Source of the DNA: a virus | IMG/VR virus record: IMGVR_UViG_3300033149_001257 | Location: 1 to 64,000 of that record | Reading direction: 5' to 3' (one strand) | Length of the DNA: 64,000 nucleotides | Shown here: positions 1-64,000 of the stretch, one piece after another | Position numbering within the stretch: the stretch's first letter is position 1 | How the letters are laid out: each line of letters begins with the position of its first letter | Notes under the pieces: model-generated | Database searches by the model: none | What the model saw: the letters and a program-made list of their open reading frames with translations, nothing else | What the model was told of the DNA's origin: nothing | Made by a program: the position numbers and the translations under genes

Positions 1-78
1 CAATTTAAAAAACTGGATAATGGAGGGATATATAATCCTATAATCATATTAAAAACAGAGGGCGGGAATACCTTTAAT

Positions 79-339
79 ATGGATATATCATGGAGTGAAC
101 TAAAAGCAATAAAAGAGTTATTGACTGGTAAATTTGACTTGTGGGATCAACCGAACAAAAACAAGGATGTTGATTATAATGAACTTGCTACATCATGGAT
201 AAACGGGAATATATCAGTAGTCAAGGAACAGGTAAGAGATGTCAAGGCATTTCATGGAGTATTAAAAGCACTTGAAACCATGAATAATCCATATAATAGT
301 ATAGAATCATTCAGGCGGTTATGCGGTGAATTGGAATAA
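79..339 (+). CDS. hypothetical phage protein
   Basis: 86-aa ORF in the co-oriented early arm. Confidence 0.65.
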   Translation: MDISWSELKAIKELLTGKFDLWDQPNKNKDVDYNELATSWINGNISVVKEQVRDVKAFHGVLKALETMNNPYNSIESFRRLCGELE

Positions 340-372
340 AAGAAGTGAAATCTATTCAAGGAGGTATTAAAA

Positions 373-705
373 ATGACTTACACAAAAAAAGAACGGGAAC
401 GGTATAATATACATAGGGATAGAATATGCGAGGAGTTGGGAATAGATAAAAATTGTTATAATTGGTTAAGGCGGGCAGGGCTTGAACTGGGAATAATTGA
501 TACTCACTACTGTAATGGTGAAATATACAATTCTGAAAATGAATATTATGCAGCTGTTCAGGATGTATATAATAAATTACTAAAAAAATTAAAGGGTTCT
601 GGATTGTTTTATTATCATCAATCAGATCCACGGGGGGCGGCTATATACATAGATAAACATCCAATAAAAGACAGTGACTATACATCATCCTACTGTATAT
701 ATTAA
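373..705 (+). CDS. hypothetical phage protein
   Basis: 110-aa ORF with AAGGAGG RBS. Confidence 0.75.
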   Translation: MTYTKKERERYNIHRDRICEELGIDKNCYNWLRRAGLELGIIDTHYCNGEIYNSENEYYAAVQDVYNKLLKKLKGSGLFYYHQSDPRGAAIYIDKHPIKDSDYTSSYCIY

Positions 706-710
706 TCCCT

Positions 711-748
711 TTATTGACTGCCTATACGTCATTATAGGCAGTTGATAA
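711..748 (+). other. intergenic 16-bp RNA hairpin (possible processing site or terminator)
   Basis: TTATTGACTGCCTATA-cgtcat-TATAGGCAGTTGATAA, with two G-U pairs on the + strand. Confidence 0.55.
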
Positions 749-818
749 GTGGGTTCAATCTTTTATTTAAGGCAGTGTTTAAGGGTACACAAAAACCAAA
801 GGACTGGAGGGTTCTGAA

Positions 819-1004
819 ATGAAAACTAAAAAGCAAGCGAAAATTGACAGGGATTACAGAATTAAGGAACTTGAAAAATTAAGGATGGACAGTTTTAATT
901 CTATATCTATTAGAATTTCCACCACCAATAATAGAACTAAGGACTTGACAATTACAAAAGAAGTGTTTGAGGTAATAAAAGCAACACTAAAAACAGTATA
1001 TTAA
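819..1004 (+). CDS. hypothetical protein
   Basis: 61-aa ORF with GGAGG RBS. Confidence 0.65.
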   Translation: MKTKKQAKIDRDYRIKELEKLRMDSFNSISIRISTTNNRTKDLTITKEVFEVIKATLKTVY

Positions 1005-1304
1005 ATATGGCGGGTTGTTTAATGTTGACACTGGAAACATTATAGAATGTTAGTAATTGTTGATTGAGGGCATTATTTGAGGGTTGGAGGGTATAAGAGG
1101 TCAATAAGTACAATATAATCAAATACAGGGCTTACTGGGCTTGAAAAACGGGTATATGTAGGAGGTGATAAAACCAAAAATTGAATATTGAAGGCGGGGA
1201 TTATGGGCTTGGCACAAAAAATGCTATAATTCAGAAAAATCCTGGGAATTAAAGTGGTACGGGGTAACAGGCAAGGCAAGAAGGGAAAATTAAGGAGGCA
1301 AGAA

Positions 1305-1508
1305 ATGAGTTTAATATATGTAAATGTAAAAACTTACAAAAACGAGAAAGAAAGACTTGCAATTAAAACAAGGTGTGTTGACTGTAAGTTTTTTCCTAAA
1401 AACTGTGGTTATTGGAGTAGAAAATACAGAGAATAAAACAAAGAGGCACACTTTCTAAACAGAAACCATGTTCATAATTGCCAAGACTTTATTAAAAAGG
1501 GGAGGTAG
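1305..1508 (+). pseudogene. small Cys-rich protein interrupted by an in-frame TAA at 1434-1436
   Basis: AAGGAGG RBS; frame continues NKEAHFLNRNHVHNCQDFIKKGR after the stop, completing a CxxC-x5-C...C motif. Confidence 0.5.
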
Positions 1509-1513
1509 GGAAA

Positions 1514-1762
1514 ATGAAAGATAAAACAATAACAGGGAATATGTTTGTAAGAAAAGTTGGTGAACACACTATGTTAATGGCAATCATAAAATCAGATACA
1601 ATACCGAACATTAAAAATGAATCTATGCAGACAATAATTGGTCAAGAGTTGCCCGGGGGAGTTATTAGATTACAGACGACAGGAGAACAAAGAGATATAA
1701 GTAAGGAAGTTGAGGGTAATTCTCCTAATGGTATATTTCAAATGCCAATATGGAGAACTTGA
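1514..1762 (+). CDS. hypothetical protein
   Basis: 82-aa ORF with GGAGG RBS. Confidence 0.7.
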   Translation: MKDKTITGNMFVRKVGEHTMLMAIIKSDTIPNIKNESMQTIIGQELPGGVIRLQTTGEQRDISKEVEGNSPNGIFQMPIWRT

Positions 1763-1778
1763 AAAGAAGGGAATAAAA

Positions 1779-1979
1779 ATGAGTAAATATTACATAAGAA
1801 ATAAAAAAGTCAAGTTTATCACAAGCAAGATGACAGGGGAACTCATTCCGTCAAATGAAGTGGCAAGACTGTTTATGCAATTAAATAAAAGACCTTTCCT
1901 TGTACCAAAAGACATTACAATTATGTCAAGACTGGGGTTCAAAGTTTATCTAAAAGATGATAAAGCAAAGGGGGAGTAA
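1779..1979 (+). CDS. hypothetical protein
   Basis: Likely start at MSKYY within the track ORF 1710..1979. Confidence 0.6.
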   Translation: MSKYYIRNKKVKFITSKMTGELIPSNEVARLFMQLNKRPFLVPKDITIMSRLGFKVYLKDDKAKGE

Positions 1980-2043
1980 TGAAAAAAAAGACCTTACTGG
2001 AACAGTGGCGGGAGTTGTTTAACAGGATAAAGAGGGAGGAGAA

Positions 2044-2277
2044 ATGAAAAACGCATTGATTGATTGTAGATTTCAAAATGTTAAGTTTTGCGGTGAGAAC
2101 GGGAACGAGTTAAGTATTACCGAAAGGAGTGATAGTAAGGGCGGGGGGTTGGGGGCGGTTATTTTTGAAAGCGATACAAAAAGCGGACTGGTTGCGGAGT
2201 ACGGGGAACATATACCCGAAAGTGTAATATTTGATATACTTAAAAAGGGGTTAGATGAATATGCTAAAAAACAATAA
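2044..2277 (+). CDS. hypothetical protein
   Basis: 77-aa ORF with GGAGG RBS. Confidence 0.7.
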   Translation: MKNALIDCRFQNVKFCGENGNELSITERSDSKGGGLGAVIFESDTKSGLVAEYGEHIPESVIFDILKKGLDEYAKKQ

Positions 2278-2347
2278 CAGGGGTGATGGAAAGGGAAAGT
2301 TTGATAAATAGGGATTTGTGAATTAAAAAAAAGAGGAGGGCGGAGAA

Positions 2348-2800
2348 ATGAAAACTTTAGCGGATTTAAAAAGGTTCTTGGTTATGGGTAGTAAGGTGAA
2401 ACTGGTTAGCCGGAATGGTGAAGCACTGGATGAGATTAAGGAGGTTGTGAAGGTTCAGGGGAACGGGATATACTTTAAAAAGGATGGTTCTCCATCCGGT
2501 AAAAGTTGGCTTGATTTTCCAAAGTCGTCCTTACTGGAAATAACAGAAAAAGGATTTACTATTTATGGGGTAGGCAAAAGGAAGTTGACGGAAAAGGAAA
2601 GGGAAATAATATCTAATGAGCCGGTGGACAAAAAGCAGGATGAGATTGATATGCTTACAGACGGATCTATGATGTTTCGCAGGAGGAAAGCATATTATAA
2701 AGAAAAGAATGCGGATTATTTATTCGGGTTCTTTAAGGATAATATGATAAGGGACAATAAGGTTCGGGGTGATAAGGTACTGGAATATATATTTATTTAA
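2348..2800 (+). CDS. hypothetical phage protein
   Basis: 150-aa ORF with AGGAGG RBS. Confidence 0.8.
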   Translation: MKTLADLKRFLVMGSKVKLVSRNGEALDEIKEVVKVQGNGIYFKKDGSPSGKSWLDFPKSSLLEITEKGFTIYGVGKRKLTEKEREIISNEPVDKKQDEIDMLTDGSMMFRRRKAYYKEKNADYLFGFFKDNMIRDNKVRGDKVLEYIFI

Positions 2801-2837
2801 GGATATAAAAACAATAACAGGGAAGGGGTAAAGGGAA

Positions 2838-3179
2838 ATGAATAAAACATTTTATATTCCACAGGTAACGGAAAGCAGAATGGGGTACGAACACGTTGAA
2901 ATACAGGGAACTCCAATTGTTATACTTGGGTTTGAGGAGTATTCATTCTTCATAACAAAAGAACGTAACGAGTGGATGATAAGAGAGGCAAGGACAGGCG
3001 AGAAATTGATAGGGGCGTTTTCAGATACTCCAACAAGAAAACAAGCTATATTAAAAGCAACGGAAAACCTTAATAAGTATGGTAAGGTTGAGTTTGAAAG
3101 ATGTGTTAAATGTAGTATTGAAAAAAAGGGAATATCCCCGCTTTATAAAAAGGAGGCATGGGATGGTAAACGTGATTAA
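2838..3179 (+). CDS. hypothetical protein
   Basis: 113-aa ORF. Confidence 0.7.
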   Translation: MNKTFYIPQVTESRMGYEHVEIQGTPIVILGFEEYSFFITKERNEWMIREARTGEKLIGAFSDTPTRKQAILKATENLNKYGKVEFERCVKCSIEKKGISPLYKKEAWDGKRD

Positions 3180-3498
3180 TGTTTTATGTTTTGCGGTATT
3201 GTGGGTTGTTGCGGTTGTTTTACTGGTTATGATTTTGGATTGTATGGAAACGTGGTTAAGGAAACGGAAACTCCAAAAACATAATCTCCGGCAGTATTAC
3301 CTTAACAGGACTGAACAGAATTTTAGAATTCTCACAGAAAAGCAACGGGATAAAATCCAGGGTGAAATTGTTGATAATATGTTAAAGGAAATGGACAGGA
3401 GAGATTATTATACCTTGAATGGTAAAAAACAGCTTTCCGTCAAGGGATATTTTAAGTTGAGGAATAAAACATTTAATAAAGGAGGTGATAACGTATAA
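3163..3498 (+). CDS. membrane-anchored hypothetical protein
   Basis: AGGAGG RBS at 3151; N-terminal hydrophobic helix VLCFAVLWVVAVVLLVMIL. Confidence 0.7.
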   Translation: MVNVINVLCFAVLWVVAVVLLVMILDCMETWLRKRKLQKHNLRQYYLNRTEQNFRILTEKQRDKIQGEIVDNMLKEMDRRDYYTLNGKKQLSVKGYFKLRNKTFNKGGDNV

Positions 3499-3539
3499 CA
3501 GGGGTGTCGTTGAGGGAAAAATCTAAAGGAGGTAATAAA

Positions 3540-3779
3540 ATGACAAAAGTAACCATAGGAACGGAAGATAAAAAGGTATTGGAAGTTGTATCGCAAAAAT
3601 CAATCAGAACTCAATCGGCAAGTATGAAAAGCAAAAACTTTAATATTCTTGTTGAATTGGGGAACGGAGATATGTTAGAAATTATCTCAAGAGAAAATGA
3701 AACAATGGCGGGTTATTCTGTTAAGTTTACTGGAACGAGGGGTGAATTAGCAAAAACCATACTAAATACTAACTTTTAA
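3540..3779 (+). CDS. hypothetical protein
   Basis: AAGGAGG RBS before MTKVT. Confidence 0.7.
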   Translation: MTKVTIGTEDKKVLEVVSQKSIRTQSASMKSKNFNILVELGNGDMLEIISRENETMAGYSVKFTGTRGELAKTILNTNF

Positions 3780-3829
3780 TAATCAGTAACAGGGTTCGGG
3801 GTGGGGGAAATTAAACAAGGAGGCAAGTA

Positions 3830-4255
3830 ATGGGAAAGTTATTTGAGGTTGAAGTTTTTTGGGAAAACAGGCAGACGGTAAAAGTGAAAGCTGAAAGCAA
3901 AGAAAAGGCAACGGAAAAAGCAAGATATGATTGGACTGATTCCGTAAATAACGGGAGTATAATTGTTGACAATGCGGGCGAGTATGAAATTGTTGATGTT
4001 TCAGTGGGGGGAGAAATAGAAGAAGTTAAAGAAGAAAAAAAGGAGGAGGTCAAAAAAGAAAAACCAAAAACAAAACTTTTGATATGTCCGAACTGTGGAG
4101 GTCAAGAGTTTAAAAGAACAGACGGTGACGTTGTTACCGTTTATGAGGATAAGGATGGAATGAAAACAGACGATTTAGTAGTCAGGGGTGGGGATTGTTA
4201 CGAGTATTATTGTGTTAATTGTGATAGGAACGTAACGAAAGAACTGGAACTATAA
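3830..4255 (+). CDS. DpnD/PcfM-like domain fused to a C-terminal zinc ribbon
   Basis: VKVKAESKEKATEKA motif; CPNC...CVNC. Confidence 0.6.
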   Translation: MGKLFEVEVFWENRQTVKVKAESKEKATEKARYDWTDSVNNGSIIVDNAGEYEIVDVSVGGEIEEVKEEKKEEVKKEKPKTKLLICPNCGGQEFKRTDGDVVTVYEDKDGMKTDDLVVRGGDCYEYYCVNCDRNVTKELEL

Positions 4256-4267
4256 AGGAGGCATAAC

Positions 4268-4444
4268 GTGGCAAAAATAAACGTAACTATTTCAGATGTT
4301 GATGAACTTACCAACGTAACAATGGATGTGGTCAGGAAAAAGTTTAATATAAATTCCGATAGTAATGAAGATGATAAACTCTATACAGGCATACATAACG
4401 CTATAAAAGATTACATTAACTATGAAAAGAAAGGAAAAGTATAA
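4268..4444 (+). CDS. hypothetical protein (58 aa, not in track)
   Basis: GTG start with AAGGAGG RBS; MAKINVTISDVDEL... Confidence 0.6.
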   Translation: MAKINVTISDVDELTNVTMDVVRKKFNINSDSNEDDKLYTGIHNAIKDYINYEKKGKV

Positions 4445-4504
4445 CAGGATGTGCGGTAAAGGGATGTGGGGTAGTAAAAATCAGACAGAAAAAGGAGGCA
4501 CGAA

Positions 4505-4810
4505 ATGACAAGAACGCATGAGATTTACTTTTCAGATTTAAACGAGCAGGCAAAAAAGGAGTACCTGGAATTCCACGGGGTAAAAAGTGCGGAAGAACTA
4601 AATGAGGGTATTTCACCTATTGCGACAATAGAACTGGAAGAAGAAGAAAAAACATTTTCGGTTACTGTATCAAGGGTTATCAGTATCAATGTTCAGGCGG
4701 TGAATGAGGATCAGGCGATTGAAAAGGTCAAGGGAACTCCATACGAGAAGTATACTCAATGGCTTGAGGCAGAAGATGGGTTTGAAATTGATGAAATGCT
4801 TTCAAAGTAG
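4505..4810 (+). CDS. DpnD/PcfM-like domain protein
   Basis: FSVTVSRVISINVQAVNEDQAIEKV motif; AAGGAGG RBS. Confidence 0.6.
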   Translation: MTRTHEIYFSDLNEQAKKEYLEFHGVKSAEELNEGISPIATIELEEEEKTFSVTVSRVISINVQAVNEDQAIEKVKGTPYEKYTQWLEAEDGFEIDEMLSK

Positions 4811-4866
4811 GTGGTATGAGGTAATGGGGATTCAGGGCAAGGAAAATAAATCAAAGGAGGCACGTT

Positions 4867-5040
4867 ATGTCAGAATGGAGAATGGGGTTCACAAAAACGG
4901 TTCATGGGTATTATGAGGTTGAGGCGGGGAGTTTAAAAGAGGCAAAAAAGAAGTTTGAAAACGGGGATTATGACCAGTTTGACAACAAAGAAGATAGTGA
5001 AGATAGTGATAAGTGGGAAGAACAGGAAGGGGGTAACTAA
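4867..5040 (+). CDS. DpnD/PcfM-like small protein (57 aa, not in track)
   Basis: AAGGAGG RBS; YEVEAGSLKEAKKKF motif. Confidence 0.55.
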   Translation: MSEWRMGFTKTVHGYYEVEAGSLKEAKKKFENGDYDQFDNKEDSEDSDKWEEQEGGN

Positions 5041-5041
5041 T

Positions 5042-5317
5042 ATGTTATGTGTATGTTGCGGTATGCAAGAAGCATTTACAGGAGATTATCGGGAACGTTA
5101 CGGAACGTTAAGTAAATATCCAGTATGTAAGGAATGCTTTAATTTAAGCAATGGGGCGTTCTTTATGAAAATGGGAAGGACGGAAAAAAGAATGTTGAAC
5201 AGGGGTAAAAATGGGTATTGTGAATTTTGCGGCAGGAAACTTCGTTACAATAAGAACGGCGAAGTAATAAACAATACTCCATGTATACCCGAAAAATTAA
5301 AGGAGGTGTCGGTATGA
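5042..5317 (+). CDS. zinc-finger hypothetical protein
   Basis: CVCC...CKEC and CEFC motifs; start MLCVCC. Confidence 0.6.
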   Translation: MLCVCCGMQEAFTGDYRERYGTLSKYPVCKECFNLSNGAFFMKMGRTEKRMLNRGKNGYCEFCGRKLRYNKNGEVINNTPCIPEKLKEVSV

Positions 5318-5718
5318 AATATGAAATTGAACAAAGGGTTACGATTGTCAATGGAGATTATGCGGGGGTTAATGGTAAAATTGAGAATATTTCTAAAGAC
5401 GGAAATGTTTTTACAATAGAACTTGATATTCCAGGATTGCCAGAATTCCCTTTTCGTGAGGGTGATATTAAGGAATATAGTATTATGCAAGACGTGAGGG
5501 AGGATTATAAGATAACAGAAGAACTGAAAATCAAAATGCAGGCGGTTGTTGAACAGTTTGAAAAAGATAATGATTTTGAGAGGGGAGAACTTGACGGTGA
5601 TGGAACGGAGGATTTGGGATCGTGGATGAAACACTATGCTAACTACCTATGCGGTAACTATGATGATGCGGAGATAGAAGAAATGGAAGAAAAAATGGAG
5701 GCATATAATGGAAAATAA
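5314..5718 (+). CDS. KOW (NusG-CTD-like) domain protein
   Basis: RVTIVNGDYAGVNGKIENI matches the KOW pattern; AAGGAGG RBS. Confidence 0.55.
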   Translation: MKYEIEQRVTIVNGDYAGVNGKIENISKDGNVFTIELDIPGLPEFPFREGDIKEYSIMQDVREDYKITEELKIKMQAVVEQFEKDNDFERGELDGDGTEDLGSWMKHYANYLCGNYDDAEIEEMEEKMEAYNGK

Positions 5719-5884
5719 GGAACTGGTTGATAATTTTACGAATGAGTTTGATTGTATCATTGCTGAACTATACAAGGGAGGATTTGAGGGAGAAATAGAA
5801 ACAACTGAGGTTGACCGAAAAGGAGAAGAATGTCCCATAAAATTAACATGGGAGTTGAAAATAAAAAAGGAGAGAATGAGATAA
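5708..5884 (+). CDS. hypothetical protein (58 aa, not in track)
   Basis: GGAGG RBS; MENKELVDNF... Confidence 0.55.
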   Translation: MENKELVDNFTNEFDCIIAELYKGGFEGEIETTEVDRKGEECPIKLTWELKIKKERMR

Positions 5885-5897
5885 GGAATCGCCTCCA

Positions 5898-5975
5898 ACT
5901 GCCTGGGCTGTTACCCCGCAGTGCCAGGCAGTCAGAACTTTTACTTTAGTGAGGTGTTTTACCAAAGAGTAAAAG
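5898..5975 (+). ncRNA. intergenic double hairpin
   Basis: ACTGCCTGG/CCAGGCAGT stem (5898-5932), then CTTTTACT/AGTAAAAG stem (5938-5975). Confidence 0.4.
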
Positions 5976-6054
5976 CATTAACAGGAATGGGCGAAAGGGG
6001 AAACTTTAAAAGCGGGGCAGTTGTTTATGGGAAAAATTAAAAAAGGAGGGAAAC

Positions 6055-6195
6055 GTGGGAGTATTTTATCCGCAGGATGATAAAGGCGAAGTGTTTAAGC
6101 AAAAGATAAAATTATTTATCTTGGAAATGGTAATCGGAACAATATTGGTCATGGTATTTTTGAGAGTAATACTTCCAATAATAGTGAATCTTTAA
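6055..6195 (+). CDS. small membrane protein (46 aa, not in track)
   Basis: AAGGAGG RBS, GTG start, hydrophobic C-terminal half. Confidence 0.55.
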   Translation: MGVFYPQDDKGEVFKQKIKLFILEMVIGTILVMVFLRVILPIIVNL

Positions 6196-6248
6196 AAACC
6201 AATAACGGGAAGTGTGTGTGAGGAAAAAAAGGAAAGGAGGGAATTAAA

Positions 6249-6641
6249 ATGGAAAAGTTGAGAGAGGGTTCGGTTGCAAGGCACGTCGTTCTGTATGCAA
6301 AAAATCACTATGCAGAAACGGAGGTTATCGCAGATTTGAGAACAATAATCTCAATGGTGTGTGGGTTGACATTGGAACAAATATCTATTGATGTGGTTTA
6401 TGAATTGGTATGCAAAACATTCAATCAGGTGGTTGAGGGTATCTATAAGGATAATTTTATCCTTAAACTATTTGACTGGGAAACTAATGGGGAGATAACG
6501 AGGTTGAAAATGATAAGCGAAATGCTTGGGTATATATCGGCAGTTGTCTGTATGGATAGGGATGGTAATGATATTCTGGGGATGGGCGAGCCGGATGTTA
6601 ATGTACTACCCTTAAAAACCAATAACTGGGAGGTGGGATAA
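6249..6641 (+). CDS. hypothetical protein
   Basis: 130-aa ORF with AAGGAGG RBS. Confidence 0.75.
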   Translation: MEKLREGSVARHVVLYAKNHYAETEVIADLRTIISMVCGLTLEQISIDVVYELVCKTFNQVVEGIYKDNFILKLFDWETNGEITRLKMISEMLGYISAVVCMDRDGNDILGMGEPDVNVLPLKTNNWEVG

Positions 6642-6644
6642 GGC

Positions 6645-6899
6645 ATGAAAAAGAAATTGAGAATTAAGAGAGATAAGGGAAACCTTAAAATCAAAAAGGC
6701 AGTGTATTTAAAAATGGATGACGTATATACCATTAAGGGTAATCTCAGGTTAGGGAAGATAATATTTTCTTTATCAAGTGGGGGTAAGATGAAAATTCTA
6801 AAGGAAACAATGGCTTTATATGGCGATGGAGAGATTCGGGTAGACCAAGCCATTAAGTTAATGGGGGAAGTTATTGATTTAAAAAGAAAGGAGAAGTGA
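6645..6899 (+). CDS. basic hypothetical protein
   Basis: 84-aa ORF with GGAGG RBS. Confidence 0.6.
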   Translation: MKKKLRIKRDKGNLKIKKAVYLKMDDVYTIKGNLRLGKIIFSLSSGGKMKILKETMALYGDGEIRVDQAIKLMGEVIDLKRKEK

Positions 6900-6900
6900 G

Positions 6901-7143
6901 GTGGGAAGATATACGTGTTCAAAAATAAAAACAACGCAACCTGGGTTTAAGTGTAGTGTAAATAAAAGAGAGGGGGGTGTTAATTTTCTTATGAAAAGTG
7001 TATGGACTAAATCTAAATTAGACGCAATAGATGACAAGGACTTACTTATCGCAATACTTAACGAAAGGAGGTGCAGATTAGATCCGTTCTCGGTTCTGTC
7101 TATGAGGTTAAAAAAGATTATCCGGGGATTGGATAAACAGTAA
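6901..7143 (+). CDS. hypothetical protein (start may be 6991)
   Basis: ORF in the operon. Confidence 0.5.
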   Translation: MGRYTCSKIKTTQPGFKCSVNKREGGVNFLMKSVWTKSKLDAIDDKDLLIAILNERRCRLDPFSVLSMRLKKIIRGLDKQ

Positions 7144-7162
7144 GAAAGGGGATAGATATATT

Positions 7163-7336
7163 ATGTACATTAACAAGAAAGCGGTTAAGGCAAGGGTTCA
7201 TAGTTTGGGGTTCAGGATTTCGGCAAGTGGGCTATGTGCGTTGAACGAAAAGATAGACACCTGGATTGAGGTTGCAAGTAAGAATGCCGGGGGTAAGAAA
7301 ACAATAATTAGGGAAGATGTAATATTAACAAAATAA
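7163..7336 (+). CDS. histone-fold protein, prokaryotic singlet type (57 aa, not in track)
   Basis: MYINKKAVKARVHSLGFRISASGLCALNEKIDTWIEVASKNAGGKKTIIREDVILTK; L1 RIS and L2 KKTIxxED correspond to the HMf/Bd0055-type RVS and RKTIxxED. Confidence 0.7.
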   Translation: MYINKKAVKARVHSLGFRISASGLCALNEKIDTWIEVASKNAGGKKTIIREDVILTK

Positions 7337-7350
7337 AAAGGAGGCAGGAA

Positions 7351-8472
7351 ATGAAATTCAATGTTGAGAAAAAAGAGATGTTGAGGGGATTGGAAATGGT
7401 TATGATGGGGATGGTGAAGAAGTCAGATGTGGCTATACTTCACAATATCAGGATAACTGCGGATAGTGGTTGCCTTGTTTTAAGGTCAACCGATAGAGAA
7501 ATAGGTATAACAACGAGGGTTACAGGGGATGTGGTAAACGAGGGAGATGTTACTGTACCATTTAAGCAGATATATAAGGTGGTAAAACAGTTACCGGCAG
7601 GTAAGTTTGAGGTTGAGCAGGACGGTCATGTATTGCGGATAATTTCGGGTAAAATGAAATATGGGCTGGATATCACGGATGTAAAAGATTTTATGGACAT
7701 ACCTGTCACTAAGAATAAAACAATATTCACCATAACAGGCAAGGCATTAAAGGCATTGTTGGTAAAGACGGTGTTCGCAGTATCGGATGATGAAACCAGG
7801 TATGTGTTGAATGGTGTCAGGGTTGAGTTATGTAAGGGCCATGTCAGGATAGTGGCTACCGATGGCAGAAGAATGGTTGTGTTTCAGAAGTCAGGTAAGG
7901 ACTATTCCTATAAACAGGAAAAGAAAATGGACTTTATTCTCCCAGAGAAAGCGGTTAAATCCATAATAAAAATGATAAGTATTTATGGGGGTACTGTTAG
8001 TTTTAAGCATGGTAAGCTGGATAATGAGGTATTCTTTACTACCGGCAACACGATTATCCGGGCGTTGGTTATTGTGGGAGAATATCCCAAATACAGACAT
8101 ATCGTTGATAAAGCAAAAGAAAACGAGATTAAGATAAGTTTGCACAGGATGGTTCTTGTTGAGGCAATCAAGAAAATTGAGATAGGAAACAATCCCGGGC
8201 ATGGGTGTAAATTCACTTTTAATAAGGGGATTCTGACCCTGAGCGCAAAAACAACCGATATGGGGGAAATAAGCAACGAAATTGGGGTTGCCTATACAGA
8301 TAGCCTTATTCTGGGATATAGCTCTGAAATCATACTCCAGGCGCTCAGAACGCTGAATACGGAGCACGTTACGTTTGCTGTTGGGGGCATGAGGGATGCA
8401 ATGCTTATAACAGGGTATGAGAATAAGGAAAATATCTATCACGTGGTAATGCCCTATAGGGTGGACAGGTGA
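7351..8472 (+). CDS. dnaN: DNA polymerase III beta subunit (sliding clamp)
   Basis: 373 aa; STDREI, FAVSDDETRYVLNGV, ATDGRR, GEYPKY and C-terminal VVMP motifs of beta clamps. Confidence 0.93.
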   Translation: MKFNVEKKEMLRGLEMVMMGMVKKSDVAILHNIRITADSGCLVLRSTDREIGITTRVTGDVVNEGDVTVPFKQIYKVVKQLPAGKFEVEQDGHVLRIISGKMKYGLDITDVKDFMDIPVTKNKTIFTITGKALKALLVKTVFAVSDDETRYVLNGVRVELCKGHVRIVATDGRRMVVFQKSGKDYSYKQEKKMDFILPEKAVKSIIKMISIYGGTVSFKHGKLDNEVFFTTGNTIIRALVIVGEYPKYRHIVDKAKENEIKISLHRMVLVEAIKKIEIGNNPGHGCKFTFNKGILTLSAKTTDMGEISNEIGVAYTDSLILGYSSEIILQALRTLNTEHVTFAVGGMRDAMLITGYENKENIYHVVMPYRVDR

Positions 8473-8629
8473 ATACCATGTATACGATGTTACCGGTAAA
8501 GCGCAATAAATATGGAGCTGCATATGAAGTGCCCTTTGAATATGGGAACATTACTATTGAATTCTATGTATATAAGAAAATGGTAAATCAGGCAAGAGGT
8601 ATACTATTTGACAAGAGGGGGGTGAGAAC

Positions 8630-8896
8630 ATGAAAGATTTTTATGAAAAAGTATATGGTAGAGATTTTAAGCATGAGGATGAGCCCCATGGTTGGATACA
8701 GTGGAAAGGTACCGATGTTTGTATAGATTTGCATTGTAAATGCGGACACCATGGCCACTTCGATGGATATTTCCTATATTATTATGAATGTCCCGAATGC
8801 CACACTAAGTACGCTCTGGGGCAATGCGTTAAATTGATTGAATTAAGCAAAGAAGAAATAAAAGAGGCCGGAAATTTTAAGACTGATACGGATTAA
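8630..8896 (+). CDS. Cys/His-rich phage protein
   Basis: WIQWKGTDVCIDLHCKCG...CPEC. Confidence 0.7.
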   Translation: MKDFYEKVYGRDFKHEDEPHGWIQWKGTDVCIDLHCKCGHHGHFDGYFLYYYECPECHTKYALGQCVKLIELSKEEIKEAGNFKTDTD

Positions 8897-8993
8897 GGGA
8901 GGCGGTGAAGCGAGAAAAAGGTTAGCGCTCAAACAAGAGCCTGCCCTGTGGTGCCCTCAGCGCTGCAGGGTGGGAATAAAAAAGGAGGAACCA

Positions 8994-9329
8994 ATGAAAC
9001 CACAGAAAGAGCCAAGAGAGTTTAAGTGTGTGGTATGTGGGATAACATTCACAAAAGATGAGAATAAATATATAGGTGTATATGATGATATTTTATATCC
9101 CACTGAAATGTTATGTGATGGGCATACTAAATATGTTAATGAAATAATGGATAAGTTCCAGTATGGAGGCGATACTTTAGCATGGAGAAAACGCGGAGGG
9201 TGGGTAGAGTTTATTGAAGACAATAGGTGGGCACTCGGTAGCAAGCTAACGGGAGGACAGTTTGCAAGAGAGGCTCGCAGGGTATGTCGTGGGGGCTACC
9301 CACGAACCGGACAGAGGGGGGTGGAGTAA
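8994..9329 (+). CDS. hypothetical protein
   Basis: AAGGAGG RBS before MKPQK. Confidence 0.65.
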   Translation: MKPQKEPREFKCVVCGITFTKDENKYIGVYDDILYPTEMLCDGHTKYVNEIMDKFQYGGDTLAWRKRGGWVEFIEDNRWALGSKLTGGQFAREARRVCRGGYPRTGQRGVE

Positions 9330-9809
9330 ATGAAAGATAATCGGAAGGATAGTATGATAATACCGGGAAGTGCAACAAGACGTTCAATCAAGTTATTAGA
9401 AACAGAACACAGGAACATGGAACTTGATTATCATAAGTGCGAAAGGAGGAGGGATCGTGGGTGGAAAAAAACACAAGAATATCTCAAGGCGGAGATGAAG
9501 GAATTGAGGGTTGATATACAGGAGTTACGGACAATCCGGAGAGAAAAGGAACTGATAGAGATATGCAAGAAGAATGATTATAGGATGGATATTGCTTGTT
9601 TTCAGTGGAAGGATGAGTGGATATGGCTTGTTAAAATATCAAAAGTGAAAATAGATAAATTTGATGCGCGATTGGAAAAAATACTCCCATGGATACTTGC
9701 CAGAACTAAATCCGAAGCCATAGGCAATGCCCTTAAAAGTCCATCGGTTAATCCAAAAAAGAAATCAAAATCTAAAAGGAATAAAAAGGGAGGTATATAT
9801 GGACATTAG
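9330..9809 (+). CDS. hypothetical protein
   Basis: 159-aa coupled ORF. Confidence 0.7.
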   Translation: MKDNRKDSMIIPGSATRRSIKLLETEHRNMELDYHKCERRRDRGWKKTQEYLKAEMKELRVDIQELRTIRREKELIEICKKNDYRMDIACFQWKDEWIWLVKISKVKIDKFDARLEKILPWILARTKSEAIGNALKSPSVNPKKKSKSKRNKKGGIYGH

Positions 9810-10044
9810 CAGAGATGAAAGAAAGAAGATGGATGATGTGCTGTATGAGTATTTCGAGGATAAGTGGGAAAAATATTTTACATTGCCAGATTTAATTAAT
9901 GAGGGAGACGCTTTTATAAGATACAAGAATGTCCCGGGTGCCAGGGTAATTATAAGCATAGGAAATAATGATGGAGAATTCCAGATTAAGGTGTGCTGTA
10001 CTGCCGAGGAATTAAAGCAAACAATAGAGTTTATTATACGTTGA
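9799..10044 (+). CDS. hypothetical protein
   Basis: GGAGG RBS before MDISR. Confidence 0.65.
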   Translation: MDISRDERKKMDDVLYEYFEDKWEKYFTLPDLINEGDAFIRYKNVPGARVIISIGNNDGEFQIKVCCTAEELKQTIEFIIR

Positions 10045-10057
10045 GGGGAGTTAAAAC

Positions 10058-10243
10058 ATGAAAATTAAAGGAAAGCATTTGACGGTAAGTGAGAGGCTGG
10101 CATGGGAGCGTAAGCGTAAAGAGAGGTCTGAGAAGTGGGGGGAGTGGGGCGACGTGGCAAAAGGATTCGTGTTTGCTTTTGCAATCATTTACATCGTGGC
10201 CCACGTGGTTATTGCATTTTGCGATGGGCGTTTTAATTTATAG
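10058..10243 (+). CDS. small membrane protein
   Basis: C-terminal transmembrane helix. Confidence 0.65.
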   Translation: MKIKGKHLTVSERLAWERKRKERSEKWGEWGDVAKGFVFAFAIIYIVAHVVIAFCDGRFNL

Positions 10244-10287
10244 AATGTATGATATGAAATAATACCGACGAGGATTGAATTATTTAC

Positions 10288-10316
10288 TTGACAAGGATTT
10301 ATGGTTATGCTATAAT
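10288..10316 (+). promoter_or_regulatory. sigma70-type promoter
   Basis: TTGACA-17 bp-TATAAT, with TG extension. Confidence 0.85.
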
Positions 10317-10337
10317 TCGGGAAGGGAAAAAAGGGAA

Positions 10338-10637
10338 ATGAAAATAATCGTATTCAGTAATAAGTTTAATGCGGAAAAGTATCGTAACGACCTTCGTCGT
10401 AAAGGTTGGCACTCTGTTAGTGTTGGGCATTTTAATTATAGGCTGGAAAAAGAGGGAGAGCCCGCCATATGTCTTGAGATAGTTACTCCAATGATTGTGG
10501 GGCATGGACTATTTAAGTTTCTTAATTCAGCGGCGGCAGAAGAATACAGGGCGGAGGGTATAGAGATAGACGTGGCAGATGTTTTGAGGGGGATAGATAA
10601 TCTAAAAGAGGAGGTTATGAAATGTGCAGATTTATGA
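10338..10637 (+). CDS. hypothetical protein
   Basis: First ORF after the promoter; start MKIIV. Confidence 0.65.
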   Translation: MKIIVFSNKFNAEKYRNDLRRKGWHSVSVGHFNYRLEKEGEPAICLEIVTPMIVGHGLFKFLNSAAAEEYRAEGIEIDVADVLRGIDNLKEEVMKCADL

Positions 10638-11716
10638 GTTTTATTGTAACGGAGGATGGTAAGATTAATGTGTGTAAGGACAATCGGCACGAAACAGGGA
10701 TTGGGGAGTTGGGATTAAAAGACGATACTTGTGATGTTGATAAGTTGACATTCGCAAGGATAGAGATTATTCCTCCCAATGGCGAATGGTGGAATGATGA
10801 TTTTAAGAAGTGGGAGTATGTGGTTGATGAAAGAATAAAACCAACGTGGCTCACAAAGAAACATGAGAAACTTGTTAGGGTAGAATTAGAAAAAGAATAT
10901 GAGAACTTTGTCGTAAAAGACAAAGAGGTTGATATTATAAAGGATTGTAAGTATTCGTTAATGGTTCGTAATGCAAAAATAAATGTGTTGGATAATTCCA
11001 CCGTAAATAAAATGTGGGATAATTCCACCGTAAATAAAATGTTGGATAATTCCACCGTAAATAAAATGTGGGCTAATTCCACCGTAAATAAAATGTTGGC
11101 TAATTCCACCGTAAATGAAATGTGGGCTAATTCCACCGTAAATAAAATGTTGGCTAATTCCACCGTAAATAAAATGTTGGCTAATTCCACCGTAAATGAA
11201 ATGTTGGCTAATTCCACCGTAAATGAAATGTTGGATAATTCCACCGTAAATAAAATGTTGGCTAATTCCACCGTAAATAAAATGTTGGATAATTCCACCG
11301 TAAATGAAATGTTGGATAATTCCACCGTAAATAAAATGTTGGCTAATTCCACCGTAAATGAAATGTGGGCTAATTCCACCGTAAATAAAATGTTGGCTAA
11401 TTCCACCGTAAATGAAATGTGGGCTAATTCCACCGTAAATGAAATGTTGGATAATTCCACCGTAAATAAAATGTGGGATAATTCCACCGTAAATAAAATG
11501 TTGGATAATTCCACCGTAAATGAAATGTTGGATAATTCCACCGTAAATAAAATGTGGGCTAATTCCACCGTAAATAAAATGTTGGCTAATTCCACCGTAA
11601 ATAAAATGTTGGCTAATTCCACCGCCAAAAGGTTAAAGAACGGTGTTTGGATAATAGAGCACAATAAAAACATGAAAATAAAATTAGTAAACCACAAAAA
11701 TAAGGAGGTAAAGTAA
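10622..11716 (+). CDS. nonapeptide-repeat (putative beta-solenoid) phage protein
   Basis: N-terminal MCRFMSFIVT domain followed by 23 x NSTVN[K/E]M[L/W][D/A]. Confidence 0.85.
   Translation: MCRFMSFIVTEDGKINVCKDNRHETGIGELGLKDDTCDVDKLTFARIEIIPPNGEWWNDDFKKWEYVVDERIKPTWLTKKHEKLVRVELEKEYENFVVKDKEVDIIKDCKYSLMVRNAKINVLDNSTVNKMWDNSTVNKMLDNSTVNKMWANSTVNKMLANSTVNEMWANSTVNKMLANSTVNKMLANSTVNEMLANSTVNEMLDNSTVNKMLANSTVNKMLDNSTVNEMLDNSTVNKMLANSTVNEMWANSTVNKMLANSTVNEMWANSTVNEMLDNSTVNKMWDNSTVNKMLDNSTVNEMLDNSTVNKMWANSTVNKMLANSTVNKMLANSTAKRLKNGVWIIEHNKNMKIKLVNHKNKEVK
10994..11624 (+). repeat. 27-bp coding tandem repeat, 23 full units plus a partial unit
   Basis: Unit AATTCCACCGTAAAT[A/G]AAATGT[T/G]GG[A/C]T. 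Confidence 0.97.
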
Positions 11717-13575
11717 TGCGCAATAATAAAAAAGTAGGGAGTGGTGTGCCGGCAAAGAAAGAGAATGTGGATTATAAGGTTGTATCTGAGGGGTTATCTC
11801 GGAAATTAAAGTCTGTTCAGGAAGAATTGAAGATAGAAAAAGGAAAGTCTTTTCTTGTCTCAAAAATGGGGGAGGGTAAGATAGTGTATGTCACCGACGA
11901 TGAACAGGCGAGAGAAGAATTGAGGCAATCAAAAGAAGTTCAGCAAATACAGGCCAAGTCAATTGGGGAATTAAAGATGTTTTTGGCTAATGCGCAAAAA
12001 GAAAATGATGGACGGAAGAAAAAGCTAGAGTTTTTAGGATGTGATTCAATAGAGTTGACAGGGGATGCAAACCATAGACCGCCGGGTGCCCATGCGGTAA
12101 TACCACTTGATATACATTTTGATATGCAAGATAAAATACGTCAATTCGAAAAAGACAACGACAACCTTGTGATAGCAAACAAGAAGCTCCGCGATGAGAT
12201 GGAAGAAGTCCGCAGTGACAGTCCCTTGGGATGGGCAAAGACTAATGGGGAATTGGTTTCTGATATAGAAAGGTTGAAAAAAGAAAGAGATGATTTTGCA
12301 AAGAAATTGTGTGATTCTGAGTTCTCTGGACATATACGTGAAGATGTGCACCAAAGTGATAGTAAAGAATTCGCGGAAGAAATAGAAAGGCTTAAAAAAG
12401 AAAACCACCTATTACATCAGCGCTACCTGCATGGTTATTGTTCCAGGGGTAGCCGGCCATGCCTAATAGCTGAGAAATGTAAGGGGCGGGCGAGGGAAAT
12501 ACAGATGATAAAGAACTGCCCTGACATATGGAAACAAAAGGTTATGGAAAAGGATGCAGTGATAGAGAGAATACAAGAGGAGATGAGAAAGTTAAAAGGT
12601 CTCGCTCCTTTATTAAGTAATGAGGAGATAGAAAAGTTCTATAAAGATAAGATTGAGAAAAAAGATAGGGAAATGGTAGATGTCCACAATATTAAAGATT
12701 ATTATTTCAAGATGTGGCAAGAGGCACTTGGTAAAACAAAGCGGCTCAGGCATGAGATACTTGAGATAGAAAAAAGGGGGGAAGATTTCTATGAAAAACA
12801 GTTTGAATCCAAACTGGAAGAACTTGAAAAAGAAGTTGATGGTGTTCTCGCAAAGAACCTCAAACTTGAAGAAGATGTCGACGATGCGGAACATGCCATA
12901 AATATATATGTAAACGAATTACATGTCCTGCGGGATAGGAACGAGGAGCTTGAGAAGATTGCTTTTCCGTGGATATGTGTACCGAAAAATCCAACGAGTT
13001 ACATTAATAAGGATGAAAAAATAAAGGAACTGGAAGAAGAAGTTGAGAAACTTTGTTCAGAACTATCCAAGGGTCATCATTCATATGATAGTGCGATAAG
13101 TAATATTGAGGAACTCAATGCGAAGATAAAAGAATTAGAAGAACATCGGGATGAGATGAGTAAGTTGGCAACCCCCGCGGACCATGTTAAGGCTGATCGT
13201 GATATGTATGAGGATGCGTATGTGAGAAGCGCGAGACACTACACTGAATTAAAAAAAGAATATGATGAACTTGAAACAATGTATAATAGTGAGATGAGGG
13301 AAAAACATATAAAAAATAAATATTTTATTGAGAATGTGCAATCATGTTTATTTGGAGCATGGGTTCCCATTGTTATTAAAGTTAGGGATACCGGAGCCAT
13401 GGTATACGCGGAATCTTTAAATCCTGCCATGCCATACACTATTAATATAGACGGCAAGCCCACGGCTCAGTTCGCCAGTAAGCGCCAGAGGGTGCGGTTT
13501 GAGAGGCTCATAAAGAAGAAGTGGCCCCATGCTAAATTGGAACTGGGGAACATAAAGAAAGCAAGGGGGATATAA
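11716..13575 (+). CDS. long coiled-coil hypothetical protein
   Basis: 619 aa, E/K-rich heptads; AAGGAGG RBS. Confidence 0.8.
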   Translation: MRNNKKVGSGVPAKKENVDYKVVSEGLSRKLKSVQEELKIEKGKSFLVSKMGEGKIVYVTDDEQAREELRQSKEVQQIQAKSIGELKMFLANAQKENDGRKKKLEFLGCDSIELTGDANHRPPGAHAVIPLDIHFDMQDKIRQFEKDNDNLVIANKKLRDEMEEVRSDSPLGWAKTNGELVSDIERLKKERDDFAKKLCDSEFSGHIREDVHQSDSKEFAEEIERLKKENHLLHQRYLHGYCSRGSRPCLIAEKCKGRAREIQMIKNCPDIWKQKVMEKDAVIERIQEEMRKLKGLAPLLSNEEIEKFYKDKIEKKDREMVDVHNIKDYYFKMWQEALGKTKRLRHEILEIEKRGEDFYEKQFESKLEELEKEVDGVLAKNLKLEEDVDDAEHAINIYVNELHVLRDRNEELEKIAFPWICVPKNPTSYINKDEKIKELEEEVEKLCSELSKGHHSYDSAISNIEELNAKIKELEEHRDEMSKLATPADHVKADRDMYEDAYVRSARHYTELKKEYDELETMYNSEMREKHIKNKYFIENVQSCLFGAWVPIVIKVRDTGAMVYAESLNPAMPYTINIDGKPTAQFASKRQRVRFERLIKKKWPHAKLELGNIKKARGI

Positions 13576-13958
13576 TGAAAAAAGTAGAGAAAAAATTGAA
13601 GTACGATAATCAAATAAGGGTGCTTAGGGATTACACGTTTCACTTAAAAACAAAAATAATCAATATGAAAAATCATATTGGTGGCGAGTTTACCCGTAAA
13701 GAGGATTCGGAAGTTAGGTATCCCCGGGAAATAAAAGAATGTACTGTGGATATAAAAACAACCGAAGAGGTGGTGGAGATTTTAGAGCAAGAAAACAATG
13801 CAACAAAAGACAGTTTCCTGATGAATAAGAATACTGAAAATCTACTCAAGGGTATGCAGAAAAAAATAGATGGGCTGGAAGAAAAGAATAAAATAATGAG
13901 GGAGTATTTGTTACAAACGGAGTTCAAGAAATTGTTTATAGGGAAGGGGGCAAAATGA
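13575..13958 (+). CDS. hypothetical coiled-coil protein
   Basis: TAATG coupling. Confidence 0.7.
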   Translation: MKKVEKKLKYDNQIRVLRDYTFHLKTKIINMKNHIGGEFTRKEDSEVRYPREIKECTVDIKTTEEVVEILEQENNATKDSFLMNKNTENLLKGMQKKIDGLEEKNKIMREYLLQTEFKKLFIGKGAK

Positions 13959-14266
13959 AACAGTATGATACCCGGGCTGTTGGGGATGTTGTTTACACGA
14001 TTGATCAGGGTGATGTTGTGAAGTGTACTATCGGTAGAATAATCATAAGAAAAACGGTAGAAAGCTATGCCGTAGATTATGAGCTTAGTGGCGAGAGTGT
14101 GGGGTCAGGTGCAACCGGAGCTCTTGAACTTACCCAAGACAAGCATGTAATTTGTGATACGATAGCTGAGGCCATAAGAGAATATGTTAAAAATATTGCA
14201 GACGCGCTTATTGAGGGGGCGAAAGAAAACCTGTCTTGTAATGTGGAAGTGGATGTACCATTATAG
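13955..14266 (+). CDS. hypothetical protein
   Basis: ATGA coupling. Confidence 0.7.
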   Translation: MKQYDTRAVGDVVYTIDQGDVVKCTIGRIIIRKTVESYAVDYELSGESVGSGATGALELTQDKHVICDTIAEAIREYVKNIADALIEGAKENLSCNVEVDVPL

Positions 14267-14280
14267 AAAGGAGAATACCG

Positions 14281-14556
14281 ATGCCTGAAACATCAAAACA
14301 AGTAGTTGCTGCATATGCTAAACTCCATAAGTACTGCATGGAGAAACGTATTGAGTATATAGTAGTCAGGGAAGAAACGGGTGTTTATTATAGACCCATT
14401 TTATCCAAATGGACTGTTACTGTAGGAGTTGCTAAAAATATAAAGCTCAGGGAACTATATAATGTGGATTCCGGTGGGCGCGTTCTTGGTGAAGTTGTGG
14501 ATGATATTATAAAAAAGTATGAAAAAAAATTAAAGGAGGGTGGTAATGAAATTTAA
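14281..14556 (+). CDS. hypothetical protein
   Basis: AAGGAG RBS. Confidence 0.7.
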   Translation: MPETSKQVVAAYAKLHKYCMEKRIEYIVVREETGVYYRPILSKWTVTVGVAKNIKLRELYNVDSGGRVLGEVVDDIIKKYEKKLKEGGNEI

Positions 14557-14755
14557 CGATAATCAGGAGAGTTCGTTCAGGAGAAATAGTATTGTGGGAT
14601 ATAGAAAAAGTATTTCTGATAATCCCACTCAAGAAAACTCATGTATATTAATGTGGATTGCGGATGGATTGGAACGTGTTTTTCTGTATTATTCTGACAA
14701 TGAAATATTGCAGAAAGATTATGATAGGCTGAATGCTGAGGGGATGACTGCTTAA
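14546..14755 (+). CDS. hypothetical protein
   Basis: AAGGAGG RBS before MKFND. Confidence 0.6.
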   Translation: MKFNDNQESSFRRNSIVGYRKSISDNPTQENSCILMWIADGLERVFLYYSDNEILQKDYDRLNAEGMTA

Positions 14756-14951
14756 TGAATGTAAAAAAAAGAAATAAAATAGTGTGGCTTGGGAAAAAGA
14801 AAAAAGAGGAGGAGGGGGATTCTGATGTATCAAGAATAAATGAGTATGGAGAGTTTGTTTCTTCTGCCCATGATTACCCTACTCCGGGATGTAATTGTAG
14901 CACTTGTTTGGAAGATAGAGAACACTGCGGAATATAAAAAGGAGGCAGGGA

Positions 14952-16106
14952 ATGACTGACAAGGCACTGACAATCGTAGGGAATGAGGTTGTAAACATTG
15001 GGGATGGGAAGATTAGGCTCAAGCGCACATCTAAAGGCGAGCTTATATCTGGAAGAGCTGAAATCACTCTTTATGAAGAAAAGAACGAGATGTATAAGAT
15101 AGGATATGGGAAATCGGAACAGTGGGCCCCTACCGCCAAGGGCTATAATAAGATGAATCAGATTTCGGGAGTAAGCGATATTAGGGTGGATAGCCAGATG
15201 ATTAATGGAGTGCTCCAGGGTAATCCATACGCAGAGAAAGAGAATGGGGTTATAGTACGTTGGCATGTTACGGTTATGCTCTTTGGCTATACCCCGCTGG
15301 GAGCTGCTCAGATAGTCAGTAATAGCCTCTGCCTTGATTTGGGGTTATATTGGATAGAAAGCCTTTCCGGTAAGATTAAGGACGTTCCTGCGGCTGGGAA
15401 GGTGGGTTCTAAGGATATGGCTAACCCTTATACTAATACTGCCAGATATTGCATAGACCCCATGGGGCAGATATTCTTATTTATTAATATAGACCATCCT
15501 GATATAGTTTATCTGCGAAAACAGAATTTACAACGCCAGAAAACCGGGGATAGAATGGCGCTTACTATATGTAGAAACAATGCTTTAAAGCGTTCGGCAT
15601 CTATGACCGTGGATAAGCTGGTACCCATAAGGATTGAGGGTTCAAACTTTTACAAAGCCATTGTGCGGCCATGGTATTTCAAGAATGTTAATACCGTACA
15701 AGAAATGCAGCAGATGTGTGGTAAGGTTATGGGTGGGAATCCGGATCCAGACGTTGATACGGTTATCATAGAAACCGAGGCTAAGGATGTGAGTTTTGAG
15801 GATATTGAGGCCGCCGAGGCTACTGTTGCAGAGCCGGGGGATAAGCAAGAAACTCCACCATCAAATGCTTCGGCAAAGAAAGCCGCGCCGGTAAAAGAAA
15901 AAGAAGAAAAGAAGGCTCCTAGAAAAGAAGAAAAGGTTTCCGGTGACATGAAAGAAAAAATGAAAGCATTGGCTGAGATAGCATCGGAACGCGCTGAATT
16001 AAAGAAAAATCTAAGGAATTGTAAGAATGAGCACCAAAAAGAAAACATAGAATCCAAGTTGGCGGAACTTGATGTTGAGGAGGTTGCGGTCAATGAACTG
16101 TCCTAA
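14952..16106 (+). CDS. hypothetical protein, possible recombination/single-strand annealing protein
   Basis: 384 aa; globular N-terminus and a disordered, charged C-terminus; SSAP-like architecture and context only. Confidence 0.45.
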   Translation: MTDKALTIVGNEVVNIGDGKIRLKRTSKGELISGRAEITLYEEKNEMYKIGYGKSEQWAPTAKGYNKMNQISGVSDIRVDSQMINGVLQGNPYAEKENGVIVRWHVTVMLFGYTPLGAAQIVSNSLCLDLGLYWIESLSGKIKDVPAAGKVGSKDMANPYTNTARYCIDPMGQIFLFINIDHPDIVYLRKQNLQRQKTGDRMALTICRNNALKRSASMTVDKLVPIRIEGSNFYKAIVRPWYFKNVNTVQEMQQMCGKVMGGNPDPDVDTVIIETEAKDVSFEDIEAAEATVAEPGDKQETPPSNASAKKAAPVKEKEEKKAPRKEEKVSGDMKEKMKALAEIASERAELKKNLRNCKNEHQKENIESKLAELDVEEVAVNELS

Positions 16107-16224
16107 ATGTGGGAATGCGAGATTTTATCGCGGATTGAAGAATTGCGTTGTTTGTGGTAAATGTGGTGCGGTACTAAGCCACGGGTGGGTGAGCATAGAA
16201 ACCGGAAAGGAGTATCATGGTTAA
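16093..16224 (+). CDS. zinc-ribbon microprotein (43 aa, not in track)
   Basis: CPKC...CGKC; GGAGG RBS. Confidence 0.5.
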   Translation: MNCPKCGNARFYRGLKNCVVCGKCGAVLSHGWVSIETGKEYHG

Positions 16225-16400
16225 AGAAATTTTAAAATTAAGTGCAAGGTATATTTTCGGCGTTGGGTTGGTTTTTGCTATTGCGGCCATGTTGGAAGCT
16301 CCCAGCATGAAAGAGGCTCATACGTGTGAATTTTTTAGAGAATTTGGCGCATGTATGATAATGATCGGTTCTTTTGGTTGGTGGGGAAAGGAGTAAAATC

Positions 16401-16649
16401 ATGGTTAAATGTAAGATTTTTTCACAGGAACACTTGAAGAGTGAAAACAAAAGGGAGTATGGTAGCGATGAGGGTTTTATATACGATTCAAGACAAGAGC
16501 TTGAGGATAGAATAAATAAGTGGATTGAGGGAAGTAAATTTGAAATTAAAATAATATCATCCACCCAAAGTTTAAATGAACTTCCTGGCCCACTCGGTGA
16601 TACTATCGGTGGTGGCATAAGTATTACTATATTCTACGAGGAGCTTTGA
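16401..16649 (+). CDS. hypothetical protein, C-terminus truncated by the IS insertion
   Basis: AAGGAG RBS; the stop is supplied by the IS right end; the frame rejoins 17834-17879 if the IS is removed. Confidence 0.65.
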   Translation: MVKCKIFSQEHLKSENKREYGSDEGFIYDSRQELEDRINKWIEGSKFEIKIISSTQSLNELPGPLGDTIGGGISITIFYEEL

Positions 16650-16780
16650 CACTACCCATAAAGGATATTCTCAGGTTGAGGATACAGAAGCCTGAAGGCT
16701 CTGCCCGAGCCTTAAAATGTTTAATGCAGCATTATAATCACGGTCAATTTCAAGACCACAGGAGCAACGATGAACGCGAA
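16646..16780 (-). ncRNA. putative TnpB omega-RNA (reRNA) scaffold; 5-prime limit approximate
   Basis: Overlaps the tnpB 3-prime end and right end; hairpins AGGCTC/GAGCCT, TCAGG/CCTGA and TATCC/GGGTA. Confidence 0.55.
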
Positions 16781-17771
16781 TAGACAAACCTTTTTTAACT
16801 ATTGCCCCGCAGCCCGAGCACCCATGGGATGTGTTTTTGGCAGGAACCTCAATGACTTCTTTTCCAGCTTCTTCCGCTTTGAAACGAAGTATATTGAAGA
16901 AATTAAACCATGCCACATCACCCATAGACCGATTCAGTTTTCTGAATGTTTTCCAGCTATGCAACTTTTCTATACAGATTATATCGTTTTCTTTCACAAG
17001 TTTATTAGCGACCTTGAAATGAAAATCTCGTCTTTGGTTGGTAATCTTTTCGTAAATCTTAGCGACAAGCAACTTCGCTTTCTTTCTTCTATTAGAACCT
17101 CTTTCTTTATGGCCCATAGACTGCTGACGTTTAGTAAGAATGTCTTGCGATTTATTAAGAAACCGAGGATTTTCAATTTTTCTATTATCAGAATCCGTAA
17201 GAAAAGATTCGCAGCCCACGTCAATACCGACAGTCTTGCCAGTTTTAGGCAATGGTTTATAGGGAACGTCGTCACAGACAAAAGAAACAAACCATTTGTC
17301 AGAAAGAGTTCTACGGATAGTTACGGTCTTGATTGCCCCCTCGATGGGACGAGAAAACTTTATCTTAAACTTACCAATTTTATTTATGGTAAGATATTTT
17401 CCATCAAGTTTCCACCCTGTTTTTTTAAGAGTAAAGGAATCGTATCTGCCCATTCCTTTAAATCTTGGAAACCCTGCCCTTTTTCCTCTTTTAACTCTAC
17501 GAAAAAAAGATTGATAGGATTTATCAAGGCGTTCAATTACATCTTGGAGTGTTTGCGAAGGAACTTTTTTAAATTCAGGGAATCCTTTTTTGAGGTCAGA
17601 AAGCTGATTTGCTTGGTCATACCCAGAAACATATTTCCCGTGGCATTTCCAGGCATTTATTCTCTGGTCAAGAGCAAGATTATAAAGTATTCTGCAAAGA
17701 TTAAGGACTTCTTCGGCACCGGAAAGAGTTTCACGGTTGGCATAGATTCTGTATTTAAAAGATTTTCTCAT
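16671..17771 (-). CDS. tnpB: RNA-guided endonuclease TnpB
   Basis: MRKSFKYRIY HTH start; RuvC D (GIDVG), E (IEKL), D (DRDYNAA); zinc finger CSGC...CSC. Confidence 0.95.
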   Translation of the reverse strand: MRKSFKYRIYANRETLSGAEEVLNLCRILYNLALDQRINAWKCHGKYVSGYDQANQLSDLKKGFPEFKKVPSQTLQDVIERLDKSYQSFFRRVKRGKRAGFPRFKGMGRYDSFTLKKTGWKLDGKYLTINKIGKFKIKFSRPIEGAIKTVTIRRTLSDKWFVSFVCDDVPYKPLPKTGKTVGIDVGCESFLTDSDNRKIENPRFLNKSQDILTKRQQSMGHKERGSNRRKKAKLLVAKIYEKITNQRRDFHFKVANKLVKENDIICIEKLHSWKTFRKLNRSMGDVAWFNFFNILRFKAEEAGKEVIEVPAKNTSHGCSGCGAIVKKGLSIRVHRCSCGLEIDRDYNAALNILRLGQSLQASVSST

Positions 17772-17789
17772 TACGTATCCTCAATGAGA

Positions 17790-17818
17790 ATTATATCATA
17801 TTTTAGATGTAATGTCAA
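17790..17818 (-). promoter_or_regulatory. consensus sigma70 promoter for tnpB
   Basis: TTGACA (17818-17813), 17 bp, TATAAT (17795-17790). Confidence 0.85.
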
Positions 17819-17883
17819 GAGATATTTGATTTTATCAAAAATGTTTTTAATCTCATCACTTGGAACATTAAAGGAGTAATAAA

Positions 17884-18282
17884 ATGGCTGACGAACTGTT
17901 GAAAATTGAGGAACATATTACTGATGGGTCGGTTGCTGATGTCCTGCAGATAGCGAGGTCTTTAATCGCAGGAGAAACCATGTCTATAGAGGTTATTGAA
18001 AAGACAATAAAGAAACTGGCTGGATACTCACTTTATATAGGAGCCACTGCTGGTCTGTATAAGGGGGAGAGGTCAAGAATTCAATACCTTACAATCAAGG
18101 ATGGTTCCGGTACTGCGAAGGATAAGGAAGCCCAGGGTAAATCAGCGGCCGCGGTAATGAGAACGCGCCAAGAAGTATTTGGGAATATGTTTAAGGCTCT
18201 CCTGAGTAGTACGGATGCAATGAGGGATATATTCAGGGAGCACAAAAAAGATTATCGTATGAATTATAATGCAGATGCTTAA
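17884..18282 (+). CDS. helical hypothetical protein
   Basis: 132 aa; AAGGAG RBS. Confidence 0.7.
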   Translation: MADELLKIEEHITDGSVADVLQIARSLIAGETMSIEVIEKTIKKLAGYSLYIGATAGLYKGERSRIQYLTIKDGSGTAKDKEAQGKSAAAVMRTRQEVFGNMFKALLSSTDAMRDIFREHKKDYRMNYNADA

Positions 18283-18288
18283 ATGAAT

Positions 18289-18370
18289 TGGGCGGTAGCG
18301 AAGATGACTGGTTTATTTGGTTCCGGACATTAGAGATATTTCGGGGTAGGATTCCCCGACCGCCCAACCA
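18289..18370 (+). tRNA. degenerate tRNA-like element (pseudo tRNA-Gln TTG-like)
   Basis: TGGGCGG(T)/(A)CCGCCCA acceptor stem, CGGGG-TAGGATT-CCCCG T-arm and an encoded ACCA end; D and anticodon arms non-canonical. Confidence 0.55.
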
Positions 18371-18551
18371 AAAAAAGGAGGAGTTATGAGTTGCGATGAA
18401 TCGGTTGTGAAAGAAGGGAAAGAACTGGTGGCGAAAAAGAAAAAAGATAAAAAATATCTAACCCCGGGTTATAAGAGAAAGCGTAAAAAGTATCTTGATA
18501 AAAAGAAAAAGATATGGGAGGGTAATCGCACAGCAGAGGCGGGGAGGAATA

Positions 18552-18767
18552 ATGAAAAGTGAAAAGATTGTTGAAAGAGAATTTGAGGCATCAATGACAC
18601 TTGATGGTAGGGAATATCGCATTGACGATGAAACGCTTGATGAGATTGCCATAAGAATTACGTTTATAGAAAGTGGTTTATCGAAAGTTCAAAAAAGAAA
18701 AATAGGAAAGATGGTGTTTGAAAAAATGATAGAAATGAGATTGCCAAAAAAGGGGAGGATTAAATGA
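18552..18767 (+). CDS. hypothetical protein
   Basis: GGAGG RBS before MKSEK. Confidence 0.6.
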   Translation: MKSEKIVEREFEASMTLDGREYRIDDETLDEIAIRITFIESGLSKVQKRKIGKMVFEKMIEMRLPKKGRIK

Positions 18768-19081
18768 AGAAAGAAACACCGCGAATTCAAATGGGAATGA
18801 ACAGTACGATGGAGTTCCATCAGATTGAGGATTTTAGGCGCATAGAGCTTACCTGCCACGGTAGTGATAAGAAGATATATCAGGGCATTTCTGGTATAGA
18901 TAGAATTGTGGAGATAGGAAAATCAAAAGCAGCTGGAGTAAAAAATGCACGCTATAAAAATGCAACTCAGGTATGGCTCAAGAATGGTAGCATGTATACC
19001 GTTGCCGAAAAATATTCTTATATAAAAAAGATAATGGACGAGGGGCCATTGTTTATTTTGAAGGGGAGGGATGATAAATGA
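18764..19081 (+). CDS. hypothetical protein
   Basis: ATGA coupling, RBS. Confidence 0.7.
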   Translation: MKKETPRIQMGMNSTMEFHQIEDFRRIELTCHGSDKKIYQGISGIDRIVEIGKSKAAGVKNARYKNATQVWLKNGSMYTVAEKYSYIKKIMDEGPLFILKGRDDK

Positions 19082-19584
19082 AAATAGAAATGAATGAAGA
19101 AGATTTAAAGTTTTTGAGGGAGTTGGCGCATGAGATAAATACCCAGGACAATAGGGCAACCCGGAGTCCATATTATTACACAACACGAATAAAAATGTGG
19201 AGAGTAGCGAACGAGGATTATTCAAGTGGTAAAACAAAGCAAGTATGGGTTGAACACATGACTGGTGATTTTTCTGAATATGATACAAAGTTTGCTTGCT
19301 TGAAGGGTTGTTTGGAACATGGTTATTCTAAAGACGAAATACGAAAGGCACTCAATAATGATAATATTTGCGAGGTTACACTTGAAGAATACGAAGAAGA
19401 TAGAAATGTATTTCTTACTGAAAAAGCATACAAAGAGAACATGGAATTAGACGGACATAATCTTAAAAGAATGGGCGAGTGTTATTCATATTTACACTAT
19501 GCCTCAAGAAACCCCGAAATGGAAAGGTTGTTAGAGATAATATTAAAGTTTGATAATAAAAAAACGGAGGGGGAAGTTAAGTGA
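19078..19584 (+). CDS. phage protein with TQDNRAT motif (Ead/Ea22-like)
   Basis: INTQDNRATRSPYY motif. Confidence 0.55.
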   Translation: MKIEMNEEDLKFLRELAHEINTQDNRATRSPYYYTTRIKMWRVANEDYSSGKTKQVWVEHMTGDFSEYDTKFACLKGCLEHGYSKDEIRKALNNDNICEVTLEEYEEDRNVFLTEKAYKENMELDGHNLKRMGECYSYLHYASRNPEMERLLEIILKFDNKKTEGEVK

Positions 19585-19686
19585 AAGAAATCAGTGGTCG
19601 GGAATCTGGATTTTTTCTATTGGGAACAATATTTGGGCTCATCGCTGGGTATGTTTATTTTGTATTATAATAAAAAATAAGGAGGA

Positions 19687-21513
19687 TTGAGAGTGAAAAT
19701 CACAAAAGTAAAGACGGGGGATTTCAAGGGTTATTCAAGGGAACTAAGTCTAAGCGGAACAGTAGTGTTGTGCGGTCCAAACGGGTCAGGAAAAACAGGT
19801 CTACAAAAAGCAATTGAAGTGGCAATCACGGGGTACGATAGCGACTTGGGTAAGAAACCAAAGTATACCATGCAGCATATATCTGGGAGTATGGGGTGGG
19901 TAGAAATTACCATTCAGTGTGATGATGGAGAAGTGGTTGTAATCAAGAGGACGTATACCCGAGATAAAAAAGGTAATGTTAAGATGGATGTCAGGGTACT
20001 ACCGAAGATGGATGAAAGCACGTCGGGTGATTATGAAGCACGGATTAAAAACATCGTCGGCTCGTTTCCCATAATGTTTGACCTCGCATCGTTCTTACAT
20101 ATGAAGGATTCTGAATACCGAGATTTCTTTTTCTCAAAATGTAAGGTTGATAATTGGGATAAAGAAAAGATATTTGATAAGATGATAAAAGGCACGGCCG
20201 GGTTGCTTGATGAGGATAAGTTGCAGTCCGATACCATCACCGTTCAGCTGGGAGAGGCGTGGCACGATGAGTTGTCCATTAAAGACAATCTTGAAACCGT
20301 AATAGAAACTCTCGGTAATATTAAAAATAGGGCACAGGGTGAGGTCAGGGGTAATGTCGGAGCTTCGGAGGCTGTTGAGGAAAGAAAGGTTGAGGATAAG
20401 ACATCAAAGACTATCCCTATGCTGAAAGAAGAAATAGCCAAGTACGAAGAAGATGCCCGGAAAGTGTCGGCAGATATAAAAATAAACAAAGACAATGCCG
20501 AGAAATACGACAAGAAAGAAGCCGAGATAAGCAAGGTTATCGTTGAAATTGCCGACATAAAGAAAGGGGATTTTGATGCCACTCTCACCGCGGAGGATTA
20601 TGCTAAAAAGATTAGCGAGTTAGATGCGATGTCGCCGCTCCCCAAGAATTTATACGAAATAGATGTTAAGATGGGGGTTGCTTCGGGGAAATGTCCAATA
20701 GGTGTCGAGTGTGATAAACTTGATGAGTATAAAAAGAGTATCCCTAATCTTAAAAAAGAGCGCGAGGAAATAAAAGAAAAGATGGATAAGAAAGACGAGC
20801 AGAAGTCTGTCTATGTACAGCAACAATGTCACGTGGGAGAATATAAACATCTGGTTGAGAATCTTGATAGACTACAGAAAGAAATGATGGATATGCCGAA
20901 ACCTGTTTCTAGTGAAGAACTTGAAACTCAGTTACAATCCCTGGATACAAAAAAGTCTGAGCTTGAATCAGAAAAGAATGTTAAGATACAGGTGCAAGCG
21001 GCCGAAAAAATGCAGGGTGATATAAAAAGTGCGCGCCTGGTCAACGAGGCGAAACTAAACGCCGTCAAGGTTTTGATTGGAGTTGTTGGTAAGGACGGTA
21101 TTCTCGGTGAGATAATAAAGTCTATTCTTGGACCATTTGCTGATAAGATTAATGGGTTGCTGCAGAAGATAGATGATGTCAAGAACTTTAAGTTTAATTT
21201 GGAAGATGAGATTACCGGTAAGCCCATATTCCAATTCGGATGGAAAAAAGATTCGGGATTCGTGCCATTCCATGCGTTATCTAATGGAGAGCGGGCACTG
21301 TTCGGTGCAGCCATAATGGTGGCCCTGATTACACAGCAGAATCCAAAGCTCCGAGTGTTGCTCATAGACAACATTGAAGCGGTTGATGATTCCCATAGGG
21401 ACGAATTCGTTAATGCCTGTTTTGAGTTTGAGAAAGTGGGGCAGATAGATAATGTGTTACTGGCGGGCTGTATGCAGTACGAGGGTGGGGTTCAGTTGGG
21501 CATGGATAAATAA
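19687..21513 (+). CDS. Rad50/SbcC/SMC-family ATPase
   Basis: Walker A GPNGSGKT, coiled coils with a central CPIGVEC, signature LSNGE, Walker B VLLIDNIE. Confidence 0.88.
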   Translation: MRVKITKVKTGDFKGYSRELSLSGTVVLCGPNGSGKTGLQKAIEVAITGYDSDLGKKPKYTMQHISGSMGWVEITIQCDDGEVVVIKRTYTRDKKGNVKMDVRVLPKMDESTSGDYEARIKNIVGSFPIMFDLASFLHMKDSEYRDFFFSKCKVDNWDKEKIFDKMIKGTAGLLDEDKLQSDTITVQLGEAWHDELSIKDNLETVIETLGNIKNRAQGEVRGNVGASEAVEERKVEDKTSKTIPMLKEEIAKYEEDARKVSADIKINKDNAEKYDKKEAEISKVIVEIADIKKGDFDATLTAEDYAKKISELDAMSPLPKNLYEIDVKMGVASGKCPIGVECDKLDEYKKSIPNLKKEREEIKEKMDKKDEQKSVYVQQQCHVGEYKHLVENLDRLQKEMMDMPKPVSSEELETQLQSLDTKKSELESEKNVKIQVQAAEKMQGDIKSARLVNEAKLNAVKVLIGVVGKDGILGEIIKSILGPFADKINGLLQKIDDVKNFKFNLEDEITGKPIFQFGWKKDSGFVPFHALSNGERALFGAAIMVALITQQNPKLRVLLIDNIEAVDDSHRDEFVNACFEFEKVGQIDNVLLAGCMQYEGGVQLGMDK

Positions 21514-21521
21514 AATGGAAT

Positions 21522-21854
21522 ATGGGGGAATGGTGGGAGGATACATATATTATGTTTACCGATGAAACAAGAAAATTAGTAAAAGAAGTTATGAGACGAC
21601 TGCCAGATGAGGCTTTTTACTGGCCTCCCGTTAAGATAAATACGGGCCTAAAAGCACCAAAAACAATCCATGCTTATTTTGCTGGCATAGACATGGGAAA
21701 CAGTAATGAGGATTATTGCTGTCTGATTTATCACGAACCCATGATTACCGGAGACACCTTTGTAAAGATAGTTCCATGGCCAGAGAAAAACATTCTGGAT
21801 AGATGTTGGGATTGGTTTCGCGGATTGTTTAATAAAAAAGGGAGGATTAAATGA
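21522..21854 (+). CDS. hypothetical protein
   Basis: 110-aa ORF. Confidence 0.6.
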   Translation: MGEWWEDTYIMFTDETRKLVKEVMRRLPDEAFYWPPVKINTGLKAPKTIHAYFAGIDMGNSNEDYCCLIYHEPMITGDTFVKIVPWPEKNILDRCWDWFRGLFNKKGRIK

Positions 21855-22165
21855 ATAATGAATCAAAAGTAAATTGTCCTATATGCAATAAAGAAAGAGA
21901 TTGGGATGGTTTCTGGATAAAACAATATGGTAGGTGTTCCAACTGCCAGGCAGAAAAAGAATCAAAAGATGAATGTGAAAGAGCAGTCAAGAATGGGGAG
22001 GGAACATCAGACAATCAAATAATATGTCCTCACTGTGGACATTCCATAGAAGATGAATTATATGAATATGAGAGTGGATCTGAAACCTGCGATGAATGTG
22101 GTAAGGAATATGAATTAGACGTAGAGCATAGTGCGACATACACAACAACTAAAAAGGAGGATTAG
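21851..22165 (+). CDS. double zinc-ribbon protein
   Basis: Four CxxC motifs. Confidence 0.75.
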   Translation: MNNESKVNCPICNKERDWDGFWIKQYGRCSNCQAEKESKDECERAVKNGEGTSDNQIICPHCGHSIEDELYEYESGSETCDECGKEYELDVEHSATYTTTKKED

Positions 22166-22531
22166 ATGAACGTAATCGTAAGACCGAGGCGGGCAGGGAA
22201 AACGTATAAGTTGGTTAAAGAAGTTTTGAGGTGGGATGGTATTTTATTGGTACCTTATCCTGTAAATAAGGAAAGTATTTTAGAGCAATACCCCAAGCTG
22301 AAAAAATGGCAAGTTATGACCTGGAAAGAATATGGAAGTATAAGAAATTGGATTAGGTTCCCATACAGGGGGAAGTTGCTGTTCATTGATAATGTGGAAA
22401 TACTTATACAGGAATGTTTTAAGGGTACGGTGAGTGCAGTATCAATGTTCGCTGGTCTGGAAAAATGGGATAGGAAAAAGTATATGAAAAACATGAAGAA
22501 ACATTTTAAAACATTGAGAAGGGGGAAATAA
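22166..22531 (+). CDS. small P-loop-like protein
   Basis: RPRRAGKT (Walker A-like) and LLFIDN (Walker B-like). Confidence 0.65.
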   Translation: MNVIVRPRRAGKTYKLVKEVLRWDGILLVPYPVNKESILEQYPKLKKWQVMTWKEYGSIRNWIRFPYRGKLLFIDNVEILIQECFKGTVSAVSMFAGLEKWDRKKYMKNMKKHFKTLRRGK

Positions 22532-22532
22532 T

Positions 22533-22829
22533 ATGGTAGTTAAAAGAAGGAGGGGAGAGATGATAGTAGGAATAGATGATTGTGAATCGACTCCAACGAA
22601 ACCATCCGTAAAAATGAAAGCTCAGGATGGGGATGGGTTGCTTACTGAATTTAATAGAAGTTTGATTACGGGTATTAAAATGAAAGAGGCAGTGTTTATT
22701 TGTAAGTTTGGTTTTCACCCCAATATTGTATTTCTTAAACCGGGCACGGGGATTACAACCCTGGCGGGTTATAAAGTTATAGAGACTGACGGTATTGAAG
22801 AATGTACCGTTGGATATATACAAGAATAA
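22533..22829 (+). CDS. hypothetical protein
   Basis: 98-aa ORF. Confidence 0.6.
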   Translation: MVVKRRRGEMIVGIDDCESTPTKPSVKMKAQDGDGLLTEFNRSLITGIKMKEAVFICKFGFHPNIVFLKPGTGITTLAGYKVIETDGIEECTVGYIQE

Positions 22830-22980
22830 GCGGCCGTGCTGGGGATACTCCCGGTGCGTAAGGGGTGGGTGAATGTACCTACACAAAAGCATGGACATAT
22901 ATCACTATAGAGGTATATGGAAGTGTTGAAGAAATCTGAATATCCGGATTTCGTAGGGAAAAGCTCACCCCGATGCCGAT
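22830..22980 (+). ncRNA. candidate multi-stem structured RNA
   Basis: Intergenic on +; four hairpins with many G-U pairs, closed by CGGC/GCCG and GGGG/CCCC. Confidence 0.5.
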
Positions 22981-23022
22981 ATGTTGAGTGGTTCAATATA
23001 ATTTACTGGTAAAGGAGGAGTA

Positions 23023-23172
23023 ATGAAATGTCCAATGTGTGGTAAACCTCTGGATAAACATAAAGATATTGCAGGTAAATACATATATGAATGTTTTTAT
23101 TATGGATGTCAACACATATTTGTATTAGAGAATGGTAAATTAGTACACCATTATAAAAGGAGTGATAAATGA
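23023..23172 (+). CDS. zinc-ribbon microprotein (49 aa, not in track)
   Basis: AAGGAGG RBS; CPMC...CFYYGC. Confidence 0.55.
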   Translation: MKCPMCGKPLDKHKDIAGKYIYECFYYGCQHIFVLENGKLVHHYKRSDK

Positions 23173-23474
23173 AAAATAAATGTACTCATTGCGAAAAACT
23201 TACTTGCGAACTAACAAATAGAATATGCACCGGTATTGGGTGGAAGAAGTGTTATGTATATTGGGAGCAACGTGCAGATAATGTGGGGCAGGATTTGGGT
23301 AAGATAAAATTCGCAATAGCATTAATACAAACCAAAACCACCCTGATGGATGAATTGGACAGGCATGAATTTGTTGCAATAGCGGAAGCGTTTGGGTTAA
23401 GATGGGCAAGGTCATTTGGGCAAATGTTAAGCAAGCGGAAAGAGAATAAAGAAGAAAAACAAAGGAGGAAGTAA
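23169..23474 (+). CDS. hypothetical protein
   Basis: ATGA coupling. Confidence 0.65.
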   Translation: MKNKCTHCEKLTCELTNRICTGIGWKKCYVYWEQRADNVGQDLGKIKFAIALIQTKTTLMDELDRHEFVAIAEAFGLRWARSFGQMLSKRKENKEEKQRRK

Positions 23475-23827
23475 TGAGATTAAAAACAAAACCCATGCCG
23501 ACCAAGTGGCCAGATAAATTAAAGCTGTATGATAAAAACTTGCCGGGCGATGGGAACCCCTCGCCCAGGGAAGAATTGATTAAATTAATTGACGAGAGGA
23601 TAGCAATTAAATGTAAGGTACTGGATGATTGTGCGGAAAAATATAGACAGAAATTATTACTCGATGAGTTATGCAAGGAACTTGAGGTGGCACGTCTTGA
23701 ACTATTGGAAGATGAATCTTACTACGAAATATGCCAGAGGAGGTGTAGAGAAATAGTGAAAAGATACTCGAGGGAAGAAGGGCTTGATAAAAAAGAGGGG
23801 GAGAGGTTGCTGGGGTTATACGAATGA
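23474..23827 (+). CDS. hypothetical protein
   Basis: TAATG coupling, RBS. Confidence 0.65.
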   Translation: MRLKTKPMPTKWPDKLKLYDKNLPGDGNPSPREELIKLIDERIAIKCKVLDDCAEKYRQKLLLDELCKELEVARLELLEDESYYEICQRRCREIVKRYSREEGLDKKEGERLLGLYE

Positions 23828-24243
23828 TAGAATATATTAAGGGAGATTTGTTTTCCAATAAGACCGACTCGTTAGCTCACTGCATTTCCAGGGATTTAAA
23901 GATGGGTGCCGGGATAGCCAAGGCCTTTAATAAAAAGTGGGGAGTGGCAATCAGAAAGCACATCCAATTAAATCCTGAACTATCTAAGTGTGAGTGTATT
24001 GTGGTTCCGGTTAGAGACAGGCTTATATATAATCTCGTCACTAAGAAAATATATTTCCAGAAACCCACATTGGAAAGCATGGAAGCGTCACTAAGAGAAA
24101 TGTTTGATATTGCCAACGACGTTGAGAATGTCATAGCGATGCCAAAGATAGGGTGCGGACTGGATAGGCTTAAATGGAAAGACGTTGAGAAACTCATAAA
24201 GAAATATCAGGGTAATGTGAGGGTAAAAGTTTATGAATTATAG
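23824..24243 (+). CDS. macrodomain protein, TARG1/DarG-like ADP-ribose glycohydrolase
   Basis: KGDLF, LAHCIS..MGAGIA, NLVTK, MPKIGCGLDRLKW. Confidence 0.9.
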   Translation: MIEYIKGDLFSNKTDSLAHCISRDLKMGAGIAKAFNKKWGVAIRKHIQLNPELSKCECIVVPVRDRLIYNLVTKKIYFQKPTLESMEASLREMFDIANDVENVIAMPKIGCGLDRLKWKDVEKLIKKYQGNVRVKVYEL

Positions 24244-24410
24244 AATTAAAATGAGTAAATGGGAGATTGTTGGAATAGTGGTAATCGTGATAGCTGTTAT
24301 ATTGGCAATAGTCGGCATGGTTATTAAGTGCCAGGTGTTGGCAGCGATAGGGGCAGTACTGGCAATGGCGGTATGGAGCACGTATATATTTTCATAATAA
24401 GGAGGCGGTA

Positions 24411-24818
24411 ATGAATCAAATAAAAGCGTGGGATAAAAAAACTAAAAGTATGTGGATGGTTGATGGGTTTGAGGGGTTGACCAAAAACACTATCGTTAAT
24501 TTAAGAACCTTTCCAGTTGAGGATGCCGGGGGATTGCACTTTACCTATATTAATAGGTATGAAGATGAAGTAGTGCTACTTGAATATATTGGAAGAAGGG
24601 ATGTTTTGGGTAAGGATATTTGCGATAGGGATATTCTCATAAATGAATCCGGCAGGATATGTAAGGTGGTTAGGTTTAATTCTGAATGTTTTGTGGGATG
24701 GGATTTGAAAGCATTAAATGGTAAGGGGAGTCCTCCGGCCGAGGGGCACATGTGGGAAGGCTGGGAAATAATTGGTGATGAGTTTGAGAATCCGGGATTA
24801 GAAAAGGAGATTAAGTAA
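24411..24818 (+). CDS. YopX family protein
   Basis: KAWDK...EYIGRRDVLGKDICDRDIL...EIIGDEFENP. Confidence 0.85.
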   Translation: MNQIKAWDKKTKSMWMVDGFEGLTKNTIVNLRTFPVEDAGGLHFTYINRYEDEVVLLEYIGRRDVLGKDICDRDILINESGRICKVVRFNSECFVGWDLKALNGKGSPPAEGHMWEGWEIIGDEFENPGLEKEIK

Positions 24819-25162
24819 TGAATAAAAAAGATTGGATATGGATGCCCCATGCGGCACATTTTTGTTGTGGAAGCAGGTGCCAATTTGTGTTGGCTACATA
24901 TGTGGGTGGGTACATAGTTTCAACTGTTGGAGAAATGTCATCAAGTATTAAAGGTAAAGAATATGAAACTGTATCGCGAGGATATTTATATGAAACCGAG
25001 GTATTTAAGGCTAAAAAACAAAAGCTGACATGCTGTCCTTATGGTATAATTTTAAAGGGTGGTTATGGTGTTGAACAAAGAAAATACAATACCCCTAGCG
25101 CCGCCACAAAAGGGCATATGGAATTATGTGAGAAGTGGAGTAAAGAAAAGGAGAATAAATAA
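24818..25162 (+). CDS. hypothetical phage protein
   Basis: TAATG coupling. Confidence 0.7.
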   Translation: MNKKDWIWMPHAAHFCCGSRCQFVLATYVGGYIVSTVGEMSSSIKGKEYETVSRGYLYETEVFKAKKQKLTCCPYGIILKGGYGVEQRKYNTPSAATKGHMELCEKWSKEKENK

Positions 25163-25350
25163 TGTATGATAGAAGAAAGGCTAATATAATAAGAAACATA
25201 GTTAAGTTCACCGTGGGATTGCCATTTATTGTCGCATTGACATTGGGGTTCTTGTTGTGCTCAATTATTTGTTTTGTTATTGAATCGGATGAAGATTTTA
25301 TATCAGATATAAAAATGATGTGGTCTTTCAAATCAAAGTATGATGGGTGA
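25162..25350 (+). CDS. small membrane protein
   Basis: One transmembrane helix. Confidence 0.6.
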   Translation: MYDRRKANIIRNIVKFTVGLPFIVALTLGFLLCSIICFVIESDEDFISDIKMMWSFKSKYDG

Positions 25351-25362
25351 GGAGGGTAAATA

Positions 25363-25620
25363 ATGAAGATAAAATCAAATAGTTACTTCGGAAAAGATAC
25401 CGGATGGTACCGGATGGGTATCTGCATAGACATGGGCACGGTAGAAATAAGCCTTGGGTATAATTTTAAATTATGGTGTAAAGAGTATGGACTTACCGCC
25501 GATGCCGGCATATACTTGGCTGTTGATAGATTTAATTTCTGGAGAATATGGATTAATTTGATATTCTTCTGGTTTCATATTAATAAGCAAACTAAAGAAA
25601 TGGTGGAGAGGGGGGCATAA
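25363..25620 (+). CDS. hypothetical protein
   Basis: GGAGG RBS. Confidence 0.6.
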   Translation: MKIKSNSYFGKDTGWYRMGICIDMGTVEISLGYNFKLWCKEYGLTADAGIYLAVDRFNFWRIWINLIFFWFHINKQTKEMVERGA

Positions 25621-25736
25621 GTAATGAAGTGGATTATATCCCTTGTGTTATATTTTGCATTGTGCCTATTACTTTATAGTCGTGGAAGTACTGGGTGGGG
25701 AAGTAGGTAAATATATTTCAAGAGAGGAGAATAAAG

Positions 25737-25922
25737 ATGGCGAAAATGCCGAAGGTGGTTGTGGTAATCAAGATGGACAAAGAGGCAAAGGGGGTTGCAA
25801 AAGCAATTAAGGATTTTAAGGATATATGGGATAGGGGGCTTACCTGTGACGGTGATAATAAAATAATAGACAGGTCAATAAGGACAATAGAAAAAGCATT
25901 TACAATAAAAACGGGAAAATAA
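25737..25922 (+). CDS. hypothetical protein
   Basis: AGGAG RBS. Confidence 0.6.
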   Translation: MAKMPKVVVVIKMDKEAKGVAKAIKDFKDIWDRGLTCDGDNKIIDRSIRTIEKAFTIKTGK

Positions 25923-25928
25923 ACAAAC

Positions 25929-27881
25929 ATGAATTTGAATGAGCAACAATTGCGGGCAATAAACACCGATAGCCGGAGTGTTTTAATACTGGCAGTTCCG
26001 GGCTCGGGGAAAACGCTGGTGCTTGTAAATCGTATAGTCAAGGTTTTGAAGGACGGCGTATCCCCCCGCTGTATTCTTGCCATCACGTTCACTCGTAAGG
26101 CCGCACAGGAAATGAAGGAACGCCTCTGTAAGTTGATTGACGAGGAAATTGTAAGAAAGATGTTTATTGGAACCTCCCACTCTTTCTGTCTTTCCATACT
26201 GAGGCGTTGGTATGAGAAAATGGGGCTCACCGAAAACTTTAGCATATACAATGACCTGGATAAGAAAGATATCATCAAAGACATCAAGGAGGACGGTAAA
26301 TATAAGGTTGGGATAAAGAAGATACTGAACTATAGTAATGGAGACAATTCAGATGTTACTCCGCGAGAAAAAGAAGAGTTGGATAAGATATATAAAAAGT
26401 ATCGTAAGCGATTAAAGAAATACAATGCGGTTGATTATGATATGATACTATCCCACGCCATAGAGCTTATGAAAACATATCCCGAAGTTCTGGAATATTA
26501 CCGGAACCATTTCTCTCACCTATTCTATGATGAGTACCAGGACCTTGCATTTATGGAAAATGAGGTATGTCTTACCATGGCGATAGGTACTACGTTTGTC
26601 GTCGGAGACGATTCGCAAAATATCTACACCTGGCGCGGGACAGACATTAAATACATAATGGAGTATCAGGATAGACATGAAAATCTTAAGGTTATTAATC
26701 TTGAATATAATTACCGCTCCGCTCCCATCATATGCGAGATGGCAAACAATCTTATTTCCCATAATAAAAAAAGGGTAGCCAAAAAGATTATTGCTACAAG
26801 AAAGGAAAGCGATTCGGTATACGGATGTTCCGTGACTGACGATGTTTATACCAACGGTAAATCCGAGATAGAGCATGGGATTATCGGGTGCATTAATTCC
26901 TTACATGATGATGTTGGATTTTCTTACAAAGATATTGCCATACTGGTACGAACAAACAGGCAGATTGATGAAATAAAAAATGTTATTGGCGATACTGACA
27001 TTCCATACCAACTGGTTTCAAGGGATACGTTCTGGGCACGCAGTGAAATCCGTGAGGTCATTTATTATTTAAGGGTAATGCTTAATCCCCATGATAATTA
27101 TTCTGTTGAGAAGATAATGAAACTCCCCCATATGGGCCTCACTAAAATACAGGTTCAGGAGATTATGAATTATGCTATAGGCGAGAGCGTGAGCCTATAT
27201 TCTGCCATGATACATCAAAGAGAACCCGATATGCCCTCGGAGTTTTCGTTGTTTACTGACTACCTTACCATGGATGCAGGGGCCATACTTAAAACCTTCA
27301 TGGAAATGTCTATGGGGTGTGAGAATGGGTACCTGCACTCCCTTAAAGAGCAGACACTTGAAACACGGCTTTCCTCTATTGATTATATGCTTACCGGTAA
27401 AGTCCCTGAGTTTCTGGAAAGAGGAGAGGGCTCGGATTTAAGATCGTTCCTTGATAGTATTGTCCAGATAGAAGCCACGGATAATCTCAAACCAGAAGAA
27501 GACAAGGTTCACCTAATGACCGTGCATTGCGCTAAAGGACTGGAATGGCCGGTGGTTATCGTACCAGGATGCGAAGAAGGTACGTTGCCGCTCATAAGAA
27601 AGCGTGGTGGTGATATCACGGAAGAAGAAAGACGGTTAGCGTATGTGGCTCTTACTCGGGCAAAAGAAAGAGCATATTTTATCCATGCCACGGAGAGGAC
27701 CAGCTCGTTTTCTGACCATGTAGAAACAAAAGAGCCCAGCCGGTTCCTGAAAGAAATGGGATGCGAGGGGATGCGTAGTAAAGAGTGGATTGCCAATCAA
27801 GAAAAATCGGGACAAGAAAAAAAGAAAAAAGAACGTATGCCATTGTCGTCTTCGGATAGGGATGAAAGCGTGCCGTTTTAG
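25929..27881 (+). CDS. UvrD/PcrA/Rep-family SF1 DNA helicase
   Basis: AVPGSGKT, ITFTRKAA, DEYQD, VGDDSQNIY, NYRS, TVHCAKGLEW, EERRLAYVALTRAK. Confidence 0.95.
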   Translation: MNLNEQQLRAINTDSRSVLILAVPGSGKTLVLVNRIVKVLKDGVSPRCILAITFTRKAAQEMKERLCKLIDEEIVRKMFIGTSHSFCLSILRRWYEKMGLTENFSIYNDLDKKDIIKDIKEDGKYKVGIKKILNYSNGDNSDVTPREKEELDKIYKKYRKRLKKYNAVDYDMILSHAIELMKTYPEVLEYYRNHFSHLFYDEYQDLAFMENEVCLTMAIGTTFVVGDDSQNIYTWRGTDIKYIMEYQDRHENLKVINLEYNYRSAPIICEMANNLISHNKKRVAKKIIATRKESDSVYGCSVTDDVYTNGKSEIEHGIIGCINSLHDDVGFSYKDIAILVRTNRQIDEIKNVIGDTDIPYQLVSRDTFWARSEIREVIYYLRVMLNPHDNYSVEKIMKLPHMGLTKIQVQEIMNYAIGESVSLYSAMIHQREPDMPSEFSLFTDYLTMDAGAILKTFMEMSMGCENGYLHSLKEQTLETRLSSIDYMLTGKVPEFLERGEGSDLRSFLDSIVQIEATDNLKPEEDKVHLMTVHCAKGLEWPVVIVPGCEEGTLPLIRKRGGDITEEERRLAYVALTRAKERAYFIHATERTSSFSDHVETKEPSRFLKEMGCEGMRSKEWIANQEKSGQEKKKKERMPLSSSDRDESVPF

Positions 27882-27930
27882 GTGTATATACAAACCGTCG
27901 TCGGGAAATTAATTATTAATCATTTTGTTC

Positions 27931-27959
27931 TTGACAAGTAATCAGGTATATGGTATAGT
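27931..27959 (+). promoter_or_regulatory. sigma70-type promoter
   Basis: TTGACA-17-TATAGT with TG extension; similar to the 34771 promoter. Confidence 0.75.
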
Positions 27960-27997
27960 GGTGGTGTAGTTGATTTACAAATGAAAGGGGAATCAAA

Positions 27998-28189
27998 ATG
28001 ATTAAAGCAGCGTTTCAGATTATAGCAATTATGTTTTTTATTTTAGCATGTTCATCTGTTGCTATATTTTTAATATTAGACCCTATCGCTCGGTTACTTT
28101 CGGCGGCAGCACTTATGTTTTGTTTGATAATGGGGTTTTTTACATATGGTGGAATTTTATTTATAGACTGGATAGGTGGTGACTCATAA
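27998..28189 (+). CDS. two-TM membrane protein
   Basis: Hydrophobic 63 aa, first gene after the promoter. Confidence 0.65.
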   Translation: MIKAAFQIIAIMFFILACSSVAIFLILDPIARLLSAAALMFCLIMGFFTYGGILFIDWIGGDS

Positions 28190-28214
28190 AATAAAAAGAA
28201 TGGAGGTGCGCTAA

Positions 28215-28607
28215 ATGGGAAACAGGGAAGATGTTCTGGATAAAGTTATAGACATTGTGGCGTGGGAATTGTGCATAGTGGGCACCGTGTCGCCAGAAGA
28301 TAATCTTCGGGATGATTTGGGGGCCGATTCGCTGGGTATGGTTGAACTGGTAATGTGCCTTGGATGTAAATTTGGAATTGAAATACCGGATGCGGAGGGA
28401 GATAAAGTAAAAACTGTTTCTGATTTGGTTGAATTGGTAATGAGAATGGTGGGCAATGGCGATGGATTAGAGAAAGAACTTGCCGTCATTTTAAACAGGG
28501 TGTCAAGGGAAAACAAAAGCAATACCCCCGACTTTATTCTTGCAGAGTTCATGTTAGATTGCTTGGTCGCGGGGGAAAAGTTAATTAATCGGCGCGAGGG
28601 GAGGTAG
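28215..28607 (+). CDS. acyl carrier protein fused to a small phage domain
   Basis: DDLGADSLGMVELVM...FGIEIPD...TVSD ACP motif, plus a C-terminal SNTPDFILA segment. Confidence 0.85.
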   Translation: MGNREDVLDKVIDIVAWELCIVGTVSPEDNLRDDLGADSLGMVELVMCLGCKFGIEIPDAEGDKVKTVSDLVELVMRMVGNGDGLEKELAVILNRVSRENKSNTPDFILAEFMLDCLVAGEKLINRREGR

Positions 28608-28613
28608 TCGACA

Positions 28614-28904
28614 ATGGAACCTATGTATAAAGTAGATGAGGAAGTTTGGGTGGGAACGGAAGATGGTGGCGTAATGCAGGATAGAATAGCCAGGATAAGC
28701 ATGGACGGTAAGGGTAATGTGGAATATTTATATATGGGTGCTATGGAATTTTATCCAATATATTATGTTATTTGCAGTGTGGTGGATTCCTCAGCCAATG
28801 ATAAAATAGTTGAATATTTAAAGCAGAGAATTAAAAATAATATGCCTATTGTGGTTGACGATGCTGAGATTCAAAAATCTGTTTTTGGGGATTTAGAAAG
28901 GTAA
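28614..28904 (+). CDS. hypothetical protein
   Basis: GGAGG RBS. Confidence 0.65.
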   Translation: MEPMYKVDEEVWVGTEDGGVMQDRIARISMDGKGNVEYLYMGAMEFYPIYYVICSVVDSSANDKIVEYLKQRIKNNMPIVVDDAEIQKSVFGDLER

Positions 28905-28907
28905 ATA

Positions 28908-29411
28908 ATGGATATTTCAAAAGAATATATTTTGATGTGCCGGCAGTCAAAAGAGATGCAGAAAAATTATAATCCGGTGCATGGGGATTTTGTTTTCTAT
29001 ATGGGTTCAACTGACATTGAGGATATGGTTGTTTGTGGTGGTCCAGAACACATGGGTTCAGATTCCCTTCATCCATGGACACATTATTGTAATTGTTTTG
29101 ATACGCCGATGGATGAACTTATGAAAAGTAAGGAGCATCCCACCGTCTGGCTACCGCGCCAGGACCAGCTGCAGGACATGCTGGAAGATTGCCTGGGATT
29201 ATTATTTTGGGATTTATGTAATGAACCGGAGGGCTGGCTTTGTATGGGTAGAGACGTTGGGGAGCAGACCATATACCCCCGTAAAGAGAACTTCATAAAA
29301 GAAGAAGATATGAGCAAGACTGCAGAGCAGGCGTTGTTGAAGATGTTGATGAGTCAGGAATATGATAAGAAGTGGAACGGTAAGGGCTGGGTAAAGGAGG
29401 ACGTGTCATAA
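28908..29411 (+). CDS. hypothetical phage protein
   Basis: 167 aa; WLPRQDQLQDM motif. Confidence 0.7.
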   Translation: MDISKEYILMCRQSKEMQKNYNPVHGDFVFYMGSTDIEDMVVCGGPEHMGSDSLHPWTHYCNCFDTPMDELMKSKEHPTVWLPRQDQLQDMLEDCLGLLFWDLCNEPEGWLCMGRDVGEQTIYPRKENFIKEEDMSKTAEQALLKMLMSQEYDKKWNGKGWVKEDVS

Positions 29412-29764
29412 TGAAAGAGATAAAGAAAACTGAGGCGTGGTACAAGAAGAAAAAGATAGACCCACCCATTATCCCCCTGATAAAACTTCTCCATAAGAAT
29501 GGATTCGATACGAGAAACTGCTGCGGACATATGCCAACACCCTGGGTAGGTATGGACTGGGAAAAAGATTCTGATTTCAAAAGATTATATGATTTGCTGA
29601 TTAAAAATGGCTATAAGAATTTCTGTATCTCAGGACAATGGAATACTGTTGATAAGTGGACCTATAAATCTGCAAGCAAGAAAGAACTTAATCTGAGATT
29701 TTATTTCGGGAAGCAACCGTTAATAGATTTAAGTATGATAAAAAAAGAAAGGAGGAGTAAATGA
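29411..29764 (+). CDS. hypothetical phage protein
   Basis: IDPPIIPLIKLL..NGFDTRNCCGH motif. Confidence 0.7.
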   Translation: MKEIKKTEAWYKKKKIDPPIIPLIKLLHKNGFDTRNCCGHMPTPWVGMDWEKDSDFKRLYDLLIKNGYKNFCISGQWNTVDKWTYKSASKKELNLRFYFGKQPLIDLSMIKKERRSK

Positions 29765-30018
29765 AAAAAGTTTTGGTTCTATTGGTTGTCGGGATGATTT
29801 TCTTGAATGGGTGTGCTTATCTTGAGCAAGGGTGCTCTGAAATGAAAAGTGAAATGGTTAAGTTGGACAGGACAATCACTCTCTATGCAAACGACGGCTC
29901 GGTTATGAGGGTGTGGGATGGAAAAATATTTGTTGATGCTGATGGTTCTGACATAAGATTCATGTATAATGGGAAAGCTGTAAGGATAAGCGGCACGTAT
30001 ATAATAGAAGAAAAATAG
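29761..30018 (+). CDS. lipoprotein
   Basis: Signal peptide with lipobox LNGC. Confidence 0.75.
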   Translation: MKKVLVLLVVGMIFLNGCAYLEQGCSEMKSEMVKLDRTITLYANDGSVMRVWDGKIFVDADGSDIRFMYNGKAVRISGTYIIEEK

Positions 30019-30022
30019 GCCG

Positions 30023-30484
30023 GTGATGAGAATACCAAAGCCAAAGAAAATAAGTAAAGAGGCCAAGAAAGCCCGGCAGGTGGATAAGTGGAGAGTCATG
30101 CGCCGGAAGGCTAATAATAAATCCATAAGGAAAAAGCATGAAAGCAGACATAAAAACAAACAAAAAGATGATAGGGCGGCCGCGGTATCTCTGGCTGTAC
30201 GAGAAAGGGATGGGTGGGAATGTCAACACCCTGGGTGCCCGAACCGTGGAAAGTCATTTCGTGATAGAAAGTGGCTCCTCCACGCTCATCATTCACTGGG
30301 GAAAATTGGTTGGCTCAGGTACTGCAAGCGGTTTATGATAAGCCTGTGCTGGGAGTGCCATAATGAGGATGCCCATACACGGCCGGCGCGGATAATATTC
30401 TTAAAGATATTGAATAAGATTTACAGGGCGCTGAGTATAAAGCCATCGGAAAAAGAGCAGGCTGAAATAGATAAATATTTATAA
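30023..30484 (+). CDS. HNH endonuclease (NinG-like)
   Basis: VRERDGWEC..PGC...HAHH...LCWECH. Confidence 0.75.
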   Translation: MMRIPKPKKISKEAKKARQVDKWRVMRRKANNKSIRKKHESRHKNKQKDDRAAAVSLAVRERDGWECQHPGCPNRGKSFRDRKWLLHAHHSLGKIGWLRYCKRFMISLCWECHNEDAHTRPARIIFLKILNKIYRALSIKPSEKEQAEIDKYL

Positions 30485-30505
30485 GGAGAGTGAGGGAGGA
30501 AACAA

Positions 30506-30715
30506 ATGAACAGAGAGAAAATGGTTGAGAGTCTTGAGCAGGTAAGAGATGTATTGGATAAATTAGATGATTGTATTGGGAGTGATTGGAAGGGGCAGGA
30601 AAAGAAGATGGATTATGAAGGGTTTGTAAAAGAATTTGAAGATTTTCGTTATGATTTATGTAATATGTCATCTTCAATTAATCAAGCGATAAGCTATTTT
30701 GAATTAAATTCTTAA
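30506..30715 (+). CDS. hypothetical protein
   Basis: GGAGG RBS. Confidence 0.65.
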   Translation: MNREKMVESLEQVRDVLDKLDDCIGSDWKGQEKKMDYEGFVKEFEDFRYDLCNMSSSINQAISYFELNS

Positions 30716-30730
30716 AAAAGAGGAGGATGG

Positions 30731-31165
30731 GTGAAGAAAAGCGAATATGATAAGTTGTTGAAAAAGAAAAAGAAGAAGAATCCGTATGGGCATATTAAGA
30801 AGGGTAAGGCTAAGGACTTGCCTGGGGATTATTTTTTCAAGAGTAAGATGGAAAGAAATACTGGAAGATATTTCCAGTGGCTAAAGAATAAGGGCGAGAT
30901 AAAATCATGGGAATACGAACCGCGCAAGTTTGACTTCTCAGCCAAGAAAAAAAGGGGAGTTACCTGTTACACACCAGACTTTAGGGTGGAAGAAAACAAT
31001 GGCAATATTGTGTATCACGAGGTCAAGGGGTGGATGGATAAAAAGTCACAGGTTAAACTGAACTGCATGGAGCGGTACTATCCGTTCATCGAGTTGAGAG
31101 TTATCGGGAAAGCCGAATACAAGGCAATAGCACAGTTTGCCAAGTTGATCCAGGGATGGGAATAG
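30731..31165 (+). CDS. PD-(D/E)XK endonuclease (DUF1064-like)
   Basis: FKSKME, WEYEP, YTPDF, HEVKG. Confidence 0.8.
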   Translation: MKKSEYDKLLKKKKKKNPYGHIKKGKAKDLPGDYFFKSKMERNTGRYFQWLKNKGEIKSWEYEPRKFDFSAKKKRGVTCYTPDFRVEENNGNIVYHEVKGWMDKKSQVKLNCMERYYPFIELRVIGKAEYKAIAQFAKLIQGWE

Positions 31166-31377
31166 TTATGAATAAGGCGACAGGAAGGGGAATTACAATG
31201 GGGAAAGAGAATAAAGAATTTGTTAATTATTATTTACCAGAACCACGAGAGAATAGACCCGTGAGATATTGTCCAATGTGTGGTAGTCGCATGAGAGAAG
31301 ACAATAAAAGGTTTGTATGTGGTGGATTTGAAAATCATGGGTGTAAAAACATAATATACAAGCAAGGGGAGGAATAA
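31156..31377 (+). CDS. zinc-ribbon protein
   Basis: CPMC...C..C. Confidence 0.55.
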   Translation: MGIVMNKATGRGITMGKENKEFVNYYLPEPRENRPVRYCPMCGSRMREDNKRFVCGGFENHGCKNIIYKQGEE

Positions 31378-31937
31378 TGGCTAACGGAATGAGTAGGGAT
31401 GAAGCGAAAGAAATAGCAGTGACAGTATTAAAAGAAAGAATAGATTCTGAAGGATTATGTGATTATGATGAGGAACATAAAGAGGCTCTTTCAGTCTTGA
31501 CCGCCCCGGAACATCCGGCAAGCGAGGAAGTGAAAACAAACATGGATATATTGGGAATAGGAGGACTTCTGAAAGTATTAGAAGTTAGAATATCAATATT
31601 GGAAGTGCAGTGTGATATGAAAAAAGATGATGGAATTAAAAAGCAAACAGAAAGAACATTTAGTAAAATACGTTCAAAGGTTGATGATTTATATTCTGAT
31701 AATGATAAACTCAAGAAAGCCATAACCTCCCAGAGCAACACAGGAGGAACGCAGAGCGGGGGAGAAAAATTAAGAACATCAGAAGAAGTGTTAAAAGATA
31801 TGGAAATGCTTACAGATGAATATGCTTTATGTCCTGATGATAAGTTGACGGAAGATGGGAAATCATTAAAGGGTGCGGTAAGGTTCTTCATAGAAAAAAT
31901 GTATGAGAAAGTTTTTGGTAATTCCAGTCAGCAATAG
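31377..31937 (+). CDS. hypothetical protein
   Basis: 186 aa, TAATG coupling. Confidence 0.7.
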   Translation: MANGMSRDEAKEIAVTVLKERIDSEGLCDYDEEHKEALSVLTAPEHPASEEVKTNMDILGIGGLLKVLEVRISILEVQCDMKKDDGIKKQTERTFSKIRSKVDDLYSDNDKLKKAITSQSNTGGTQSGGEKLRTSEEVLKDMEMLTDEYALCPDDKLTEDGKSLKGAVRFFIEKMYEKVFGNSSQQ

Positions 31938-32387
31938 CCACCATAAAAAAGAGATAAGGAGGGGATGATGAAAGTTAAAAAAGACAAAATGGTACAGGGT
32001 GAGATAATTGGTATGTTCAGGAGATTAGTCCATCAGTTTGAAACACCGGGCAATTATCATAAGTTAAAGAAGTTTACATTTGACGAATTAGTTGAGTTAG
32101 TGGGCGAGTTTTTTGATATGGGCATTGACGAAAGGGAAGTCTAACCCGCAACACGAATAATCGGAGAGGGAGAGGAGAAGAAATGAAAATATCTGAGAAA
32201 TTAGAGAACATAAAAAGTGAAATACTGAATACGGTGGATAGGTTGCCGGATAACCTTATGACAAATAAAATGAGGGAAGAACTGACGGAAATGGCAGGCA
32301 CGATAGCAGGAATGAGTATCTTATTAAAGTTCTCATTATTTAACGAAGAGGGCTAACAACAAACCAGACAGAGAGGAGGGGGGAGAG

Positions 32388-32761
32388 GTGAATAAAATAG
32401 TAAAAGAAGTTGACATGGATATTCTGGCTAAGGGCTACTTGCGAGAGGAAATGAATTTGATTATGCCCGGGGTGGTTCGGGTGGTATTTATAATTATCAT
32501 GCGTTGTTTTATATTCTTGCATTGAAATATGCCAAATGGGAGAATTATACCACAGTAGGAGGCATACAGAACGGAAAAAGAATATCATATTATGAAATGT
32601 TTGACCAAACAATAGACGGGCTATGTAAAGAAATAGGATTTCTCCCCGAAAGCATATCAATGCTATTGTCAGCAATGTCAAGATACAGCAATAAAAATGC
32701 AATGAAAAAAATAAAATCAGTGTTATCTAAATATGACAAGTTAGGAGGTAAAACGAAATGA
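32388..32761 (+). pseudogene. probable frameshifted gene
   Basis: RBS and GTG at 32388 are in one frame; the long reading ending at 32761 is in another frame with no good start. Confidence 0.35.
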
Positions 32762-33168
32762 GAGATAAGAAAGATATTATTTACGAGGGAGATACCAGTA
32801 AAGATAAAATGAAGTATGTATGGTGTGGGTGCAGAGGTTGTTATGAGTTTCGCAAAAGAATAGAGGAGTTATCTAAATCCATTGCCGAGAAAGACCGCAA
32901 GATAGCGGAGCTGGAAGAGAAACAGAAACACATTGACAGCATAAAAGAGAAGTTTGAGAATATAAGGGGGGCACGAACAGTAACAAGACAAGACATCATA
33001 GACCATCAGGCAGTCAAGATAGCGGAGCAGGGGAAAGAGATAGCCAAGAAAGGCGAATGTTTGAATAGGATAAGAATATTAACAAAACGATTTGAGGACA
33101 AAACAAGCAATTCAAGTTATTGTATGTGGGAAATAAAACAGATGGTTGAGAAAGGAGAAAGCAAATGA
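32758..33168 (+). CDS. coiled-coil hypothetical protein
   Basis: AGGAGG RBS. Confidence 0.7.
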   Translation: MRDKKDIIYEGDTSKDKMKYVWCGCRGCYEFRKRIEELSKSIAEKDRKIAELEEKQKHIDSIKEKFENIRGARTVTRQDIIDHQAVKIAEQGKEIAKKGECLNRIRILTKRFEDKTSNSSYCMWEIKQMVEKGESK

Positions 33169-33893
33169 GTAATACAGAAGACAGGATTAAAGAAGTTGAA
33201 ACTGTTTTGAATGAGTTAATATCTGACAGAGATAAGATGCTTTCAAAACTTAACACCTCACTGGTGGAAAAAGGGAAAGAGATAGGGGAATTGAAGAAAG
33301 ACAAAACAAAATGGGGAGAGTATCTGTCAAAAAAGACAAAAGAACTCCGCACATCACTAAAAAAGAAAGACGAGGAGATAGGGAGGTTGGAGAAAGCGGT
33401 AGGGGAATGGCAAAAGCAGTATGATGAAATGACAGGAACACGCAATAATGTAATCACAAGACAACAAGACGAAATAAGCAGATTGGATTTTGAATATAAA
33501 TTATTAACAGAAAGTGCCAATGGAACATTTGAAATCCACAAACAAGAGTTTTTTGAAATAGAAAAACTTAAATCCGAGATAGCCCGATTAGAGAAGTCGG
33601 GGGATATGCTGAAAGAGGAGAACAAAAAATTACACAGAATGCTTGAGGGTGTAGAAAGATACAGAGATTGCACAGGCGAGCAAAAAGTAATAATATTATC
33701 AGCAACGCAATATAAAGAAATGGCAGAGAGTGGGGATATGCTGAAAGAGTTGGAGAAGTTGATAAGAAGTGGATATAATGTTCTAATCACTCTCGGTGGG
33801 GAAATAGTGTTGCAGAGTAGAGATAATGAGTATCGTGGCAAAACCATATCCGAGGCGATAGCCAGTGCGAGTAAGAAAGGGGAAAAGGAATGA
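33165..33893 (+). CDS. coiled-coil hypothetical protein
   Basis: 242 aa; internal SGDMLKE repeat. Confidence 0.7.
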   Translation: MSNTEDRIKEVETVLNELISDRDKMLSKLNTSLVEKGKEIGELKKDKTKWGEYLSKKTKELRTSLKKKDEEIGRLEKAVGEWQKQYDEMTGTRNNVITRQQDEISRLDFEYKLLTESANGTFEIHKQEFFEIEKLKSEIARLEKSGDMLKEENKKLHRMLEGVERYRDCTGEQKVIILSATQYKEMAESGDMLKELEKLIRSGYNVLITLGGEIVLQSRDNEYRGKTISEAIASASKKGEKE

Positions 33894-34219
33894 AAGACAG
33901 AACAGAAAAAGAAGTAAAAAGGCAATTGGAAATGTTGAAAGAGCATAGGGACTTAATAATCAAGACAGGGCGTAGATATAGTTTATTTGGTGATGATAGG
34001 ATACAGCAGGATGACGACCAGATAGAAGTTTTAGAGGAGTACCTTGAATCAGGTACAATCCCAGACTCTGTATATCAAGACGAAATAGATGATGATGGTG
34101 TAAGTGAAGATGGCGAAGAGTTTAGCGAGGCAAGAAATAATGCTATTGAATATCTTGAGGGGTGTGATGAAATAATATGCCAAGATGATATTAATGGTGA
34201 AAAAAGTTTTATTAAATAA
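33890..34219 (+). CDS. acidic hypothetical protein
   Basis: ATGA coupling. Confidence 0.7.
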   Translation: MKDRTEKEVKRQLEMLKEHRDLIIKTGRRYSLFGDDRIQQDDDQIEVLEEYLESGTIPDSVYQDEIDDDGVSEDGEEFSEARNNAIEYLEGCDEIICQDDINGEKSFIK

Positions 34220-34260
34220 TCAGTCAGTGGGGACAATAATTCAAGGGAAAGGGAAAAGCA

Positions 34261-34488
34261 ATGCCGACTTGCTATAAGATGAAAGAACGTAAAATTACGA
34301 AATATAAATTCGTGCCCAGGTCCACAATCTGTGGGCAGTGTAAAAAGAAATTTAAGTATGAATCTAAGACATATAAAAATAGTGGGATACCCGTCAACAT
34401 AAGAACCGTTTGTAGGAAATGTCAAAAATTAAGCGCTGCCAGAAAAGCAAGAGAAGCAAGACAGAAAAAAGGGGAGAGAGGAGAATAA
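34261..34488 (+). CDS. basic zinc-finger protein
   Basis: CGQC...CRKC. Confidence 0.55.
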   Translation: MPTCYKMKERKITKYKFVPRSTICGQCKKKFKYESKTYKNSGIPVNIRTVCRKCQKLSAARKAREARQKKGERGE

Positions 34489-34490
34489 AA

Positions 34491-34739
34491 ATGGCAAGAA
34501 AAAAGATGACGTTGCAGGCGAGGATTGAATACTTCAATGCCACGCACAGAAAAACAATGCGGGAGTTGGTTAAGATGTACCGGCAGGGAATGACATTCAA
34601 AACCATGTCTGTAAGTTCGGGTATGAGCCCCCAGACAATATCCAACGACCTGGTGCGCCTGGGTAGGATTACCGAAGCCGACAGGATAGAGCACGCCAGA
34701 AACAGCAACGAGCAGCGGGCCTCATGGCGTAGGCAATAG
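34491..34739 (+). CDS. HTH DNA-binding protein
   Basis: YRQGMTFKTMSVSSGMSPQTISNDL helix-turn-helix pattern. Confidence 0.65.
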   Translation: MARKKMTLQARIEYFNATHRKTMRELVKMYRQGMTFKTMSVSSGMSPQTISNDLVRLGRITEADRIEHARNSNEQRASWRRQ

Positions 34740-34770
34740 GGTGTATAGTAAACTTTTTTTCATTTTTTCC

Positions 34771-34807
34771 TTGACAAGTAGTAAACTATATGGTATATTA
34801 GTTTACG
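34771..34807 (+). promoter_or_regulatory. sigma70 promoter overlapped by an inverted repeat (possible recombinase site or operator)
   Basis: TTGACA-17-TATATT; GTAAACTA-N10-TAGTTTAC. Confidence 0.7.
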
Positions 34808-34839
34808 AAGTGAATAAATGAAGATGGGAGGGGAATGTA

Positions 34840-35751
34840 ATGAACAAGCTAATCGGGATATTCAAAAGATTCTTTATTGCGCAAAGGGGAAATTCTGTAT
34901 CCTCAGTTAAGGGGTATGTATCAGTAATTAGGGATTTTGGAACTTTCGTTTCCAAAAAAGGCATTAATGTGGAATCGGCTACTCCAGAAACGGTTATGGA
35001 GTACGTTTCGGTGGTTAAGAAACGCTGCAAACCCCAGACTGCTGCGGGATATGTTACCAAATTAAAGACGTTTTATCAGATATTGGTACAGAAGGGGCTT
35101 GTAAAGGCCTCTCCTGTAGGGGAAATACACATAAAGTGGCATCAGGAGCCACGTGATATACTGTCCGATAATGAGGTTGAGGGTATTCTGGGTCAGGCAA
35201 GGGTGAATTATGGCAGTAAAGGCTCATTGTACGCCAATAAACAGGGGTTCTGTAAGTGTTCCAAGGAAGTCCGGGCGCTCAGGGATTACCTTATATTGTC
35301 ACTTCTGTCTGAAACCGGTGTCAGAATAGCCGAGTTACTTAATATTAAGCCAATGGACATTGATTTTGAGGCAAAGAGGATAAGGATACTGGGTAAGGGT
35401 AATAAGGTAAGGATACAGCCCATCACAGCCCAAACTGGTGCCCTCATGGGAACCTTTTTAGCCCAAAGTGGTTCCGTAATAAATAGGGATGCCCCGGTAT
35501 TTGATATCACGCGACCGGGTGTTGATAATATAATAAAATTCTTCTGCGGACTTGCGGATGTATCAAAAAGCATATCCCCCCACTCGTTTCGTCACTATTT
35601 CATTACCGCCTGCCACCGCAGGGGGCTTGACCTCATAAGCCTACAAAGACTGGCGGGCCACGCGAACCTTAATACGACTTCCAGGTATACGCATATAAGC
35701 ATAGATGACCTGCAGGAAAAATACGAGAGTGTCCAAGGAGGTACTTGTTAA
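34840..35751 (+). CDS. XerC/XerD-like tyrosine recombinase
   Basis: N-terminal SAM-like domain; TGVRIAE, GKGNKVR, HSFRH, LAGH, RYTH catalytic set. Confidence 0.93.
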   Translation: MNKLIGIFKRFFIAQRGNSVSSVKGYVSVIRDFGTFVSKKGINVESATPETVMEYVSVVKKRCKPQTAAGYVTKLKTFYQILVQKGLVKASPVGEIHIKWHQEPRDILSDNEVEGILGQARVNYGSKGSLYANKQGFCKCSKEVRALRDYLILSLLSETGVRIAELLNIKPMDIDFEAKRIRILGKGNKVRIQPITAQTGALMGTFLAQSGSVINRDAPVFDITRPGVDNIIKFFCGLADVSKSISPHSFRHYFITACHRRGLDLISLQRLAGHANLNTTSRYTHISIDDLQEKYESVQGGTC

Positions 35752-35945
35752 TGAAAAAAACAGCTACGTATTATCTGAGCCAACCAATGATAGGGAAACC
35801 GTGGTTTTTTACCAGATGCCCCGGATGTGATTCTCGTATCGCATGGCCTGATGAAAAAAAGAATAGCACAAAATGCACTAAGTGTGGGGAAAGTTTCAAT
35901 CTTAAATTTGTGGGTGAGAAAAAAAGGAGGTACGATGAAAAATAA
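35745..35945 (+). CDS. zinc-ribbon protein
   Basis: CPGC...CTKC. Confidence 0.6.
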   Translation: MLMKKTATYYLSQPMIGKPWFFTRCPGCDSRIAWPDEKKNSTKCTKCGESFNLKFVGEKKRRYDEK

Positions 35946-36198
35946 AGTGGAGATTGTTGTAGGAGATATATGGATAAGAAAATCCGGGGGCGGGGAAGCA
36001 AAAGCAGAAGTGATTGACATAAGAGATGGTTGTGTGTTTATTTATAATCGTGATAAGATAACCCCCCTAAAAGAGGAAGTGTTTTTAGATAAGTTTAGAA
36101 AAGAAGTATGGAATATTATAAGTGATGGCTCAAACAAGAAACCTAAAAAGCAGATAAAAAAGATTGAGGATATTATAGTAATGGACGGGGTGGATTAA
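35935..36198 (+). CDS. hypothetical protein
   Basis: AGGAGG RBS before MKNKV. Confidence 0.65.
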   Translation: MKNKVEIVVGDIWIRKSGGGEAKAEVIDIRDGCVFIYNRDKITPLKEEVFLDKFRKEVWNIISDGSNKKPKKQIKKIEDIIVMDGVD

Positions 36199-36741
36199 AT
36201 GAAAATTAATCACGGGTTGGGAAAACTAAAAAATAAAATAATTGTATGGTGGTGGTGGATATGTGGTAAGCGATGCCATAATTGTTATCACATAAAAATG
36301 CAACCATTTGGGGTTAAAAGTGGGTATATTAAATGTTGGATGTGGAAAATTGAATATAGAAAAAATCATACATGTTGGCAATATACTAAAAAGGAGGAAA
36401 TGGTTGTTACGACAATGGAAGCGATGGTCGAGTTTTCTAAAAAACTAAGAGAACTTATTAATTTAATAATGGAGGAATCTGGCATGGATAAATTTCTAAA
36501 AAAACTTAATAATCTTGTTGAAGAGTGCAGTTCGTTTGAATTGGAGTGGTGGCATTTTACATTTAGTTATTTCGCTATTTATAAATACGGGTTCCATATT
36601 GGTATTTGTTTATATCCAGATTGTGAGCATGGTGTTGAACCTATGGTTACCAGGGGGGCATGTCTTTCAATTTTCCTACTTGTTTTCACGTTTAGGATAT
36701 ACCAGAGAAGGGATGTGCACAAAGTAAGAGAGGAGAATTAA
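36199..36741 (+). CDS. hypothetical protein
   Basis: 180-aa ORF. Confidence 0.6.
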   Translation: MKINHGLGKLKNKIIVWWWWICGKRCHNCYHIKMQPFGVKSGYIKCWMWKIEYRKNHTCWQYTKKEEMVVTTMEAMVEFSKKLRELINLIMEESGMDKFLKKLNNLVEECSSFELEWWHFTFSYFAIYKYGFHIGICLYPDCEHGVEPMVTRGACLSIFLLVFTFRIYQRRDVHKVREEN

Positions 36742-37269
36742 ATGGAATTAATGTCTTGCCCTAAATGTAAGTGCGACTGGTTTGAAGAAAGAGAGATAGC
36801 GCGATTTGATAAAAAGGCTGTTAATTTTCATACCGAGACAATGGCCGAAGAAAAAAAGATTTTGTATGCTTGCGTGGAATGTGGACATACAATAGCATCC
36901 CCAGAAAAGCAGGTGTTTAGAGATGTGAAAGTTATCGTGTTTGCCCGGGAGAGTGGTAAGATAAATTATATTAAATCAATCGCTCTCCCCTATTCCGAGA
37001 AAAAAGAAAAAACACACGTGGTGTTTAAGCATCTAAAAACTATGAACAATTTTTCTCAAAGCATTGGTTTTAAAAAAATAAATGTTTTGCTTTGGGTGGG
37101 ACATGAATCCATGGAGGGAATGGACGTGGAGTACGAATATTGTGGACTTCCTGACACCAAAACAATCCTACTGACCAATAAAGAATACTCTGCTGTGAAT
37201 GAGAGAATAAAACAGGATTATCCTGATGATAAGTATAATGTGGAAATCGTGGACAGGACTGAGGATTAA
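36742..37269 (+). CDS. zinc-ribbon-containing hypothetical protein
   Basis: CPKC...CVEC; last gene of the + arm. Confidence 0.7.
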   Translation: MELMSCPKCKCDWFEEREIARFDKKAVNFHTETMAEEKKILYACVECGHTIASPEKQVFRDVKVIVFARESGKINYIKSIALPYSEKKEKTHVVFKHLKTMNNFSQSIGFKKINVLLWVGHESMEGMDVEYEYCGLPDTKTILLTNKEYSAVNERIKQDYPDDKYNVEIVDRTED

Positions 37270-38045
37270 TTCTTTTCTTTTTTAGCCTTTTCGTTGGAAT
37301 TTATTATGGCATCGAAGAAATCTGACTTGAATAATAATTTTAATGTTTCGGCATTCTCCATTTGGCAGTGCCCCCCAATTATCCCCGGAAATAGTAACGG
37401 CCGTAGATACTGGTCAAGTCCGAGCTTTTTATAGCCCTTATTGTAGAGCCGGGTCACTTCTCTTACCGTAATGTTGTAGTCTGCCCCTATTTCCTTACAG
37501 AATCGCTCCATTTCTTGATTAAATGCCACCATGAGGGCATATTGGGTGGTTGATAGTATTTTGCCAAGGGCGACCGTTCTGGTGCCCTTTACGGGCAATA
37601 CCTTAAAGCACTGGCGTAGGTATCCAATACCCATTTCCTTGGCCTTAATTGTATCATATCCCATCATCTGGTCGCAGGCTCTCACGCTATCCGGTATGGC
37701 AAGTTCCAGGATAAATAAGGGGCAGTGTACTATATTTACCACTCCCCCTACTATTTTCTGGATATTCTCGCAAGCCATGGGACCAATGGAGCTCCATATC
37801 ACTACCAATTTGGGCTTATATTGCTTGATATACTCTGCCACGCTATGAATGAACTCTTTATTGTAAATATAGCATATATGTAATACTTCAAAATCGGGCT
37901 TATGATAATACGTACTTTCGTTCCCATTATAGGAATATTCCATATTCTCTATATCTCTCCAGTATGTATCATTCGGGTACCCCTGTCTTAATATTTCGCC
38001 TATCCTTTTACCTTCTTCGCCGTGTCCGATAATCAATCCTCTCAT
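37266..38045 (-). CDS. UDP-glucose/GDP-mannose dehydrogenase-family protein (short form)
   Basis: IIGHGEEG Rossmann motif, GKIL, catalytic GGHC; start coupled by ATGA. Confidence 0.8.
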   Translation of the reverse strand: MRGLIIGHGEEGKRIGEILRQGYPNDTYWRDIENMEYSYNGNESTYYHKPDFEVLHICYIYNKEFIHSVAEYIKQYKPKLVVIWSSIGPMACENIQKIVGGVVNIVHCPLFILELAIPDSVRACDQMMGYDTIKAKEMGIGYLRQCFKVLPVKGTRTVALGKILSTTQYALMVAFNQEMERFCKEIGADYNITVREVTRLYNKGYKKLGLDQYLRPLLFPGIIGGHCQMENAETLKLLFKSDFFDAIINSNEKAKKEKN

Positions 38046-39010
38046 TTTGAAATCCTTTCGCGCCAATAATTTAATATATCTTTTAGTGTATCGTCTATTG
38101 AGTATCTGCGTTCCCATCCTGTTTTCTTTACAAAGGCACTGTTATCTCCCCATAAAATAGGCACATCAGACGGCCTCATGCGCGCGGGGTCCTCTTTTAC
38201 TTGTATCTCACCCTTAACCGTAGACATTCCAATAAGTTTTCCCAATAAACTCTCCATGGTATGGGTTTCACCTGAGCATATATTATAGACCGCGCCGGCC
38301 TCGCAGTGCTCAGTGGCCAACCAATATGCACGAACCATGTCCCTCACATCCGTAAAATCTCTTTTTGCTGTAAGATTTCCCACGTTAATTACCGGTTGCC
38401 TAACACCTACCTCTATTTCGGCTATTTGTTTGGCAAAATTTGATAGCACAAAGACATCTCCCCTGCGGGGCCCGGAGTGATTGAATGCCCGGGTACGCTT
38501 GATATTCATGTTGTAACTCATGGCATATTGATACCCCATCATATCTTGAGCCACCTTACTTACTCCATATGGAGAGAGCGGCCGTAATGGATTAGTTTCC
38601 TTAATCGGACACTCGTTTTCATATACCATTCCGTACTCCTCCGACGAACAACATATCTGAATAATGCTGTCAAGTTTAAGCGCTCTCGTTGCCTCAAATA
38701 TATTCATTTGTCCGATGGTATTTACTTTCATTGTTTCTGCAGGGGCCGTCCATGATGCCGGGACATAAGATTGCGCGGCCATGTGAAATATTTTATCTGG
38801 CCGGACCTCTTTGAGCACATTATATACTGCGGTATAGTCCTGGATATCACACTCAAAAAACTTAACCTTATCCGTTAAGTGTTTTACGTTATCCATTTTA
38901 CTGCGCCAGCGCTTAATACCAAATACTTCGTAGTCTTTGTGTTCGCTAAGAATATAATCTGCCATGTGGCTGCCAACAAAGCCTGTAATTCCCGTAATCA
39001 ATACTTTCAT
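38042..39010 (-). CDS. gmd: GDP-mannose 4,6-dehydratase / GDP-6-deoxy-sugar SDR enzyme
   Basis: MKVLITGITGFVGSH, HMAAQSYV, SSEEYG, PLSPYGVSK, FNHSGPRRG, RDFTDVRD. Confidence 0.85.
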   Translation of the reverse strand: MKVLITGITGFVGSHMADYILSEHKDYEVFGIKRWRSKMDNVKHLTDKVKFFECDIQDYTAVYNVLKEVRPDKIFHMAAQSYVPASWTAPAETMKVNTIGQMNIFEATRALKLDSIIQICCSSEEYGMVYENECPIKETNPLRPLSPYGVSKVAQDMMGYQYAMSYNMNIKRTRAFNHSGPRRGDVFVLSNFAKQIAEIEVGVRQPVINVGNLTAKRDFTDVRDMVRAYWLATEHCEAGAVYNICSGETHTMESLLGKLIGMSTVKGEIQVKEDPARMRPSDVPILWGDNSAFVKKTGWERRYSIDDTLKDILNYWRERISK

Positions 39011-39546
39011 TTCTTTTTCTCCTCTTTTTTGAATTTCTCGGTTGCCCCAAATAAATAAGGATAGTTTTTTAGCGCTATCCATTTCTGGGTATACCTTTTA
39101 GCCATTGACCTTTTTGATGCCTGTTCTCCCTCTGATAATTCTACCGTATAGTTTGTATCGGTAATTCCAAATCCAAAACAGTATCTAACCGAATACAAAT
39201 CTTCCATAATCTTATATACCTGCCTGTGTTGATAGTGTCCGTATTCTCCATTCGCGTTATGGGTGAATATCATATCCCAGAAACCGTTACCGCCCGATAT
39301 GTTTAATATGTCTTGAGCTACTTTATTATTATCCCAGCCCACGTTAAGGCCCTGCTTAAATCCCAGGATATATCCATCGGCATTTAATCTTTCGCAATTA
39401 TCCATAAATTGGGGATCCCTGCCATGTGTATCATCGGTAGTTACACAGATGATTGTCCAATTAAAATCCATGAACTTATTGAGTGTGCCGCCCATCCATA
39501 ATGTTTCGTCGTCGGTGTGGGCAATTACTACCAATCCGTTTTTCAT
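39007..39546 (-). CDS. PIG-L/LmbE-family deacetylase
   Basis: AHTDDE and GEYGHYQH metal motifs. Confidence 0.85.
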   Translation of the reverse strand: MKNGLVVIAHTDDETLWMGGTLNKFMDFNWTIICVTTDDTHGRDPQFMDNCERLNADGYILGFKQGLNVGWDNNKVAQDILNISGGNGFWDMIFTHNANGEYGHYQHRQVYKIMEDLYSVRYCFGFGITDTNYTVELSEGEQASKRSMAKRYTQKWIALKNYPYLFGATEKFKKEEKKK

Positions 39547-40148
39547 GTTTTCCTCCTCATGCTCAATATTCTGGTATTGAACTTATCAAATTCTTCCTGT
39601 TGATATGGTTCAAGTATCTCGTTTAATTTGGGGTCAAAATCCTCTTTCTTAAACTCCGTTCCCCAGTCATGCGACATGATTAAATCCCCGGGTTTAAGTA
39701 TGTTGGCATAGAGTGGGAACTCCTCTACCTTACGGCCGTTATCGCAGAAGATGAGCGCCCTTTCATCACTTATAAAACTTTCCACATTCTCAACAGTAGC
39801 TTCACTGAAAACATCTGCCTGTATGAAATCTATATTAAGTCTTGTGAATATCTCGCGCAGGTTTCTGTCTTTATCTAAATCCGGCATTTTTTTATGGAAG
39901 TCAAATATATCCTTAGTGTCTATGGTTAGCACCCTACCCTTTTCCCCTTTCCACGTTTTACCTTTAGTCATCATGTGTAATCCAAAAAGTAATGTTAGTC
40001 CACCCCTGTCAGTACCAAGTTCCACCACTCTATTAATATCTGTTTCGGTACTTAATATATGGCTCAGTATACAAAAAGCACCCCAATTCTGGAATGCCGT
40101 ATATCCCGCAAACTCAAATCCTATTTTATCCAAATCGTAGTTAATCAT
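39543..40148 (-). CDS. class I SAM methyltransferase (CmcI/Methyltransf_24-like)
   Basis: VVELGTDRGG, TID, IFCD, LKPGD...HD. Confidence 0.75.
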   Translation of the reverse strand: MINYDLDKIGFEFAGYTAFQNWGAFCILSHILSTETDINRVVELGTDRGGLTLLFGLHMMTKGKTWKGEKGRVLTIDTKDIFDFHKKMPDLDKDRNLREIFTRLNIDFIQADVFSEATVENVESFISDERALIFCDNGRKVEEFPLYANILKPGDLIMSHDWGTEFKKEDFDPKLNEILEPYQQEEFDKFNTRILSMRRKT

Positions 40149-41326
40149 TTTGTGAGCTCTCCCTTGAATGTTTTATAGGAATCGCCGTTTACCGGATCAG
40201 TTGTATATAATGAACAAAACTGCGTATTAAATCCACGGCAACTGAGCCATACTTCTAATACTTCCTGCGGTATTACATATGGATGTCCTATATTAAGTTG
40301 CTCTGATATTCTCAGGTGGACCAGTAGATATAGCTTACCTCCGGGTTTGAGTACCCTGTGCATTTCTTTGATGGCACGCTCTGGATTGTTTGTGTGGTCT
40401 AATACGTTCGTGCAGAACACTATATCAAAAGAGTTGTCATTTGCTGGTATGTTTTCCGCGGCACCACTTTTCAATAAAATATTATCTGCTTTTATTATCC
40501 TCTTGTATTCTTCTGCCAACGTGTCTACCCCCACGAGCATCTTGGCATCTTTTATCTTTGAGCATAATCCACCAAGTGGGCCGCACCCCACGTCAAGTAT
40601 TGCCATACCTTTTGTTTTGGGCTTAAATAAATCAAGGTATTTCTGATATATCTCCGTACCTTTTCTTATCCCCGTGAGTTTCCAGTACTTCATTTCATAG
40701 GCCTTGTTATCTGCATTGTCCATCTTCTTAAAATATCCTATATTCTTGGGGTGACATTTAGTGCTTATCTTTGTAAGCATCATGGAATGTGTCATGGCAA
40801 ACTCTATCATGTCAGATATTGATTTTCTATTATAATACGGATATGTTTTCTCGGGATTCCATCCGGGGTCAACCACGTCAAGTATGAGATGCCCCCCCAC
40901 GTTAAGTCTTTCGGAACAATGATTAAAAAGCCAATCCTGTTTTATTTCCTTGAAATATGTAAACCCCATGGGTATGATTACATCGAAGTCCCCCATCTGT
41001 TCCGGTATCCCATCATTCACATCTCCATTAAATAGTACTGCCGGACACTTGAAATGGTGCACCATGTCGACTGCGCCCATGTACGTTGCCTGGTCTTTTT
41101 CAATACCATGTAGATTAGTGAATCCCCAATCTGCGAGCTGAATTAAATTATGTCCTATTCCACATCCGAGTTCCAATATCTTTGCATCTTTCGGTACGTT
41201 CCTATTTATCCAGTTAAGTATCTCGCGCTGATAATCCCCATGCTTCGGTAAATGATTAAACCACTTCTGTAGTCTATACTTATCTACCACATAATTAGTA
41301 TGCGCCATGAATTCTTTACTATCCAT
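40145..41326 (-). CDS. tandem two-domain SAM methyltransferase
   Basis: ILELGCGIG and ILDVGCGPLG; RVLKPGG. Confidence 0.85.
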   Translation of the reverse strand: MDSKEFMAHTNYVVDKYRLQKWFNHLPKHGDYQREILNWINRNVPKDAKILELGCGIGHNLIQLADWGFTNLHGIEKDQATYMGAVDMVHHFKCPAVLFNGDVNDGIPEQMGDFDVIIPMGFTYFKEIKQDWLFNHCSERLNVGGHLILDVVDPGWNPEKTYPYYNRKSISDMIEFAMTHSMMLTKISTKCHPKNIGYFKKMDNADNKAYEMKYWKLTGIRKGTEIYQKYLDLFKPKTKGMAILDVGCGPLGGLCSKIKDAKMLVGVDTLAEEYKRIIKADNILLKSGAAENIPANDNSFDIVFCTNVLDHTNNPERAIKEMHRVLKPGGKLYLLVHLRISEQLNIGHPYVIPQEVLEVWLSCRGFNTQFCSLYTTDPVNGDSYKTFKGELTK

Positions 41327-42254
41327 TGAGCCCCTCCTGTATCAATCTATCCCACTGTCCTATCTTTGCCTCCCATGACCAATTTTTCTTAATGTTTTTC
41401 GCCATAAGATTCCCCATGGTTTTACATTTTTCTTTACTGAGCTTCTTGAATGCCGAAACAATTGATGGCACATCCCTGTTTATAAGAAATCCCGTGATAC
41501 CATCTTGTATAATGTCCTCAGCAGCGCCAACCTTCGTTGCTATGATTGGTATTCCACATGCGGCCGCCTCAAGTATCGTGAGTGAACACCCCTCGCTCTC
41601 GCTTGCATTTATGTAGCAATCCAGGGAATTGTAAAAATCCGGCATTAGTCCATGGTACACCGGCTCCCTATCAGCATCAAGCATCTTAAACTCTATGGTG
41701 CTATCACAAATACAAGCAGCTTCTGCTATTAAGTCAAGCCCCCGGAAGGCGGATTGTCGGCCGCGGCCAGACCAACCCAGTACTATCCGGGGGTTTTTAT
41801 TGTTTATGTTCATCGGGTTGAATACCATCGTATCAACCCCATTTTCTGTTAATACCAAATTATTTATATCGTTATGGAATCTTGAATATAATGTTCTATT
41901 TATTATGCCCGTGGCACAATATGTTCTGGCTATATATTTTGTTGCCGACGCTACACTTCGGCAATCATTGATTGTCCTTATACTGTGAATCACCCCAACA
42001 TGTTTATCTATTGGTATATTATCTATTGGTTTGAGTATTACGTTGTTTTTTGGGTCGGTATATTTCCACCCCATACTTAATACTAAATCATGGTTTTCGT
42101 GTTTAGTCTCACTTAATTGCGAAGGTGTTTTCTTGTCAAACTTATATTTATGTTTCAATAATCTTATAATGTTATTGGCTATCACGTCATATGCCCACCC
42201 TATCCTATCCACAACTATTAATACTCTCGGCCTACCATCCATTTTTCGCTCCAA
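41319..42254 (-). CDS. GT4 (GT-B) glycosyltransferase
   Basis: NGVD...F, SESEGCSLTILEAAACGIPIIATKVG. Confidence 0.9.
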   Translation of the reverse strand: MERKMDGRPRVLIVVDRIGWAYDVIANNIIRLLKHKYKFDKKTPSQLSETKHENHDLVLSMGWKYTDPKNNVILKPIDNIPIDKHVGVIHSIRTINDCRSVASATKYIARTYCATGIINRTLYSRFHNDINNLVLTENGVDTMVFNPMNINNKNPRIVLGWSGRGRQSAFRGLDLIAEAACICDSTIEFKMLDADREPVYHGLMPDFYNSLDCYINASESEGCSLTILEAAACGIPIIATKVGAAEDIIQDGITGFLINRDVPSIVSAFKKLSKEKCKTMGNLMAKNIKKNWSWEAKIGQWDRLIQEGLNG

Positions 42255-43122
42255 ACCTTAAATTGTAGTATGGGTGCTTTTTCATTATATCGGGATGTTC
42301 ACCCTTGAAATGTTTTATTTTCATATCTTTATAGAATTTATTTTTGTGGATACCCTTTCCAAACCATGTGGACATCCAGTTTGTCATGTCATGCCGGAGC
42401 CCTTTAGCCATTAATTCCTTACGCCTGGCCCTGTCTACTGTAAAAGGAGTATTCTTGTCATATATGTGTGAGTAATGATAATACATTGCCTGTGTGGGTT
42501 GTAGTATCCTGCACCATGCGTTATACTCATCCAGGGAACAGTTAATACATGAAGTATATGGACCGTGTGGGACCTGGCCGGGTGGATGACTATTAGCATA
42601 TTTCGGATTTTTATATAGTGCGTTCCGCAAACCATGGAGCCTGCTCCCGGGCAACTTCTTTATCATTATGGCACCACTGCTATCAGCATAGTGCCAGAAA
42701 TCTCCGAAGAACCTAATTGCGTATACTATGACGTGCCTTACCTCTGGTTCCCTCACTATCAAATCAAATATATATTTTAAATCCTTAGGTTTATAAATTT
42801 CATCCGCGTCGACGACGAAACAGTAATCACCGGAAGCTTCATCGTACATATATCTACGTTTCACACCTTCCTTTTTCCATTTACCATATTTCAGGTTTAT
42901 TTTTTTATCTGTACGAGCAAGTTTCTTTAAATATTGAAACGTACCGTCGTCAGAAACGCCATTGTCTCCGTGAGTAATAGCACCCTTAGAATTGAAAGCA
43001 TCAATAATCCCATCGCATACTAGTATCTCATCTACCCATGGATGTATGGCATCTATGGAATATTTTATATAATTTATCTCGTTGAATACAGACATTAATG
43101 CTGTTACGCGTGGCTTTTTCAA
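42232..43122 (-). CDS. GT2 (GT-A) glycosyltransferase
   Basis: MSVFNE, SDDGT, VDADE (DxD). Confidence 0.85.
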   Translation of the reverse strand: MKKPRVTALMSVFNEINYIKYSIDAIHPWVDEILVCDGIIDAFNSKGAITHGDNGVSDDGTFQYLKKLARTDKKINLKYGKWKKEGVKRRYMYDEASGDYCFVVDADEIYKPKDLKYIFDLIVREPEVRHVIVYAIRFFGDFWHYADSSGAIMIKKLPGSRLHGLRNALYKNPKYANSHPPGQVPHGPYTSCINCSLDEYNAWCRILQPTQAMYYHYSHIYDKNTPFTVDRARRKELMAKGLRHDMTNWMSTWFGKGIHKNKFYKDMKIKHFKGEHPDIMKKHPYYNLRFGAKNGW

Positions 43123-43703
43123 AACTTAATATTACCTTTCTTCTTTAAGAAGTAGCTGGTAAATATGGTGCCGCCAACAGGGGGTGGCCCAGCCTCAGCT
43201 TTTTCCATTTTGAAATTCGTTTTGTTGAACAATTGTTTCATCTGGTCGCTATAAAATAAACTGTAATGATAATCTTCGTTCTGCCATTGGCGCACGTCGG
43301 GGACCACGATTAAACAGAACCCACCATCTTTCAGTAGTCTATTGAATTCACATAAAACCACGTAGGGGGCCAAGGAATGCTCAAATGAGTCCTTGCTATT
43401 TATGGCATCGAACGACGAATCTCCAAACGGAATTTCGTGCATATCGCCGTATCTTATGGGATGGTCTTTACCATACCTGGCCTTACCAACGCTCACTTCT
43501 TTTTGGGTTATGGTTATCCCCTGAGCATCAATACCTTTACCGCGGAGCCAGTTTACGAGAAGGCCCGTACCGCACCCGACATCAAGTACCTTCTTATATT
43601 TAAGCATTTCCTTGCCATAAAATTTCATATTATCTTCTTGCTCGCTGGCAGCGAACGGCTCATTCGGGATTCTTAAATATTTCAACCATTTTTTGTGATC
43701 CAT
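43119..43703 (-). CDS. class I SAM methyltransferase
   Basis: VLDVGCGTG, GDMHEIPF..SFD, FEH; start MDHKK. Confidence 0.88.
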   Translation of the reverse strand: MDHKKWLKYLRIPNEPFAASEQEDNMKFYGKEMLKYKKVLDVGCGTGLLVNWLRGKGIDAQGITITQKEVSVGKARYGKDHPIRYGDMHEIPFGDSSFDAINSKDSFEHSLAPYVVLCEFNRLLKDGGFCLIVVPDVRQWQNEDYHYSLFYSDQMKQLFNKTNFKMEKAEAGPPPVGGTIFTSYFLKKKGNIKF

Positions 43704-43705
43704 TT

Positions 43706-44437
43706 TTAAGCTCCTTTTCCAGTAGAATCTGTTCCCCTTGGGAAACATGACGACGGGTGGCAGTGTACACCATGCGCGCCAATGTGGTCCACTAAACTGG
43801 GATTTTTCATATAAACCAGCGCGTGCTCAAATCCTCTTTTAAATAATCTTGTACGGTACGAACCGTCGTCGATATGTGGCGATGTCCATATCTTGGGAAA
43901 GTTCTTCGTGGGCTCCAATTCATCCCACCCACCGGCTTCCAACACATCCATGGACATTATCCAACCCAGTCCACCTATCCAGTTACTCCATGCGTACTTC
44001 TTGCCCTCAAACTCATACTTTGTACCAGTATGGACTTTCTCTCCACGATTAAAACCTGTCATTATAGATATGGGGCGCTTGCCGGTCCAGTTCTTTTTAA
44101 GTGTTTCGTAGGCCGAAATCATTTCGCCGAGCCAGCCCTTTACTACGGTACAGTCATTATCAAGCATTACTGCATATTTACATCCGGATTTGTAGGCATG
44201 ATACCTCTTTAGCGCAAATGAATGCTGCCGGCCGGTACGAGTTTTCTTGAGTATCAACTTAATTTTACCCTTACTCTCAAGGTCCTGTAAGTATGGAATG
44301 GTGCCATCCGTAGACATGTCATCCACTACGACAATTTTATACCCTACTACAGTATTGTCAAATATTGAATTCAGGGTACGCTTCGTATAATTTAGTCTGT
44401 TGTAAGTATGCACGCATATTACATTGTCATTTTTCAT
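43706..44437 (-). CDS. GT2 glycosyltransferase
   Basis: HTYNR, VVDDMSTDGT, LDND, GGWDE. Confidence 0.9.
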   Translation of the reverse strand: MKNDNVICVHTYNRLNYTKRTLNSIFDNTVVGYKIVVVDDMSTDGTIPYLQDLESKGKIKLILKKTRTGRQHSFALKRYHAYKSGCKYAVMLDNDCTVVKGWLGEMISAYETLKKNWTGKRPISIMTGFNRGEKVHTGTKYEFEGKKYAWSNWIGGLGWIMSMDVLEAGGWDELEPTKNFPKIWTSPHIDDGSYRTRLFKRGFEHALVYMKNPSLVDHIGAHGVHCHPSSCFPRGTDSTGKGA

Positions 44438-44464
44438 ACAATTTTTTGTATGGAAATATACAAT

Positions 44465-45562
44465 TTATTGTATACCCCAAACTCCTTTCAATCGGATTAA
44501 TTCGTCCTTTATGTTCTTTGTCAGATTGTACCGGTCATATACCGCCCTTTGTCCGGTGGCAGCTACTCTTTCGCGTAATGCGTCGTTTCTTGCGAATTGC
44601 AATATCTTATTTTCCATATCGTCAAGGCTGTCCCAGAACACTGCTTCACTACCGTGCTTAAATATATCGGGGCATCCCTTTTCCTTATATGTCAAGAGAA
44701 GGCTCTTGCATCCCATCATCTGGAACGTCTTTGCATCAAAATACTTATCCGCAGGAACCCCATCCCAGTTCCGGGTATTTACGCATATCTTAGTATTGGA
44801 ATATATCTTCCATATCTCATGCTCGTTTACCCAGGGTTGTAGATATTTTACGGTACGGCTGTCGTTATCTGATACACCCCACCTTGTTCCTGGATTACCA
44901 CCCCACAGTTTATAGGTTAATCCAGTTCTCTCTGCTATGTCCATGAGCCTTGTGTTGACCTCTGCGCGGTTAGGACTTCCTATGGCATCCCATGTACCGG
45001 CAAAACATATATCAGCCTTATAATAATCTCTTTCTTCCGGTGTCATTTTATCTTTATTCGTTTCGTTATGGTGGTTAGGATTACACCCCGGATAGAATAA
45101 TACGGATTCTTTTATCCCGAGTTTATCTCTATAATAATTCTGGCTACTCTCAGCGCATGTCCATACCACATCAAAATACTTGCATTTCTCTACAATATCA
45201 CATCTGTTATTAAATACCCAGCCGGGGTCATCGTATATCCAGAATATCACATGCTTGACCTTCTCTCTTATCTTTTTAATTGTTTCGGTAAATGTGAAAT
45301 CTGCCTTAAATATTATAATCACGTCCGGCTTGTATCGGTCAATGGTATCAAGCGTGTCCTTCTGCATCATGTCAATTGCTTTCAATCTGGCCTTCGTGGG
45401 GTCCATCTTGGTTTTCCTTACAATGGCATCTCGTATATTCTTAACCACTGTCCTGGGTGCATAATACAAATAATCAAATCCAGCAGCATTTACTCCCTCT
45501 TCTACGCTTTCCCAGAAGGGGCCACCTGTAAGACTAAACCCTATGTTCATTAATTTCATCAT
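44465..45562 (-). CDS. CgeB-like (Glyco_trans_1_2) glycosyltransferase
   Basis: YKPDV, WIYDDP, DICFAGT, SNTKICVN...KTFQMMGC. Confidence 0.85.
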   Translation of the reverse strand: MMKLMNIGFSLTGGPFWESVEEGVNAAGFDYLYYAPRTVVKNIRDAIVRKTKMDPTKARLKAIDMMQKDTLDTIDRYKPDVIIIFKADFTFTETIKKIREKVKHVIFWIYDDPGWVFNNRCDIVEKCKYFDVVWTCAESSQNYYRDKLGIKESVLFYPGCNPNHHNETNKDKMTPEERDYYKADICFAGTWDAIGSPNRAEVNTRLMDIAERTGLTYKLWGGNPGTRWGVSDNDSRTVKYLQPWVNEHEIWKIYSNTKICVNTRNWDGVPADKYFDAKTFQMMGCKSLLLTYKEKGCPDIFKHGSEAVFWDSLDDMENKILQFARNDALRERVAATGQRAVYDRYNLTKNIKDELIRLKGVWGIQ

Positions 45563-46068
45563 GCTTTAATCCCTTCGAGATTCAAAGAAAATATGGAATT
45601 AGAGGCATCGTCTGGGGTGCCCCTAAACGACTTAAAATCTTTAATGCCGAGCGGTTGCAGGTAAGCTATTAATCTTATTTTATCAAATCCGTTCCTATGG
45701 AAAGACCCCGGCTCGTTATCGCGCTGATTACCATATATGTAACTTATCGCATTCCCTATGTTAAGTTTTCTGCATGTCAGGAAAGCGCAAATCATATCAA
45801 GGTTTGGTACGCATACCTTGAGAATTCCGCCGCGCTTTAAAACCCTTATCCAACCTTTTAATACCGGGCTACATTCAGCAGATGACATATGCTCTAAAAG
45901 ATGAGATGCGTAAACAAGGTCAAATTCGCCATCTTTAAATGTTAGTTTTCTTGCATCCATTTTAGTTACGGCCCCATTGGTGGGAACGCAGTCTATGTGT
46001 GTCCATGTAATATTCTTATCTGACTTCTTGACATTCCCCCCGCATCCTACGTTGAGAGCCTTAATCAT
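45559..46068 (-). CDS. class I SAM methyltransferase
   Basis: LNVGCGG, ASHLLEH, RVLKRGG...VPNL; start coupled by ATGA. Confidence 0.88.
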   Translation of the reverse strand: MIKALNVGCGGNVKKSDKNITWTHIDCVPTNGAVTKMDARKLTFKDGEFDLVYASHLLEHMSSAECSPVLKGWIRVLKRGGILKVCVPNLDMICAFLTCRKLNIGNAISYIYGNQRDNEPGSFHRNGFDKIRLIAYLQPLGIKDFKSFRGTPDDASNSIFSLNLEGIKA

Positions 46069-46880
46069 TTCACTTCCTCCAATCCATAGTATGGGTGTTT
46101 CTTCATTACTTCTGGGAGTTTGCCAGTGAATGGCTTCACCACCCCTCCAGAATTGGTCCATTGAGTATCTTGGCCAGGTCGCCATTCTGTATAAGTATTT
46201 TTTACGGTCTGCCCACGCCGTTCATAGTATTTCAGCTTACCCAAAACATTCTCAAATTTCTTTGCCGGTCCGAAGTGATAGCAATTAATTCCGGTGTTTA
46301 CTGCATGTGCCTTATAGAATGGGTCTGAGAGCCACACCTTATGTCCATTCTTGTCCGTTAGATAGGAATGGTGGTGTCTGTGTTTAAGATTCATGCTCGG
46401 GTCTATTCTGGCGCATCTAAATAGTTGCATGTTCCATGCCGACCCCACGGTTATCTGGCGAAAGTTTTTCCACATATGGATGTGATTTACAAGAAAAATG
46501 ATGGCCTCTGGGTCGTTATCTGCAAGTTCTGAGAGCGCATATAAATCCTTGAGATGGTATATCTCGTCAGCATCTATGAATAGGAGCAATTCCCCTTTCA
46601 TCATTTCAAGGCATTTATCGCGCATTTGTATTTTGTCGTTCCAGAAACCGTCTTTCTTGAATACGTGCACCTTGCTATGTTTTTTTTCAAGGTCAGTTAT
46701 AATCTGAACCGTATTGTCTTTTGAGTGCCCACTACTGTTCGCCATATGAGAGGCGTTCTTTACCGCGCCCTCAACTATATTAATGTCGGTTACGCATGAA
46801 CACTTTAATGGAGCGTCCATCGCGTACTCTAAGTACTCTGCTTCATTCAGACAAATTACGCAGACGCTTATCGATGCCAT
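46065..46880 (-). CDS. GT2 glycosyltransferase
   Basis: ICLNE, SKDNT, IDADE; paralog of 42232..43122. Confidence 0.85.
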   Translation of the reverse strand: MASISVCVICLNEAEYLEYAMDAPLKCSCVTDINIVEGAVKNASHMANSSGHSKDNTVQIITDLEKKHSKVHVFKKDGFWNDKIQMRDKCLEMMKGELLLFIDADEIYHLKDLYALSELADNDPEAIIFLVNHIHMWKNFRQITVGSAWNMQLFRCARIDPSMNLKHRHHHSYLTDKNGHKVWLSDPFYKAHAVNTGINCYHFGPAKKFENVLGKLKYYERRGQTVKNTYTEWRPGQDTQWTNSGGVVKPFTGKLPEVMKKHPYYGLEEVK

Positions 46881-48285
46881 TCGGAATTACCCTTTCTATT
46901 ATTTTTCTCAAATTATCACAGTATGCCTGGAATGTCATAATACCCTCAATGTATTCTTTACCCTGCTTACCACGTTGCGTTCTATACGTTTTATTAGTCA
47001 GTACCTTATTTAATTTTACCCCGAGGTCGTCAGCGCCTTTCTTGAAATCGGCATACTCTAAAAAGTCTTTATATTCCTCCCTGAAAAATGGAGTATCGTA
47101 GCATATACATGGTTTTTCACAATATAGGGCCTCTGCTGGAAACATTCCAAATCCTTCCATTGTTGACGGAAAAATTGCAGCCTTGGATCTTTTTATAATC
47201 CTAAACTTTTCAAGGTCGTCTACGTTCATGTGGAATTCCATGGAAATGTTTGTGCCCTTAGCGAGGTCCTGATACATCTTTTTTCTGTCCTCACCAATTG
47301 GATTACAAATAAAATTAATCTTTGGGGGATTAGGGATGTTCCTTAAACACGTGATTACATGTTCGGGGTGTTTATGAGCAACCAGTCTTGATACGAAAAC
47401 TATTTCATGCTGTTCTGTTTGTTCCGGTACGAGGTCTGCCACTTTATCGTTAATGAATGGATATAGCGCAGATATGTTTTCGGGTTTGTATGTATTACCA
47501 AGCCACCGTCCTGTATAATCTTTACATAGTTCATTCAGGCTCAGTACGTGTGTTGCTATTGATAGTGCTTTTTTGTATTTATCCCAGTACTCGTCAGTCG
47601 AGTCTGTTCCTTCGCGGAATAGTCTGGTATAGTTGGGGGATTCAAATATGAGTAGGGCCGAGGGAACATTCATGTTCTTCCCACTCATGGCGGCCTTTAC
47701 TCCCCCCTCTCTTGGTATGCCAACGAATAAATCAAACATATTTTCTGGCATATCAAAATCAAGGTAGAGGTTATTCATTATTCTTATTCTGTCATGGTGT
47801 GGATAATTCTTAAAGTCCATGGCAAAAGTGGGCTTAATGTTGGTACATACGGTTACATCAAATCCTATGTTAGCTAAGGCATATATCATTCCCCACGCAT
47901 AATACCTGCCACCACTATAATGAGTAGCTATGTTCTCCATAAAGAACGCCACCTGTGGTCTTTTAGACATCGGGCCCTTTATGGCGAATGGTAGCATCTC
48001 TGCCGGTAAGTGGTGTTTTACTACCTCAAATATTCCAGGGGATACGTTTATTTTTTCATATACCACGTTCCTGCCTATTTCTACCCCTATCACACTATCG
48101 TCTATCTTTTTAATCCTTCCATGCGCAACCCATGATTGTACGCTGGGATCACATAAGTCAATACCTTTAAGTATAAGTATTTCCCCCACCTCTGCGGCCT
48201 GACCTTTGAATAATAGTTGCTTTTTGTCAATGCCTACGTTCAGGTATTTACCCGATACTAACGAGTGCCTTTTGTAGTGAGCCAT
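46843..48285 (-). CDS. GT4 glycosyltransferase with N-terminal extension
   Basis: YSGG, VSRLVAHK, PSTMEGFGMFPAEALYC. Confidence 0.88.
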   Translation of the reverse strand: MAHYKRHSLVSGKYLNVGIDKKQLLFKGQAAEVGEILILKGIDLCDPSVQSWVAHGRIKKIDDSVIGVEIGRNVVYEKINVSPGIFEVVKHHLPAEMLPFAIKGPMSKRPQVAFFMENIATHYSGGRYYAWGMIYALANIGFDVTVCTNIKPTFAMDFKNYPHHDRIRIMNNLYLDFDMPENMFDLFVGIPREGGVKAAMSGKNMNVPSALLIFESPNYTRLFREGTDSTDEYWDKYKKALSIATHVLSLNELCKDYTGRWLGNTYKPENISALYPFINDKVADLVPEQTEQHEIVFVSRLVAHKHPEHVITCLRNIPNPPKINFICNPIGEDRKKMYQDLAKGTNISMEFHMNVDDLEKFRIIKRSKAAIFPSTMEGFGMFPAEALYCEKPCICYDTPFFREEYKDFLEYADFKKGADDLGVKLNKVLTNKTYRTQRGKQGKEYIEGIMTFQAYCDNLRKIIERVIPNGIDKRLRNLSE

Positions 48286-49367
48286 ATTTTATCTAACCTC
48301 TCAAGGTATTTTTTACTTACCAATTCTATGTCAAACTTGTTTTTTATTGTAGTTCTTGCCCTCTTCCCTTTTCTTTCAAGCATTTCTCTATCAGATACTA
48401 TGTTCTGCAGCGCATATATTAAGGAACCCATCTGCGGATTCTGGAATTTAAGTCCTTTATAGTGAGTGCTCATAGACCCATACTGTGGGTATTTCGTTGT
48501 GAGTTCTCCACATTCTATGATATATCCATTCTCTTTGTTACAGAAATCTGCCATGGCCGAACGCTCAGGAACTATGATGGGTTTCCCACACGACATACAT
48601 TCAGCAGCCGGTAGATTAAATCCATCTCCAAGTGATGGGAATAGCCCTATATCACAGTCTGTATAAACCCCGGGGAGTGAGTTTTCCTCAAACCTTACGG
48701 TAGTGAATACGATATTAGGCAACTCTTTATCTCCGAGTTTATTTCTGGCCCCATTTATCATATCAACGATATTCTTTTTATCGGTATAGTATGTCGCAAG
48801 CATAAGAGTAGCCTGGTGTTTATCAAACGCTCTCAGGAAAGCATTTATGGCTAAGTGGAACCCCTTGCGAGAGCACCAACGCCCAAGCATTAATATCCTA
48901 AGTCCTTCGGGATTCATAAAATTCATGGGTTTATGTGTGGGATTGAACGTCCCGGTATCTATACCAAGTGGCATTACGTATATTTTGTCCTCGGGATATA
49001 TGCGGCTAAACACTTCTTTGTTAATTTCGGAGGGTACCCATAGTTCATCAAAAGCATTGAGTTTATCGGTGAAACTCTCCGGTAATTGCATGGCCTCAAA
49101 CATAGTATATGCTATATTATATCTTGAATTGTCTGGTATTTCCAGTAGGAACGGTGGGCCTATGCCAATAAAAATAGGCCTCTCAACTGTATTCTTGAGA
49201 AGCCTATGTATCGTATCTCTTTTTTCTATTTTCTCGTCTGTATTCTCTGCATTTGTTGATACTATTTTCACATTAGCTTTAAGGCTATCAAGCCCTGTCG
49301 CTATGTTCCGTAGTGCCGTTGCGAAACCTGTAAACCCCCATGCTTGTCCGCGTATCTCAATATCCAT
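48258..49367 (-). CDS. GT4 glycosyltransferase
   Basis: TGF, YTMFE, WVPS, RKG, PSLGDGFNLPAAECMSCG. Confidence 0.9.
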   Translation of the reverse strand: MDIEIRGQAWGFTGFATALRNIATGLDSLKANVKIVSTNAENTDEKIEKRDTIHRLLKNTVERPIFIGIGPPFLLEIPDNSRYNIAYTMFEAMQLPESFTDKLNAFDELWVPSEINKEVFSRIYPEDKIYVMPLGIDTGTFNPTHKPMNFMNPEGLRILMLGRWCSRKGFHLAINAFLRAFDKHQATLMLATYYTDKKNIVDMINGARNKLGDKELPNIVFTTVRFEENSLPGVYTDCDIGLFPSLGDGFNLPAAECMSCGKPIIVPERSAMADFCNKENGYIIECGELTTKYPQYGSMSTHYKGLKFQNPQMGSLIYALQNIVSDREMLERKGKRARTTIKNKFDIELVSKKYLERLDKIWLTTKGTR

Positions 49368-49385
49368 GCCGAATGCCTTTCAGTC

Positions 49386-49664
49386 TTATTTTATGGTATT
49401 CTTTATTTGCTGAATACCATCTTTTATTGCATTATGCACAACTTCATATAGACCGGATGCTATTGCCGCTGACCATAATCCAAGAATTATGGCTGAGTAC
49501 ACATTGTCTACCATGCCCTGTAGGTGGAAAAATAATCCAACTCCCACTCCCGAACCAAAAGATACTATAATCTTCCATGTCTTATTAAGTCCCGGAACTA
49601 TACCCTTTATCATTTCTACGATAAGGTTGATACTTGCTACCATTTTAATTATAGTTGCTTCCAT
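49386..49664 (-). CDS. putative holin
   Basis: 92 aa, 2-3 TM segments, AIILGLWSAAIASGLYE motif; near the endolysin. Confidence 0.7.
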   Translation of the reverse strand: MEATIIKMVASINLIVEMIKGIVPGLNKTWKIIVSFGSGVGVGLFFHLQGMVDNVYSAIILGLWSAAIASGLYEVVHNAIKDGIQQIKNTIK

Positions 49665-49712
49665 GTTAATCCTCCTTACAAACTTTTACCTTCTGAGTCT
49701 ATTTTCATTATT

Positions 49713-50084
49713 TTATATGTCAAGTAAAACGCCTATGGAAATTCCCGCGCGCCATACTTTTCCAATAAAATCACGCGCACAAAATACGCCCATTTTAACC
49801 TTGTCGTCCATGGCCCACTTCCAGTTAAGTTTGTTTGAAAGTTCTCTGAGGTCTAAATTTATTGAAATGAGATAGGAGATTGAAGACATTTCGGTTATTA
49901 GTCCGGCATCTAAAGATACAACCTTATTGAAGTTTACTACCGATATGGTACCGCCCACCAAAAGCGTATCCGTGCACGCATCATAAAATGTTGATGCAGT
50001 CAAATCTCCACTTTCCGCAAATGCTATTCCTCCCCATCCACCCAAAACCAAAACCAGCGCCATTACCAAAAACAATTTCTTCAT
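49713..50084 (-). CDS. secreted beta-rich protein
   Basis: Signal peptide MKKLFLVMALVLVLGGWGGIAFA; GGAGG RBS (start 50084 or 50090). Confidence 0.65.
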   Translation of the reverse strand: MKKLFLVMALVLVLGGWGGIAFAESGDLTASTFYDACTDTLLVGGTISVVNFNKVVSLDAGLITEMSSISYLISINLDLRELSNKLNWKWAMDDKVKMGVFCARDFIGKVWRAGISIGVLLDI

Positions 50085-50136
50085 CTTCACCCTTGCCTCC
50101 TTTACCTTCTTTTTGTACTTCTTTTTCATCTTTCTA

Positions 50137-50165
50137 ATTGTAACACATAAGCCGATAGAAATCAA
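50137..50165 (-). promoter_or_regulatory. putative sigma70 promoter upstream of the secreted protein, holin and glycan locus
   Basis: TTGATT-17-TACAAT with TG extension, in an intergenic gap. Confidence 0.55.
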
Positions 50166-50193
50166 GCATTTCCTGATATTTGTTGGGATTTTT

Positions 50194-50451
50194 TTACTTC
50201 CCCAGTGCAGAGATATTAATTCTATCAACGCTTTTCTGGACTTCTTTAATCCTTTTTTGGTTGTCTTTTTCCACATAAAATGCCGCTTCCATATAGCCCA
50301 TCGTCCCTCGATGATATGAGTTAGATAGTTCTATTTTAATTTCGTTACAGAATATCCTGTGCTCAAATTTATTTAGATTCGTGGATATTAAAAGCCATGC
50401 TATTATAGCTACCAATATCACGATGAGATAATCTTTTATTTTACTTGGCAA
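50194..50451 (-). CDS. membrane-anchored protein (spanin-like position)
   Basis: N-terminal TM; overlaps the endolysin end. Confidence 0.55.
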   Translation of the reverse strand: MPSKIKDYLIVILVAIIAWLLISTNLNKFEHRIFCNEIKIELSNSYHRGTMGYMEAAFYVEKDNQKRIKEVQKSVDRINISALGK

Positions 50452-50848
50452 TTAAACCCTCCCACTGAAAATGAGATGGGTCACGCTTGTATAGTCTATC
50501 TCCCCAGGATAGCCACTCTCCGCCCCAGCCTATCTTATACCCATACCACATCTTTGCAACAAATGGTATCATGTACCCTAATACATAGGCCTCTTTCTCG
50601 TATTTTTTGTATTTCCAGGACCAATCCGGAACTCTCAATACAAAATCTATGGCCTCGCCTTTAAGGTGCTTACTTTTTAACGTCCTGCCGTATCCAAGCA
50701 TTACGATTTCTTTCTGTCGCTCTAATGTCCGGCGCGTTTCAAATATACCAAAAGGTAGGCCATATGCTTTTATTACCACATTGCCTATCCTCGCCACGTT
50801 CTGCATCTCCGGCGTTAAACTACTTGTGCTGTTGATTCTTTTTGACAT
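50441..50848 (-). CDS. endolysin, M15-family L-Ala-D-Glu peptidase
   Basis: RTLERQ, SKHLKGEAID, WGGEW, DPSHFQ. Confidence 0.85.
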   Translation of the reverse strand: MSKRINSTSSLTPEMQNVARIGNVVIKAYGLPFGIFETRRTLERQKEIVMLGYGRTLKSKHLKGEAIDFVLRVPDWSWKYKKYEKEAYVLGYMIPFVAKMWYGYKIGWGGEWLSWGDRLYKRDPSHFQWEGLIAK

Positions 50849-51062
50849 CTCGCCACGTCCTTTTCAGTTTATTTAGTTGGTCCCGGGATGCGTCAACAAA
50901 CATCTCCAGGTTCTCTTGCGTTATTTCCAAGTCCTTCAAAAAGTGGTTCATCGCTTTAATCTGTTCTCTCGTCATCGGCATCCACCTCTTTTTTTCTAAT
51001 CCTCACCTTTTTTAGAATTGCCAATACCGCGGTTATTAAAAACTTAATTAAAGTCTTACTCA

Positions 51063-51368
51063 TTACTGTATAAACAGTTGAAAATTAACTGCCACCTCGT
51101 TTGACCTTATGTATACCTTCGTTACGTCATCACAGGGGTCAGAGAAATCCTGTCCACCATATAGCCTGCCCGCTACTGTAGTGCCTGCGTTAATTGACCA
51201 TTCAAGCCAGAGAGCGGAATCTGATTCGGCATTCACAAATACCAGCGATTTGGCATCAAAGTCAATGTTTATTTCTATCCACGTTGTTCCATCTCCCACT
51301 GTTCTATGCGCCGTGTTTCTTTGGTCCGTATACATTCTGTTTTTCGTTCCTTTGGTCACGTGCTCCAT
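51063..51368 (-). CDS. hypothetical beta-rich virion-associated protein
   Basis: 101 aa; AGGAGG RBS. Confidence 0.6.
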   Translation of the reverse strand: MEHVTKGTKNRMYTDQRNTAHRTVGDGTTWIEINIDFDAKSLVFVNAESDSALWLEWSINAGTTVAGRLYGGQDFSDPCDDVTKVYIRSNEVAVNFQLFIQ

Positions 51369-51430
51369 TTTTACTTCCTCCTTTTTATAGAATTACTCTA
51401 AAAACTATCCGTCTTTAGCCACCATCAGTG

Positions 51431-53038
51431 TTAAGGTTTTGTGGCCGTTATCACCCCACCGATTACTTCTATTTTCCATGGTTGCGTGGGATGGGTTACG
51501 TCATAAACAATTACTGATTTACTGTCATTGTAATCCCCCACGGTAAGGTCAACAAATATCTTCTTACCATTCGGCGTTCCTGTTGACACCTTTGTTCCCC
51601 CCGCATATTCTCTTGTTGTATCCTCATCTGCGGTATACTCTGTTTCAAAATATGTATCATTATCATCGTCTGATATTCTACTTCCACCACCACCACCACT
51701 ACCTCCACCTCCGGCGGCGGATGGTAAAACACCTCTGAGATTTTGATATTCAGCTACTGGATTTGTTGTATGTTCAAAATCCTGTTTAACCAATGCGCCA
51801 GCAACTACCTTATAAATCACCCTGCATATTAATACCGAACCCGATTTTAAGTCGGACGGAATAGTATACACCGCCTGATTCTTCTCGTCATTTTCTGCAT
51901 CTGATAAACTTATGTATTTTGTTTCTCCTGTCGGTGCGTTCATGTACAATATAGACTTACTCTCATTGGCAAGAGCGGCGAATATTACTATGTTAATATA
52001 CTTGTTATTAGAAAATGCGTCGCCATTGGCATATTTGGCTATGTCTATTGAGTAATGGTTGCTGTATGGTGTGTCAGGGTCGTTTACCCATGTTATTGTG
52101 CTACCTGCCACCACCGCGTCCGTGGTGAAATCACTTTTACCAATATATCCTTTTACTACTGATACGGCAACCAATCTTTCGCCTGTACCTGAAAACGTCG
52201 GACTTCCACCACTTGAATATTGACCGCCTGTAATATAAAGCCTTTGTGTCAATCCATGTATTGATTCATAGGTAGCTGTTATCCCACTCCACACCTGGGA
52301 TACTGTTGCCGAAGTAGTAAATACTTCGTATATCTGTGCCTCACCAACTTCTGCGTGTTCTATACCTGCGTCGTCAGGGTCGGTTTCGGAAGCAACTACC
52401 ACCGCATTGGAAGTAGCATATACATAATATCTTTTAGGTACTGTCGCTGTACCACCCGTGAGAGTTACGGTTCCGCTTGATATTGTTACAAAAGATTGGT
52501 TTATGTTGGCATTGAATGAACCGCAATCGTCATCAGCACAATAATGAAAACTCGCTACTCCGCCCGTGACGGCAATCCATACAGAAGTCTTTTCAAGCAG
52601 TACATCATCTGTGATGTTGGCCATGTGTCCAATCAGGGCATTGTTTACATGGGTTTGATTTGAAATGTTAGGATTTACCGGGTTCGTGTATGCAACATCT
52701 CCCGTATCCAGATTATCCAATCTTCCTTTTAGTGTTGCCGATGATTCTTCCAATACGGCAATATTCCCAGCATTGGTAGCTGTAGAAACCTCCAGTATTG
52801 CTATTTTGGCAGCATTCGTTGTAGCCGACGATGCCGTTGCATCAAAACTAGAATAATCTTCCTTGGATATAAAACCGTCCTGCGTTGCAGAAGCCTCCGG
52901 TATGCTTATCTGGGTACCACTTATATCTACAGGAGCTACCCCCTTATAAGACCTACCAAACTTTCCACCACCCACTCCCTCTGATAATGATACCGAAAAC
53001 ACCATTATCCCCAAAACACAAATTAATACTCTTTTCAT
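51431..53038 (-). CDS. tail-fibre-like protein with an N-terminal signal-peptide-like segment
   Basis: 535 aa; ASATQDGFISKED fibre repeat, short coiled coil, Gly-rich linker. Confidence 0.6.
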   Translation of the reverse strand: MKRVLICVLGIMVFSVSLSEGVGGGKFGRSYKGVAPVDISGTQISIPEASATQDGFISKEDYSSFDATASSATTNAAKIAILEVSTATNAGNIAVLEESSATLKGRLDNLDTGDVAYTNPVNPNISNQTHVNNALIGHMANITDDVLLEKTSVWIAVTGGVASFHYCADDDCGSFNANINQSFVTISSGTVTLTGGTATVPKRYYVYATSNAVVVASETDPDDAGIEHAEVGEAQIYEVFTTSATVSQVWSGITATYESIHGLTQRLYITGGQYSSGGSPTFSGTGERLVAVSVVKGYIGKSDFTTDAVVAGSTITWVNDPDTPYSNHYSIDIAKYANGDAFSNNKYINIVIFAALANESKSILYMNAPTGETKYISLSDAENDEKNQAVYTIPSDLKSGSVLICRVIYKVVAGALVKQDFEHTTNPVAEYQNLRGVLPSAAGGGGSGGGGGSRISDDDNDTYFETEYTADEDTTREYAGGTKVSTGTPNGKKIFVDLTVGDYNDSKSVIVYDVTHPTQPWKIEVIGGVITATKP

Positions 53039-53068
53039 CTTTACTCCTCCTTTTTTAATTTTATCTCC

Positions 53069-53734
53069 TCATTCGTGTAATATCTTTATTGGCGGTCCGT
53101 CTACCCATGTTGGGTTTCCACCGAATGTTCCGTGATGTTCATTTCCAGAATAATCCGTTACGTCAACTCCACCCGGCGCAAGATTGTCTGCACCATTATC
53201 CATTCTTGAATAATTCAAAACATTTGCATCTGGTATTAAACTTCGGTGCATCATATTATATACTTCACCTTGAGCTAGTTCTTTATCCCATAAAGAAAAC
53301 TCTGCCATTTTGCCATAATAATTATTTCCTGCAAATCCTCTGATTCTGCCAATAGTTAAATAATCATTACTTGCGTTATTGAATGTTATTGCACCAGAAA
53401 CAGCAGATACCCCATTCACATATATTATCGTATTCCCCGTTCCGTTGTTATGTGTCCAAACTACCCAATGCCAAGTGCTAAAATCATAAATATATCCCGT
53501 GTTTAGTGAGCCGGGATTCCCCAATATAGCAAATCTTATGTTTGCTCCATTGTCTCCCGTTATAACCACTGGTCTATAATTTGCCGCTCCCGTAGTAGAG
53601 CCGATATGAACGGGATATTCTTCCCCTGATCCACTATCATCTTGCCACATCCAACAAGCAATAGAAAAGTCGGTGAAAGAAAACGCATTTGTATATGATA
53701 TATAATCTCCTGAACCGTCAAAAGATACTGCCAT
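53069..53734 (-). CDS. LamG/concanavalin A-like domain protein
   Basis: FDGSGDYI, FSIACW, WHWVVWT, IYVNG, GKMAEFSLWDKEL. Confidence 0.85.
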   Translation of the reverse strand: MAVSFDGSGDYISYTNAFSFTDFSIACWMWQDDSGSGEEYPVHIGSTTGAANYRPVVITGDNGANIRFAILGNPGSLNTGYIYDFSTWHWVVWTHNNGTGNTIIYVNGVSAVSGAITFNNASNDYLTIGRIRGFAGNNYYGKMAEFSLWDKELAQGEVYNMMHRSLIPDANVLNYSRMDNGADNLAPGGVDVTDYSGNEHHGTFGGNPTWVDGPPIKILHE

Positions 53735-53761
53735 TATTTTACTCCTTCTTTATCAATTTAT

Positions 53762-53992
53762 TTATTTTACCGATTCCAACTCTGTATTAAGTGTCACTAT
53801 GCCAGCTTCTATTTGTGATATTTTCGCATCGTGTTGTTGATTAATAATGATTACTGCATCATCATAATCTTTTTGTGCCTGTTGCATAGCACTTGCCTTT
53901 TTAACCAATAAATCATTTCGCTGATTCTCTGTAAACTTTAATTCTGCCATCTTGTCTTTGATTGTTTCCTTCTGAATACTCGTGATTTCCAT
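53762..53992 (-). CDS. small coiled-coil protein
   Basis: 76 aa, in the tail operon. Confidence 0.65.
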   Translation of the reverse strand: MEITSIQKETIKDKMAELKFTENQRNDLLVKKASAMQQAQKDYDDAVIIINQQHDAKISQIEAGIVTLNTELESVK

Positions 53993-56908
53993 TTAATCCT
54001 CCTCTATTTTTATATATAAAACTTCGCAAAACTTATCACCAACATCGTAATCCGAATCGCTTATATCAACCCATGCGTAAAACTTCATCATTTCTCCTGC
54101 TGTTGGTAAATTTGAAGTCCATGCTATCGTATCTACCAATAAATCTCTTGCTGCTGCTGTGGGATTTATGTCTACCGCGCCTATGGACGTATACCCCCCA
54201 CCCGGGTCCCATGGCTCATCATGCGCTATTGAAATTCTTTCTATGTGAAAATCTGCCTTATGCGCAGCATTGGTATCCTCACTTAGGGAATATATCGTTA
54301 TGGTTAAATTACCCCCACTGTAAAATGCAGGCATAGCAACCTGCCAATATGCTTTATAATCTGTACCCACCCCACCGTCTGCAAGAAACTTTGTCACATA
54401 ATCGGGTCCACAGTTTGTTCTTGAAACTTTTTCTATAAGCGCGAAATCGCTATTCGGTAATACTGCTGCCCCTGGATTCATAAATAAGGCAACTTTCCCA
54501 CCACCCATGTTATCGTCCACATATTTCTTAATGCTTTGCTGGGTAGCTAAAGCGGTGGGGCTATCTGAACCCATGGCATCTTCATCGAGAACTGTTGTTA
54601 CTCTCGCATTAGCGCTTCCCATTTGAATACCCGAAGCGTTTATGTTTAACCTGTCGTTTCCGTTTTCTCCGATGGTTATTAATTCAGCAGCATTTGTGGT
54701 GTCTATTTTAATGAAATTCCCATCACCAGTTTTTATCTCTAAAGCACTGGCGACATTATCAGTCATGTCTATGTCCATGGTGGTTCCGTCAGCGCTTATG
54801 GAATCAAGCGCAACATCTCCTACGTTTGTAATGTTGTTGTCGCCAAAACTTTGATTCCCACCAAATGCCCGGGTACCGTCAGCCTTAATATACACGGTAT
54901 GTAAATCAGATGCTATGTCAGGATGATTATGAACATGGTCTTTACGGCAAAACTCCGTCGCACTTCCTTCCGCATTGGCTTCCGCTATATTTGAGGGTAC
55001 TCCAACGTCTATGCCGTGCGCATGGTCGGCACGCGCAAGATAATCAGATGTTCCCTCTGACGCTACCACGTCAACCGAGGTTATGTCAAGAGGCGATGCG
55101 CATATAATCGGGTCGCCACCTGTCTGCGGTGCGTGGGCTGTGGCATGGTCTTTTGGTGGTTGGTCGTCTGCTAATTCACCGCTAAGACCAGCAACGCTAA
55201 TTTCATCTCCACCCCCATTTTCGTGAGATGCTGCATGGGCCGCCGGTGCTGCTCCATCCACATAGGCCTTGACGGCCTTTTCTGTCGGCAATGCTGTATC
55301 GGAATTACCTGCTAATGTTCCGTCAATAGAAAACTCGTCTATCCTCGCGTTAGCTCCACTGACCTGGATTCCGGAAGCATTAATATTCAACTCATCACTT
55401 CCATTAACCCCTATGGTTACTTTTTCGGAAGCGTTGGTGCTGTCTATTTTCAGGAAGTTACCATCAGATGTTTTTATTTCTAAAGCGTTGGCCCTGTTAT
55501 CGTTGACATTAAAATCAACATCTATGGCCGCTCCATTTGGGCTAACGGATACGAGTTCTATATCGTTTACCTTGGTAATATTATTATCATCATGTGATAT
55601 TGTCCCATTGAATTCCGTGCTTCCATTCCGTAGCATTACTAATCCGGAATATGGATGCACGTGGTCATCCCTTGATGCCTTTACCCCAACACCTGGTGAA
55701 GCCGCCGCTGCATCGGAAACAGGGTTGTTATCACTTACCTCTGCTCCTGACCCAGATAGTGCCGTCCATGCACCATCTGTATAGCATACATATATTCTAT
55801 TAGTGTCCGTGGTTAAAACAATCATGCTTTCTGTGGGAGTAATTACTAGCCGTTCAGCGTTTGTCATTTTCCTTAAATTACCAATCCCATTAGAAACATA
55901 GGAAGAATTTAAGCAATCCACCTTAAAGTGGTTATTGTAAACAAAATAGTTCTGTTTATTGGTTTCTGTGGAATTCGTCATTATGTGTGTTTTACCCTCA
56001 TAATACCTACTTCCAGTATTAGGTAGGGTCACATACACATATCCGTTATAATAGCACCACGCATAGTCTTTATTGGCCAATTCTGTCCTACCGAGGCTCA
56101 ACAGGTTAATTACGGTGTTTGAGGGCATTATATACCAACAGGAGGCCTCTTTACCTGATATGGGCCTTGTTAGTGTGGTTATCTTAATATAATAATAATC
56201 CGCATCATATCCGGCATTATCACCAACTCCACTTTTTGCCCAATCAGAAGGAGATGTGAATGTTATTTGACCATTCGACTTGAAATTCAGGGTGTTGTCT
56301 GCAAGGTCATCGGCCGTGGCGGTTAATTGTGTCCATGCGCTACCATTCCAGTACTCAACCTTCAGCGTATAAGCAGACCCGAATCCACTGAAATTGAAGT
56401 CTACCCCATTAAATGTCGTGCCTAGCCCAACATATAAAGCATCTCCCGTGGCTAGCATTAAATCAAATGCCGTACCACCCTGAGTGCCGGCCTCTATGGT
56501 ATCGTCTATATAAGCAGCGCCATCCCATAAAAGTACAGAACTGAAAGAACCGTATGTTTCCCCGGATGCCTGACCTTTCTTTTCAAGGTCTTTCTCGTTC
56601 ATATATAATTCGTTGATAGTATCATAAGCATAATGGAGCGATGTTACCGGATATTTCCAGATACTATAATTTGTTAGAGTTTGCAGGACCTGCCATAACC
56701 CATAATTCGTTGTGGCGTGTCCTATATCAATATCTCTAAGCCATTTCTCGGGTAATCCGGAATCGCTTATGATGGCATCGCATTGGTTCTTATTAAACTT
56801 CGCATTTACCCTGGTTCCACGCAATGTTTCAAAGTTATCGTTCACCCCCGTGGTAAACTCTGCGTCGGGTATCTGGTCGTTTAATCTTTTCAGTTTTATG
56901 TCCGACAT
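53993..56908 (-). CDS. tail fibre protein
   Basis: 971 aa; DHxH motifs, internal duplication, ALPTEKAVK module. Confidence 0.75.
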   Translation of the reverse strand: MSDIKLKRLNDQIPDAEFTTGVNDNFETLRGTRVNAKFNKNQCDAIISDSGLPEKWLRDIDIGHATTNYGLWQVLQTLTNYSIWKYPVTSLHYAYDTINELYMNEKDLEKKGQASGETYGSFSSVLLWDGAAYIDDTIEAGTQGGTAFDLMLATGDALYVGLGTTFNGVDFNFSGFGSAYTLKVEYWNGSAWTQLTATADDLADNTLNFKSNGQITFTSPSDWAKSGVGDNAGYDADYYYIKITTLTRPISGKEASCWYIMPSNTVINLLSLGRTELANKDYAWCYYNGYVYVTLPNTGSRYYEGKTHIMTNSTETNKQNYFVYNNHFKVDCLNSSYVSNGIGNLRKMTNAERLVITPTESMIVLTTDTNRIYVCYTDGAWTALSGSGAEVSDNNPVSDAAAASPGVGVKASRDDHVHPYSGLVMLRNGSTEFNGTISHDDNNITKVNDIELVSVSPNGAAIDVDFNVNDNRANALEIKTSDGNFLKIDSTNASEKVTIGVNGSDELNINASGIQVSGANARIDEFSIDGTLAGNSDTALPTEKAVKAYVDGAAPAAHAASHENGGGDEISVAGLSGELADDQPPKDHATAHAPQTGGDPIICASPLDITSVDVVASEGTSDYLARADHAHGIDVGVPSNIAEANAEGSATEFCRKDHVHNHPDIASDLHTVYIKADGTRAFGGNQSFGDNNITNVGDVALDSISADGTTMDIDMTDNVASALEIKTGDGNFIKIDTTNAAELITIGENGNDRLNINASGIQMGSANARVTTVLDEDAMGSDSPTALATQQSIKKYVDDNMGGGKVALFMNPGAAVLPNSDFALIEKVSRTNCGPDYVTKFLADGGVGTDYKAYWQVAMPAFYSGGNLTITIYSLSEDTNAAHKADFHIERISIAHDEPWDPGGGYTSIGAVDINPTAAARDLLVDTIAWTSNLPTAGEMMKFYAWVDISDSDYDVGDKFCEVLYIKIEED

Positions 56909-56918
56909 TTAAGCCCTC

Positions 56919-57272
56919 CTATCCTCCGAATATTGTTTTTGCTATACCTGTCCTTACAAGAATTACCGCCGTTCCTACCATGAGAGTTATCGCCAAAATT
57001 ACCAATCGTCTATTTATTCCTATGTCTTTATCGTGTCCCACGGACTTGGCAACGAGCCCGCCATCTGGATTGCCATTACCGTCCAGTGTTTTTTTGTTAC
57101 TTAATACTGTTCTCCAATACTTGTCTGCAACTTTATCATGGTTGACCTTGAACTCATCAAAAGAGTTTTGCTGTTGTATTTTATATTCCTCAAAAGCCTT
57201 GTTCTGATGTTTATTTTCTCTCAGAATCAAATCCTTTAGTTCGGTAAAGGAATCTCTTATGTCCTGTTCCAT
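56919..57272 (-). CDS. holin/hemolysin-like protein with C-terminal TM
   Basis: Coiled coil, LDGNG..GL motif and C-terminal TM. Confidence 0.5.
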   Translation of the reverse strand: MEQDIRDSFTELKDLILRENKHQNKAFEEYKIQQQNSFDEFKVNHDKVADKYWRTVLSNKKTLDGNGNPDGGLVAKSVGHDKDIGINRRLVILAITLMVGTAVILVRTGIAKTIFGG

Positions 57273-57284
57273 GTGATATCCTTT

Positions 57285-57518
57285 CTATATTGGCTTTTTC
57301 GGTTCTTCTTTTTTGGGCGCATCTTTCTTTTCTTCTTTCTTTTCTTTTAGTACTATCACGACATTTTCTTTATCTCCGTCTTTGTGTACCTTAATCTCTA
57401 CTCCGCCTTCAATACCCTTCTTTGCAAATGCCGTGAACTCATACGACTCAATCGGTAATTCCGGCTGGAACATTACAAATGCTACTCCGTTTGCATCTTT
57501 GCTAAATGTCGTTTTCAT
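57285..57518 (-). CDS. hypothetical protein
   Basis: AAGGAG RBS. Confidence 0.65.
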   Translation of the reverse strand: MKTTFSKDANGVAFVMFQPELPIESYEFTAFAKKGIEGGVEIKVHKDGDKENVVIVLKEKKEEKKDAPKKEEPKKPI

Positions 57519-57544
57519 TGCCGTTTTCTCCTTTTCCTTTTATT

Positions 57545-59962
57545 TTAACTTCCTGTCGTGTATGCGTAAATATAATACGTAGTTCCTCCAATGTCCACGG
57601 CAATTTGTTTTGAAAGGGTGCCTGCCGATGATACCGCATCGTCTACCGCCTTTATTAATGGCTCGTCTACCGAGAAACTGCTCATGTCTATTCCCCCGGG
57701 ATTGCCTGCTCCGTCATTGATTGAGGTTATTTCTATAGCATAAACATCATCCGCATGTCTACTTCGTTGGTTTATTTCCAATATCATCACATTGTTCGTC
57801 ATCGTGCCAGCCACCTGTGCTCCCGCTGATGTTATTTTCAACACAGAGCCACTTGAATTGAGTGTCCCCCCTGCCCCGGTCTGTGATTCTGACCTTGTTA
57901 TTTCAACCAGGTCGTAATTGAATGTTGTGGTTCCTGAAGTTCTTGTCTCAAGAGATAGCGTTCGAAATACATTTTTACTGCCCACCGTGTCCCCCAATGA
58001 AGAACCAAGCCTGGTTATCTGGGAGTTAAATACCTTTCCGCTTGTTATACTGGTAGACTGACACAACATATTCATGATTGTCCCATCCACTAAACCATCC
58101 GCTGATATATCAATTACCTTACCAGACGTAACCGCACCTGCATTTATGTCAACAACTATCCCCGATGTTGTTGCAGCATCAATATTTATTACGTCAGCAG
58201 TTGTGGCATCCGAATCTATGTTTAATGATATAGCATCCGTATCCTGGTCAATAGTTACCGTACTATCAAAAAATGAAAGTCCATCGACTTCAAGTTTACC
58301 GGAAACCATTAAATCATCTTCTGCGGCAAGTCCGTGTCCGGTGGTGCCGGCATCGCCTATCCTTAAATATGCGCCCACCCCGAATATTGAAGGTATGTTT
58401 GCTGCGGTTTCAAACTTGAAATAATCATCTGCATCACTGTTCGGGAGTAAATGAATTGCTCCATTGCTTGTTATGTGATTACCACCAAGTGCAATGTTAC
58501 CTACCATGGTAGATGTGCCGTCAAGTTTTAGAAATGCTCCACCAGCCACCGCGCCATCAATATATGTTTTTACGGCTTTTTCTGTAGGCAACGCAGTATC
58601 GCTATTTCCACCCAATGTTCCGTCGATTGAGAACTCGTCTATTGTCGCACCCAGATTAAGCGTGATACTCGGGGATGCTGAAATGGTTTTGTTGGTCAAT
58701 GTCTGTGTTGGTGAAGTGCCCACCACATCTACCCACGTGGTACCATCGTTGGATAATTGTAGCTTATCGGTACCCTCATTCCACCTTAATCCGGGGTCCT
58801 CGTCAGTTCCGGGACCGGTGGCGCTTGTTCCTGATATTTTCAGCATGGGATAATTGGGATTACCACCAGTGAATGGGGTAGCAAAGTAAAAATAGGTTCC
58901 TGATACATTGTGGGGTATTATGGGTATTGACCTTTGGGCTATGATACCATTTAATCCCCTGACACCACTCAGCCTGAGTAGGGCGTTCATCTGGTTGGTA
59001 CCATCTATTTTCAAATAATCCTCTAAGTCGCCCACGTTGGCCACGAGTTCTCCCCGAACAAGAAGATTATTAAACTCCGCATCTCCATTATCCTGTATCT
59101 GAAAACCCGACACCCCGGAAAGATAATTAAAGGATTCAAGTGTTGTGGGGGTTACTCTTATGTTGCCTATGCGCGCATCGTCCTCAGTAAACCTCGCCGT
59201 TTCTGTTCCATCCTCGTCAAAGAAGAATATTCCATGCTGATTAAACCTTGCTGCCACTGCGCCCGTAACGTATTTAATAAGTATTTCTTTTGAATTCAAC
59301 TCAAGTGATTCCTGCGATGATACTATTTTTAACTGTTCCGTGAGTGTTAATGTTCCCTGTAAATTATCAGCAAGCATATTCTCAACAATGTTACGAATAG
59401 CATTTATGGTGTCATCATCTACCACGTATCTATTATTGAAAAGTAAATCCCGAGAATCTACGATATGCCCATTGAGTCCTTCGTGGTCCTGGTCCTGCTG
59501 AATAGCCACTGTATCATCCGAGGGAATAATTATCTTGGCAATGGTTACTTTATTAGAAAATATCGCATCGTCAAGCGTGATTAATCCATTGTATAGATTA
59601 ATGAATATCTCGCCAGCCTTGCCTAATGGAACCTCTAATTTCCTTTCTTCTTCGTCTATTTTATGTAGTATCCCATCGGCTATCCCAAGATGCTCGGTAT
59701 CGAACTTTCTTCTTATATATATGTATTCGGAAGCCGGGTCGTCTGCCTCTACATAAAGACCGGAAAGGACTTTATTCCCCCCTATTTTAGCCACTAAATC
59801 AGATAGCCATTTCATGCCACGGTTATCACTGGACTGAGATACGGAACTGGCGCTAACACCTCTCGGCAAAGAAGAACTACCTTTAGTTTCGGCGCTCTTA
59901 TCCGTACCCTGTAATCGGGTAATTTGCTGATGTAATGTTTCAAATGTCTTTTTTCCTACCAT
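57545..59962 (-). CDS. tail fibre/tail-tip protein
   Basis: 805 aa; SGFQIQDNGDAEFNNLLVRG motif (as in tail-tip J-type proteins), beta repeats. Confidence 0.75.
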   Translation of the reverse strand: MVGKKTFETLHQQITRLQGTDKSAETKGSSSLPRGVSASSVSQSSDNRGMKWLSDLVAKIGGNKVLSGLYVEADDPASEYIYIRRKFDTEHLGIADGILHKIDEEERKLEVPLGKAGEIFINLYNGLITLDDAIFSNKVTIAKIIIPSDDTVAIQQDQDHEGLNGHIVDSRDLLFNNRYVVDDDTINAIRNIVENMLADNLQGTLTLTEQLKIVSSQESLELNSKEILIKYVTGAVAARFNQHGIFFFDEDGTETARFTEDDARIGNIRVTPTTLESFNYLSGVSGFQIQDNGDAEFNNLLVRGELVANVGDLEDYLKIDGTNQMNALLRLSGVRGLNGIIAQRSIPIIPHNVSGTYFYFATPFTGGNPNYPMLKISGTSATGPGTDEDPGLRWNEGTDKLQLSNDGTTWVDVVGTSPTQTLTNKTISASPSITLNLGATIDEFSIDGTLGGNSDTALPTEKAVKTYIDGAVAGGAFLKLDGTSTMVGNIALGGNHITSNGAIHLLPNSDADDYFKFETAANIPSIFGVGAYLRIGDAGTTGHGLAAEDDLMVSGKLEVDGLSFFDSTVTIDQDTDAISLNIDSDATTADVINIDAATTSGIVVDINAGAVTSGKVIDISADGLVDGTIMNMLCQSTSITSGKVFNSQITRLGSSLGDTVGSKNVFRTLSLETRTSGTTTFNYDLVEITRSESQTGAGGTLNSSGSVLKITSAGAQVAGTMTNNVMILEINQRSRHADDVYAIEITSINDGAGNPGGIDMSSFSVDEPLIKAVDDAVSSAGTLSKQIAVDIGGTTYYIYAYTTGS

Positions 59963-62900
59963 TATCCTGGATACCTCGCTAACATAAATGTTGGCTGACT
60001 TTTCTTCGCAGACATTTTCTCAAGAAAATAGTTCTGGTTAATATTGTTTACTGTATCAATTACTCTTAGCGTCATGCCCATTATTATATGCGGCGCAAGC
60101 ATAGACGTTATTCTCACCTTACTCTTGTTTTTCTGGAACTCATAGAGCATTAATTTACCACGCCTGTCAATTATCGGTTGAGTAGATAATTCTATATGTA
60201 CGTCCCTGTCCTTATAAACCTTATCTCCATATATGGGTAATAGTCCGGCATCGTCAAATAAAGAACTGGCTGTTTCAAGCTCCTGCGATACCCTGACATC
60301 TATGGCATGATTATTGTCGGCGGTGTCGGTAGTACTTACAAACGTAGTGGGAGTTTTGCTCGTATACACAAACGCCTCAGCACCATCAATATATATCGTT
60401 CCGGTATCAGAAAATGCCGAGGTATCATCTACATTTATCGTTGAATCGCCTGCTGTTACTCCCACCGAAACCTGCGTTGTCGGTATCAGTGTAGCATCGG
60501 TTTCGAGTACCGTGTTGCCATATATCGCAAGCTCTGCCAGGCAAACAGCATAGAATGTTTCTCCTGCATGTTCAATCGCTCCCAACTCTTCAAGAATTAT
60601 CTTTACATATCTCGCTTGAAAAAACTCGCCTAAAATATCTTCTTCAAATGATACTTTCTCCCCACCCTTCATAATAAAATCTCTCGCATCCGAAGATATG
60701 GAACTGTAGCTCGTGCCATCTATGGAATATTCCAAACTGTATCTATTCTCTATGTCAAGCTTGTTTTTAATATCATTGGTATACGGATAATAAAAACCTT
60801 GAAGTAAATCAATGGCTCTTATATCCCGAAGTGAGCCCAGGTCTATAATTAAAAACTGTGTACCCGATAATGTCTTGTTCTTAAACTTTACCTGTAATTG
60901 TGTGTTGCTTAATCCATCTATCATTAGTGGCGCGCTTGTTGAGGGCTTAATTATATTGTTTGATGCGTAAGATAAATCCATTGACACTAATCCATTTCTG
61001 GTATTCTCAAATATACGAACTTCTTTATAATAAGCGTTTCCTGTATACCAATAAACACTAAGACCTACAGGGTGCCTATTGATTGCTTTTATTCTTGACA
61101 ATATCCTTATTTTTTTTATATATTTAGGAGCACCACTTTCATTAGGATACCATGTGGTGGTATACAAATCTGTTTCCCCTGCGGGAAATTCTATGTGGGA
61201 TGCTACCCAGTGGGTACCTGTCCACCAACTGCCCATATAATTCCACGTATCGTCAACGTCTTGATACATAACCGCATAATCTCCCCCATATAATCTTATG
61301 TCATCATTCATAATGGCACCCACGTCTAATTCAACTTTTGAAATATACCGTGTTCCGCCTAAGTCAAAGTTAATATTCTTTGAATATAGCACATCTTTTA
61401 CTCTTAATCTTTCCGAAGCATATACTCCTATGTGGGTGAAATATGTACTGGTATTCCCATCTATCATGTGGCCGGTAATTCCGGATGACCTACCACCTGG
61501 GGCTCCTATTGTTATGGTGGTATCCTCTGCTATGTTCGGAGTGGTAAACGCAGCATCTGGATCGCTTGGGAAATGAGTCGAATCTTTTTCTATCCTTACC
61601 GTGGCATTCGCACAATCTATAAGCACGTCATCTGCACTTATTGATTTATAAAAATCGGCATATGATGTTTGATTTAGTTTTGTATAATTCGTAGAAGAAG
61701 GCGCATACCAGATACCATTAGAATAATCCACGTTAGCGTTACCGGCAGCTATTGTGAAAAGACGTTCTCCGTCTGTTGTGTATATAATAATAGGATACTC
61801 TCTGGATATTTTATATCCAAACCTTACCTCATAATGAGATTGCGATAAATATGATGGTATTTCCGATGGGTCGGAATTAGAAAAATCATCCACGCTTGTC
61901 ACTCCCGGAGCAAATAATGTTAGAGCTCCATTTCCCGTGGGTGAAATCACTTGAGATTGAAATTGTACATCATTGTCGGATATTGGTACACCATTAAATC
62001 TCACGTTTGGTATTGTAGGATAAGATAGTATTGCGGGTGAAAAATAAACCCCATTGGCATCCGCAAGATAAAGTTTATAGTTGGCGTATGTTATATCATC
62101 GCCTGTCCATTGGAGTGGCTGATTCTCTGCCGTGGCGCTATATGTTCCTATGTCAACAAAAGATACCACTCTGTTTCCATCCTCATCAACCGCCTGCATA
62201 TAATTTGTGGGATTCTCGTTCTGTCCATACATTTTTACCCTTGTGTATATCTCCCCATCTGATATATAGTCCAAGGAAATCTGTCCCGGTACGGTATAAT
62301 CAGCATTTACTTTCTGGGTAAGATAAGACCCCCAGACCTTCTGCGAACCAGCCGTACGAAAAATATAATTAGGCGCAAGCAGACTCCTGATTTCATTTAT
62401 AGCATCAAACCGGTTATTAATCTTACTCGCAGAAAACTCTATCACCGGTATTTGTATTCCGGTGGCCTGTATGGTGCAAAATGTGTAATCCACATCACAG
62501 GTTACGGTAGCCCCTGTGCCCCCCGTGGGGGGAGTGGTCAATATAATCTTACCATACCTTTTATCAAACCTGTTAAACTGCGCCGCAAGTATACCCGGGA
62601 TAGTAAAATTGCCATGCACAAGGTCGGTACTCACGTTGTTATAAGTTAAATACCATACCTGCCCAACTGGATATGCTTGATATACGGTAGCTTTATCATT
62701 ATGGGCCGCCGCAATAGAAGATAATTCTCCACGTGTACATCCAGTAAGCGTGGTGGCTGTTTTCCCGGTATATTCAATAAACTCATTATCTATTTTAATA
62801 TACCCCGTATCGTCAAAATCAGCAGTATCTTCCTTCGTGGTTATGGTGTCAATAGCATCCGTCACTGAACCCTTGAGATGTACTTTCACGTCAATTGTTT

Positions 62901-63771
62901 CGGGATTAAAATTCGGTACCATGGTATCAATAATAACCCCATCTTCCGTGTTCTTCGTGGTGGTTAAGTTACCAGCCACGGTATATGGGATATTTCCATA
63001 ATGGTCCTCTTTTGTCATTATTTCCTGTATCACATCCTCAGCATAATTAATAGTAGATGTGGGATAATACCAATATGGTTCTACAACTAAATCAAAATCT
63101 TCCCGTACATTTATGGGCGCATTTAATATTATCTGACCATATTCATAATCAATCGTAATATCCTGTATTTTCTCGCCAGCCACAGCACTTCCCCTGAAAA
63201 TTACTTTTATATTCAACGGCGGTTTCTGCGCTATATTTGTGTGTGGTAAATTAAATATTACTGCCAATTTATGGTCAGCATTTTCTGTATCATCTGACAT
63301 GTAATGCGGCGTAATGTACTCAACCCCAGTAAGCGCGGTATTCGTTGTAGCATATGTTACCTCGGTTTTGGGTGATTCATATTTCTTGTCAATATCAACC
63401 CACTGCAACTTAATCATGGCATCTGATACGTTCAATACAAGCGTTGCCGCACCCTGATTAATCACCGGATTTATTTCCTGTATCGTTCCATAGAACTTAT
63501 TAAATAATTCGGGGGTCCCATAAACGTCTATCCCCTCAAATATCTCAACCAATTCCCCTTTGGATATAGGATTAGTTCCACCTGCCGAATATTTACCATC
63601 GGTGTTTTTTATTATTACCCTTAATGTCGCGGTACCATACTTATCATCAAAAGAGTAATCCCAATCGATAGCATCGGTATTTGTAGCGCTGGCTATATCG
63701 CAACGGAACTCTCTTGGAGCCTCGCCGCGGGTTAATATAGCTTGCGCATCTGATGATAATTGTTTAGGCAT
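59962..63771 (-). CDS. large tail/baseplate hub-like protein with two discoidin (F5/8 C)-like domains
   Basis: 1269 aa; IDG...DLG motifs twice, YSLEYSIDG, ARYVKI. Confidence 0.7.
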   Translation of the reverse strand: MPKQLSSDAQAILTRGEAPREFRCDIASATNTDAIDWDYSFDDKYGTATLRVIIKNTDGKYSAGGTNPISKGELVEIFEGIDVYGTPELFNKFYGTIQEINPVINQGAATLVLNVSDAMIKLQWVDIDKKYESPKTEVTYATTNTALTGVEYITPHYMSDDTENADHKLAVIFNLPHTNIAQKPPLNIKVIFRGSAVAGEKIQDITIDYEYGQIILNAPINVREDFDLVVEPYWYYPTSTINYAEDVIQEIMTKEDHYGNIPYTVAGNLTTTKNTEDGVIIDTMVPNFNPETIDVKVHLKGSVTDAIDTITTKEDTADFDDTGYIKIDNEFIEYTGKTATTLTGCTRGELSSIAAAHNDKATVYQAYPVGQVWYLTYNNVSTDLVHGNFTIPGILAAQFNRFDKRYGKIILTTPPTGGTGATVTCDVDYTFCTIQATGIQIPVIEFSASKINNRFDAINEIRSLLAPNYIFRTAGSQKVWGSYLTQKVNADYTVPGQISLDYISDGEIYTRVKMYGQNENPTNYMQAVDEDGNRVVSFVDIGTYSATAENQPLQWTGDDITYANYKLYLADANGVYFSPAILSYPTIPNVRFNGVPISDNDVQFQSQVISPTGNGALTLFAPGVTSVDDFSNSDPSEIPSYLSQSHYEVRFGYKISREYPIIIYTTDGERLFTIAAGNANVDYSNGIWYAPSSTNYTKLNQTSYADFYKSISADDVLIDCANATVRIEKDSTHFPSDPDAAFTTPNIAEDTTITIGAPGGRSSGITGHMIDGNTSTYFTHIGVYASERLRVKDVLYSKNINFDLGGTRYISKVELDVGAIMNDDIRLYGGDYAVMYQDVDDTWNYMGSWWTGTHWVASHIEFPAGETDLYTTTWYPNESGAPKYIKKIRILSRIKAINRHPVGLSVYWYTGNAYYKEVRIFENTRNGLVSMDLSYASNNIIKPSTSAPLMIDGLSNTQLQVKFKNKTLSGTQFLIIDLGSLRDIRAIDLLQGFYYPYTNDIKNKLDIENRYSLEYSIDGTSYSSISSDARDFIMKGGEKVSFEEDILGEFFQARYVKIILEELGAIEHAGETFYAVCLAELAIYGNTVLETDATLIPTTQVSVGVTAGDSTINVDDTSAFSDTGTIYIDGAEAFVYTSKTPTTFVSTTDTADNNHAIDVRVSQELETASSLFDDAGLLPIYGDKVYKDRDVHIELSTQPIIDRRGKLMLYEFQKNKSKVRITSMLAPHIIMGMTLRVIDTVNNINQNYFLEKMSAKKSQPTFMLARYPG

Positions 63772-63773
63772 TG

Positions 63774-63998
63774 TTAAATATCCTTTAGTACCTTCAGACT
63801 CATTTTTATCTGGTACTTCTGTGTTGAACCAGATAATTTATCTAACTTATTGAGGGACCGTATTTCACCCTGGATTATCTCTCCGTTTGTCTTGGTTATT
63901 TCAAGCCTGGTGTTATTGTCGGCATATGTTTCCAATCTACTCCATAGGGTAAGAGTAGAATCTTTTGTGAGAAATACAAAATTTGTAATCTCGTGGAT
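63774..63998 (-). CDS. partial tail-region protein (starts beyond the window)
   Basis: Open frame IHEITNFVF...VLKDI, ending 2 nt before the next start. Confidence 0.55.
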   Translation of the reverse strand: MHEITNFVFLTKDSTLTLWSRLETYADNNTRLEITKTNGEIIQGEIRSLNKLDKLSGSTQKYQIKMSLKVLKDI

Positions 63999-64000
63999 TT

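Follow-up and report, generated by a model that had tools for sequence, protein, structure and literature searches.

A phage-encoded 57-residue protein with a predicted alpha3-truncated histone fold, located directly upstream of a sliding clamp gene

Bacterial histones have been recognised only in 2023-2025 and, to our knowledge, the short alpha3 histones encoded by phages have been catalogued computationally, with none tested at the bench. The alpha3 family, together with a 'phage histone' class, was defined by Schwab et al. 2024 (PMC11390915), who described an architecture made of a helix, a loop, a long helix, a second loop and a one-turn helix. Their 'phage histones' carry an added C-terminal tetramerisation helix and are devoid of the RxTxxxD motif (PMC11390915). 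Mining of IMG/VR by Liu et al. 2025 rendered 289 non-redundant histone-fold proteins of Caudoviricetes, arranged in the clusters VTTHFP, VHHHFP, VFFHFP and BBVHFP (PMC13681535). VHHHFP are characterised by the alpha3 fold and a short flexible tail, a conserved K-K in alpha1 and K-R in loop 2, while BBVHFP correspond to Bd0055-like dimers (PMC13681535). HBb and HLp, two alpha3 histones of bacteria, show no sequence specificity in their binding to the DNA backbone (PMC12701072; PMC11390915). A histone fold need not bind DNA, since in TAFs and DUF1931 proteins it can serve protein-protein interactions instead (PMC11390915).

The DNA analysed here, a window of 64,000 nucleotides, is part of a 110,457-bp virus record of IMG/VR (39.9% GC, no tRNA genes, CheckV completeness of ~66%). 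Structural genes of a tailed phage are found in the record, including those for the large terminase, a tape-measure protein and tail proteins. An earlier sequence-only reading had taken the protein under study to be phage-encoded, and the terminase and the tape-measure protein in the same record indeed identify a tailed phage. Genes of replication and recombination encode DnaB, a DnaD/O-like initiator, an SbcC-like protein, a helicase and exonucleases, and further genes encode two DNA methyltransferases, a tyrosine integrase and TnpB.

The gene that is the subject of this work encodes P0001 and lies in a run of closely packed genes on the same strand (Table 1). Gaps of 3, 1 and 19 nt are found along the three upstream ORFs to the histone gene; these ORFs, which rendered no significant match to Pfam or PHROGs, probably share its transcription unit. 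There are 11 nt from the last G of the Shine-Dalgarno-like site to the ATG, and the homologue in the closest relative, contig L001, has AAAGGAGG 7 nt ahead of its own ATG. The product of the downstream gene shows all three DNA_pol3_beta domains above cut-off (PF00712, PF02767 and PF02768; E 9e-22, 7.5e-18 and 5e-9) and belongs to PHROG 947 'DNA polymerase processivity factor' (E 8.9e-59). The closest clamps of GenBank phages are at most 28% identical to it, and no close relatives were found when it was used as a query against viral contigs. Since the prediction of terminator-like sites rendered none on the + strand from 5500 to 9500, the histone gene and dnaN are likely co-transcribed, and early.

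Table 1. Features around the putative histone gene (positions refer to the window)
Feature	Position	Strand	Remarks
Closest upstream copy of TAACAGG-N11-RGGAAA, one mismatch	6203-6226	+	Ahead of histone unit
Three packed ORFs upstream of the histone gene	6249-6641, 6645-6899, 6901-7143	+	
Shine-Dalgarno-like site GAAAGGGGA of the histone gene	7144-7152	+	Read from sequence
Predicted alpha3-truncated histone-fold gene (P0001), 57 codons	7163-7336	+	ATG at 7163; TAA stop at 7334-7336
14-nt spacer carrying the clamp gene's ribosome-binding site AAAGGAGG (7337-7344)	7337-7350	+	
Beta sliding clamp gene, DnaN-like, 373 aa, three domains	7351-8472	+	Pfam, PHROGs

The sequence-only reading had described here a 57-aa ORF that ends 14 nt before dnaN and had been missed by the ORF track. 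Both its coordinates and its length are correct, and the gap to the next gene is exactly 14 nt. Its absence from the track is explained by its size, as the ORF lister has a default minimum of 60 aa. P0001 was nonetheless predicted by public gene callers, and the exact protein is present in the protein collection and in the ESM Atlas.

A search of the protein collection identified a family of nine proteins of 54-64 aa, of which two relatives are 82% and 72% identical to P0001 and six are 26-48% identical. All nine are basic (pI 9.2-10.3; 9.9 for P0001). Two extra copies were read from DNA, one in the phage record L006 (72 aa) and one in a prophage of the bacterial genome G109 (60 aa). Between P0001 and the 72%-identical copy of L001, nucleotide differences are distributed 12/9/29 over the three codon positions, and the differing codons comprise 22 synonymous and 15 non-synonymous ones. 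As judged from such sequence comparisons, the ORF is a real gene under purifying selection. It is also, by aligned identity, the best-conserved gene common to the two phages (72%, versus 30-53% for the remaining genes that they have in common).

Scans of viral contigs with P0001 and two further members (P0008 and P0006) detected no relative, and scans with two family alignments (A3 and A4) detected only one other IMG/VR contig. Searched by tblastn, the GenBank phages gave no match to P0001 or to the L006 protein, and no relative was found in a scan of genome contigs with alignment A3. The subfamily has so far been seen only on phage or prophage DNA. Longer or fused forms of the family were not found in the search, which is weak evidence, and the ~55 alignable columns are too few for reliable placement of the family in a tree among the alpha3 subgroups.

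Neither Pfam nor PHROGs rendered a match for P0001 or for any other member of the family. P0001 is not above the gathering threshold of the Pfam model PF00808 (CBFD_NFYB_HMF). Used on cellular alpha3 histones as controls, PF00808 also fails on two of them (L023 and L025) and is sub-threshold on a third (L024), so that its failure to match the phage protein is uninformative; the model, not P0001, is the limiting factor. As a single sequence, P0001 matched one PDB entry, HLp of Leptospira perolatii (E 0.037). A profile built from seven family members matched HTkC (9F2C, E 7.3e-7), HLp (9QT0, E 4.4e-6) and HBb/Bd0055 (8FVX, E 3.4e-5; 8CMP, E 3.8e-5), the identities of the PDB entries having been checked in PMC11390915 and in the HLp paper. 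The significant PDB matches of this profile are exclusively the four solved alpha3-truncated histone sequences, and the match to the archaeal histone 8BDK (E 0.21) is not significant. Alignment of the phage family by hhalign to four cellular alpha3 histones of Omnitrophota gave a probability of 96.9% and an E value of 1.7e-10, and spanned 53 of 57 columns. The best-scoring cellular partner is an HBb-like Omnitrophota protein for P0001-P0003, and face-to-face (FtF)-like ones for other members. In the ESM Atlas, many unnamed viral clusters of 55-63 aa appear with scores of at least 0.9, as well as a Bdellovibrionota PF00808 cluster with a score of 0.89 and 183 shared features, and the BFVD contains several uncultured-phage proteins with the same fold. 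Taken as a whole, the sequence comparisons indicate that P0001 is homologous to the alpha3 histones of bacteria and archaea.

The AF2 model of P0001 obtained with a nine-sequence alignment has a pLDDT of 82.4, with values of 60-69 in the C-terminal third, and a single-sequence run was uninformative (pLDDT 57.6). The model consists of alpha1 (residues 5-14), loop 1 (15-20), alpha2 (21-41, 21 residues), loop 2 (42-49) and alpha3 (50-52). It does not lack the histone fold, its topology matching that of the alpha3 histones, and the truncation of alpha3 that had been claimed from the letters is seen as a one-turn helix of three residues in a chain that ends at position 57. In a Foldseek search of 350,542 chains, HLp, HBb (three chains) and HTkC occupied the top five positions, with probabilities of 0.99-0.84, TM values of 0.64-0.72 and weak E values (0.09-0.5). 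A different search, of 48,161 PDB representatives, rendered only three chains with a Z of at least 5, namely HLp (5.9; rmsd 2.0, 49 aligned), HBb (5.6) and HTkC (5.5), with the histone folds of TAF4/TAF12 and H3/H4 at ranks 4-5. Over all structural comparisons, Z amounted to 5.4-5.6 for HBb and 5.5-5.6 (rmsd 2.4) for HTkC.

These structural scores are modest, as would be expected for an extended monomer of 57 residues, and would be weak taken alone. One could argue from them (structural Z below 6, Foldseek E above 0.05), and from the uninformative results of Pfam, PHROGs and the single-sequence AF2 run, that P0001 is not a histone at all but a generic small helical hairpin that resembles one by chance or convergence. 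We consider this extremely improbable, given that the calibrated profile statistics point only to histones, that the sequence search and two fold searches over ~48,000 to 350,000 chains rank the same three proteins first, and that the register of the loop-1 and loop-2 motifs is conserved. It is the agreement of the fold searches with the calibrated sequence statistics that carries the case for a histone fold, two lines that are not fully independent, since the family alignment was also used to build the model. The histone fold proposed in the sequence-only reading thus finds backing in the profile matches to HTkC, HLp and HBb, in the hhalign comparison, and in the AF2 model and fold searches, and the assignment of P0001 as a histone-fold protein with a truncated alpha3 is supported by sequence and model.

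The motifs that had been singled out, a basic alpha1, FRIS in loop 1 and GKKTIIREDV in loop 2, are present and align as claimed. In loop 2, K45-K46-T47-I-I-R-E-D52 aligns to the R-K-T-x-x-x-x-D of HBb and of cellular alpha3 histones, with T47 and D52 in register; K46 is invariant across the family, and the T and the D are mostly kept. The arginine of the RD-clamp (RxTxxxxD), which is an Arg in one of the nine members, is replaced by K45 in P0001, so that loop 2 may be held differently. Loop 1 of P0001 contains G16, R18 and S20, and R18 is kept in six of the nine members. HLp K17 corresponds to K9 of P0001, a position occupied by K or R throughout the family (9/9), and the loop-2 residues K54/T56 of HLp correspond to K46/T47. 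The HLp residues that match K9, R18, K46 and T47 contact DNA in HLp-DNA crystals (PMC12701072). Similarly, V8, V12, L27, I31 and W34 align with V16, I20, L35, L39 and L42 of the HLp dimer core. The FtF tetramer residues R49/N53/R55 of HLp correspond to S39/G43/K45, in columns that are variable across the family. As aligned, P0001 does not carry the FtF tetramer signature and, because those residues are not conserved, an HBb-type dimer is taken as the default model. At the alpha2/loop-2 junction, HBb, HLp and HTkC have two residues more than the family, and P0001 ends 5 residues after D52.

We infer the dimerisation, DNA binding, timing and role of P0001 by analogy with its solved relatives, and the function that we find probable is that of a basic handshake dimer that would bind and bend DNA non-specifically during early replication or recombination. 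Held together by the long alpha2, two copies of P0001 would most likely pair head-to-tail as a histone handshake dimer. Each face of the dimer would offer a paired loop-1/loop-2 site, with R18/S20 from one chain and K46/T47 from the other, and the alpha1 lysines K5, K6 and K9 would add to this DNA-facing site. By holding the phosphate backbone whatever the sequence, the dimer would bend the DNA or compact it locally. P0001 would probably be made early, from a + strand unit common with the phage's own clamp, and could serve the phage as a nucleoid-associated protein of its own while its DNA is replicated and recombined, much as proteins of the HU/IHF type help origin remodelling, replisome or recombination reactions; no gene of the HU/IHF family was found above threshold in the 110 kb of the record.

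The genomic contexts of the family bear on this proposal. Downstream of the histone gene of L001 come a zinc-finger ORF and, after it, genes homologous to those of the window for the 384-aa protein, the SbcC-like protein and the helicase, and no clamp gene is present in the 20 kb examined. In L006, a temperate phage of 34% GC, the histone gene lies after a CI/Cro-type switch and before a PD-(D/E)XK nuclease gene, and its 35-kb record contains no clamp. In the G109 prophage, which belongs to a member of the Omnitrophota, the gene follows those of a helicase and a DNA polymerase. All four contexts, including that of P0001, correspond to an early or a replication/recombination module. The carriers range from 34 to 50% GC and have almost no other genes in common, so that the histone gene behaves as a mobile phage accessory gene. 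As a separate observation, the histone gene of the G109 prophage (C3, ~117-157 kb of a 167-kb contig; L022/L028-L029) precedes a diversity-generating retroelement made of bAvd and a reverse transcriptase, after which come tape-measure and tail-fibre J genes.

The sequence-only reading had presented the histone gene as coupled to that of the sliding clamp. What stands of this is the tight packing with dnaN in a same-strand run; the module is not conserved, since the pairing is missing from the three other carriers and no histone-like frame was seen within 3 kb in the four phages of GenBank whose clamps are the nearest. In the contexts compared, the coupling to the clamp is local, not conserved. 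This weighs on the view that P0001 would be a replisome accessory, with the histone-fold dimer working together with the phage clamp and tethering the clamp or a polymerase to duplex DNA. The histone-fold pair Dpb3-Dpb4 acts on eukaryotic Pol epsilon, and the arrangement of the two genes, with the histone stop codon 14 nt before dnaN and the ribosome-binding site of the clamp gene in the spacer, would be compatible with a similar task. Moreover, no polymerase gene (Pol III alpha, Pol A) was found in the 110 kb of the ~66% complete record, so that the clamp must cooperate with a partner that the record does not show. However, the polymerase gene may simply lie in the missing third or so of the genome, the pairing does not extend to the other carriers or to the phages with the nearest clamps, and P0001 contains no glutamine at all and hence no clamp-binding peptide of the QL[SD]LF or QxxLxxF type. 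We therefore regard a replisome accessory as unlikely, and the non-specific DNA-bending dimer remains the reading that we prefer.

The early region also contains a repeated motif. TAACAGG-N11-RGGAAA was found 9 times (with up to 1 mismatch) in the window, against 0.33 matches expected; eight of the nine copies are on the + strand between 1265 and 8431, one of them, at 8408, inside the 3' end of dnaN, and the remaining one is at 45508 on the - strand. The motif may be a phage promoter or a regulatory site. P0001 could be imagined as a sequence-selective regulator, the dimer binding particular phage sites such as this motif or an origin and controlling the early-to-middle switch in transcription or the initiation of replication. 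The histone gene is located inside the very region tiled by the + strand copies, and its L006 homologue comes directly after the CI/Cro-type switch. Against this, the characterised alpha3 histones HBb and HLp bind without specificity (PMC12701072; PMC11390915), and a family common to phages of 34-50% GC with unrelated gene sets is hard to reconcile with a phage-specific site. Such a regulatory role seems improbable to us, and DNA bending without sequence preference is retained as the working proposal.

The record contains other features that deserve mention in their own right. A 364-aa ORF (window 10622-11716, +) includes a 27-nt (9-aa) unit that is repeated 24 times in tandem, almost without change; the array extends from 10977 to 11624 with 94% matches, and the opposite strand is open across it too. 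A tyrosine integrase is encoded at window 34840-35751 (+), and its presence suggests that this phage, larger than 110 kb, is temperate or plasmid-like. In a 247-aa protein (record 95775-96518; L004:11775-12515), an NMN-transporter-like N-terminus is joined to a MazZ-type dATP/dGTP diphosphohydrolase domain (E 1.5e-30). The idea of a Z-genome was discarded, since in spite of the MazZ-like domain no PurZ (PF00709) is found in the 110 kb of this ~66% complete record. Genes for MT-A70, an N6/N4 DNA methyltransferase, a D123-family protein and an M42 aminopeptidase are located at record positions 85647-86750, 100719-102143, 97563-98333 and 94678-95775, respectively. The TnpB / IS605 OrfB protein (Cas12f-like TNB domain) is encoded within the structural region (record 77449-78540, -; L003:13449-14537).

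TnpB was considered as a marker of the host and rejected, its relatives (56-68% identity) being scattered over MAGs of Aerophobetes, Clostridia, Gammaproteobacteria and Omnitrophota. No match to the family profile was obtained in the five genomes with these TnpB relatives or in 31 Aerophobetes genomes. Applied to 251 Omnitrophota genomes, the profile identified cellular alpha3 histones in four (G209, G054, G156 and G168; L023-L026); the match in a fifth genome was the prophage copy of G109, and a sixth was a false positive. Three of these cellular histones have the FtF signature R-x-x-x-N-x-R-x-T, and the other is HBb-like. G109, the only bacterial genome with a copy of the family, has no detectable cellular alpha3 histone.

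The sequence-only reading had suggested that the phage may coat or protect its DNA with the protein, or may disrupt host histone assemblies. The homology of the phage family to cellular alpha3 histones, present in 4 of the 251 Omnitrophota genomes, raises the question of whether P0001 might antagonise host chromatin, either by forming mixed, dead dimers with a host alpha3 histone or by competing with host nucleoid proteins, whereby the host chromosome would be freed or shut down. The unusually good conservation of its sequence between otherwise divergent phages would fit such a function. On the other hand, the TnpB relatives are spread over four phyla and point to no host, the genome that harbours a prophage copy shows no cellular alpha3 histone that could be poisoned, and the family has kept a basic charge and DNA-contact residues that a pure decoy would not need. 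An antagonist of this kind is, in our opinion, very unlikely, and the disruption of host histones finds no support so far.

P0001 is a new example in an already catalogued class (PMC11390915, PMC13681535) and does not constitute a new category. Its subfamily is a small one of basic proteins with nothing beyond the fold; it is much better conserved than the neighbouring replication genes and recurs in unrelated phages, and genes for such phage mini-histones are currently overlooked by Pfam and PHROGs. Being a tag-free protein of 57 residues, P0001 is a convenient candidate for asking what a virus gains from a histone of its own, be it bent DNA in replication or recombination, protection against nucleases, or a means of interfering with the nucleoid of the host. 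It is doubtful that P0001 is a replication-fork factor acting with the phage beta clamp or that it poisons host alpha3 histones through mixed dimers; if either were true, a phage histone-fold protein would have a role beyond simple coating of DNA and a fork factor would be the equivalent, in a virus of bacteria, of the histone-fold subunits with which eukaryotic polymerases bind DNA.

Among the described systems, the catalogued phage histone-fold proteins are, like P0001, alpha3-type folds from uncultured Caudoviricetes, found by mining of IMG/VR and UniProt. P0001 falls outside the 'phage histone' class of Schwab et al., or VTTHFP, since it has no long C-terminal helix and keeps K-x-T-x-x-x-x-D. 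Compared by cluster description, VHHHFP and BBVHFP are the likeliest homes for its family. With the nucleosomal histones of archaea (HMfB) P0001 has in common the fold, the R-x-S of loop 1 and the x-K-T-I-x-x-x-D-[IV] register of loop 2, but the full 10-residue alpha3 and the longer alpha2 that lead to hypernucleosome stacking in the HMfB type are both missing in P0001, and the only profile match in this direction is the weak one to 8BDK, a non-canonical histone of archaea.

The best profile and structural matches of P0001 are the FtF alpha3 histones HLp of Leptospira perolatii and HTkC of Thermococcus kodakarensis (PDB 9QT0-2, 9F2C; PMC12701072, PMC11390915). Like them, P0001 is a protein of ~57-65 residues that consists of the fold only, with a shortened alpha2, a one-turn alpha3, a basic alpha1 and the K-T of loop 2; unlike them, it is without the FtF residues, has a junction two residues shorter, and is borne by a phage and not by a chromosome. 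HBb/Bd0055 of Bdellovibrio bacteriovorus, the 'bacterial dimer' alpha3 histone (PDB 8FVX, 8CMP, 9EZZ), is a significant profile match of the family, yet not the best one. P0001 resembles it in the gap-free G-[RK]-K-T-x-x-x-x-D-[IV] register of loop 2 and in having no FtF signature, and differs from it in sequence (at most ~24% identity), in the replacement of the RD-clamp Arg by Lys, and in being shorter at the N-terminus and in alpha2. In addition, HBb is an abundant, essential and chromosomal protein of a bacterium, whereas P0001 is phage-borne. By analogy, a DNA-bending dimer of the HBb type is most likely the appropriate working model for P0001.

Follow-up and report, generated by a model that had tools for sequence, protein, structure and literature searches.

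TnpB, the ancestor of Cas12, is a compact genome editor, and to our knowledge little beyond the recently reported Arc repressors has been described of the means by which its expression is restrained in nature. Control at the level of translation is established for transposases: in IS10/IS50 and in IS200, antisense or fold-back RNA governs transposase translation (RNA-OUT/RNA-IN; art200; and the 5' hairpin of IS200 tnpA that sequesters the Shine-Dalgarno (SD) sequence), and in IS10/IS50 read-through transcripts, and they alone, are silenced by a hairpin that takes its 5' arm from upstream of the native start. TnpB, for its part, processes its own mRNA, and TnpB mRNA inhibits DNA cleavage (PMC10278001). 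Arc repressors act at the promoters of IS605-family elements (2026 preprint, 10.64898/2026.09.24.754181), and in haloarchaea sense-overlapping RNAs and tnpB are differentially regulated (PMC4615843). In B. subtilis, anti-SD-like 8-mers located several hundred nucleotides downstream pair with the ribosome-binding site (RBS), whereupon translation is repressed and decay promoted; genes are depleted of such 8-mers (Gill et al., 2025 preprint, PMC12697547).

Here we describe WIN, the tnpB locus of the first 64 kb (the window, i.e. the whole stretch of DNA that was analysed) of a 110-kb IMG/VR virus record, at which a loop of the guide RNA (omega-RNA) scaffold is the exact complement of the RBS of the same gene. 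Full-text literature searches returned no description of an omega-RNA pairing with the RBS of tnpB; they found related mechanisms only. The original prediction made from this sequence likewise knew of no earlier description.

Results

The WIN tnpB gene and its mobility

The WIN tnpB gene (16671..17771, - strand) encodes a product of 366 aa with intact catalytic motifs, which matches OrfB_IS605, the Cas12f1-like TNB zinc ribbon and HTH_OrfB_IS605 in Pfam (scores of 4e-23 for PF01385, 4e-20 for PF07282 and 9e-8 for PF12323). Structures of ISDra2 TnpB (8bf8/8ex9/8h1j) align to residues 2-355 with an E of 4e-47, and the GIDVG, IEKL and DRD motifs of the WIN protein fall opposite GVDLG, VEDL and DRD of the ISDra2 enzyme. 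As we take the latter motifs to hold the RuvC catalytic D-E-D residues, the WIN nuclease looks intact. RuvC and zinc-ribbon domains, D-E-D motifs and an omega-RNA scaffold that overlaps the 3' end of the gene together identify this as a TnpB locus.

Mobile IS200/IS605 elements carry subterminal hairpins at both left and right ends for the Y1 transposase TnpA. At WIN the left-end hairpin of the family (GCAAGAAT-hairpin-ATGAATTG) is absent upstream of tnpB and the right-end hairpin is shortened to 5 bp; no tnpA adjoins the gene and no regulator gene accompanies this copy, a separate tnpA-tnpB copy being situated at about 77.4-79 kb of the same genome. On these features of its sequence the WIN copy looks immobile, and it is strongly promoted (see below), as would be expected of a domesticated or decaying element in a phage.

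The omega-RNA scaffold

Alignment with about 14-15 relatives, combined with RNAalifold, places the omega-RNA scaffold at 16646..16755 on the - strand; the sequences aligned were WIN, the second copy in the genome, two stand-alone scaffolds from elsewhere in that genome and a dozen 60-81% relatives. Stem 1 (AAGGCTC-GGGCA-GAGCCTT, 16713-16695) shows compensatory changes among the relatives. Beyond it lies a variable hairpin (16671..16695), formed by TCAGG (16695-16691) and CCTGA (16675-16671), with the TGA stop codon of tnpB in its 3' arm and a 15-nt loop (16690-16676) that ends in GTATCCTCAA. A conserved GAGAAT separates this hairpin from the shortened right-end hairpin (TATCC/GGGTA, 16667-16653), a terminal hairpin that has been kept through compensatory changes, and the scaffold closes with TGTCAA (16651-16646). 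Homology with L005, with L003 and L004 and with the second copy in the genome (copy 2) stops exactly after this TGTCAA, or TGCCAA, and the guide begins there, in the flanking DNA at 16626..16645 (- strand).

The variable hairpin differs markedly from relative to relative. Its closing stem survives in L005 by way of a wobble and in copy 2 through a compensatory change, and the hairpin itself ranges from a 6-nt loop in the stand-alone copy L004 up to a stem-loop of roughly 28 nt elsewhere; since both length and sequence vary in this manner, it is probably dispensable and exposed. An Rfam search of 16000-18300 returned no omega-RNA family, and only a sub-threshold, chance match to a snoRNA. A candidate antisense mimic of the scaffold near 84 kb was set aside, as only 14/17 positions match stem 1.

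A scaffold loop complementary to the RBS

The leader of tnpB contains the 10-mer TTGAGGATAC (17784-17775, - strand), which holds the SD sequence GAGGA 6 nt before the ATG. The anti-RBS 10-mer GTATCCTCAA (16685-16676, - strand) is its exact complement, covers the whole of this SD and fills two-thirds (the 3' part) of the 15-nt loop in the variable hairpin, a loop that is mostly unpaired in fold predictions (probabilities of being unpaired of 0.6-0.98). A repeat search recovers TTGAGGATAC/GTATCCTCAA as an inverted repeat with only two copies in the 64-kb window. The exact complementarity, the positions of both 10-mers and the enclosure of the second by the TCAGG/CCTGA stem are thus as originally predicted; likewise borne out is that part of the accompanying interpretation which envisaged a TnpB gene with an omega-RNA region carrying the complement in a loop.

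Two further elements of the original prediction, an extension of the match to 17 nt with a 2-nt bulge and an 8-bp inverted repeat overlapping the ATG, are both present in the DNA, but each lies in part outside the transcript that the promoter predicts. In the first, TGAGAAT (16673-16667, - strand, of which 16673-16671 is the TGA stop of tnpB) pairs with ATTCTCA, a 7-nt extension of the 10-mer on the leader side that overlaps the -10 element and the discriminator, giving an extended match of 17/19. In the second, the arms TTCTCATT (17790-17783) and AATGAGAA (17772-17765, both - strand) enclose the SD, and the repeat overlaps the ATG at 17771-17769. The promoter in question, TTGACA-N17-TATAAT with a TG before the -10 (17818..17790, - strand), matches the sigma-70 hexamers at 12/12 positions, is one of two perfect consensus matches in the window and is conserved in L005/L006. 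From it, transcription is predicted to start near 17783-17781, in the first bases of the leader 10-mer, and the native mRNA would open with (UU)GAGGAUACGUAAUG, which places the SD right at the 5' terminus, separated from the ATG by 6 nt.

Given this predicted start, ATTCTCA and the 5' arm TTCTCATT are probably absent from the native mRNA, and the portion of the complement inside it amounts to only 8-10 nt. The leader folds with -9.4 kcal/mol when taken from 17789, and with -2.3 kcal/mol, the 8-bp hairpin being absent, when taken from the predicted start. In these models the 8-bp hairpin would probably form only in read-through transcripts started upstream of the native promoter, and by analogy it reads as a classical IS10/IS50-type silencer of such transcripts. 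It is weaker in L005, where one wobble and one mismatch interrupt it. The 7-nt extension was also considered as a common promoter discriminator of the phage, and this was rejected, since the other consensus promoters are without TCTCA.

Conservation in the only close relative

Amongst 5.8 billion proteins the closest to WIN TnpB is that of L005/L006, at 81% aa identity, and apart from the second copy in the genome none else exceeds 70%. Pattern scans of IMG/VR for the leader and the loop identified the L005/L006 contigs only, all other matches being unrelated coding sequences. L005 has a promoter, leader and loop like those of WIN. Homology between the two begins exactly at TTGACA and ends exactly at TGTCAA, the tnpB unit being the sole part common to the WIN phage and the L005/L006 contigs; neighbour-gene synteny between the WIN phage and the L005 contig, which would make these boundaries trivial, was looked for and none was found.

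The complementarity, which the original prediction expected to persist in close homologues, is kept in this sole close relative, though in a shifted register, the L005 pair AGGATACGGAA/TTCCGTATCCT spanning 11 nt and taking in the A of the ATG. In a common 14-bp duplex frame, WIN forms pairs 1-10, a G-U, a mismatch and two more pairs, and L005 forms two pairs, an A-C mismatch and a perfect run of 11 pairs as far as that A. Each sequence accordingly has 10-11 contiguous pairs over the SD and one uncompensated mismatch. No compensatory double change is seen in the WIN lineage, which comprises two sequences (WIN and L005); over 28 paired positions these show three differences, a number no lower than expected under neutral drift.

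Start-region complements at other TnpB loci

In 145 TnpB loci with distinct start regions, positions -16 to +3 (the start region) were compared with the 3' region, taken as stop -60 to +160. Inverted matches of at least 10 nt were found at 12/145 loci and direct matches of this length at 0/145; when the start region was instead set against the interior of the ORF, the corresponding figures were 1/435 (inverted) and 2/435 (direct). The 12 loci are eight members of an L022-like clade, WIN and L005, L029, and one A-rich case, such that the complement occurs in three non-repetitive independent lineages vs about 0.3 expected. An earlier comparison of cognate with non-cognate sequences had given 5/49 vs 0.7%. 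Most of the TnpB loci examined have no start-region complement, including L027 and L249, which are close relatives of L029 (a locus with separate left-end and right-end palindromes further out), and to judge from the sequences the complement is sporadic and not a trait of the TnpB family. Those relatives of the WIN family that bear a tnpA have nearly leaderless tnpA mRNAs without a complement; pairing of the omega loop with the tnpA leader in these relatives was considered and discarded, as it extends over 5-6 nt only.

In the L022 clade the leader sequence GAGGTGCAACGA, which lies between the SD and the ATG, complements TCGTTGCACCTY, a sequence that forms the loop and 3' arm of the first hairpin downstream of the stop codon. 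Across 11 distinct sequence pairs this duplex is 96% paired, vs 35-58% in controls with the partner displaced by 1-3 columns. At two positions both sides have changed in a compensatory manner (C-G to T-A in L253, G-C to A-T in L254); two one-sided changes keep a wobble (L241/L247 and L267) and four weaken the duplex (L250, L256, L259 and L261). Identity within the clade is 89% in the 6-nt spacer between SD and ATG, 63% in the CDS and 40% upstream of the SD. The column-shuffle control is borderline (271/5000), which we attribute to the small amount of variation in the clade. The complement measures 11-12 nt and has no flanking inverted repeat; the leader complements of L022 and of L161 were considered as parts of longer inverted repeats, none of which is present. 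We regard these data as fair evidence that pairing between start region and omega-RNA is under selection in the L022 clade and, by analogy, they raise the prior for pairing at WIN.

Discussion

A putative anti-RBS within the guide RNA

The reading that we prefer, at a probability a little short of even, is that the WIN loop may serve as a long-range anti-RBS that limits translation of TnpB, in cis and/or in trans. In this mechanism the 3' end of the tnpB transcript, doubling as guide RNA, would present an exposed loop complementary to its own translation-initiation region. Whilst the mRNA is full length the loop would reach the SD at the very start of the molecule and pair with it in cis, and after processing the omega-RNA, as well as a stand-alone scaffold copy of the phage, could pair with the leader in trans. 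Pairing would block binding of the 30S subunit, with the result that TnpB synthesis would fall as its RNA builds up, a form of negative feedback that would suit a nuclease driven from a consensus promoter. Silencing by the 8-bp leader hairpin would be a separate matter, confined to read-through transcripts.

The processed omega-RNA of WIN itself is predicted to bind the native leader at -7.0 kcal/mol vs -5.4 +/- 0.65 for loop-shuffled controls, a modest difference, its ensemble binding being only 1.5 kcal/mol better than that of these controls. The strongest predicted binding to the leader, at -11.8 kcal/mol, is that of the stand-alone scaffold L003 from the same genome, which keeps the loop and contains an 11-nt perfect complement to the WIN leader; two scaffolds without the loop give -1.9 and -3.3 kcal/mol.

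Feedback of omega-RNA on TnpB translation is plausible, and the recurrence and covariation of the complement in other TnpB clades lend it indirect support. A wider proposal, which we advance tentatively and consider possible rather than probable, is that some TnpB guide RNAs also repress their own nuclease by means of a scaffold loop directed at the SD-to-AUG region; the same RNA would then alternate as message and as guide, the amount of guide would fix the dosage of the nuclease, the arrangement would have arisen independently in at least three lineages and, in the present phage, a stand-alone copy would act in trans.

Alternative explanations

The leading alternative, unlikely in our estimation albeit a serious contender, is that the promoter and leader are a degenerate inverted copy of the right end of the element, later recruited as promoter and SD, in which case the complementarity would be incidental and would have little or no role as RNA. 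When 17818-17769 is reverse-complemented, it can be aligned over its full length with the final 41-53 nt of the omega/right-end region, both containing, in the same order, GTATCCTCAA, TGAGAAT, a TTTAG-type loop and TGTCAA. Smith-Waterman scores are 36 against WIN's own right end and 40 against the fuller right end of L005, and 0/3000 shuffles reach either value. The -35 element TTGACA is the reverse complement of the terminal TGTCAA, these same two motifs bound the homology of WIN and L005 exactly in unrelated genome contexts, and the match runs into DNA that is probably untranscribed; that its significance rises when this DNA is included hints at an origin at the DNA level.

Nevertheless, TTGACA is also the -35 consensus, and once this hexamer is fixed the similarity of the promoter part to the right end is slight (p 0.008-0.16), the leader part accounting for most of the alignment score. 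Five relatives (L042, L047, L046, L044 and L052) lack any inverted right end and carry a promoter in the corresponding position behind the left-end hairpin; an ancestral origin of the promoter is therefore probable. Selection on the promoter would equally be expected to leave a homology boundary at the edge of the -35, and the L022-clade complement, devoid as it is of flanking inverted repeats, indicates that complements can arise without duplication. An origin as a relic is, moreover, compatible with present function.

Chance, i.e. an SD-containing leader that happens to match a pyrimidine-rich loop and was picked afterwards from a 64-kb window, is improbable. An exact complement of at least 10 nt arose in 60/20000 dinucleotide shuffles in which the 27-nt stretch from the -10 to the ATG was compared with the 145-nt omega region (a position-specific p of ~0.003). 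For the 17/19 match, 0-1 of 3000 shuffles did as well (p <0.001), so that chance almost never produces it; the WIN complement is unlikely on these figures. They have to be set against the many comparisons that were open when the match was first noticed, against the 10-13-nt exact matches of the omega region that occur all over the 110-kb genome, and against the energy of the predicted native leader duplex (-15.5 kcal/mol), which is unremarkable in that 123/3396 genome windows (3.6%) are as good. In addition, TTGAGGAT is five times over-represented in the genome (18 copies vs 3.4 expected), mostly as coding sequence for Leu/Ile-Glu-Asp. Persistence of the match in L005, and the existence of similar matches in two other lineages when same-locus controls are almost devoid of them, speak against coincidence. 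As to a role of the loop as a general anti-RBS for phage genes, which was also considered, 0/17 other TTGAGGAT sites coincide with a ribosome-binding site.

It is very improbable that both sequences are inverted copies of a double-stranded DNA site for one protein, such as a regulator or a transposition or recombination factor, in the manner of terminal inverted repeats. Identical sites do stand in inverted orientation at the two ends of a unit that moved between genomes, and parallel changes such as those in L253 and L254 are also expected when the sites of a protein co-evolve. However, the TnpA of IS200/IS605 elements acts on single-stranded hairpins in direct and not inverted copies, as at the ends of the WIN family; the WIN copy has no tnpA, regulator gene or left-end hairpin; and the wobble-type substitutions in L241 and L267 keep RNA pairing but not the identity of a DNA site. 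Loop-loop pairing of the two element ends as a feature of DNA or of transposition, the second branch of the original interpretation, is not supported for a copy that has neither a left-end hairpin nor an adjoining tnpA and whose right-end hairpin is shortened.

Implications and comparison with known systems

If the anti-RBS reading is correct, it would add a new layer of autoregulation in which a guide RNA shuts off translation of its nuclease, with nuclease dosage coupled to the supply of guide in transposons and phages. The conservation of some scaffold hairpins and of some spacers between SD and ATG would also find an explanation, and the reading would matter for expression constructs in which native leaders are retained. 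The L022 clade is a second, better-populated system in which to follow anti-RBS pairing.

The control proposed for WIN resembles that of IS10/IS50 and IS200 in that the SD and start codon of a gene of the element are paired with, or sequestered by, an RNA that the element itself produces. The partner proposed at WIN differs in being not an antisense transcript but a sense-strand loop 1.1 kb downstream on the same transcript and inside the guide RNA.

The closest described TnpB/omega-RNA system (PMC10278001) has the same protein family and catalytic motifs as WIN, a scaffold that likewise overlaps the 3' end of the gene, and a subterminal hairpin no more than 10 nt from where the scaffold ends and the guide begins. 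In both, mRNA and guide RNA are one transcript and their fates are coupled. The feedback described there consists of inhibition of DNA cleavage by the mRNA, unlike the pairing of scaffold with RBS proposed here, and WIN differs further in the loss of its left-end hairpin, the shortening of its right-end hairpin and the possession of its own consensus promoter. Arc repressors resemble the WIN proposal in holding down tnpB expression from a strong element-borne promoter, but their control is protein-mediated and transcriptional (10.64898/2026.09.24.754181), and no arc gene adjoins the WIN tnpB.

The arrangement in B. subtilis (PMC12697547) offers a mechanistic parallel, in that a pyrimidine-rich 8-10-mer situated far downstream pairs with the RBS and blocks initiation, as is envisaged at WIN, and it renders the cis mechanism physically credible. 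In ordinary genes such anti-SD sequences are selected against (PMC12697547), which makes the retention of one notable: WIN keeps it within a structured RNA of longer life than the mRNA, and the L022 clade, again unlike those ordinary genes, has a sequence of this kind that is both conserved and covarying.

5' architecture and left ends in the tnpB family

In five relatives of the window tnpB element (L042, L046, L047, L044 and L052) a left-end hairpin is followed by ATGAATTG and then by a sigma-70 promoter, the -10 element of which lies 6-9 nt ahead of the first ATG. Given this spacing, the family's tnpA mRNAs, and equally the tnpB mRNAs of copies that lack tnpA, would be nearly leaderless. 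Within the family, an 18-nt leader carrying a Shine-Dalgarno sequence (SD) occurs only in the window copy and its closest relative, L005. The left half of the family left-end hairpin (CCCCCGACTTTAG) is present at 1400-1450 of L005, about 30 nt upstream of the promoter, and is broken off immediately past TTTAG; this stretch is a disrupted left end. In the window copy the left end is wholly absent.

The ORFs flanking the window tnpB, at 16238-16618 (- strand) and 17884-18282 (+ strand), matched no Pfam or PHROG family, and a 608-aa ORF at 19687-21513 (+) matches the PHROG family of the SbcC-like subunit of a palindrome-specific endonuclease. Scattered across the phage genome are near-consensus sigma-70 promoters, about fifteen in number, of which many read TTGACAAG...TATGGTATAnT; those in the window include 10288-10316, 27931-27959, 34771-34799 and 61095-61124 (all +) and 44334-44361 (-), and more lie outside it.

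Related sequences elsewhere in the phage genome

Outside the window, the 110-kb record (G000) holds a second, 79% identical tnpA-tnpB element (L002, about 77400-79000, -), in which the stop codon of tnpA, encoding a 129-aa Y1 transposase, overlaps the tnpB ATG. Its right-end hairpin is full and a consensus-like promoter lies 8-9 nt before the tnpA ATG; no left-end hairpin was seen upstream of this promoter. Two omega-RNA-like scaffolds without a tnpB gene, L003 (about 76431-76543, -) and L004 (about 72610-72700, -), also lie outside the window, begin at about the same point in the scaffold and have shortened terminal hairpins. The loop complementary to the tnpB leader is retained in L003, the terminal hairpin of which, with TCAA, continues into the AAGGAG and ATG of the next gene. 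Stem 1, a hairpin of the omega-RNA scaffold, has only a weak reverse-complement match (14 of 17 positions) to G000 83990-84030 (+), a candidate antisense mimic of this scaffold that again lies beyond the window.

Other TnpB lineages

In L029, a TnpB locus of a separate lineage, a palindromic sequence of roughly 40 nt occurs twice, about 60-90 nt upstream of tnpB (about 1410-1450) and about 160-200 nt past its stop codon (about 2890-2930). The upstream copy probably forms the left-end hairpin of the element and the downstream copy its right-end hairpin, in which case the omega-RNA would be longer than 200 nt.

In a TnpB clade of Firmicutes and phage elements drawn from IMG/VR and genome contigs (L240-L267, L161 and L021-L031), the spacer GCAACGA between SD and ATG is 89% conserved and is complementary to part of the first hairpin past the stop codon, namely its loop and 3' arm, with compensatory double changes preserving this pairing in two loci (L253 and L254).

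What the first reader, a model, noticed from the sequence alone, without database searches (positions are those of the whole stretch)
37266..49367. 12-kb, 14-gene phage glycan synthesis and decoration locus in the late arm
The locus has seven glycosyltransferases (3 GT4, 3 GT2, 1 CgeB-like), four methyltransferase genes (five domains), a PIG-L deacetylase, a GDP-sugar dehydratase and an NDP-sugar dehydrogenase. Nearly all have overlapping stops and starts and are co-directional with the tail and lysis genes. I see no flippase, polymerase, initiating phosphoglycosyl transferase or membrane-bound GT, unlike Gtr-type serotype conversion or O-antigen loci. There is also no base hydroxymethylase or similar DNA-modification handle in the window. 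Inference: a soluble pathway building a complex methylated deoxy/uronic-sugar glycan on virion proteins, larger than the few-GT capsid glycosylation described in actinophages and closer in scale to giant-virus loci. DNA or host-surface modification remain alternatives.
Basis: partly seen in the sequence, partly recalled or inferred. Interest (0 to 1): 0.85.

Follow-up and report, generated by a model that had tools for sequence, protein, structure and literature searches.

The report
Phage late-operon glycan-building gene locus
An uncultured 110-kb tailed phage ends its late (virion and lysis) operon with 14 soluble sugar-adding, sugar-methylating and sugar-tailoring enzymes. Its core enzyme pair sits next to capsid genes in at least four other phage lineages, so the set most likely sugar-coats the phage particle, though nobody has measured this.

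Summary
Fourteen tightly packed minus-strand genes (37266-49367) follow the holin by 18 nt: 3 GT4, 3 GT2, 1 CgeB-like GT, 4 methyltransferase genes (5 domains), a PIG-L deacetylase and two sugar-nucleotide enzymes.

Two labels need correcting. The "GDP-sugar dehydratase" scores closest to GDP-rhamnose-forming reductase (RMD) and GDP-heptose 4,6-dehydratase, not to canonical GMD. The "dehydrogenase" lacks its nucleotide-sugar-binding domain, so "uronic acid" is unsupported.

None of the 14 has a transmembrane helix. The 110-kb contig holds no initiating transferase, flippase-like protein, thymidylate-synthase-like hydroxymethylase, TET/JBP or C5 methylase. Codon usage matches the late genes. 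No near-identical cellular gene was found for the two genes checked.

New evidence: g2 (GT4) and g3 (GT2) are one fused protein in relatives. In 18 IMG/VR contigs this module lies beside head genes in four lineages, directly after the major capsid gene in two. Two complete ~100-kb relatives carry large glycan loci.

Virion glycosylation is therefore the best reading (about 0.5). It is unproven, the enzymes are unrelated to the mycobacteriophage ones, and host-surface remodelling remains a rival. Larger phage glycan clusters (P-SSM2) are already published, and this scan has noted similar head-module islands in other genomes.

The parts
48258..49367 (-). g1, GT4 glycosyltransferase (369 aa), first gene after the holin
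   Evidence: Pfam Glyco_trans_1_4 50.8 bits, GT4-conflict 38.6 bits. A g1-like gene precedes the GT4/GT2 fusion right after the capsid gene in L104.
46843..48285 (-). g2, GT4 glycosyltransferase (480 aa) with a ~110-aa N-terminal extension; core-module partner of g3
   Evidence: Pfam Glycos_transf_1 77.5 bits. The model has pLDDT 83.6 and a retaining GT-B fold like MshA, GlgM and ManT. It is fused to a g3-like GT2 in P0004, P0005, P0007 and P0008 and in IMG/VR loci.
46065..46880 (-). g3, GT2 glycosyltransferase (271 aa); overlaps g2 by 38 nt; the split form of a fusion protein
   Evidence: Pfam Glycos_transf_2 45.5 bits. Family alignment A5 has invariant DxDE, HFW and YH motifs. The model has pLDDT 87.6 and a GT-A fold. 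The family has 247 representatives at E<=1e-30.
45559..46185 (-). g4, SAM methyltransferase (likely start at 46068)
   Evidence: Pfam Methyltransf_11 39 bits. A homologue follows the GT fusion in L101 and L102.
44465..45562 (-). g5, CgeB-like GT-B glycosyltransferase (365 aa)
   Evidence: Pfam Glyco_trans_1_2 71.9 bits. The same family occurs in the glycan locus of complete phage G020.
43706..44437 (-). g6, GT2 glycosyltransferase (243 aa)
   Evidence: Pfam Glycos_transf_2 57.1 bits.
43119..43748 (-). g7, SAM methyltransferase
   Evidence: Pfam Methyltransf_11 68.2 bits. A homologue occurs in L106.
42232..43122 (-). g8, GT2 glycosyltransferase, paralogue of g3
   Evidence: Pfam Glycos_transf_2 35.7 bits. 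BLAST against g3 gives 24% identity over 305 aa, E 8e-12, with a shared C-terminal MKKHPYY motif.
41319..42254 (-). g9, GT4 glycosyltransferase (311 aa)
   Evidence: Pfam Glyco_trans_1_4 59.1 bits. Weak NCBIfam hits to GlcNAc-transferring GT4s (GlcN-PG synthase, MshA, BshA), all far below cut-off.
40145..41326 (-). g10, double SAM methyltransferase (393 aa, two domains)
   Evidence: Pfam Methyltransf_25, _23 and _31 each match with 2 stretches. SAM motif I occurs in both halves.
39543..40148 (-). g11, Methyltransf_24 / CmcI-like (rhamnosyl O-methyltransferase-like) protein; weak assignment
   Evidence: PF04989 20.2 bits and PF13578 20.8 bits, both below cut-off. Clear Methyltransf_24 genes accompany the module in G020 (cluster c9 in L098, L101 and L102).
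39007..39546 (-). g12, PIG-L/LmbE-type de-N-acetylase (179 aa)
   Evidence: Pfam PIG-L 43.7 bits, above the 28.2 cut-off. An AHTDDE metal-binding motif is visible in the sequence.
38042..39013 (-). g13, GDP-sugar SDR of the RMD / GDP-heptose 4,6-dehydratase clade (ORF extends to 39082; likely start at 39013)
   Evidence: PF16363 275.8 bits. TIGR01472 gmd scores 176, below the 415 cut-off. PDB 2pk3 RMD 264 bits, 7us5 GDP-heptose dehydratase 244 bits, true GMDs 127-150 bits. Best cellular hits are 58-64% identical in scattered phyla. A 45%-identical homologue lies between portal and protease genes in L092.
37266..38045 (-). g14, truncated NDP-sugar dehydrogenase-like protein (ORF extends to 38117). 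Its stop overlaps by 4 nt the stop of the convergent plus-strand ORF 36742-37269.
   Evidence: PF00984 23.6 bits, below 25.4. TIGR03026 41 bits, below 189.8, covering model positions 97-277 of 413. GGHC aligns with the catalytic Cys of Cap5O. No UDPG_MGDP_dh_C domain in the contig.
49386..50848 (-). Context: lysis cassette directly upstream (endolysin 50441-50848, a 187-aa ORF, holin 49386-49664)
   Evidence: phrog_1299 holin 1.3e-8, phrog_465 endolysin 8.7e-17, Peptidase_M15_4. The gap from holin to g1 is 18 nt.

Best explanation
The locus is a phage-owned, cytoplasmic glycosylation pathway. It is transcribed with the late (virion and lysis) genes and most likely builds a methylated hetero-oligosaccharide on a virion protein, probably a head protein.

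Proposed steps; all are inferred unless marked shown:
1. Host GDP- and UDP-sugars are the donors, because the locus has no nucleotidyltransferase.
2. g13 makes a GDP-linked 6-deoxy sugar (D-rhamnose or 6-deoxyheptose type). g14 may be an accessory oxidoreductase or may be inactive.
3. Seven soluble GTs add sugars one after another. g2 and g3 act as a pair. The pairing is shown by their fusion in relatives; the shared activity is inferred.
4. A GlcNAc residue placed by a GT4 is de-N-acetylated by the PIG-L enzyme g12. This follows the GT4 plus PIG-L two-step logic of mycothiol, bacillithiol and GPI synthesis.
5. Five methyltransferase domains O- or N-methylate the sugars.
6. The glycan coats the particle, for shielding or adhesion.
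For: Shown:
- All 14 enzymes are soluble.
- They form one overlapping operon starting 18 nt after the holin. Sigma-70-like promoter matches are not enriched (60 found, 58 expected).
- GC content and codon usage match the late genes (r = 0.90, against 0.82 for late versus early genes).
- g2 and g3 are a single GT4-GT2 polypeptide in P0004, P0005, P0007 and P0008 and in most of 18 IMG/VR contigs.

Context of the g2/g3 module in other phages:
- Lineage 1 (11 contigs, capsid proteins 28-96% identical): the order is TerL, portal (phrog_12, 3e-38), protease-like gene, scaffold-like gene, major head protein (phrog_10/1623), then the GT fusion.
- L104 has a different capsid family (phrog_1357, 9e-39). 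The order is capsid, g1-like GT4, GT fusion.
- L098, L100 and L101: the GT fusion and methyltransferases lie just upstream of TerL and portal.
- G020 (100 kb, terminal repeats, complete): a locus with the same enzyme repertoire (GT4, Methyltransf_24, CgeB-like GT, methyltransferases, SDR, two g2-like genes, one g3-like gene) lies two ORFs upstream of a head protease-like gene and a capsid-like gene.
- L092: a g13-like SDR sits between the portal and protease genes.

Other support:
- None of the 18 related records has a ThyA-like enzyme.
- Precedent: mycobacteriophages use an O-methyltransferase plus three GTs, encoded in the head module, to glycosylate capsid and tail-tube proteins (PMC11600133, PMC12363180; Corndog gene map).
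Against: - There is no experimental data; this is an uncultured viral contig.
- In this phage the locus is not in the head module. It lies about 23 kb downstream of the capsid gene (72695-73762), after the lysis genes and 1.5 kb from a tyrosine integrase (34840-35751). That is a classic position for lysogenic-conversion genes.
- The head-module association is shown for g1, g2, g3, methyltransferases and a g13-like gene, not for all 14 genes.
- No Ser/Thr-rich tail or sequon-rich acceptor is evident in this phage's late proteins.
- There is no detectable similarity to the Che8 or Corndog enzymes.
Confidence: 0.5

Rival explanations
1. Host-envelope remodelling (an LPS, EPS or S-layer glycan 'moron'). 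The soluble GTs and methyltransferases would extend or cap a host lipid-linked glycan, using the host's initiating transferase, flippase or ABC exporter and ligase. This would change the cell surface, giving superinfection exclusion or serotype conversion during lysogeny or a stalled infection.
For: - The position after the lysis cassette and 1.5 kb from an integrase is typical of conversion genes.
- GT4, GT2 and methyltransferase repertoires are typical of O-antigen and EPS loci. There are weak NCBIfam hits to EPS GTs such as HpsP, HpsN, EpsD, EpsE and TuaC/TuaG.
- Most O-antigen GTs are peripheral proteins without TM helices, so 'soluble' does not exclude this reading.
- Published interpretation of the large glycan clusters of P-SSM2 and S-SCSM2R (PMC1079782, PMC12801897).
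Against: - The contig has no initiating transferase, flippase, polymerase or Gtr-type protein.
- The operon is fused to the late and lysis genes with an 18-nt gap and no enriched promoter signal, so expression would come minutes before lysis.
- The core GT module is embedded next to capsid genes across capsid divergence down to 28% identity and in unrelated capsid families. That is hard to explain for a surface-conversion moron.
- No close cellular homologue of g2 exists in 5.8 billion proteins.
Confidence: 0.2
2. The pathway acts on another soluble cytoplasmic acceptor. Candidates are a free polymethylated oligo- or polysaccharide (as in mycobacterial methylmannose polysaccharide), a glycolipid or small molecule, or a host protein, serving takeover or anti-defence.
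For: - The locus alternates GT and methyltransferase genes.
- g2's model matches the methylmannose-polysaccharide mannosyltransferase ManT (7qsg) among its top hits.
- g4 has a weak hit to the mycofactocin oligosaccharide methyltransferase.
- GT4 plus PIG-L is the logic of mycothiol and bacillithiol (small-molecule) synthesis.
Against: - All these matches are generic GT-B or methyltransferase similarities far below family cut-offs.
- This reading does not explain the recurrent capsid-gene adjacency in relatives.
- No precedent in phages is known to me.
Confidence: 0.15
3. DNA hypermodification. The GTs would glycosylate a modified base (5hmC or 5hmU) in phage DNA to evade restriction.
For: - Phage GT-A and GT-B enzymes related to LPS GTs do glycosylate 5hmC, and some such clusters neighbour terminase and other packaging or replication genes (10.1101/2023.12.21.572611).
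- The contig is estimated at only 66% complete.
- The phage encodes nucleotide-pool enzymes: a MazZ-like domain and an NT5C nucleotidase.
Against: - The 110 kb holds no thymidylate-synthase-like hydroxymethylase, TET/JBP or C5 methylase.
- None of the 18 related records has a ThyA-like enzyme, including two complete genomes. The TET/JBP search of the related records also found nothing, but had no positive control.
- Seven GTs, five methyltransferase domains and a deacetylase far exceed the mono- to trisaccharide DNA modifications reported in that preprint.
Confidence: 0.04
4. Assembly artefact. The glycan genes would be a bacterial fragment joined by mistake to a phage contig.
For: This is a metagenome-derived contig without terminal repeats. 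The flanking 535-aa tail ORF has no homologue elsewhere, so the junction cannot be confirmed in a relative.
Against: - GC content (0.41 against 0.42 and 0.41) and codon usage match the phage genes.
- Both junctions are tight: 18 nt to the holin, and a 4-nt overlap of stop codons with the convergent plus arm.
- The locus lies 37 kb or more from either contig end, between phage genes on both sides.
- Homologous modules occur in 18 other viral contigs.
Confidence: 0.03

Closest known systems
Mycobacteriophage virion glycosylation cassettes (Che8 gp108-110; Corndog and cluster O gp35-38; Freeman et al. 2023, as cited in PMC11600133 and PMC12363180)
   Same: Phage-encoded soluble GTs plus an O-methyltransferase, encoded within or beside the structural operon and acting in the cytoplasm on capsid and tail-tube proteins. 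In Corndog the genes lie upstream of the capsid maturation protease gene, gene 39. This resembles the head-module position of the g2/g3 module in lineages 1-4 here.
   Different: There is no detectable sequence similarity (best BLAST E about 0.01). This locus has 14 genes against 3-4, with its own sugar-nucleotide tailoring enzymes, a deacetylase and five methyltransferase domains. In this phage it sits after the lysis genes rather than in the head module. The host is unknown and probably not an actinobacterium. No biochemical evidence exists.
'LPS' / cell-wall synthesis gene clusters of T4-like cyanophages (P-SSM2: 24 genes; S-SCSM2R: 13 GTs; PMC1079782, PMC12801897)
   Same: Large phage-borne sets of GTs and NDP-sugar epimerases or dehydratases without export machinery. 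Their function is unproven.
   Different: Those clusters are in myoviruses and were interpreted as host-surface modification. No tblastn match was found between g2, g5 or g8 and any of 50,697 deposited phage records, apart from one 21%-coverage, 29.5%-identity hit of g2 to an unannotated faecal phage contig. Here the locus is a single operon fused to the late transcript, and its core module associates with capsid genes elsewhere.
Giant-virus autonomous glycosylation loci (chlorovirus A064R and partners; mimivirus fibril-glycan clusters; from my own knowledge and review PMC7019647, which was listed but not read)
   Same: Virus-encoded, host-independent synthesis of methylated 6-deoxy-sugar glycans on capsid proteins by soluble GT and methyltransferase enzymes. 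The scale is similar (about 10 or more genes).
   Different: Those are eukaryotic viruses with unrelated capsids. No homology was tested here, so this is a resemblance of logic only.
Gtr-type and other prophage serotype-conversion loci
   Same: Phage-borne glycan-modifying genes near an integrase.
   Different: Those depend on multi-pass membrane proteins (GtrA flippase, GtrB, a serotype-specific GT, Oac, Wzy). Nothing of that kind is present in this contig.

Membership tests
Actinophage-type virion glycosylation cassette | Phage-encoded soluble glycosyltransferases with an accompanying sugar methyltransferase | tested here: met
   7 GTs and 4 methyltransferase genes, none with a TM helix.
Actinophage-type virion glycosylation cassette | Sequence homology to Che8 gp108-110 or Corndog gp35-38 | tested here: not met
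   BLASTP of all 14 proteins against these 8 proteins gave a best E of 0.013 and no alignment of substance.
Actinophage-type virion glycosylation cassette | Genes embedded in or co-transcribed with the virion structural operon | tested here: met
   Same strand, 18 nt after the holin at the end of the late operon. The homologous GT4-GT2 module lies inside head modules in four other lineages.
Actinophage-type virion glycosylation cassette | Glycan demonstrably attached to capsid or tail-tube subunits | not testable with these tools
   This needs virions or heterologous expression plus mass spectrometry.
Gtr / O-antigen serotype-conversion locus | Membrane flippase, bactoprenol GT and polytopic serotype-specific GT or acetylase | tested here: not met
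   No frame has more than 5 hydropathy-predicted TM segments. The two 4-TM frames lie antisense to or overlapping longer plus-strand ORFs, and the 5-TM frame is only 161 aa. None of the 14 locus proteins has a TM helix.
Wzx/Wzy- or ABC-dependent polysaccharide locus | Initiating phosphoglycosyl transferase (Bac_transf or MraY/WecA family) | tested here: not met
   PF02397 and PF00953 gave no match at E<=1 in the 110 kb, with positive controls ringing. The host could still supply one.
Phage DNA sugar-hypermodification BGC | A 5-hydroxymethylpyrimidine source: a ThyA-like hydroxymethylase, or C5 methylase plus TET/JBP dioxygenase | tested here: not met
   PF00303, PF12851 and PF00145 are absent from the contig. 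PF00303 is absent from all 18 related records with a working control. The PF12851 search of the related records had no positive control. The contig is estimated 66% complete.
GDP-mannose 4,6-dehydratase (GMD) equivalog | Score above the TIGR01472 cut-off, and closest solved relatives are GMDs | tested here: not met
   176 bits against a 415 cut-off. The closest solved relatives are RMD 2pk3 (264 bits) and GDP-heptose dehydratase 7us5 (244 bits), ahead of GMDs at 150 bits or less. g13 belongs to the wider GDP-sugar SDR family; its activity is undetermined.
UDP-glucose/GDP-mannose dehydrogenase family | Three-domain architecture (N-terminal NAD-binding, central, C-terminal nucleotide-sugar-binding) with a catalytic Cys | tested here: not met
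   A central domain and the GGHC motif are present. The C-terminal domain is absent from the contig, and scores are below cut-off.

The most novel reading that the evidence does not exclude
A bifunctional GT4-GT2 enzyme family, with about 250 representative clusters at 50% identity and absent from all cultured phages, may be the core of a widespread and so far undescribed capsid-glycosylation system of uncultured tailed phages. In this phage it would have grown into a 14-enzyme autonomous pathway that coats the virion with a methylated amino- and 6-deoxy-sugar glycan. That would be a bacteriophage counterpart of giant-virus self-glycosylation, evolved independently of the mycobacteriophage system.
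Probability: 0.35. Interest if true: 0.8.

Novelty: new variant of a known kind. Interest (0 to 1): 0.6.

Why it matters
To my knowledge, among tailed phages virion glycosylation by phage-encoded enzymes has been shown experimentally only in mycobacteriophages, where it blunts antibody recognition.

If this enzymatically unrelated and much larger pathway also decorates virions, particle glycosylation would be a general phage trait that has evolved more than once. That would bear on phage stability, adsorption, grazing, immune recognition and phage therapy.

It would also offer a source of soluble, acceptor-specific protein glycosyltransferases and sugar methyltransferases.

The fused MCP-adjacent GT4-GT2 genes give a minimal two-gene system (capsid plus GT) in which the question can be tested directly in E. 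coli.

Tried and rejected
The 20.7-kb JGI contig carrying the 83%-identical g2 homologue P0002 therefore could not be read. A metagenome scan did not retrieve it.
- Megablast of the whole locus against deposited phages gave nothing.
- tblastn against 50,697 phage records gave no match for g5 or g8. g2 and the L096 GT fusion each gave only one short, low-identity hit to unannotated faecal phage contigs.
- Single-protein IMG/VR scans with g2 and TerL found nothing. Only alignment-based scans worked.
- The window phage's own distant relatives (L084-L086) are short fragments and uninformative about the locus.
- Host identification failed. TerL is only about 24% identical to Microcystis phage MaeS and to Bacillus and Clostridium phages. 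g13's best cellular hits are scattered across phyla.
- A search for Ser/Thr-rich tails or sequon-rich proteins among this phage's late proteins found nothing striking.
- The GT4-conflict Pfam hit of g1 is weaker than its generic GT1 hit. That family describes immune effectors (PMC8195603), so I did not pursue it.
- Z-genome idea: a MazZ-like domain is present but no PurZ. Rejected.
The seven ORFs upstream of G020's locus and the G010 region were therefore annotated only in bulk.

Full report
**What the record is.** The window is the first 64 kb of a single 110,457-bp IMG/VR viral contig. It is linear, has no terminal repeat, and CheckV estimates it 66% complete. The genome has two arms.

- A plus-strand arm runs 85.6-110.4 kb and continues at 1-37.3 kb. 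It carries DnaN, DnaB, UvrD, an SMC-like ATPase, two DNA N-methylases and a tyrosine integrase at 34840-35751.
- A minus-strand late arm runs from about 83.5 kb down to 37.3 kb. In order it carries:
  - TerL at 81044-82867 (phrog_2).
  - The portal at 78973-80772, identified by synteny and homology with L084-L086.
  - TnpB.
  - The major capsid protein at 72695-73762. Atlas structural neighbours are capsid families.
  - The tape measure protein at 64179-67922.
  - Large tail proteins.
  - An M15 endolysin and a holin.
  - The 14 genes of the finding.

The two arms converge at 37266-37269, where their stop codons overlap.

**Observation.** There are three GT4 genes (g1, g2, g9), three GT2 genes (g3, g6, g8), one CgeB-like Glyco_trans_1_2 gene (g5) and four methyltransferase genes. 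One of these (g10) is double and one (g11) is weak. There is also a PIG-L deacetylase (g12), an SDR of the GDP_Man_Dehyd model (g13) and a dehydrogenase-like protein (g14).

- Twelve of the 14 junctions overlap. The gap to the holin is 18 nt.
- No protein in the locus has a hydropathy-predicted TM helix.
- No frame in the contig has more than five TM segments.
- Bac_transf and MraY/WecA families are absent, with working controls.
- ThyA-like, TET/JBP, C5-methylase and PurZ families are absent from all 110 kb.

**Two corrections.** First, g13 scores 264 bits against the GDP-4-keto-6-deoxymannose reductase RMD (2pk3). It scores 244 bits against the Campylobacter GDP-heptose 4,6-dehydratase (7us5), but only 127-150 bits against true GMDs. 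It also falls far below the TIGR01472 cut-off. It makes or reduces a GDP-linked 6-deoxy sugar, but which step it performs is open.

Second, g14 has a GxGxxG Rossmann start, the central domain and a GGHC motif. That motif aligns with the catalytic cysteine of Cap5O. It ends before the nucleotide-sugar-binding domain, which is found nowhere in the contig. A uronic acid should not be inferred from it.

**Is it foreign or chimeric?** GC content is 0.411 for the locus, 0.419 for late genes and 0.408 for early genes. Codon-frequency correlation with the late genes is 0.90, higher than late versus early at 0.82. In 5.8 billion proteins g2 has only eight relatives. The best non-self hit is 83% identical on a 20.7-kb metagenome contig, and the rest are 41% or less. 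g13 reaches at most 64% identity in 185,579 species genomes, and the hits fall in scattered phyla. So for the two genes checked there is no sign of a recent capture from a host LPS/EPS locus. There is also no compositional sign of a mis-join.

**The key comparative result.** Four of g2's distant homologues are 630-710-aa proteins in which the GT4 domain is followed by a GT2 domain that aligns with g3 along its whole length. In the window g2 and g3 overlap by 38 nt, so they are the split form of one bifunctional enzyme. An alignment-based IMG/VR scan found 18 viral contigs with this GT4. In most of them it is followed at once by, or fused to, a g3-like GT2. Their neighbourhoods fall into four groups.

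| Group | Contigs | Gene order around the module |
|---|---|---|
| 1 | L090-L097, L099, L105, L107 | TerL-like, portal (phrog_12, 2.9e-38), protease-like, scaffold-like, major head protein (phrog_10 and phrog_1623, about 1e-12), GT fusion |
| 2 | L098, L100, L101, L102 | GT fusion, g4/g10-like and Methyltransf_24-type methyltransferases, three or four further ORFs, then TerL (phrog_2) and portal (phrog_2662, 5.5e-101) |
| 3 | L104 | Portal (phrog_64), internal virion protein, major head protein of another family (phrog_1357, 9e-39), g1-like GT4, GT fusion |
| 4 | L106 = G020 | Large glycan locus, two unannotated ORFs, head protease-like gene (phrog_80, 7e-8), capsid-like gene (weak hit) |

In group 1 the fusion follows the head protein by 21-140 nt where it follows directly. 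In three contigs one gene (c11, or a 178-aa ORF in L099) intervenes. The head proteins themselves range from 28% to 96% identity.

G020 is complete, at 100,391 bp with terminal repeats. Its locus has the same repertoire as the window's: a g9-like GT4, Methyltransf_24, a CgeB-like GT, methyltransferases, an SDR, GT9, two g2-like genes and one g3-like gene.

In L092 a 45%-identical g13 homologue sits between the portal and protease genes. G010 (105 kb, CheckV-complete) and G020 together carry further glycan genes. These include GT1, GT2, GT9, a TOD1-like GT, an FkbM methyltransferase, a cytidylyltransferase, an acetyltransferase, an aldolase, a radical-SAM enzyme and a sulfotransferase. None of the 18 records has a ThyA-like enzyme.

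The g3-type GT2 family has 247 representatives at E<=1e-30 and 1,159 at E<=1e-10 among 1.84 billion cluster representatives. By my count about a quarter of the best 150 have the fused 600-850-aa architecture. No deposited phage genome encodes it.

**Interpretation.** A GT module that stays glued to capsid genes behaves like part of the head-assembly programme rather than a surface-conversion moron. It does so across capsid divergence down to 28% identity and in unrelated capsid families. This matches the one experimentally established case. In mycobacteriophages an O-methyltransferase and three GTs glycosylate the capsid and tail tube (PMC11600133, PMC12363180). In Corndog those genes lie upstream of the capsid maturation protease gene, gene 39.

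Lineage-1 capsid proteins end in short S/T/G/A-rich tails such as ...GLTTGSAS. That echoes the C-terminal glycan sites reported for mycobacteriophages in PMC12619734's summary of Freeman et al. This is a lead only.

For the window's locus I therefore favour cytoplasmic, late glycosylation of a virion protein (confidence 0.5). The glycan would be built by seven sequential GTs, with g2 and g3 as a pair. It would contain a GDP-derived 6-deoxy sugar and a GlcNAc de-N-acetylated by g12, following the GT4 plus PIG-L logic of mycothiol, bacillithiol and GPI synthesis. That logic is established knowledge, not tested here. The glycan would also be heavily O- or N-methylated.

**Caveats and rivals.**
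- In this phage the locus lies after the lysis genes and 1.5 kb from an integrase. That is where conversion genes usually sit, so host-envelope remodelling using host initiation and export machinery remains possible (0.2). That reading was proposed for the 24-gene clusters of P-SSM2 (PMC1079782) and for S-SCSM2R (PMC12801897). Those loci also show that large phage glycan clusters are not new.
- Another soluble acceptor, such as a free methylated glycan, a small molecule or a host protein, cannot be excluded (0.15).
- DNA glycosylation lacks its handle in this contig and in complete relatives, and would be out of scale (0.04).
- A chimeric contig is unlikely (0.03).
- The enzymes are not homologous to the Che8 or Corndog enzymes.
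- Fold searches do not reveal the acceptor class.
- No obvious acceptor motif exists in this phage's late proteins.

**Standing within this scan.** Earlier notes of this scan report similar GT and methyltransferase islands inside head modules of other uncultured phages. One example is a 12-enzyme island with a deacetylase and sulfation genes between the capsid and neck genes. They are unchecked AI notes and were not used as evidence, but the theme has been seen before on other DNA.

**Verdict.** I class this as a new variant of a known kind: phage virion glycosylation with an unrelated, much larger enzyme set. Interest is 0.6.

Noticed in passing
window 49164-49207 (minus strand), inside the 5' part of g1: There is a 13-bp perfect hairpin followed by UUUUUAUU about 160 nt into the g1 coding sequence. 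Folding energy is -22.4 kcal/mol, z = -5.6, and 0 of 200 shuffles fold as well. A promoter-like TGGAAA-17-TATAAT lies just downstream at 49144-49116. It could attenuate read-through from the late and lysis transcript into the glycan genes, or it could be chance.
   Followed up: partly
window 46843-46880: g2 and g3 overlap by 38 nt in different frames, whereas relatives encode one fused GT4-GT2 protein. The split is also present in the 83%-identical homologue P0002 (482 aa).
   Followed up: partly
G000 95775-96518 (L002:11775-12518) and neighbours: A MazZ-like dATP/dGTP diphosphohydrolase domain is fused to an NMN-transporter-like N-terminus. It sits beside an NT5C-type deoxynucleotidase, an M42 aminopeptidase and a D123-like protein. 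No PurZ is present in the contig, so this is not a recognisable Z-genome set.
   Followed up: partly
window 34840-35751 (+): A tyrosine recombinase or integrase sits at the distal end of the plus arm, 1.5 kb from the point where the two arms converge. Whether the phage is temperate was not established.
   Followed up: no
G000 77449-78540 (minus strand) and window 16671-17771 (minus strand): An IS200/IS605-type TnpB gene (phrog_506, 7e-101) is inserted in the late operon between the portal and head genes. The ORF at window 16671-17771 was called a second tnpB by first-stage notes; I did not check it.
   Followed up: no
L090-L099, L105 (C-termini of the major head proteins): Capsid proteins that precede the GT4-GT2 fusion end in short Ser/Thr/Gly/Ala-rich tails (for example GLTTGSAS, LTAPTAS, AASSAS), although they are only 28-55% identical overall. 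These tails are candidate glycosylation sites.
   Followed up: partly
G010 74000-93000 (L110) and G020 about 18900-40000 (L106, L108): Two complete ~100-kb uncultured phages carry large glycan loci. The genes include a cytidylyltransferase, a hexapeptide acetyltransferase, an HpcH-type aldolase, radical-SAM/SPASM, a sulfotransferase, GT9 and a TOD1-like GT. This suggests nonulosonic-acid-like or otherwise exotic sugars.
   Followed up: partly
window 37266-37269: The stop codon of g14 (minus strand) and that of ORF 36742-37269 (plus strand) overlap. The two genome arms therefore converge with no intergenic space for a terminator.
   Followed up: no
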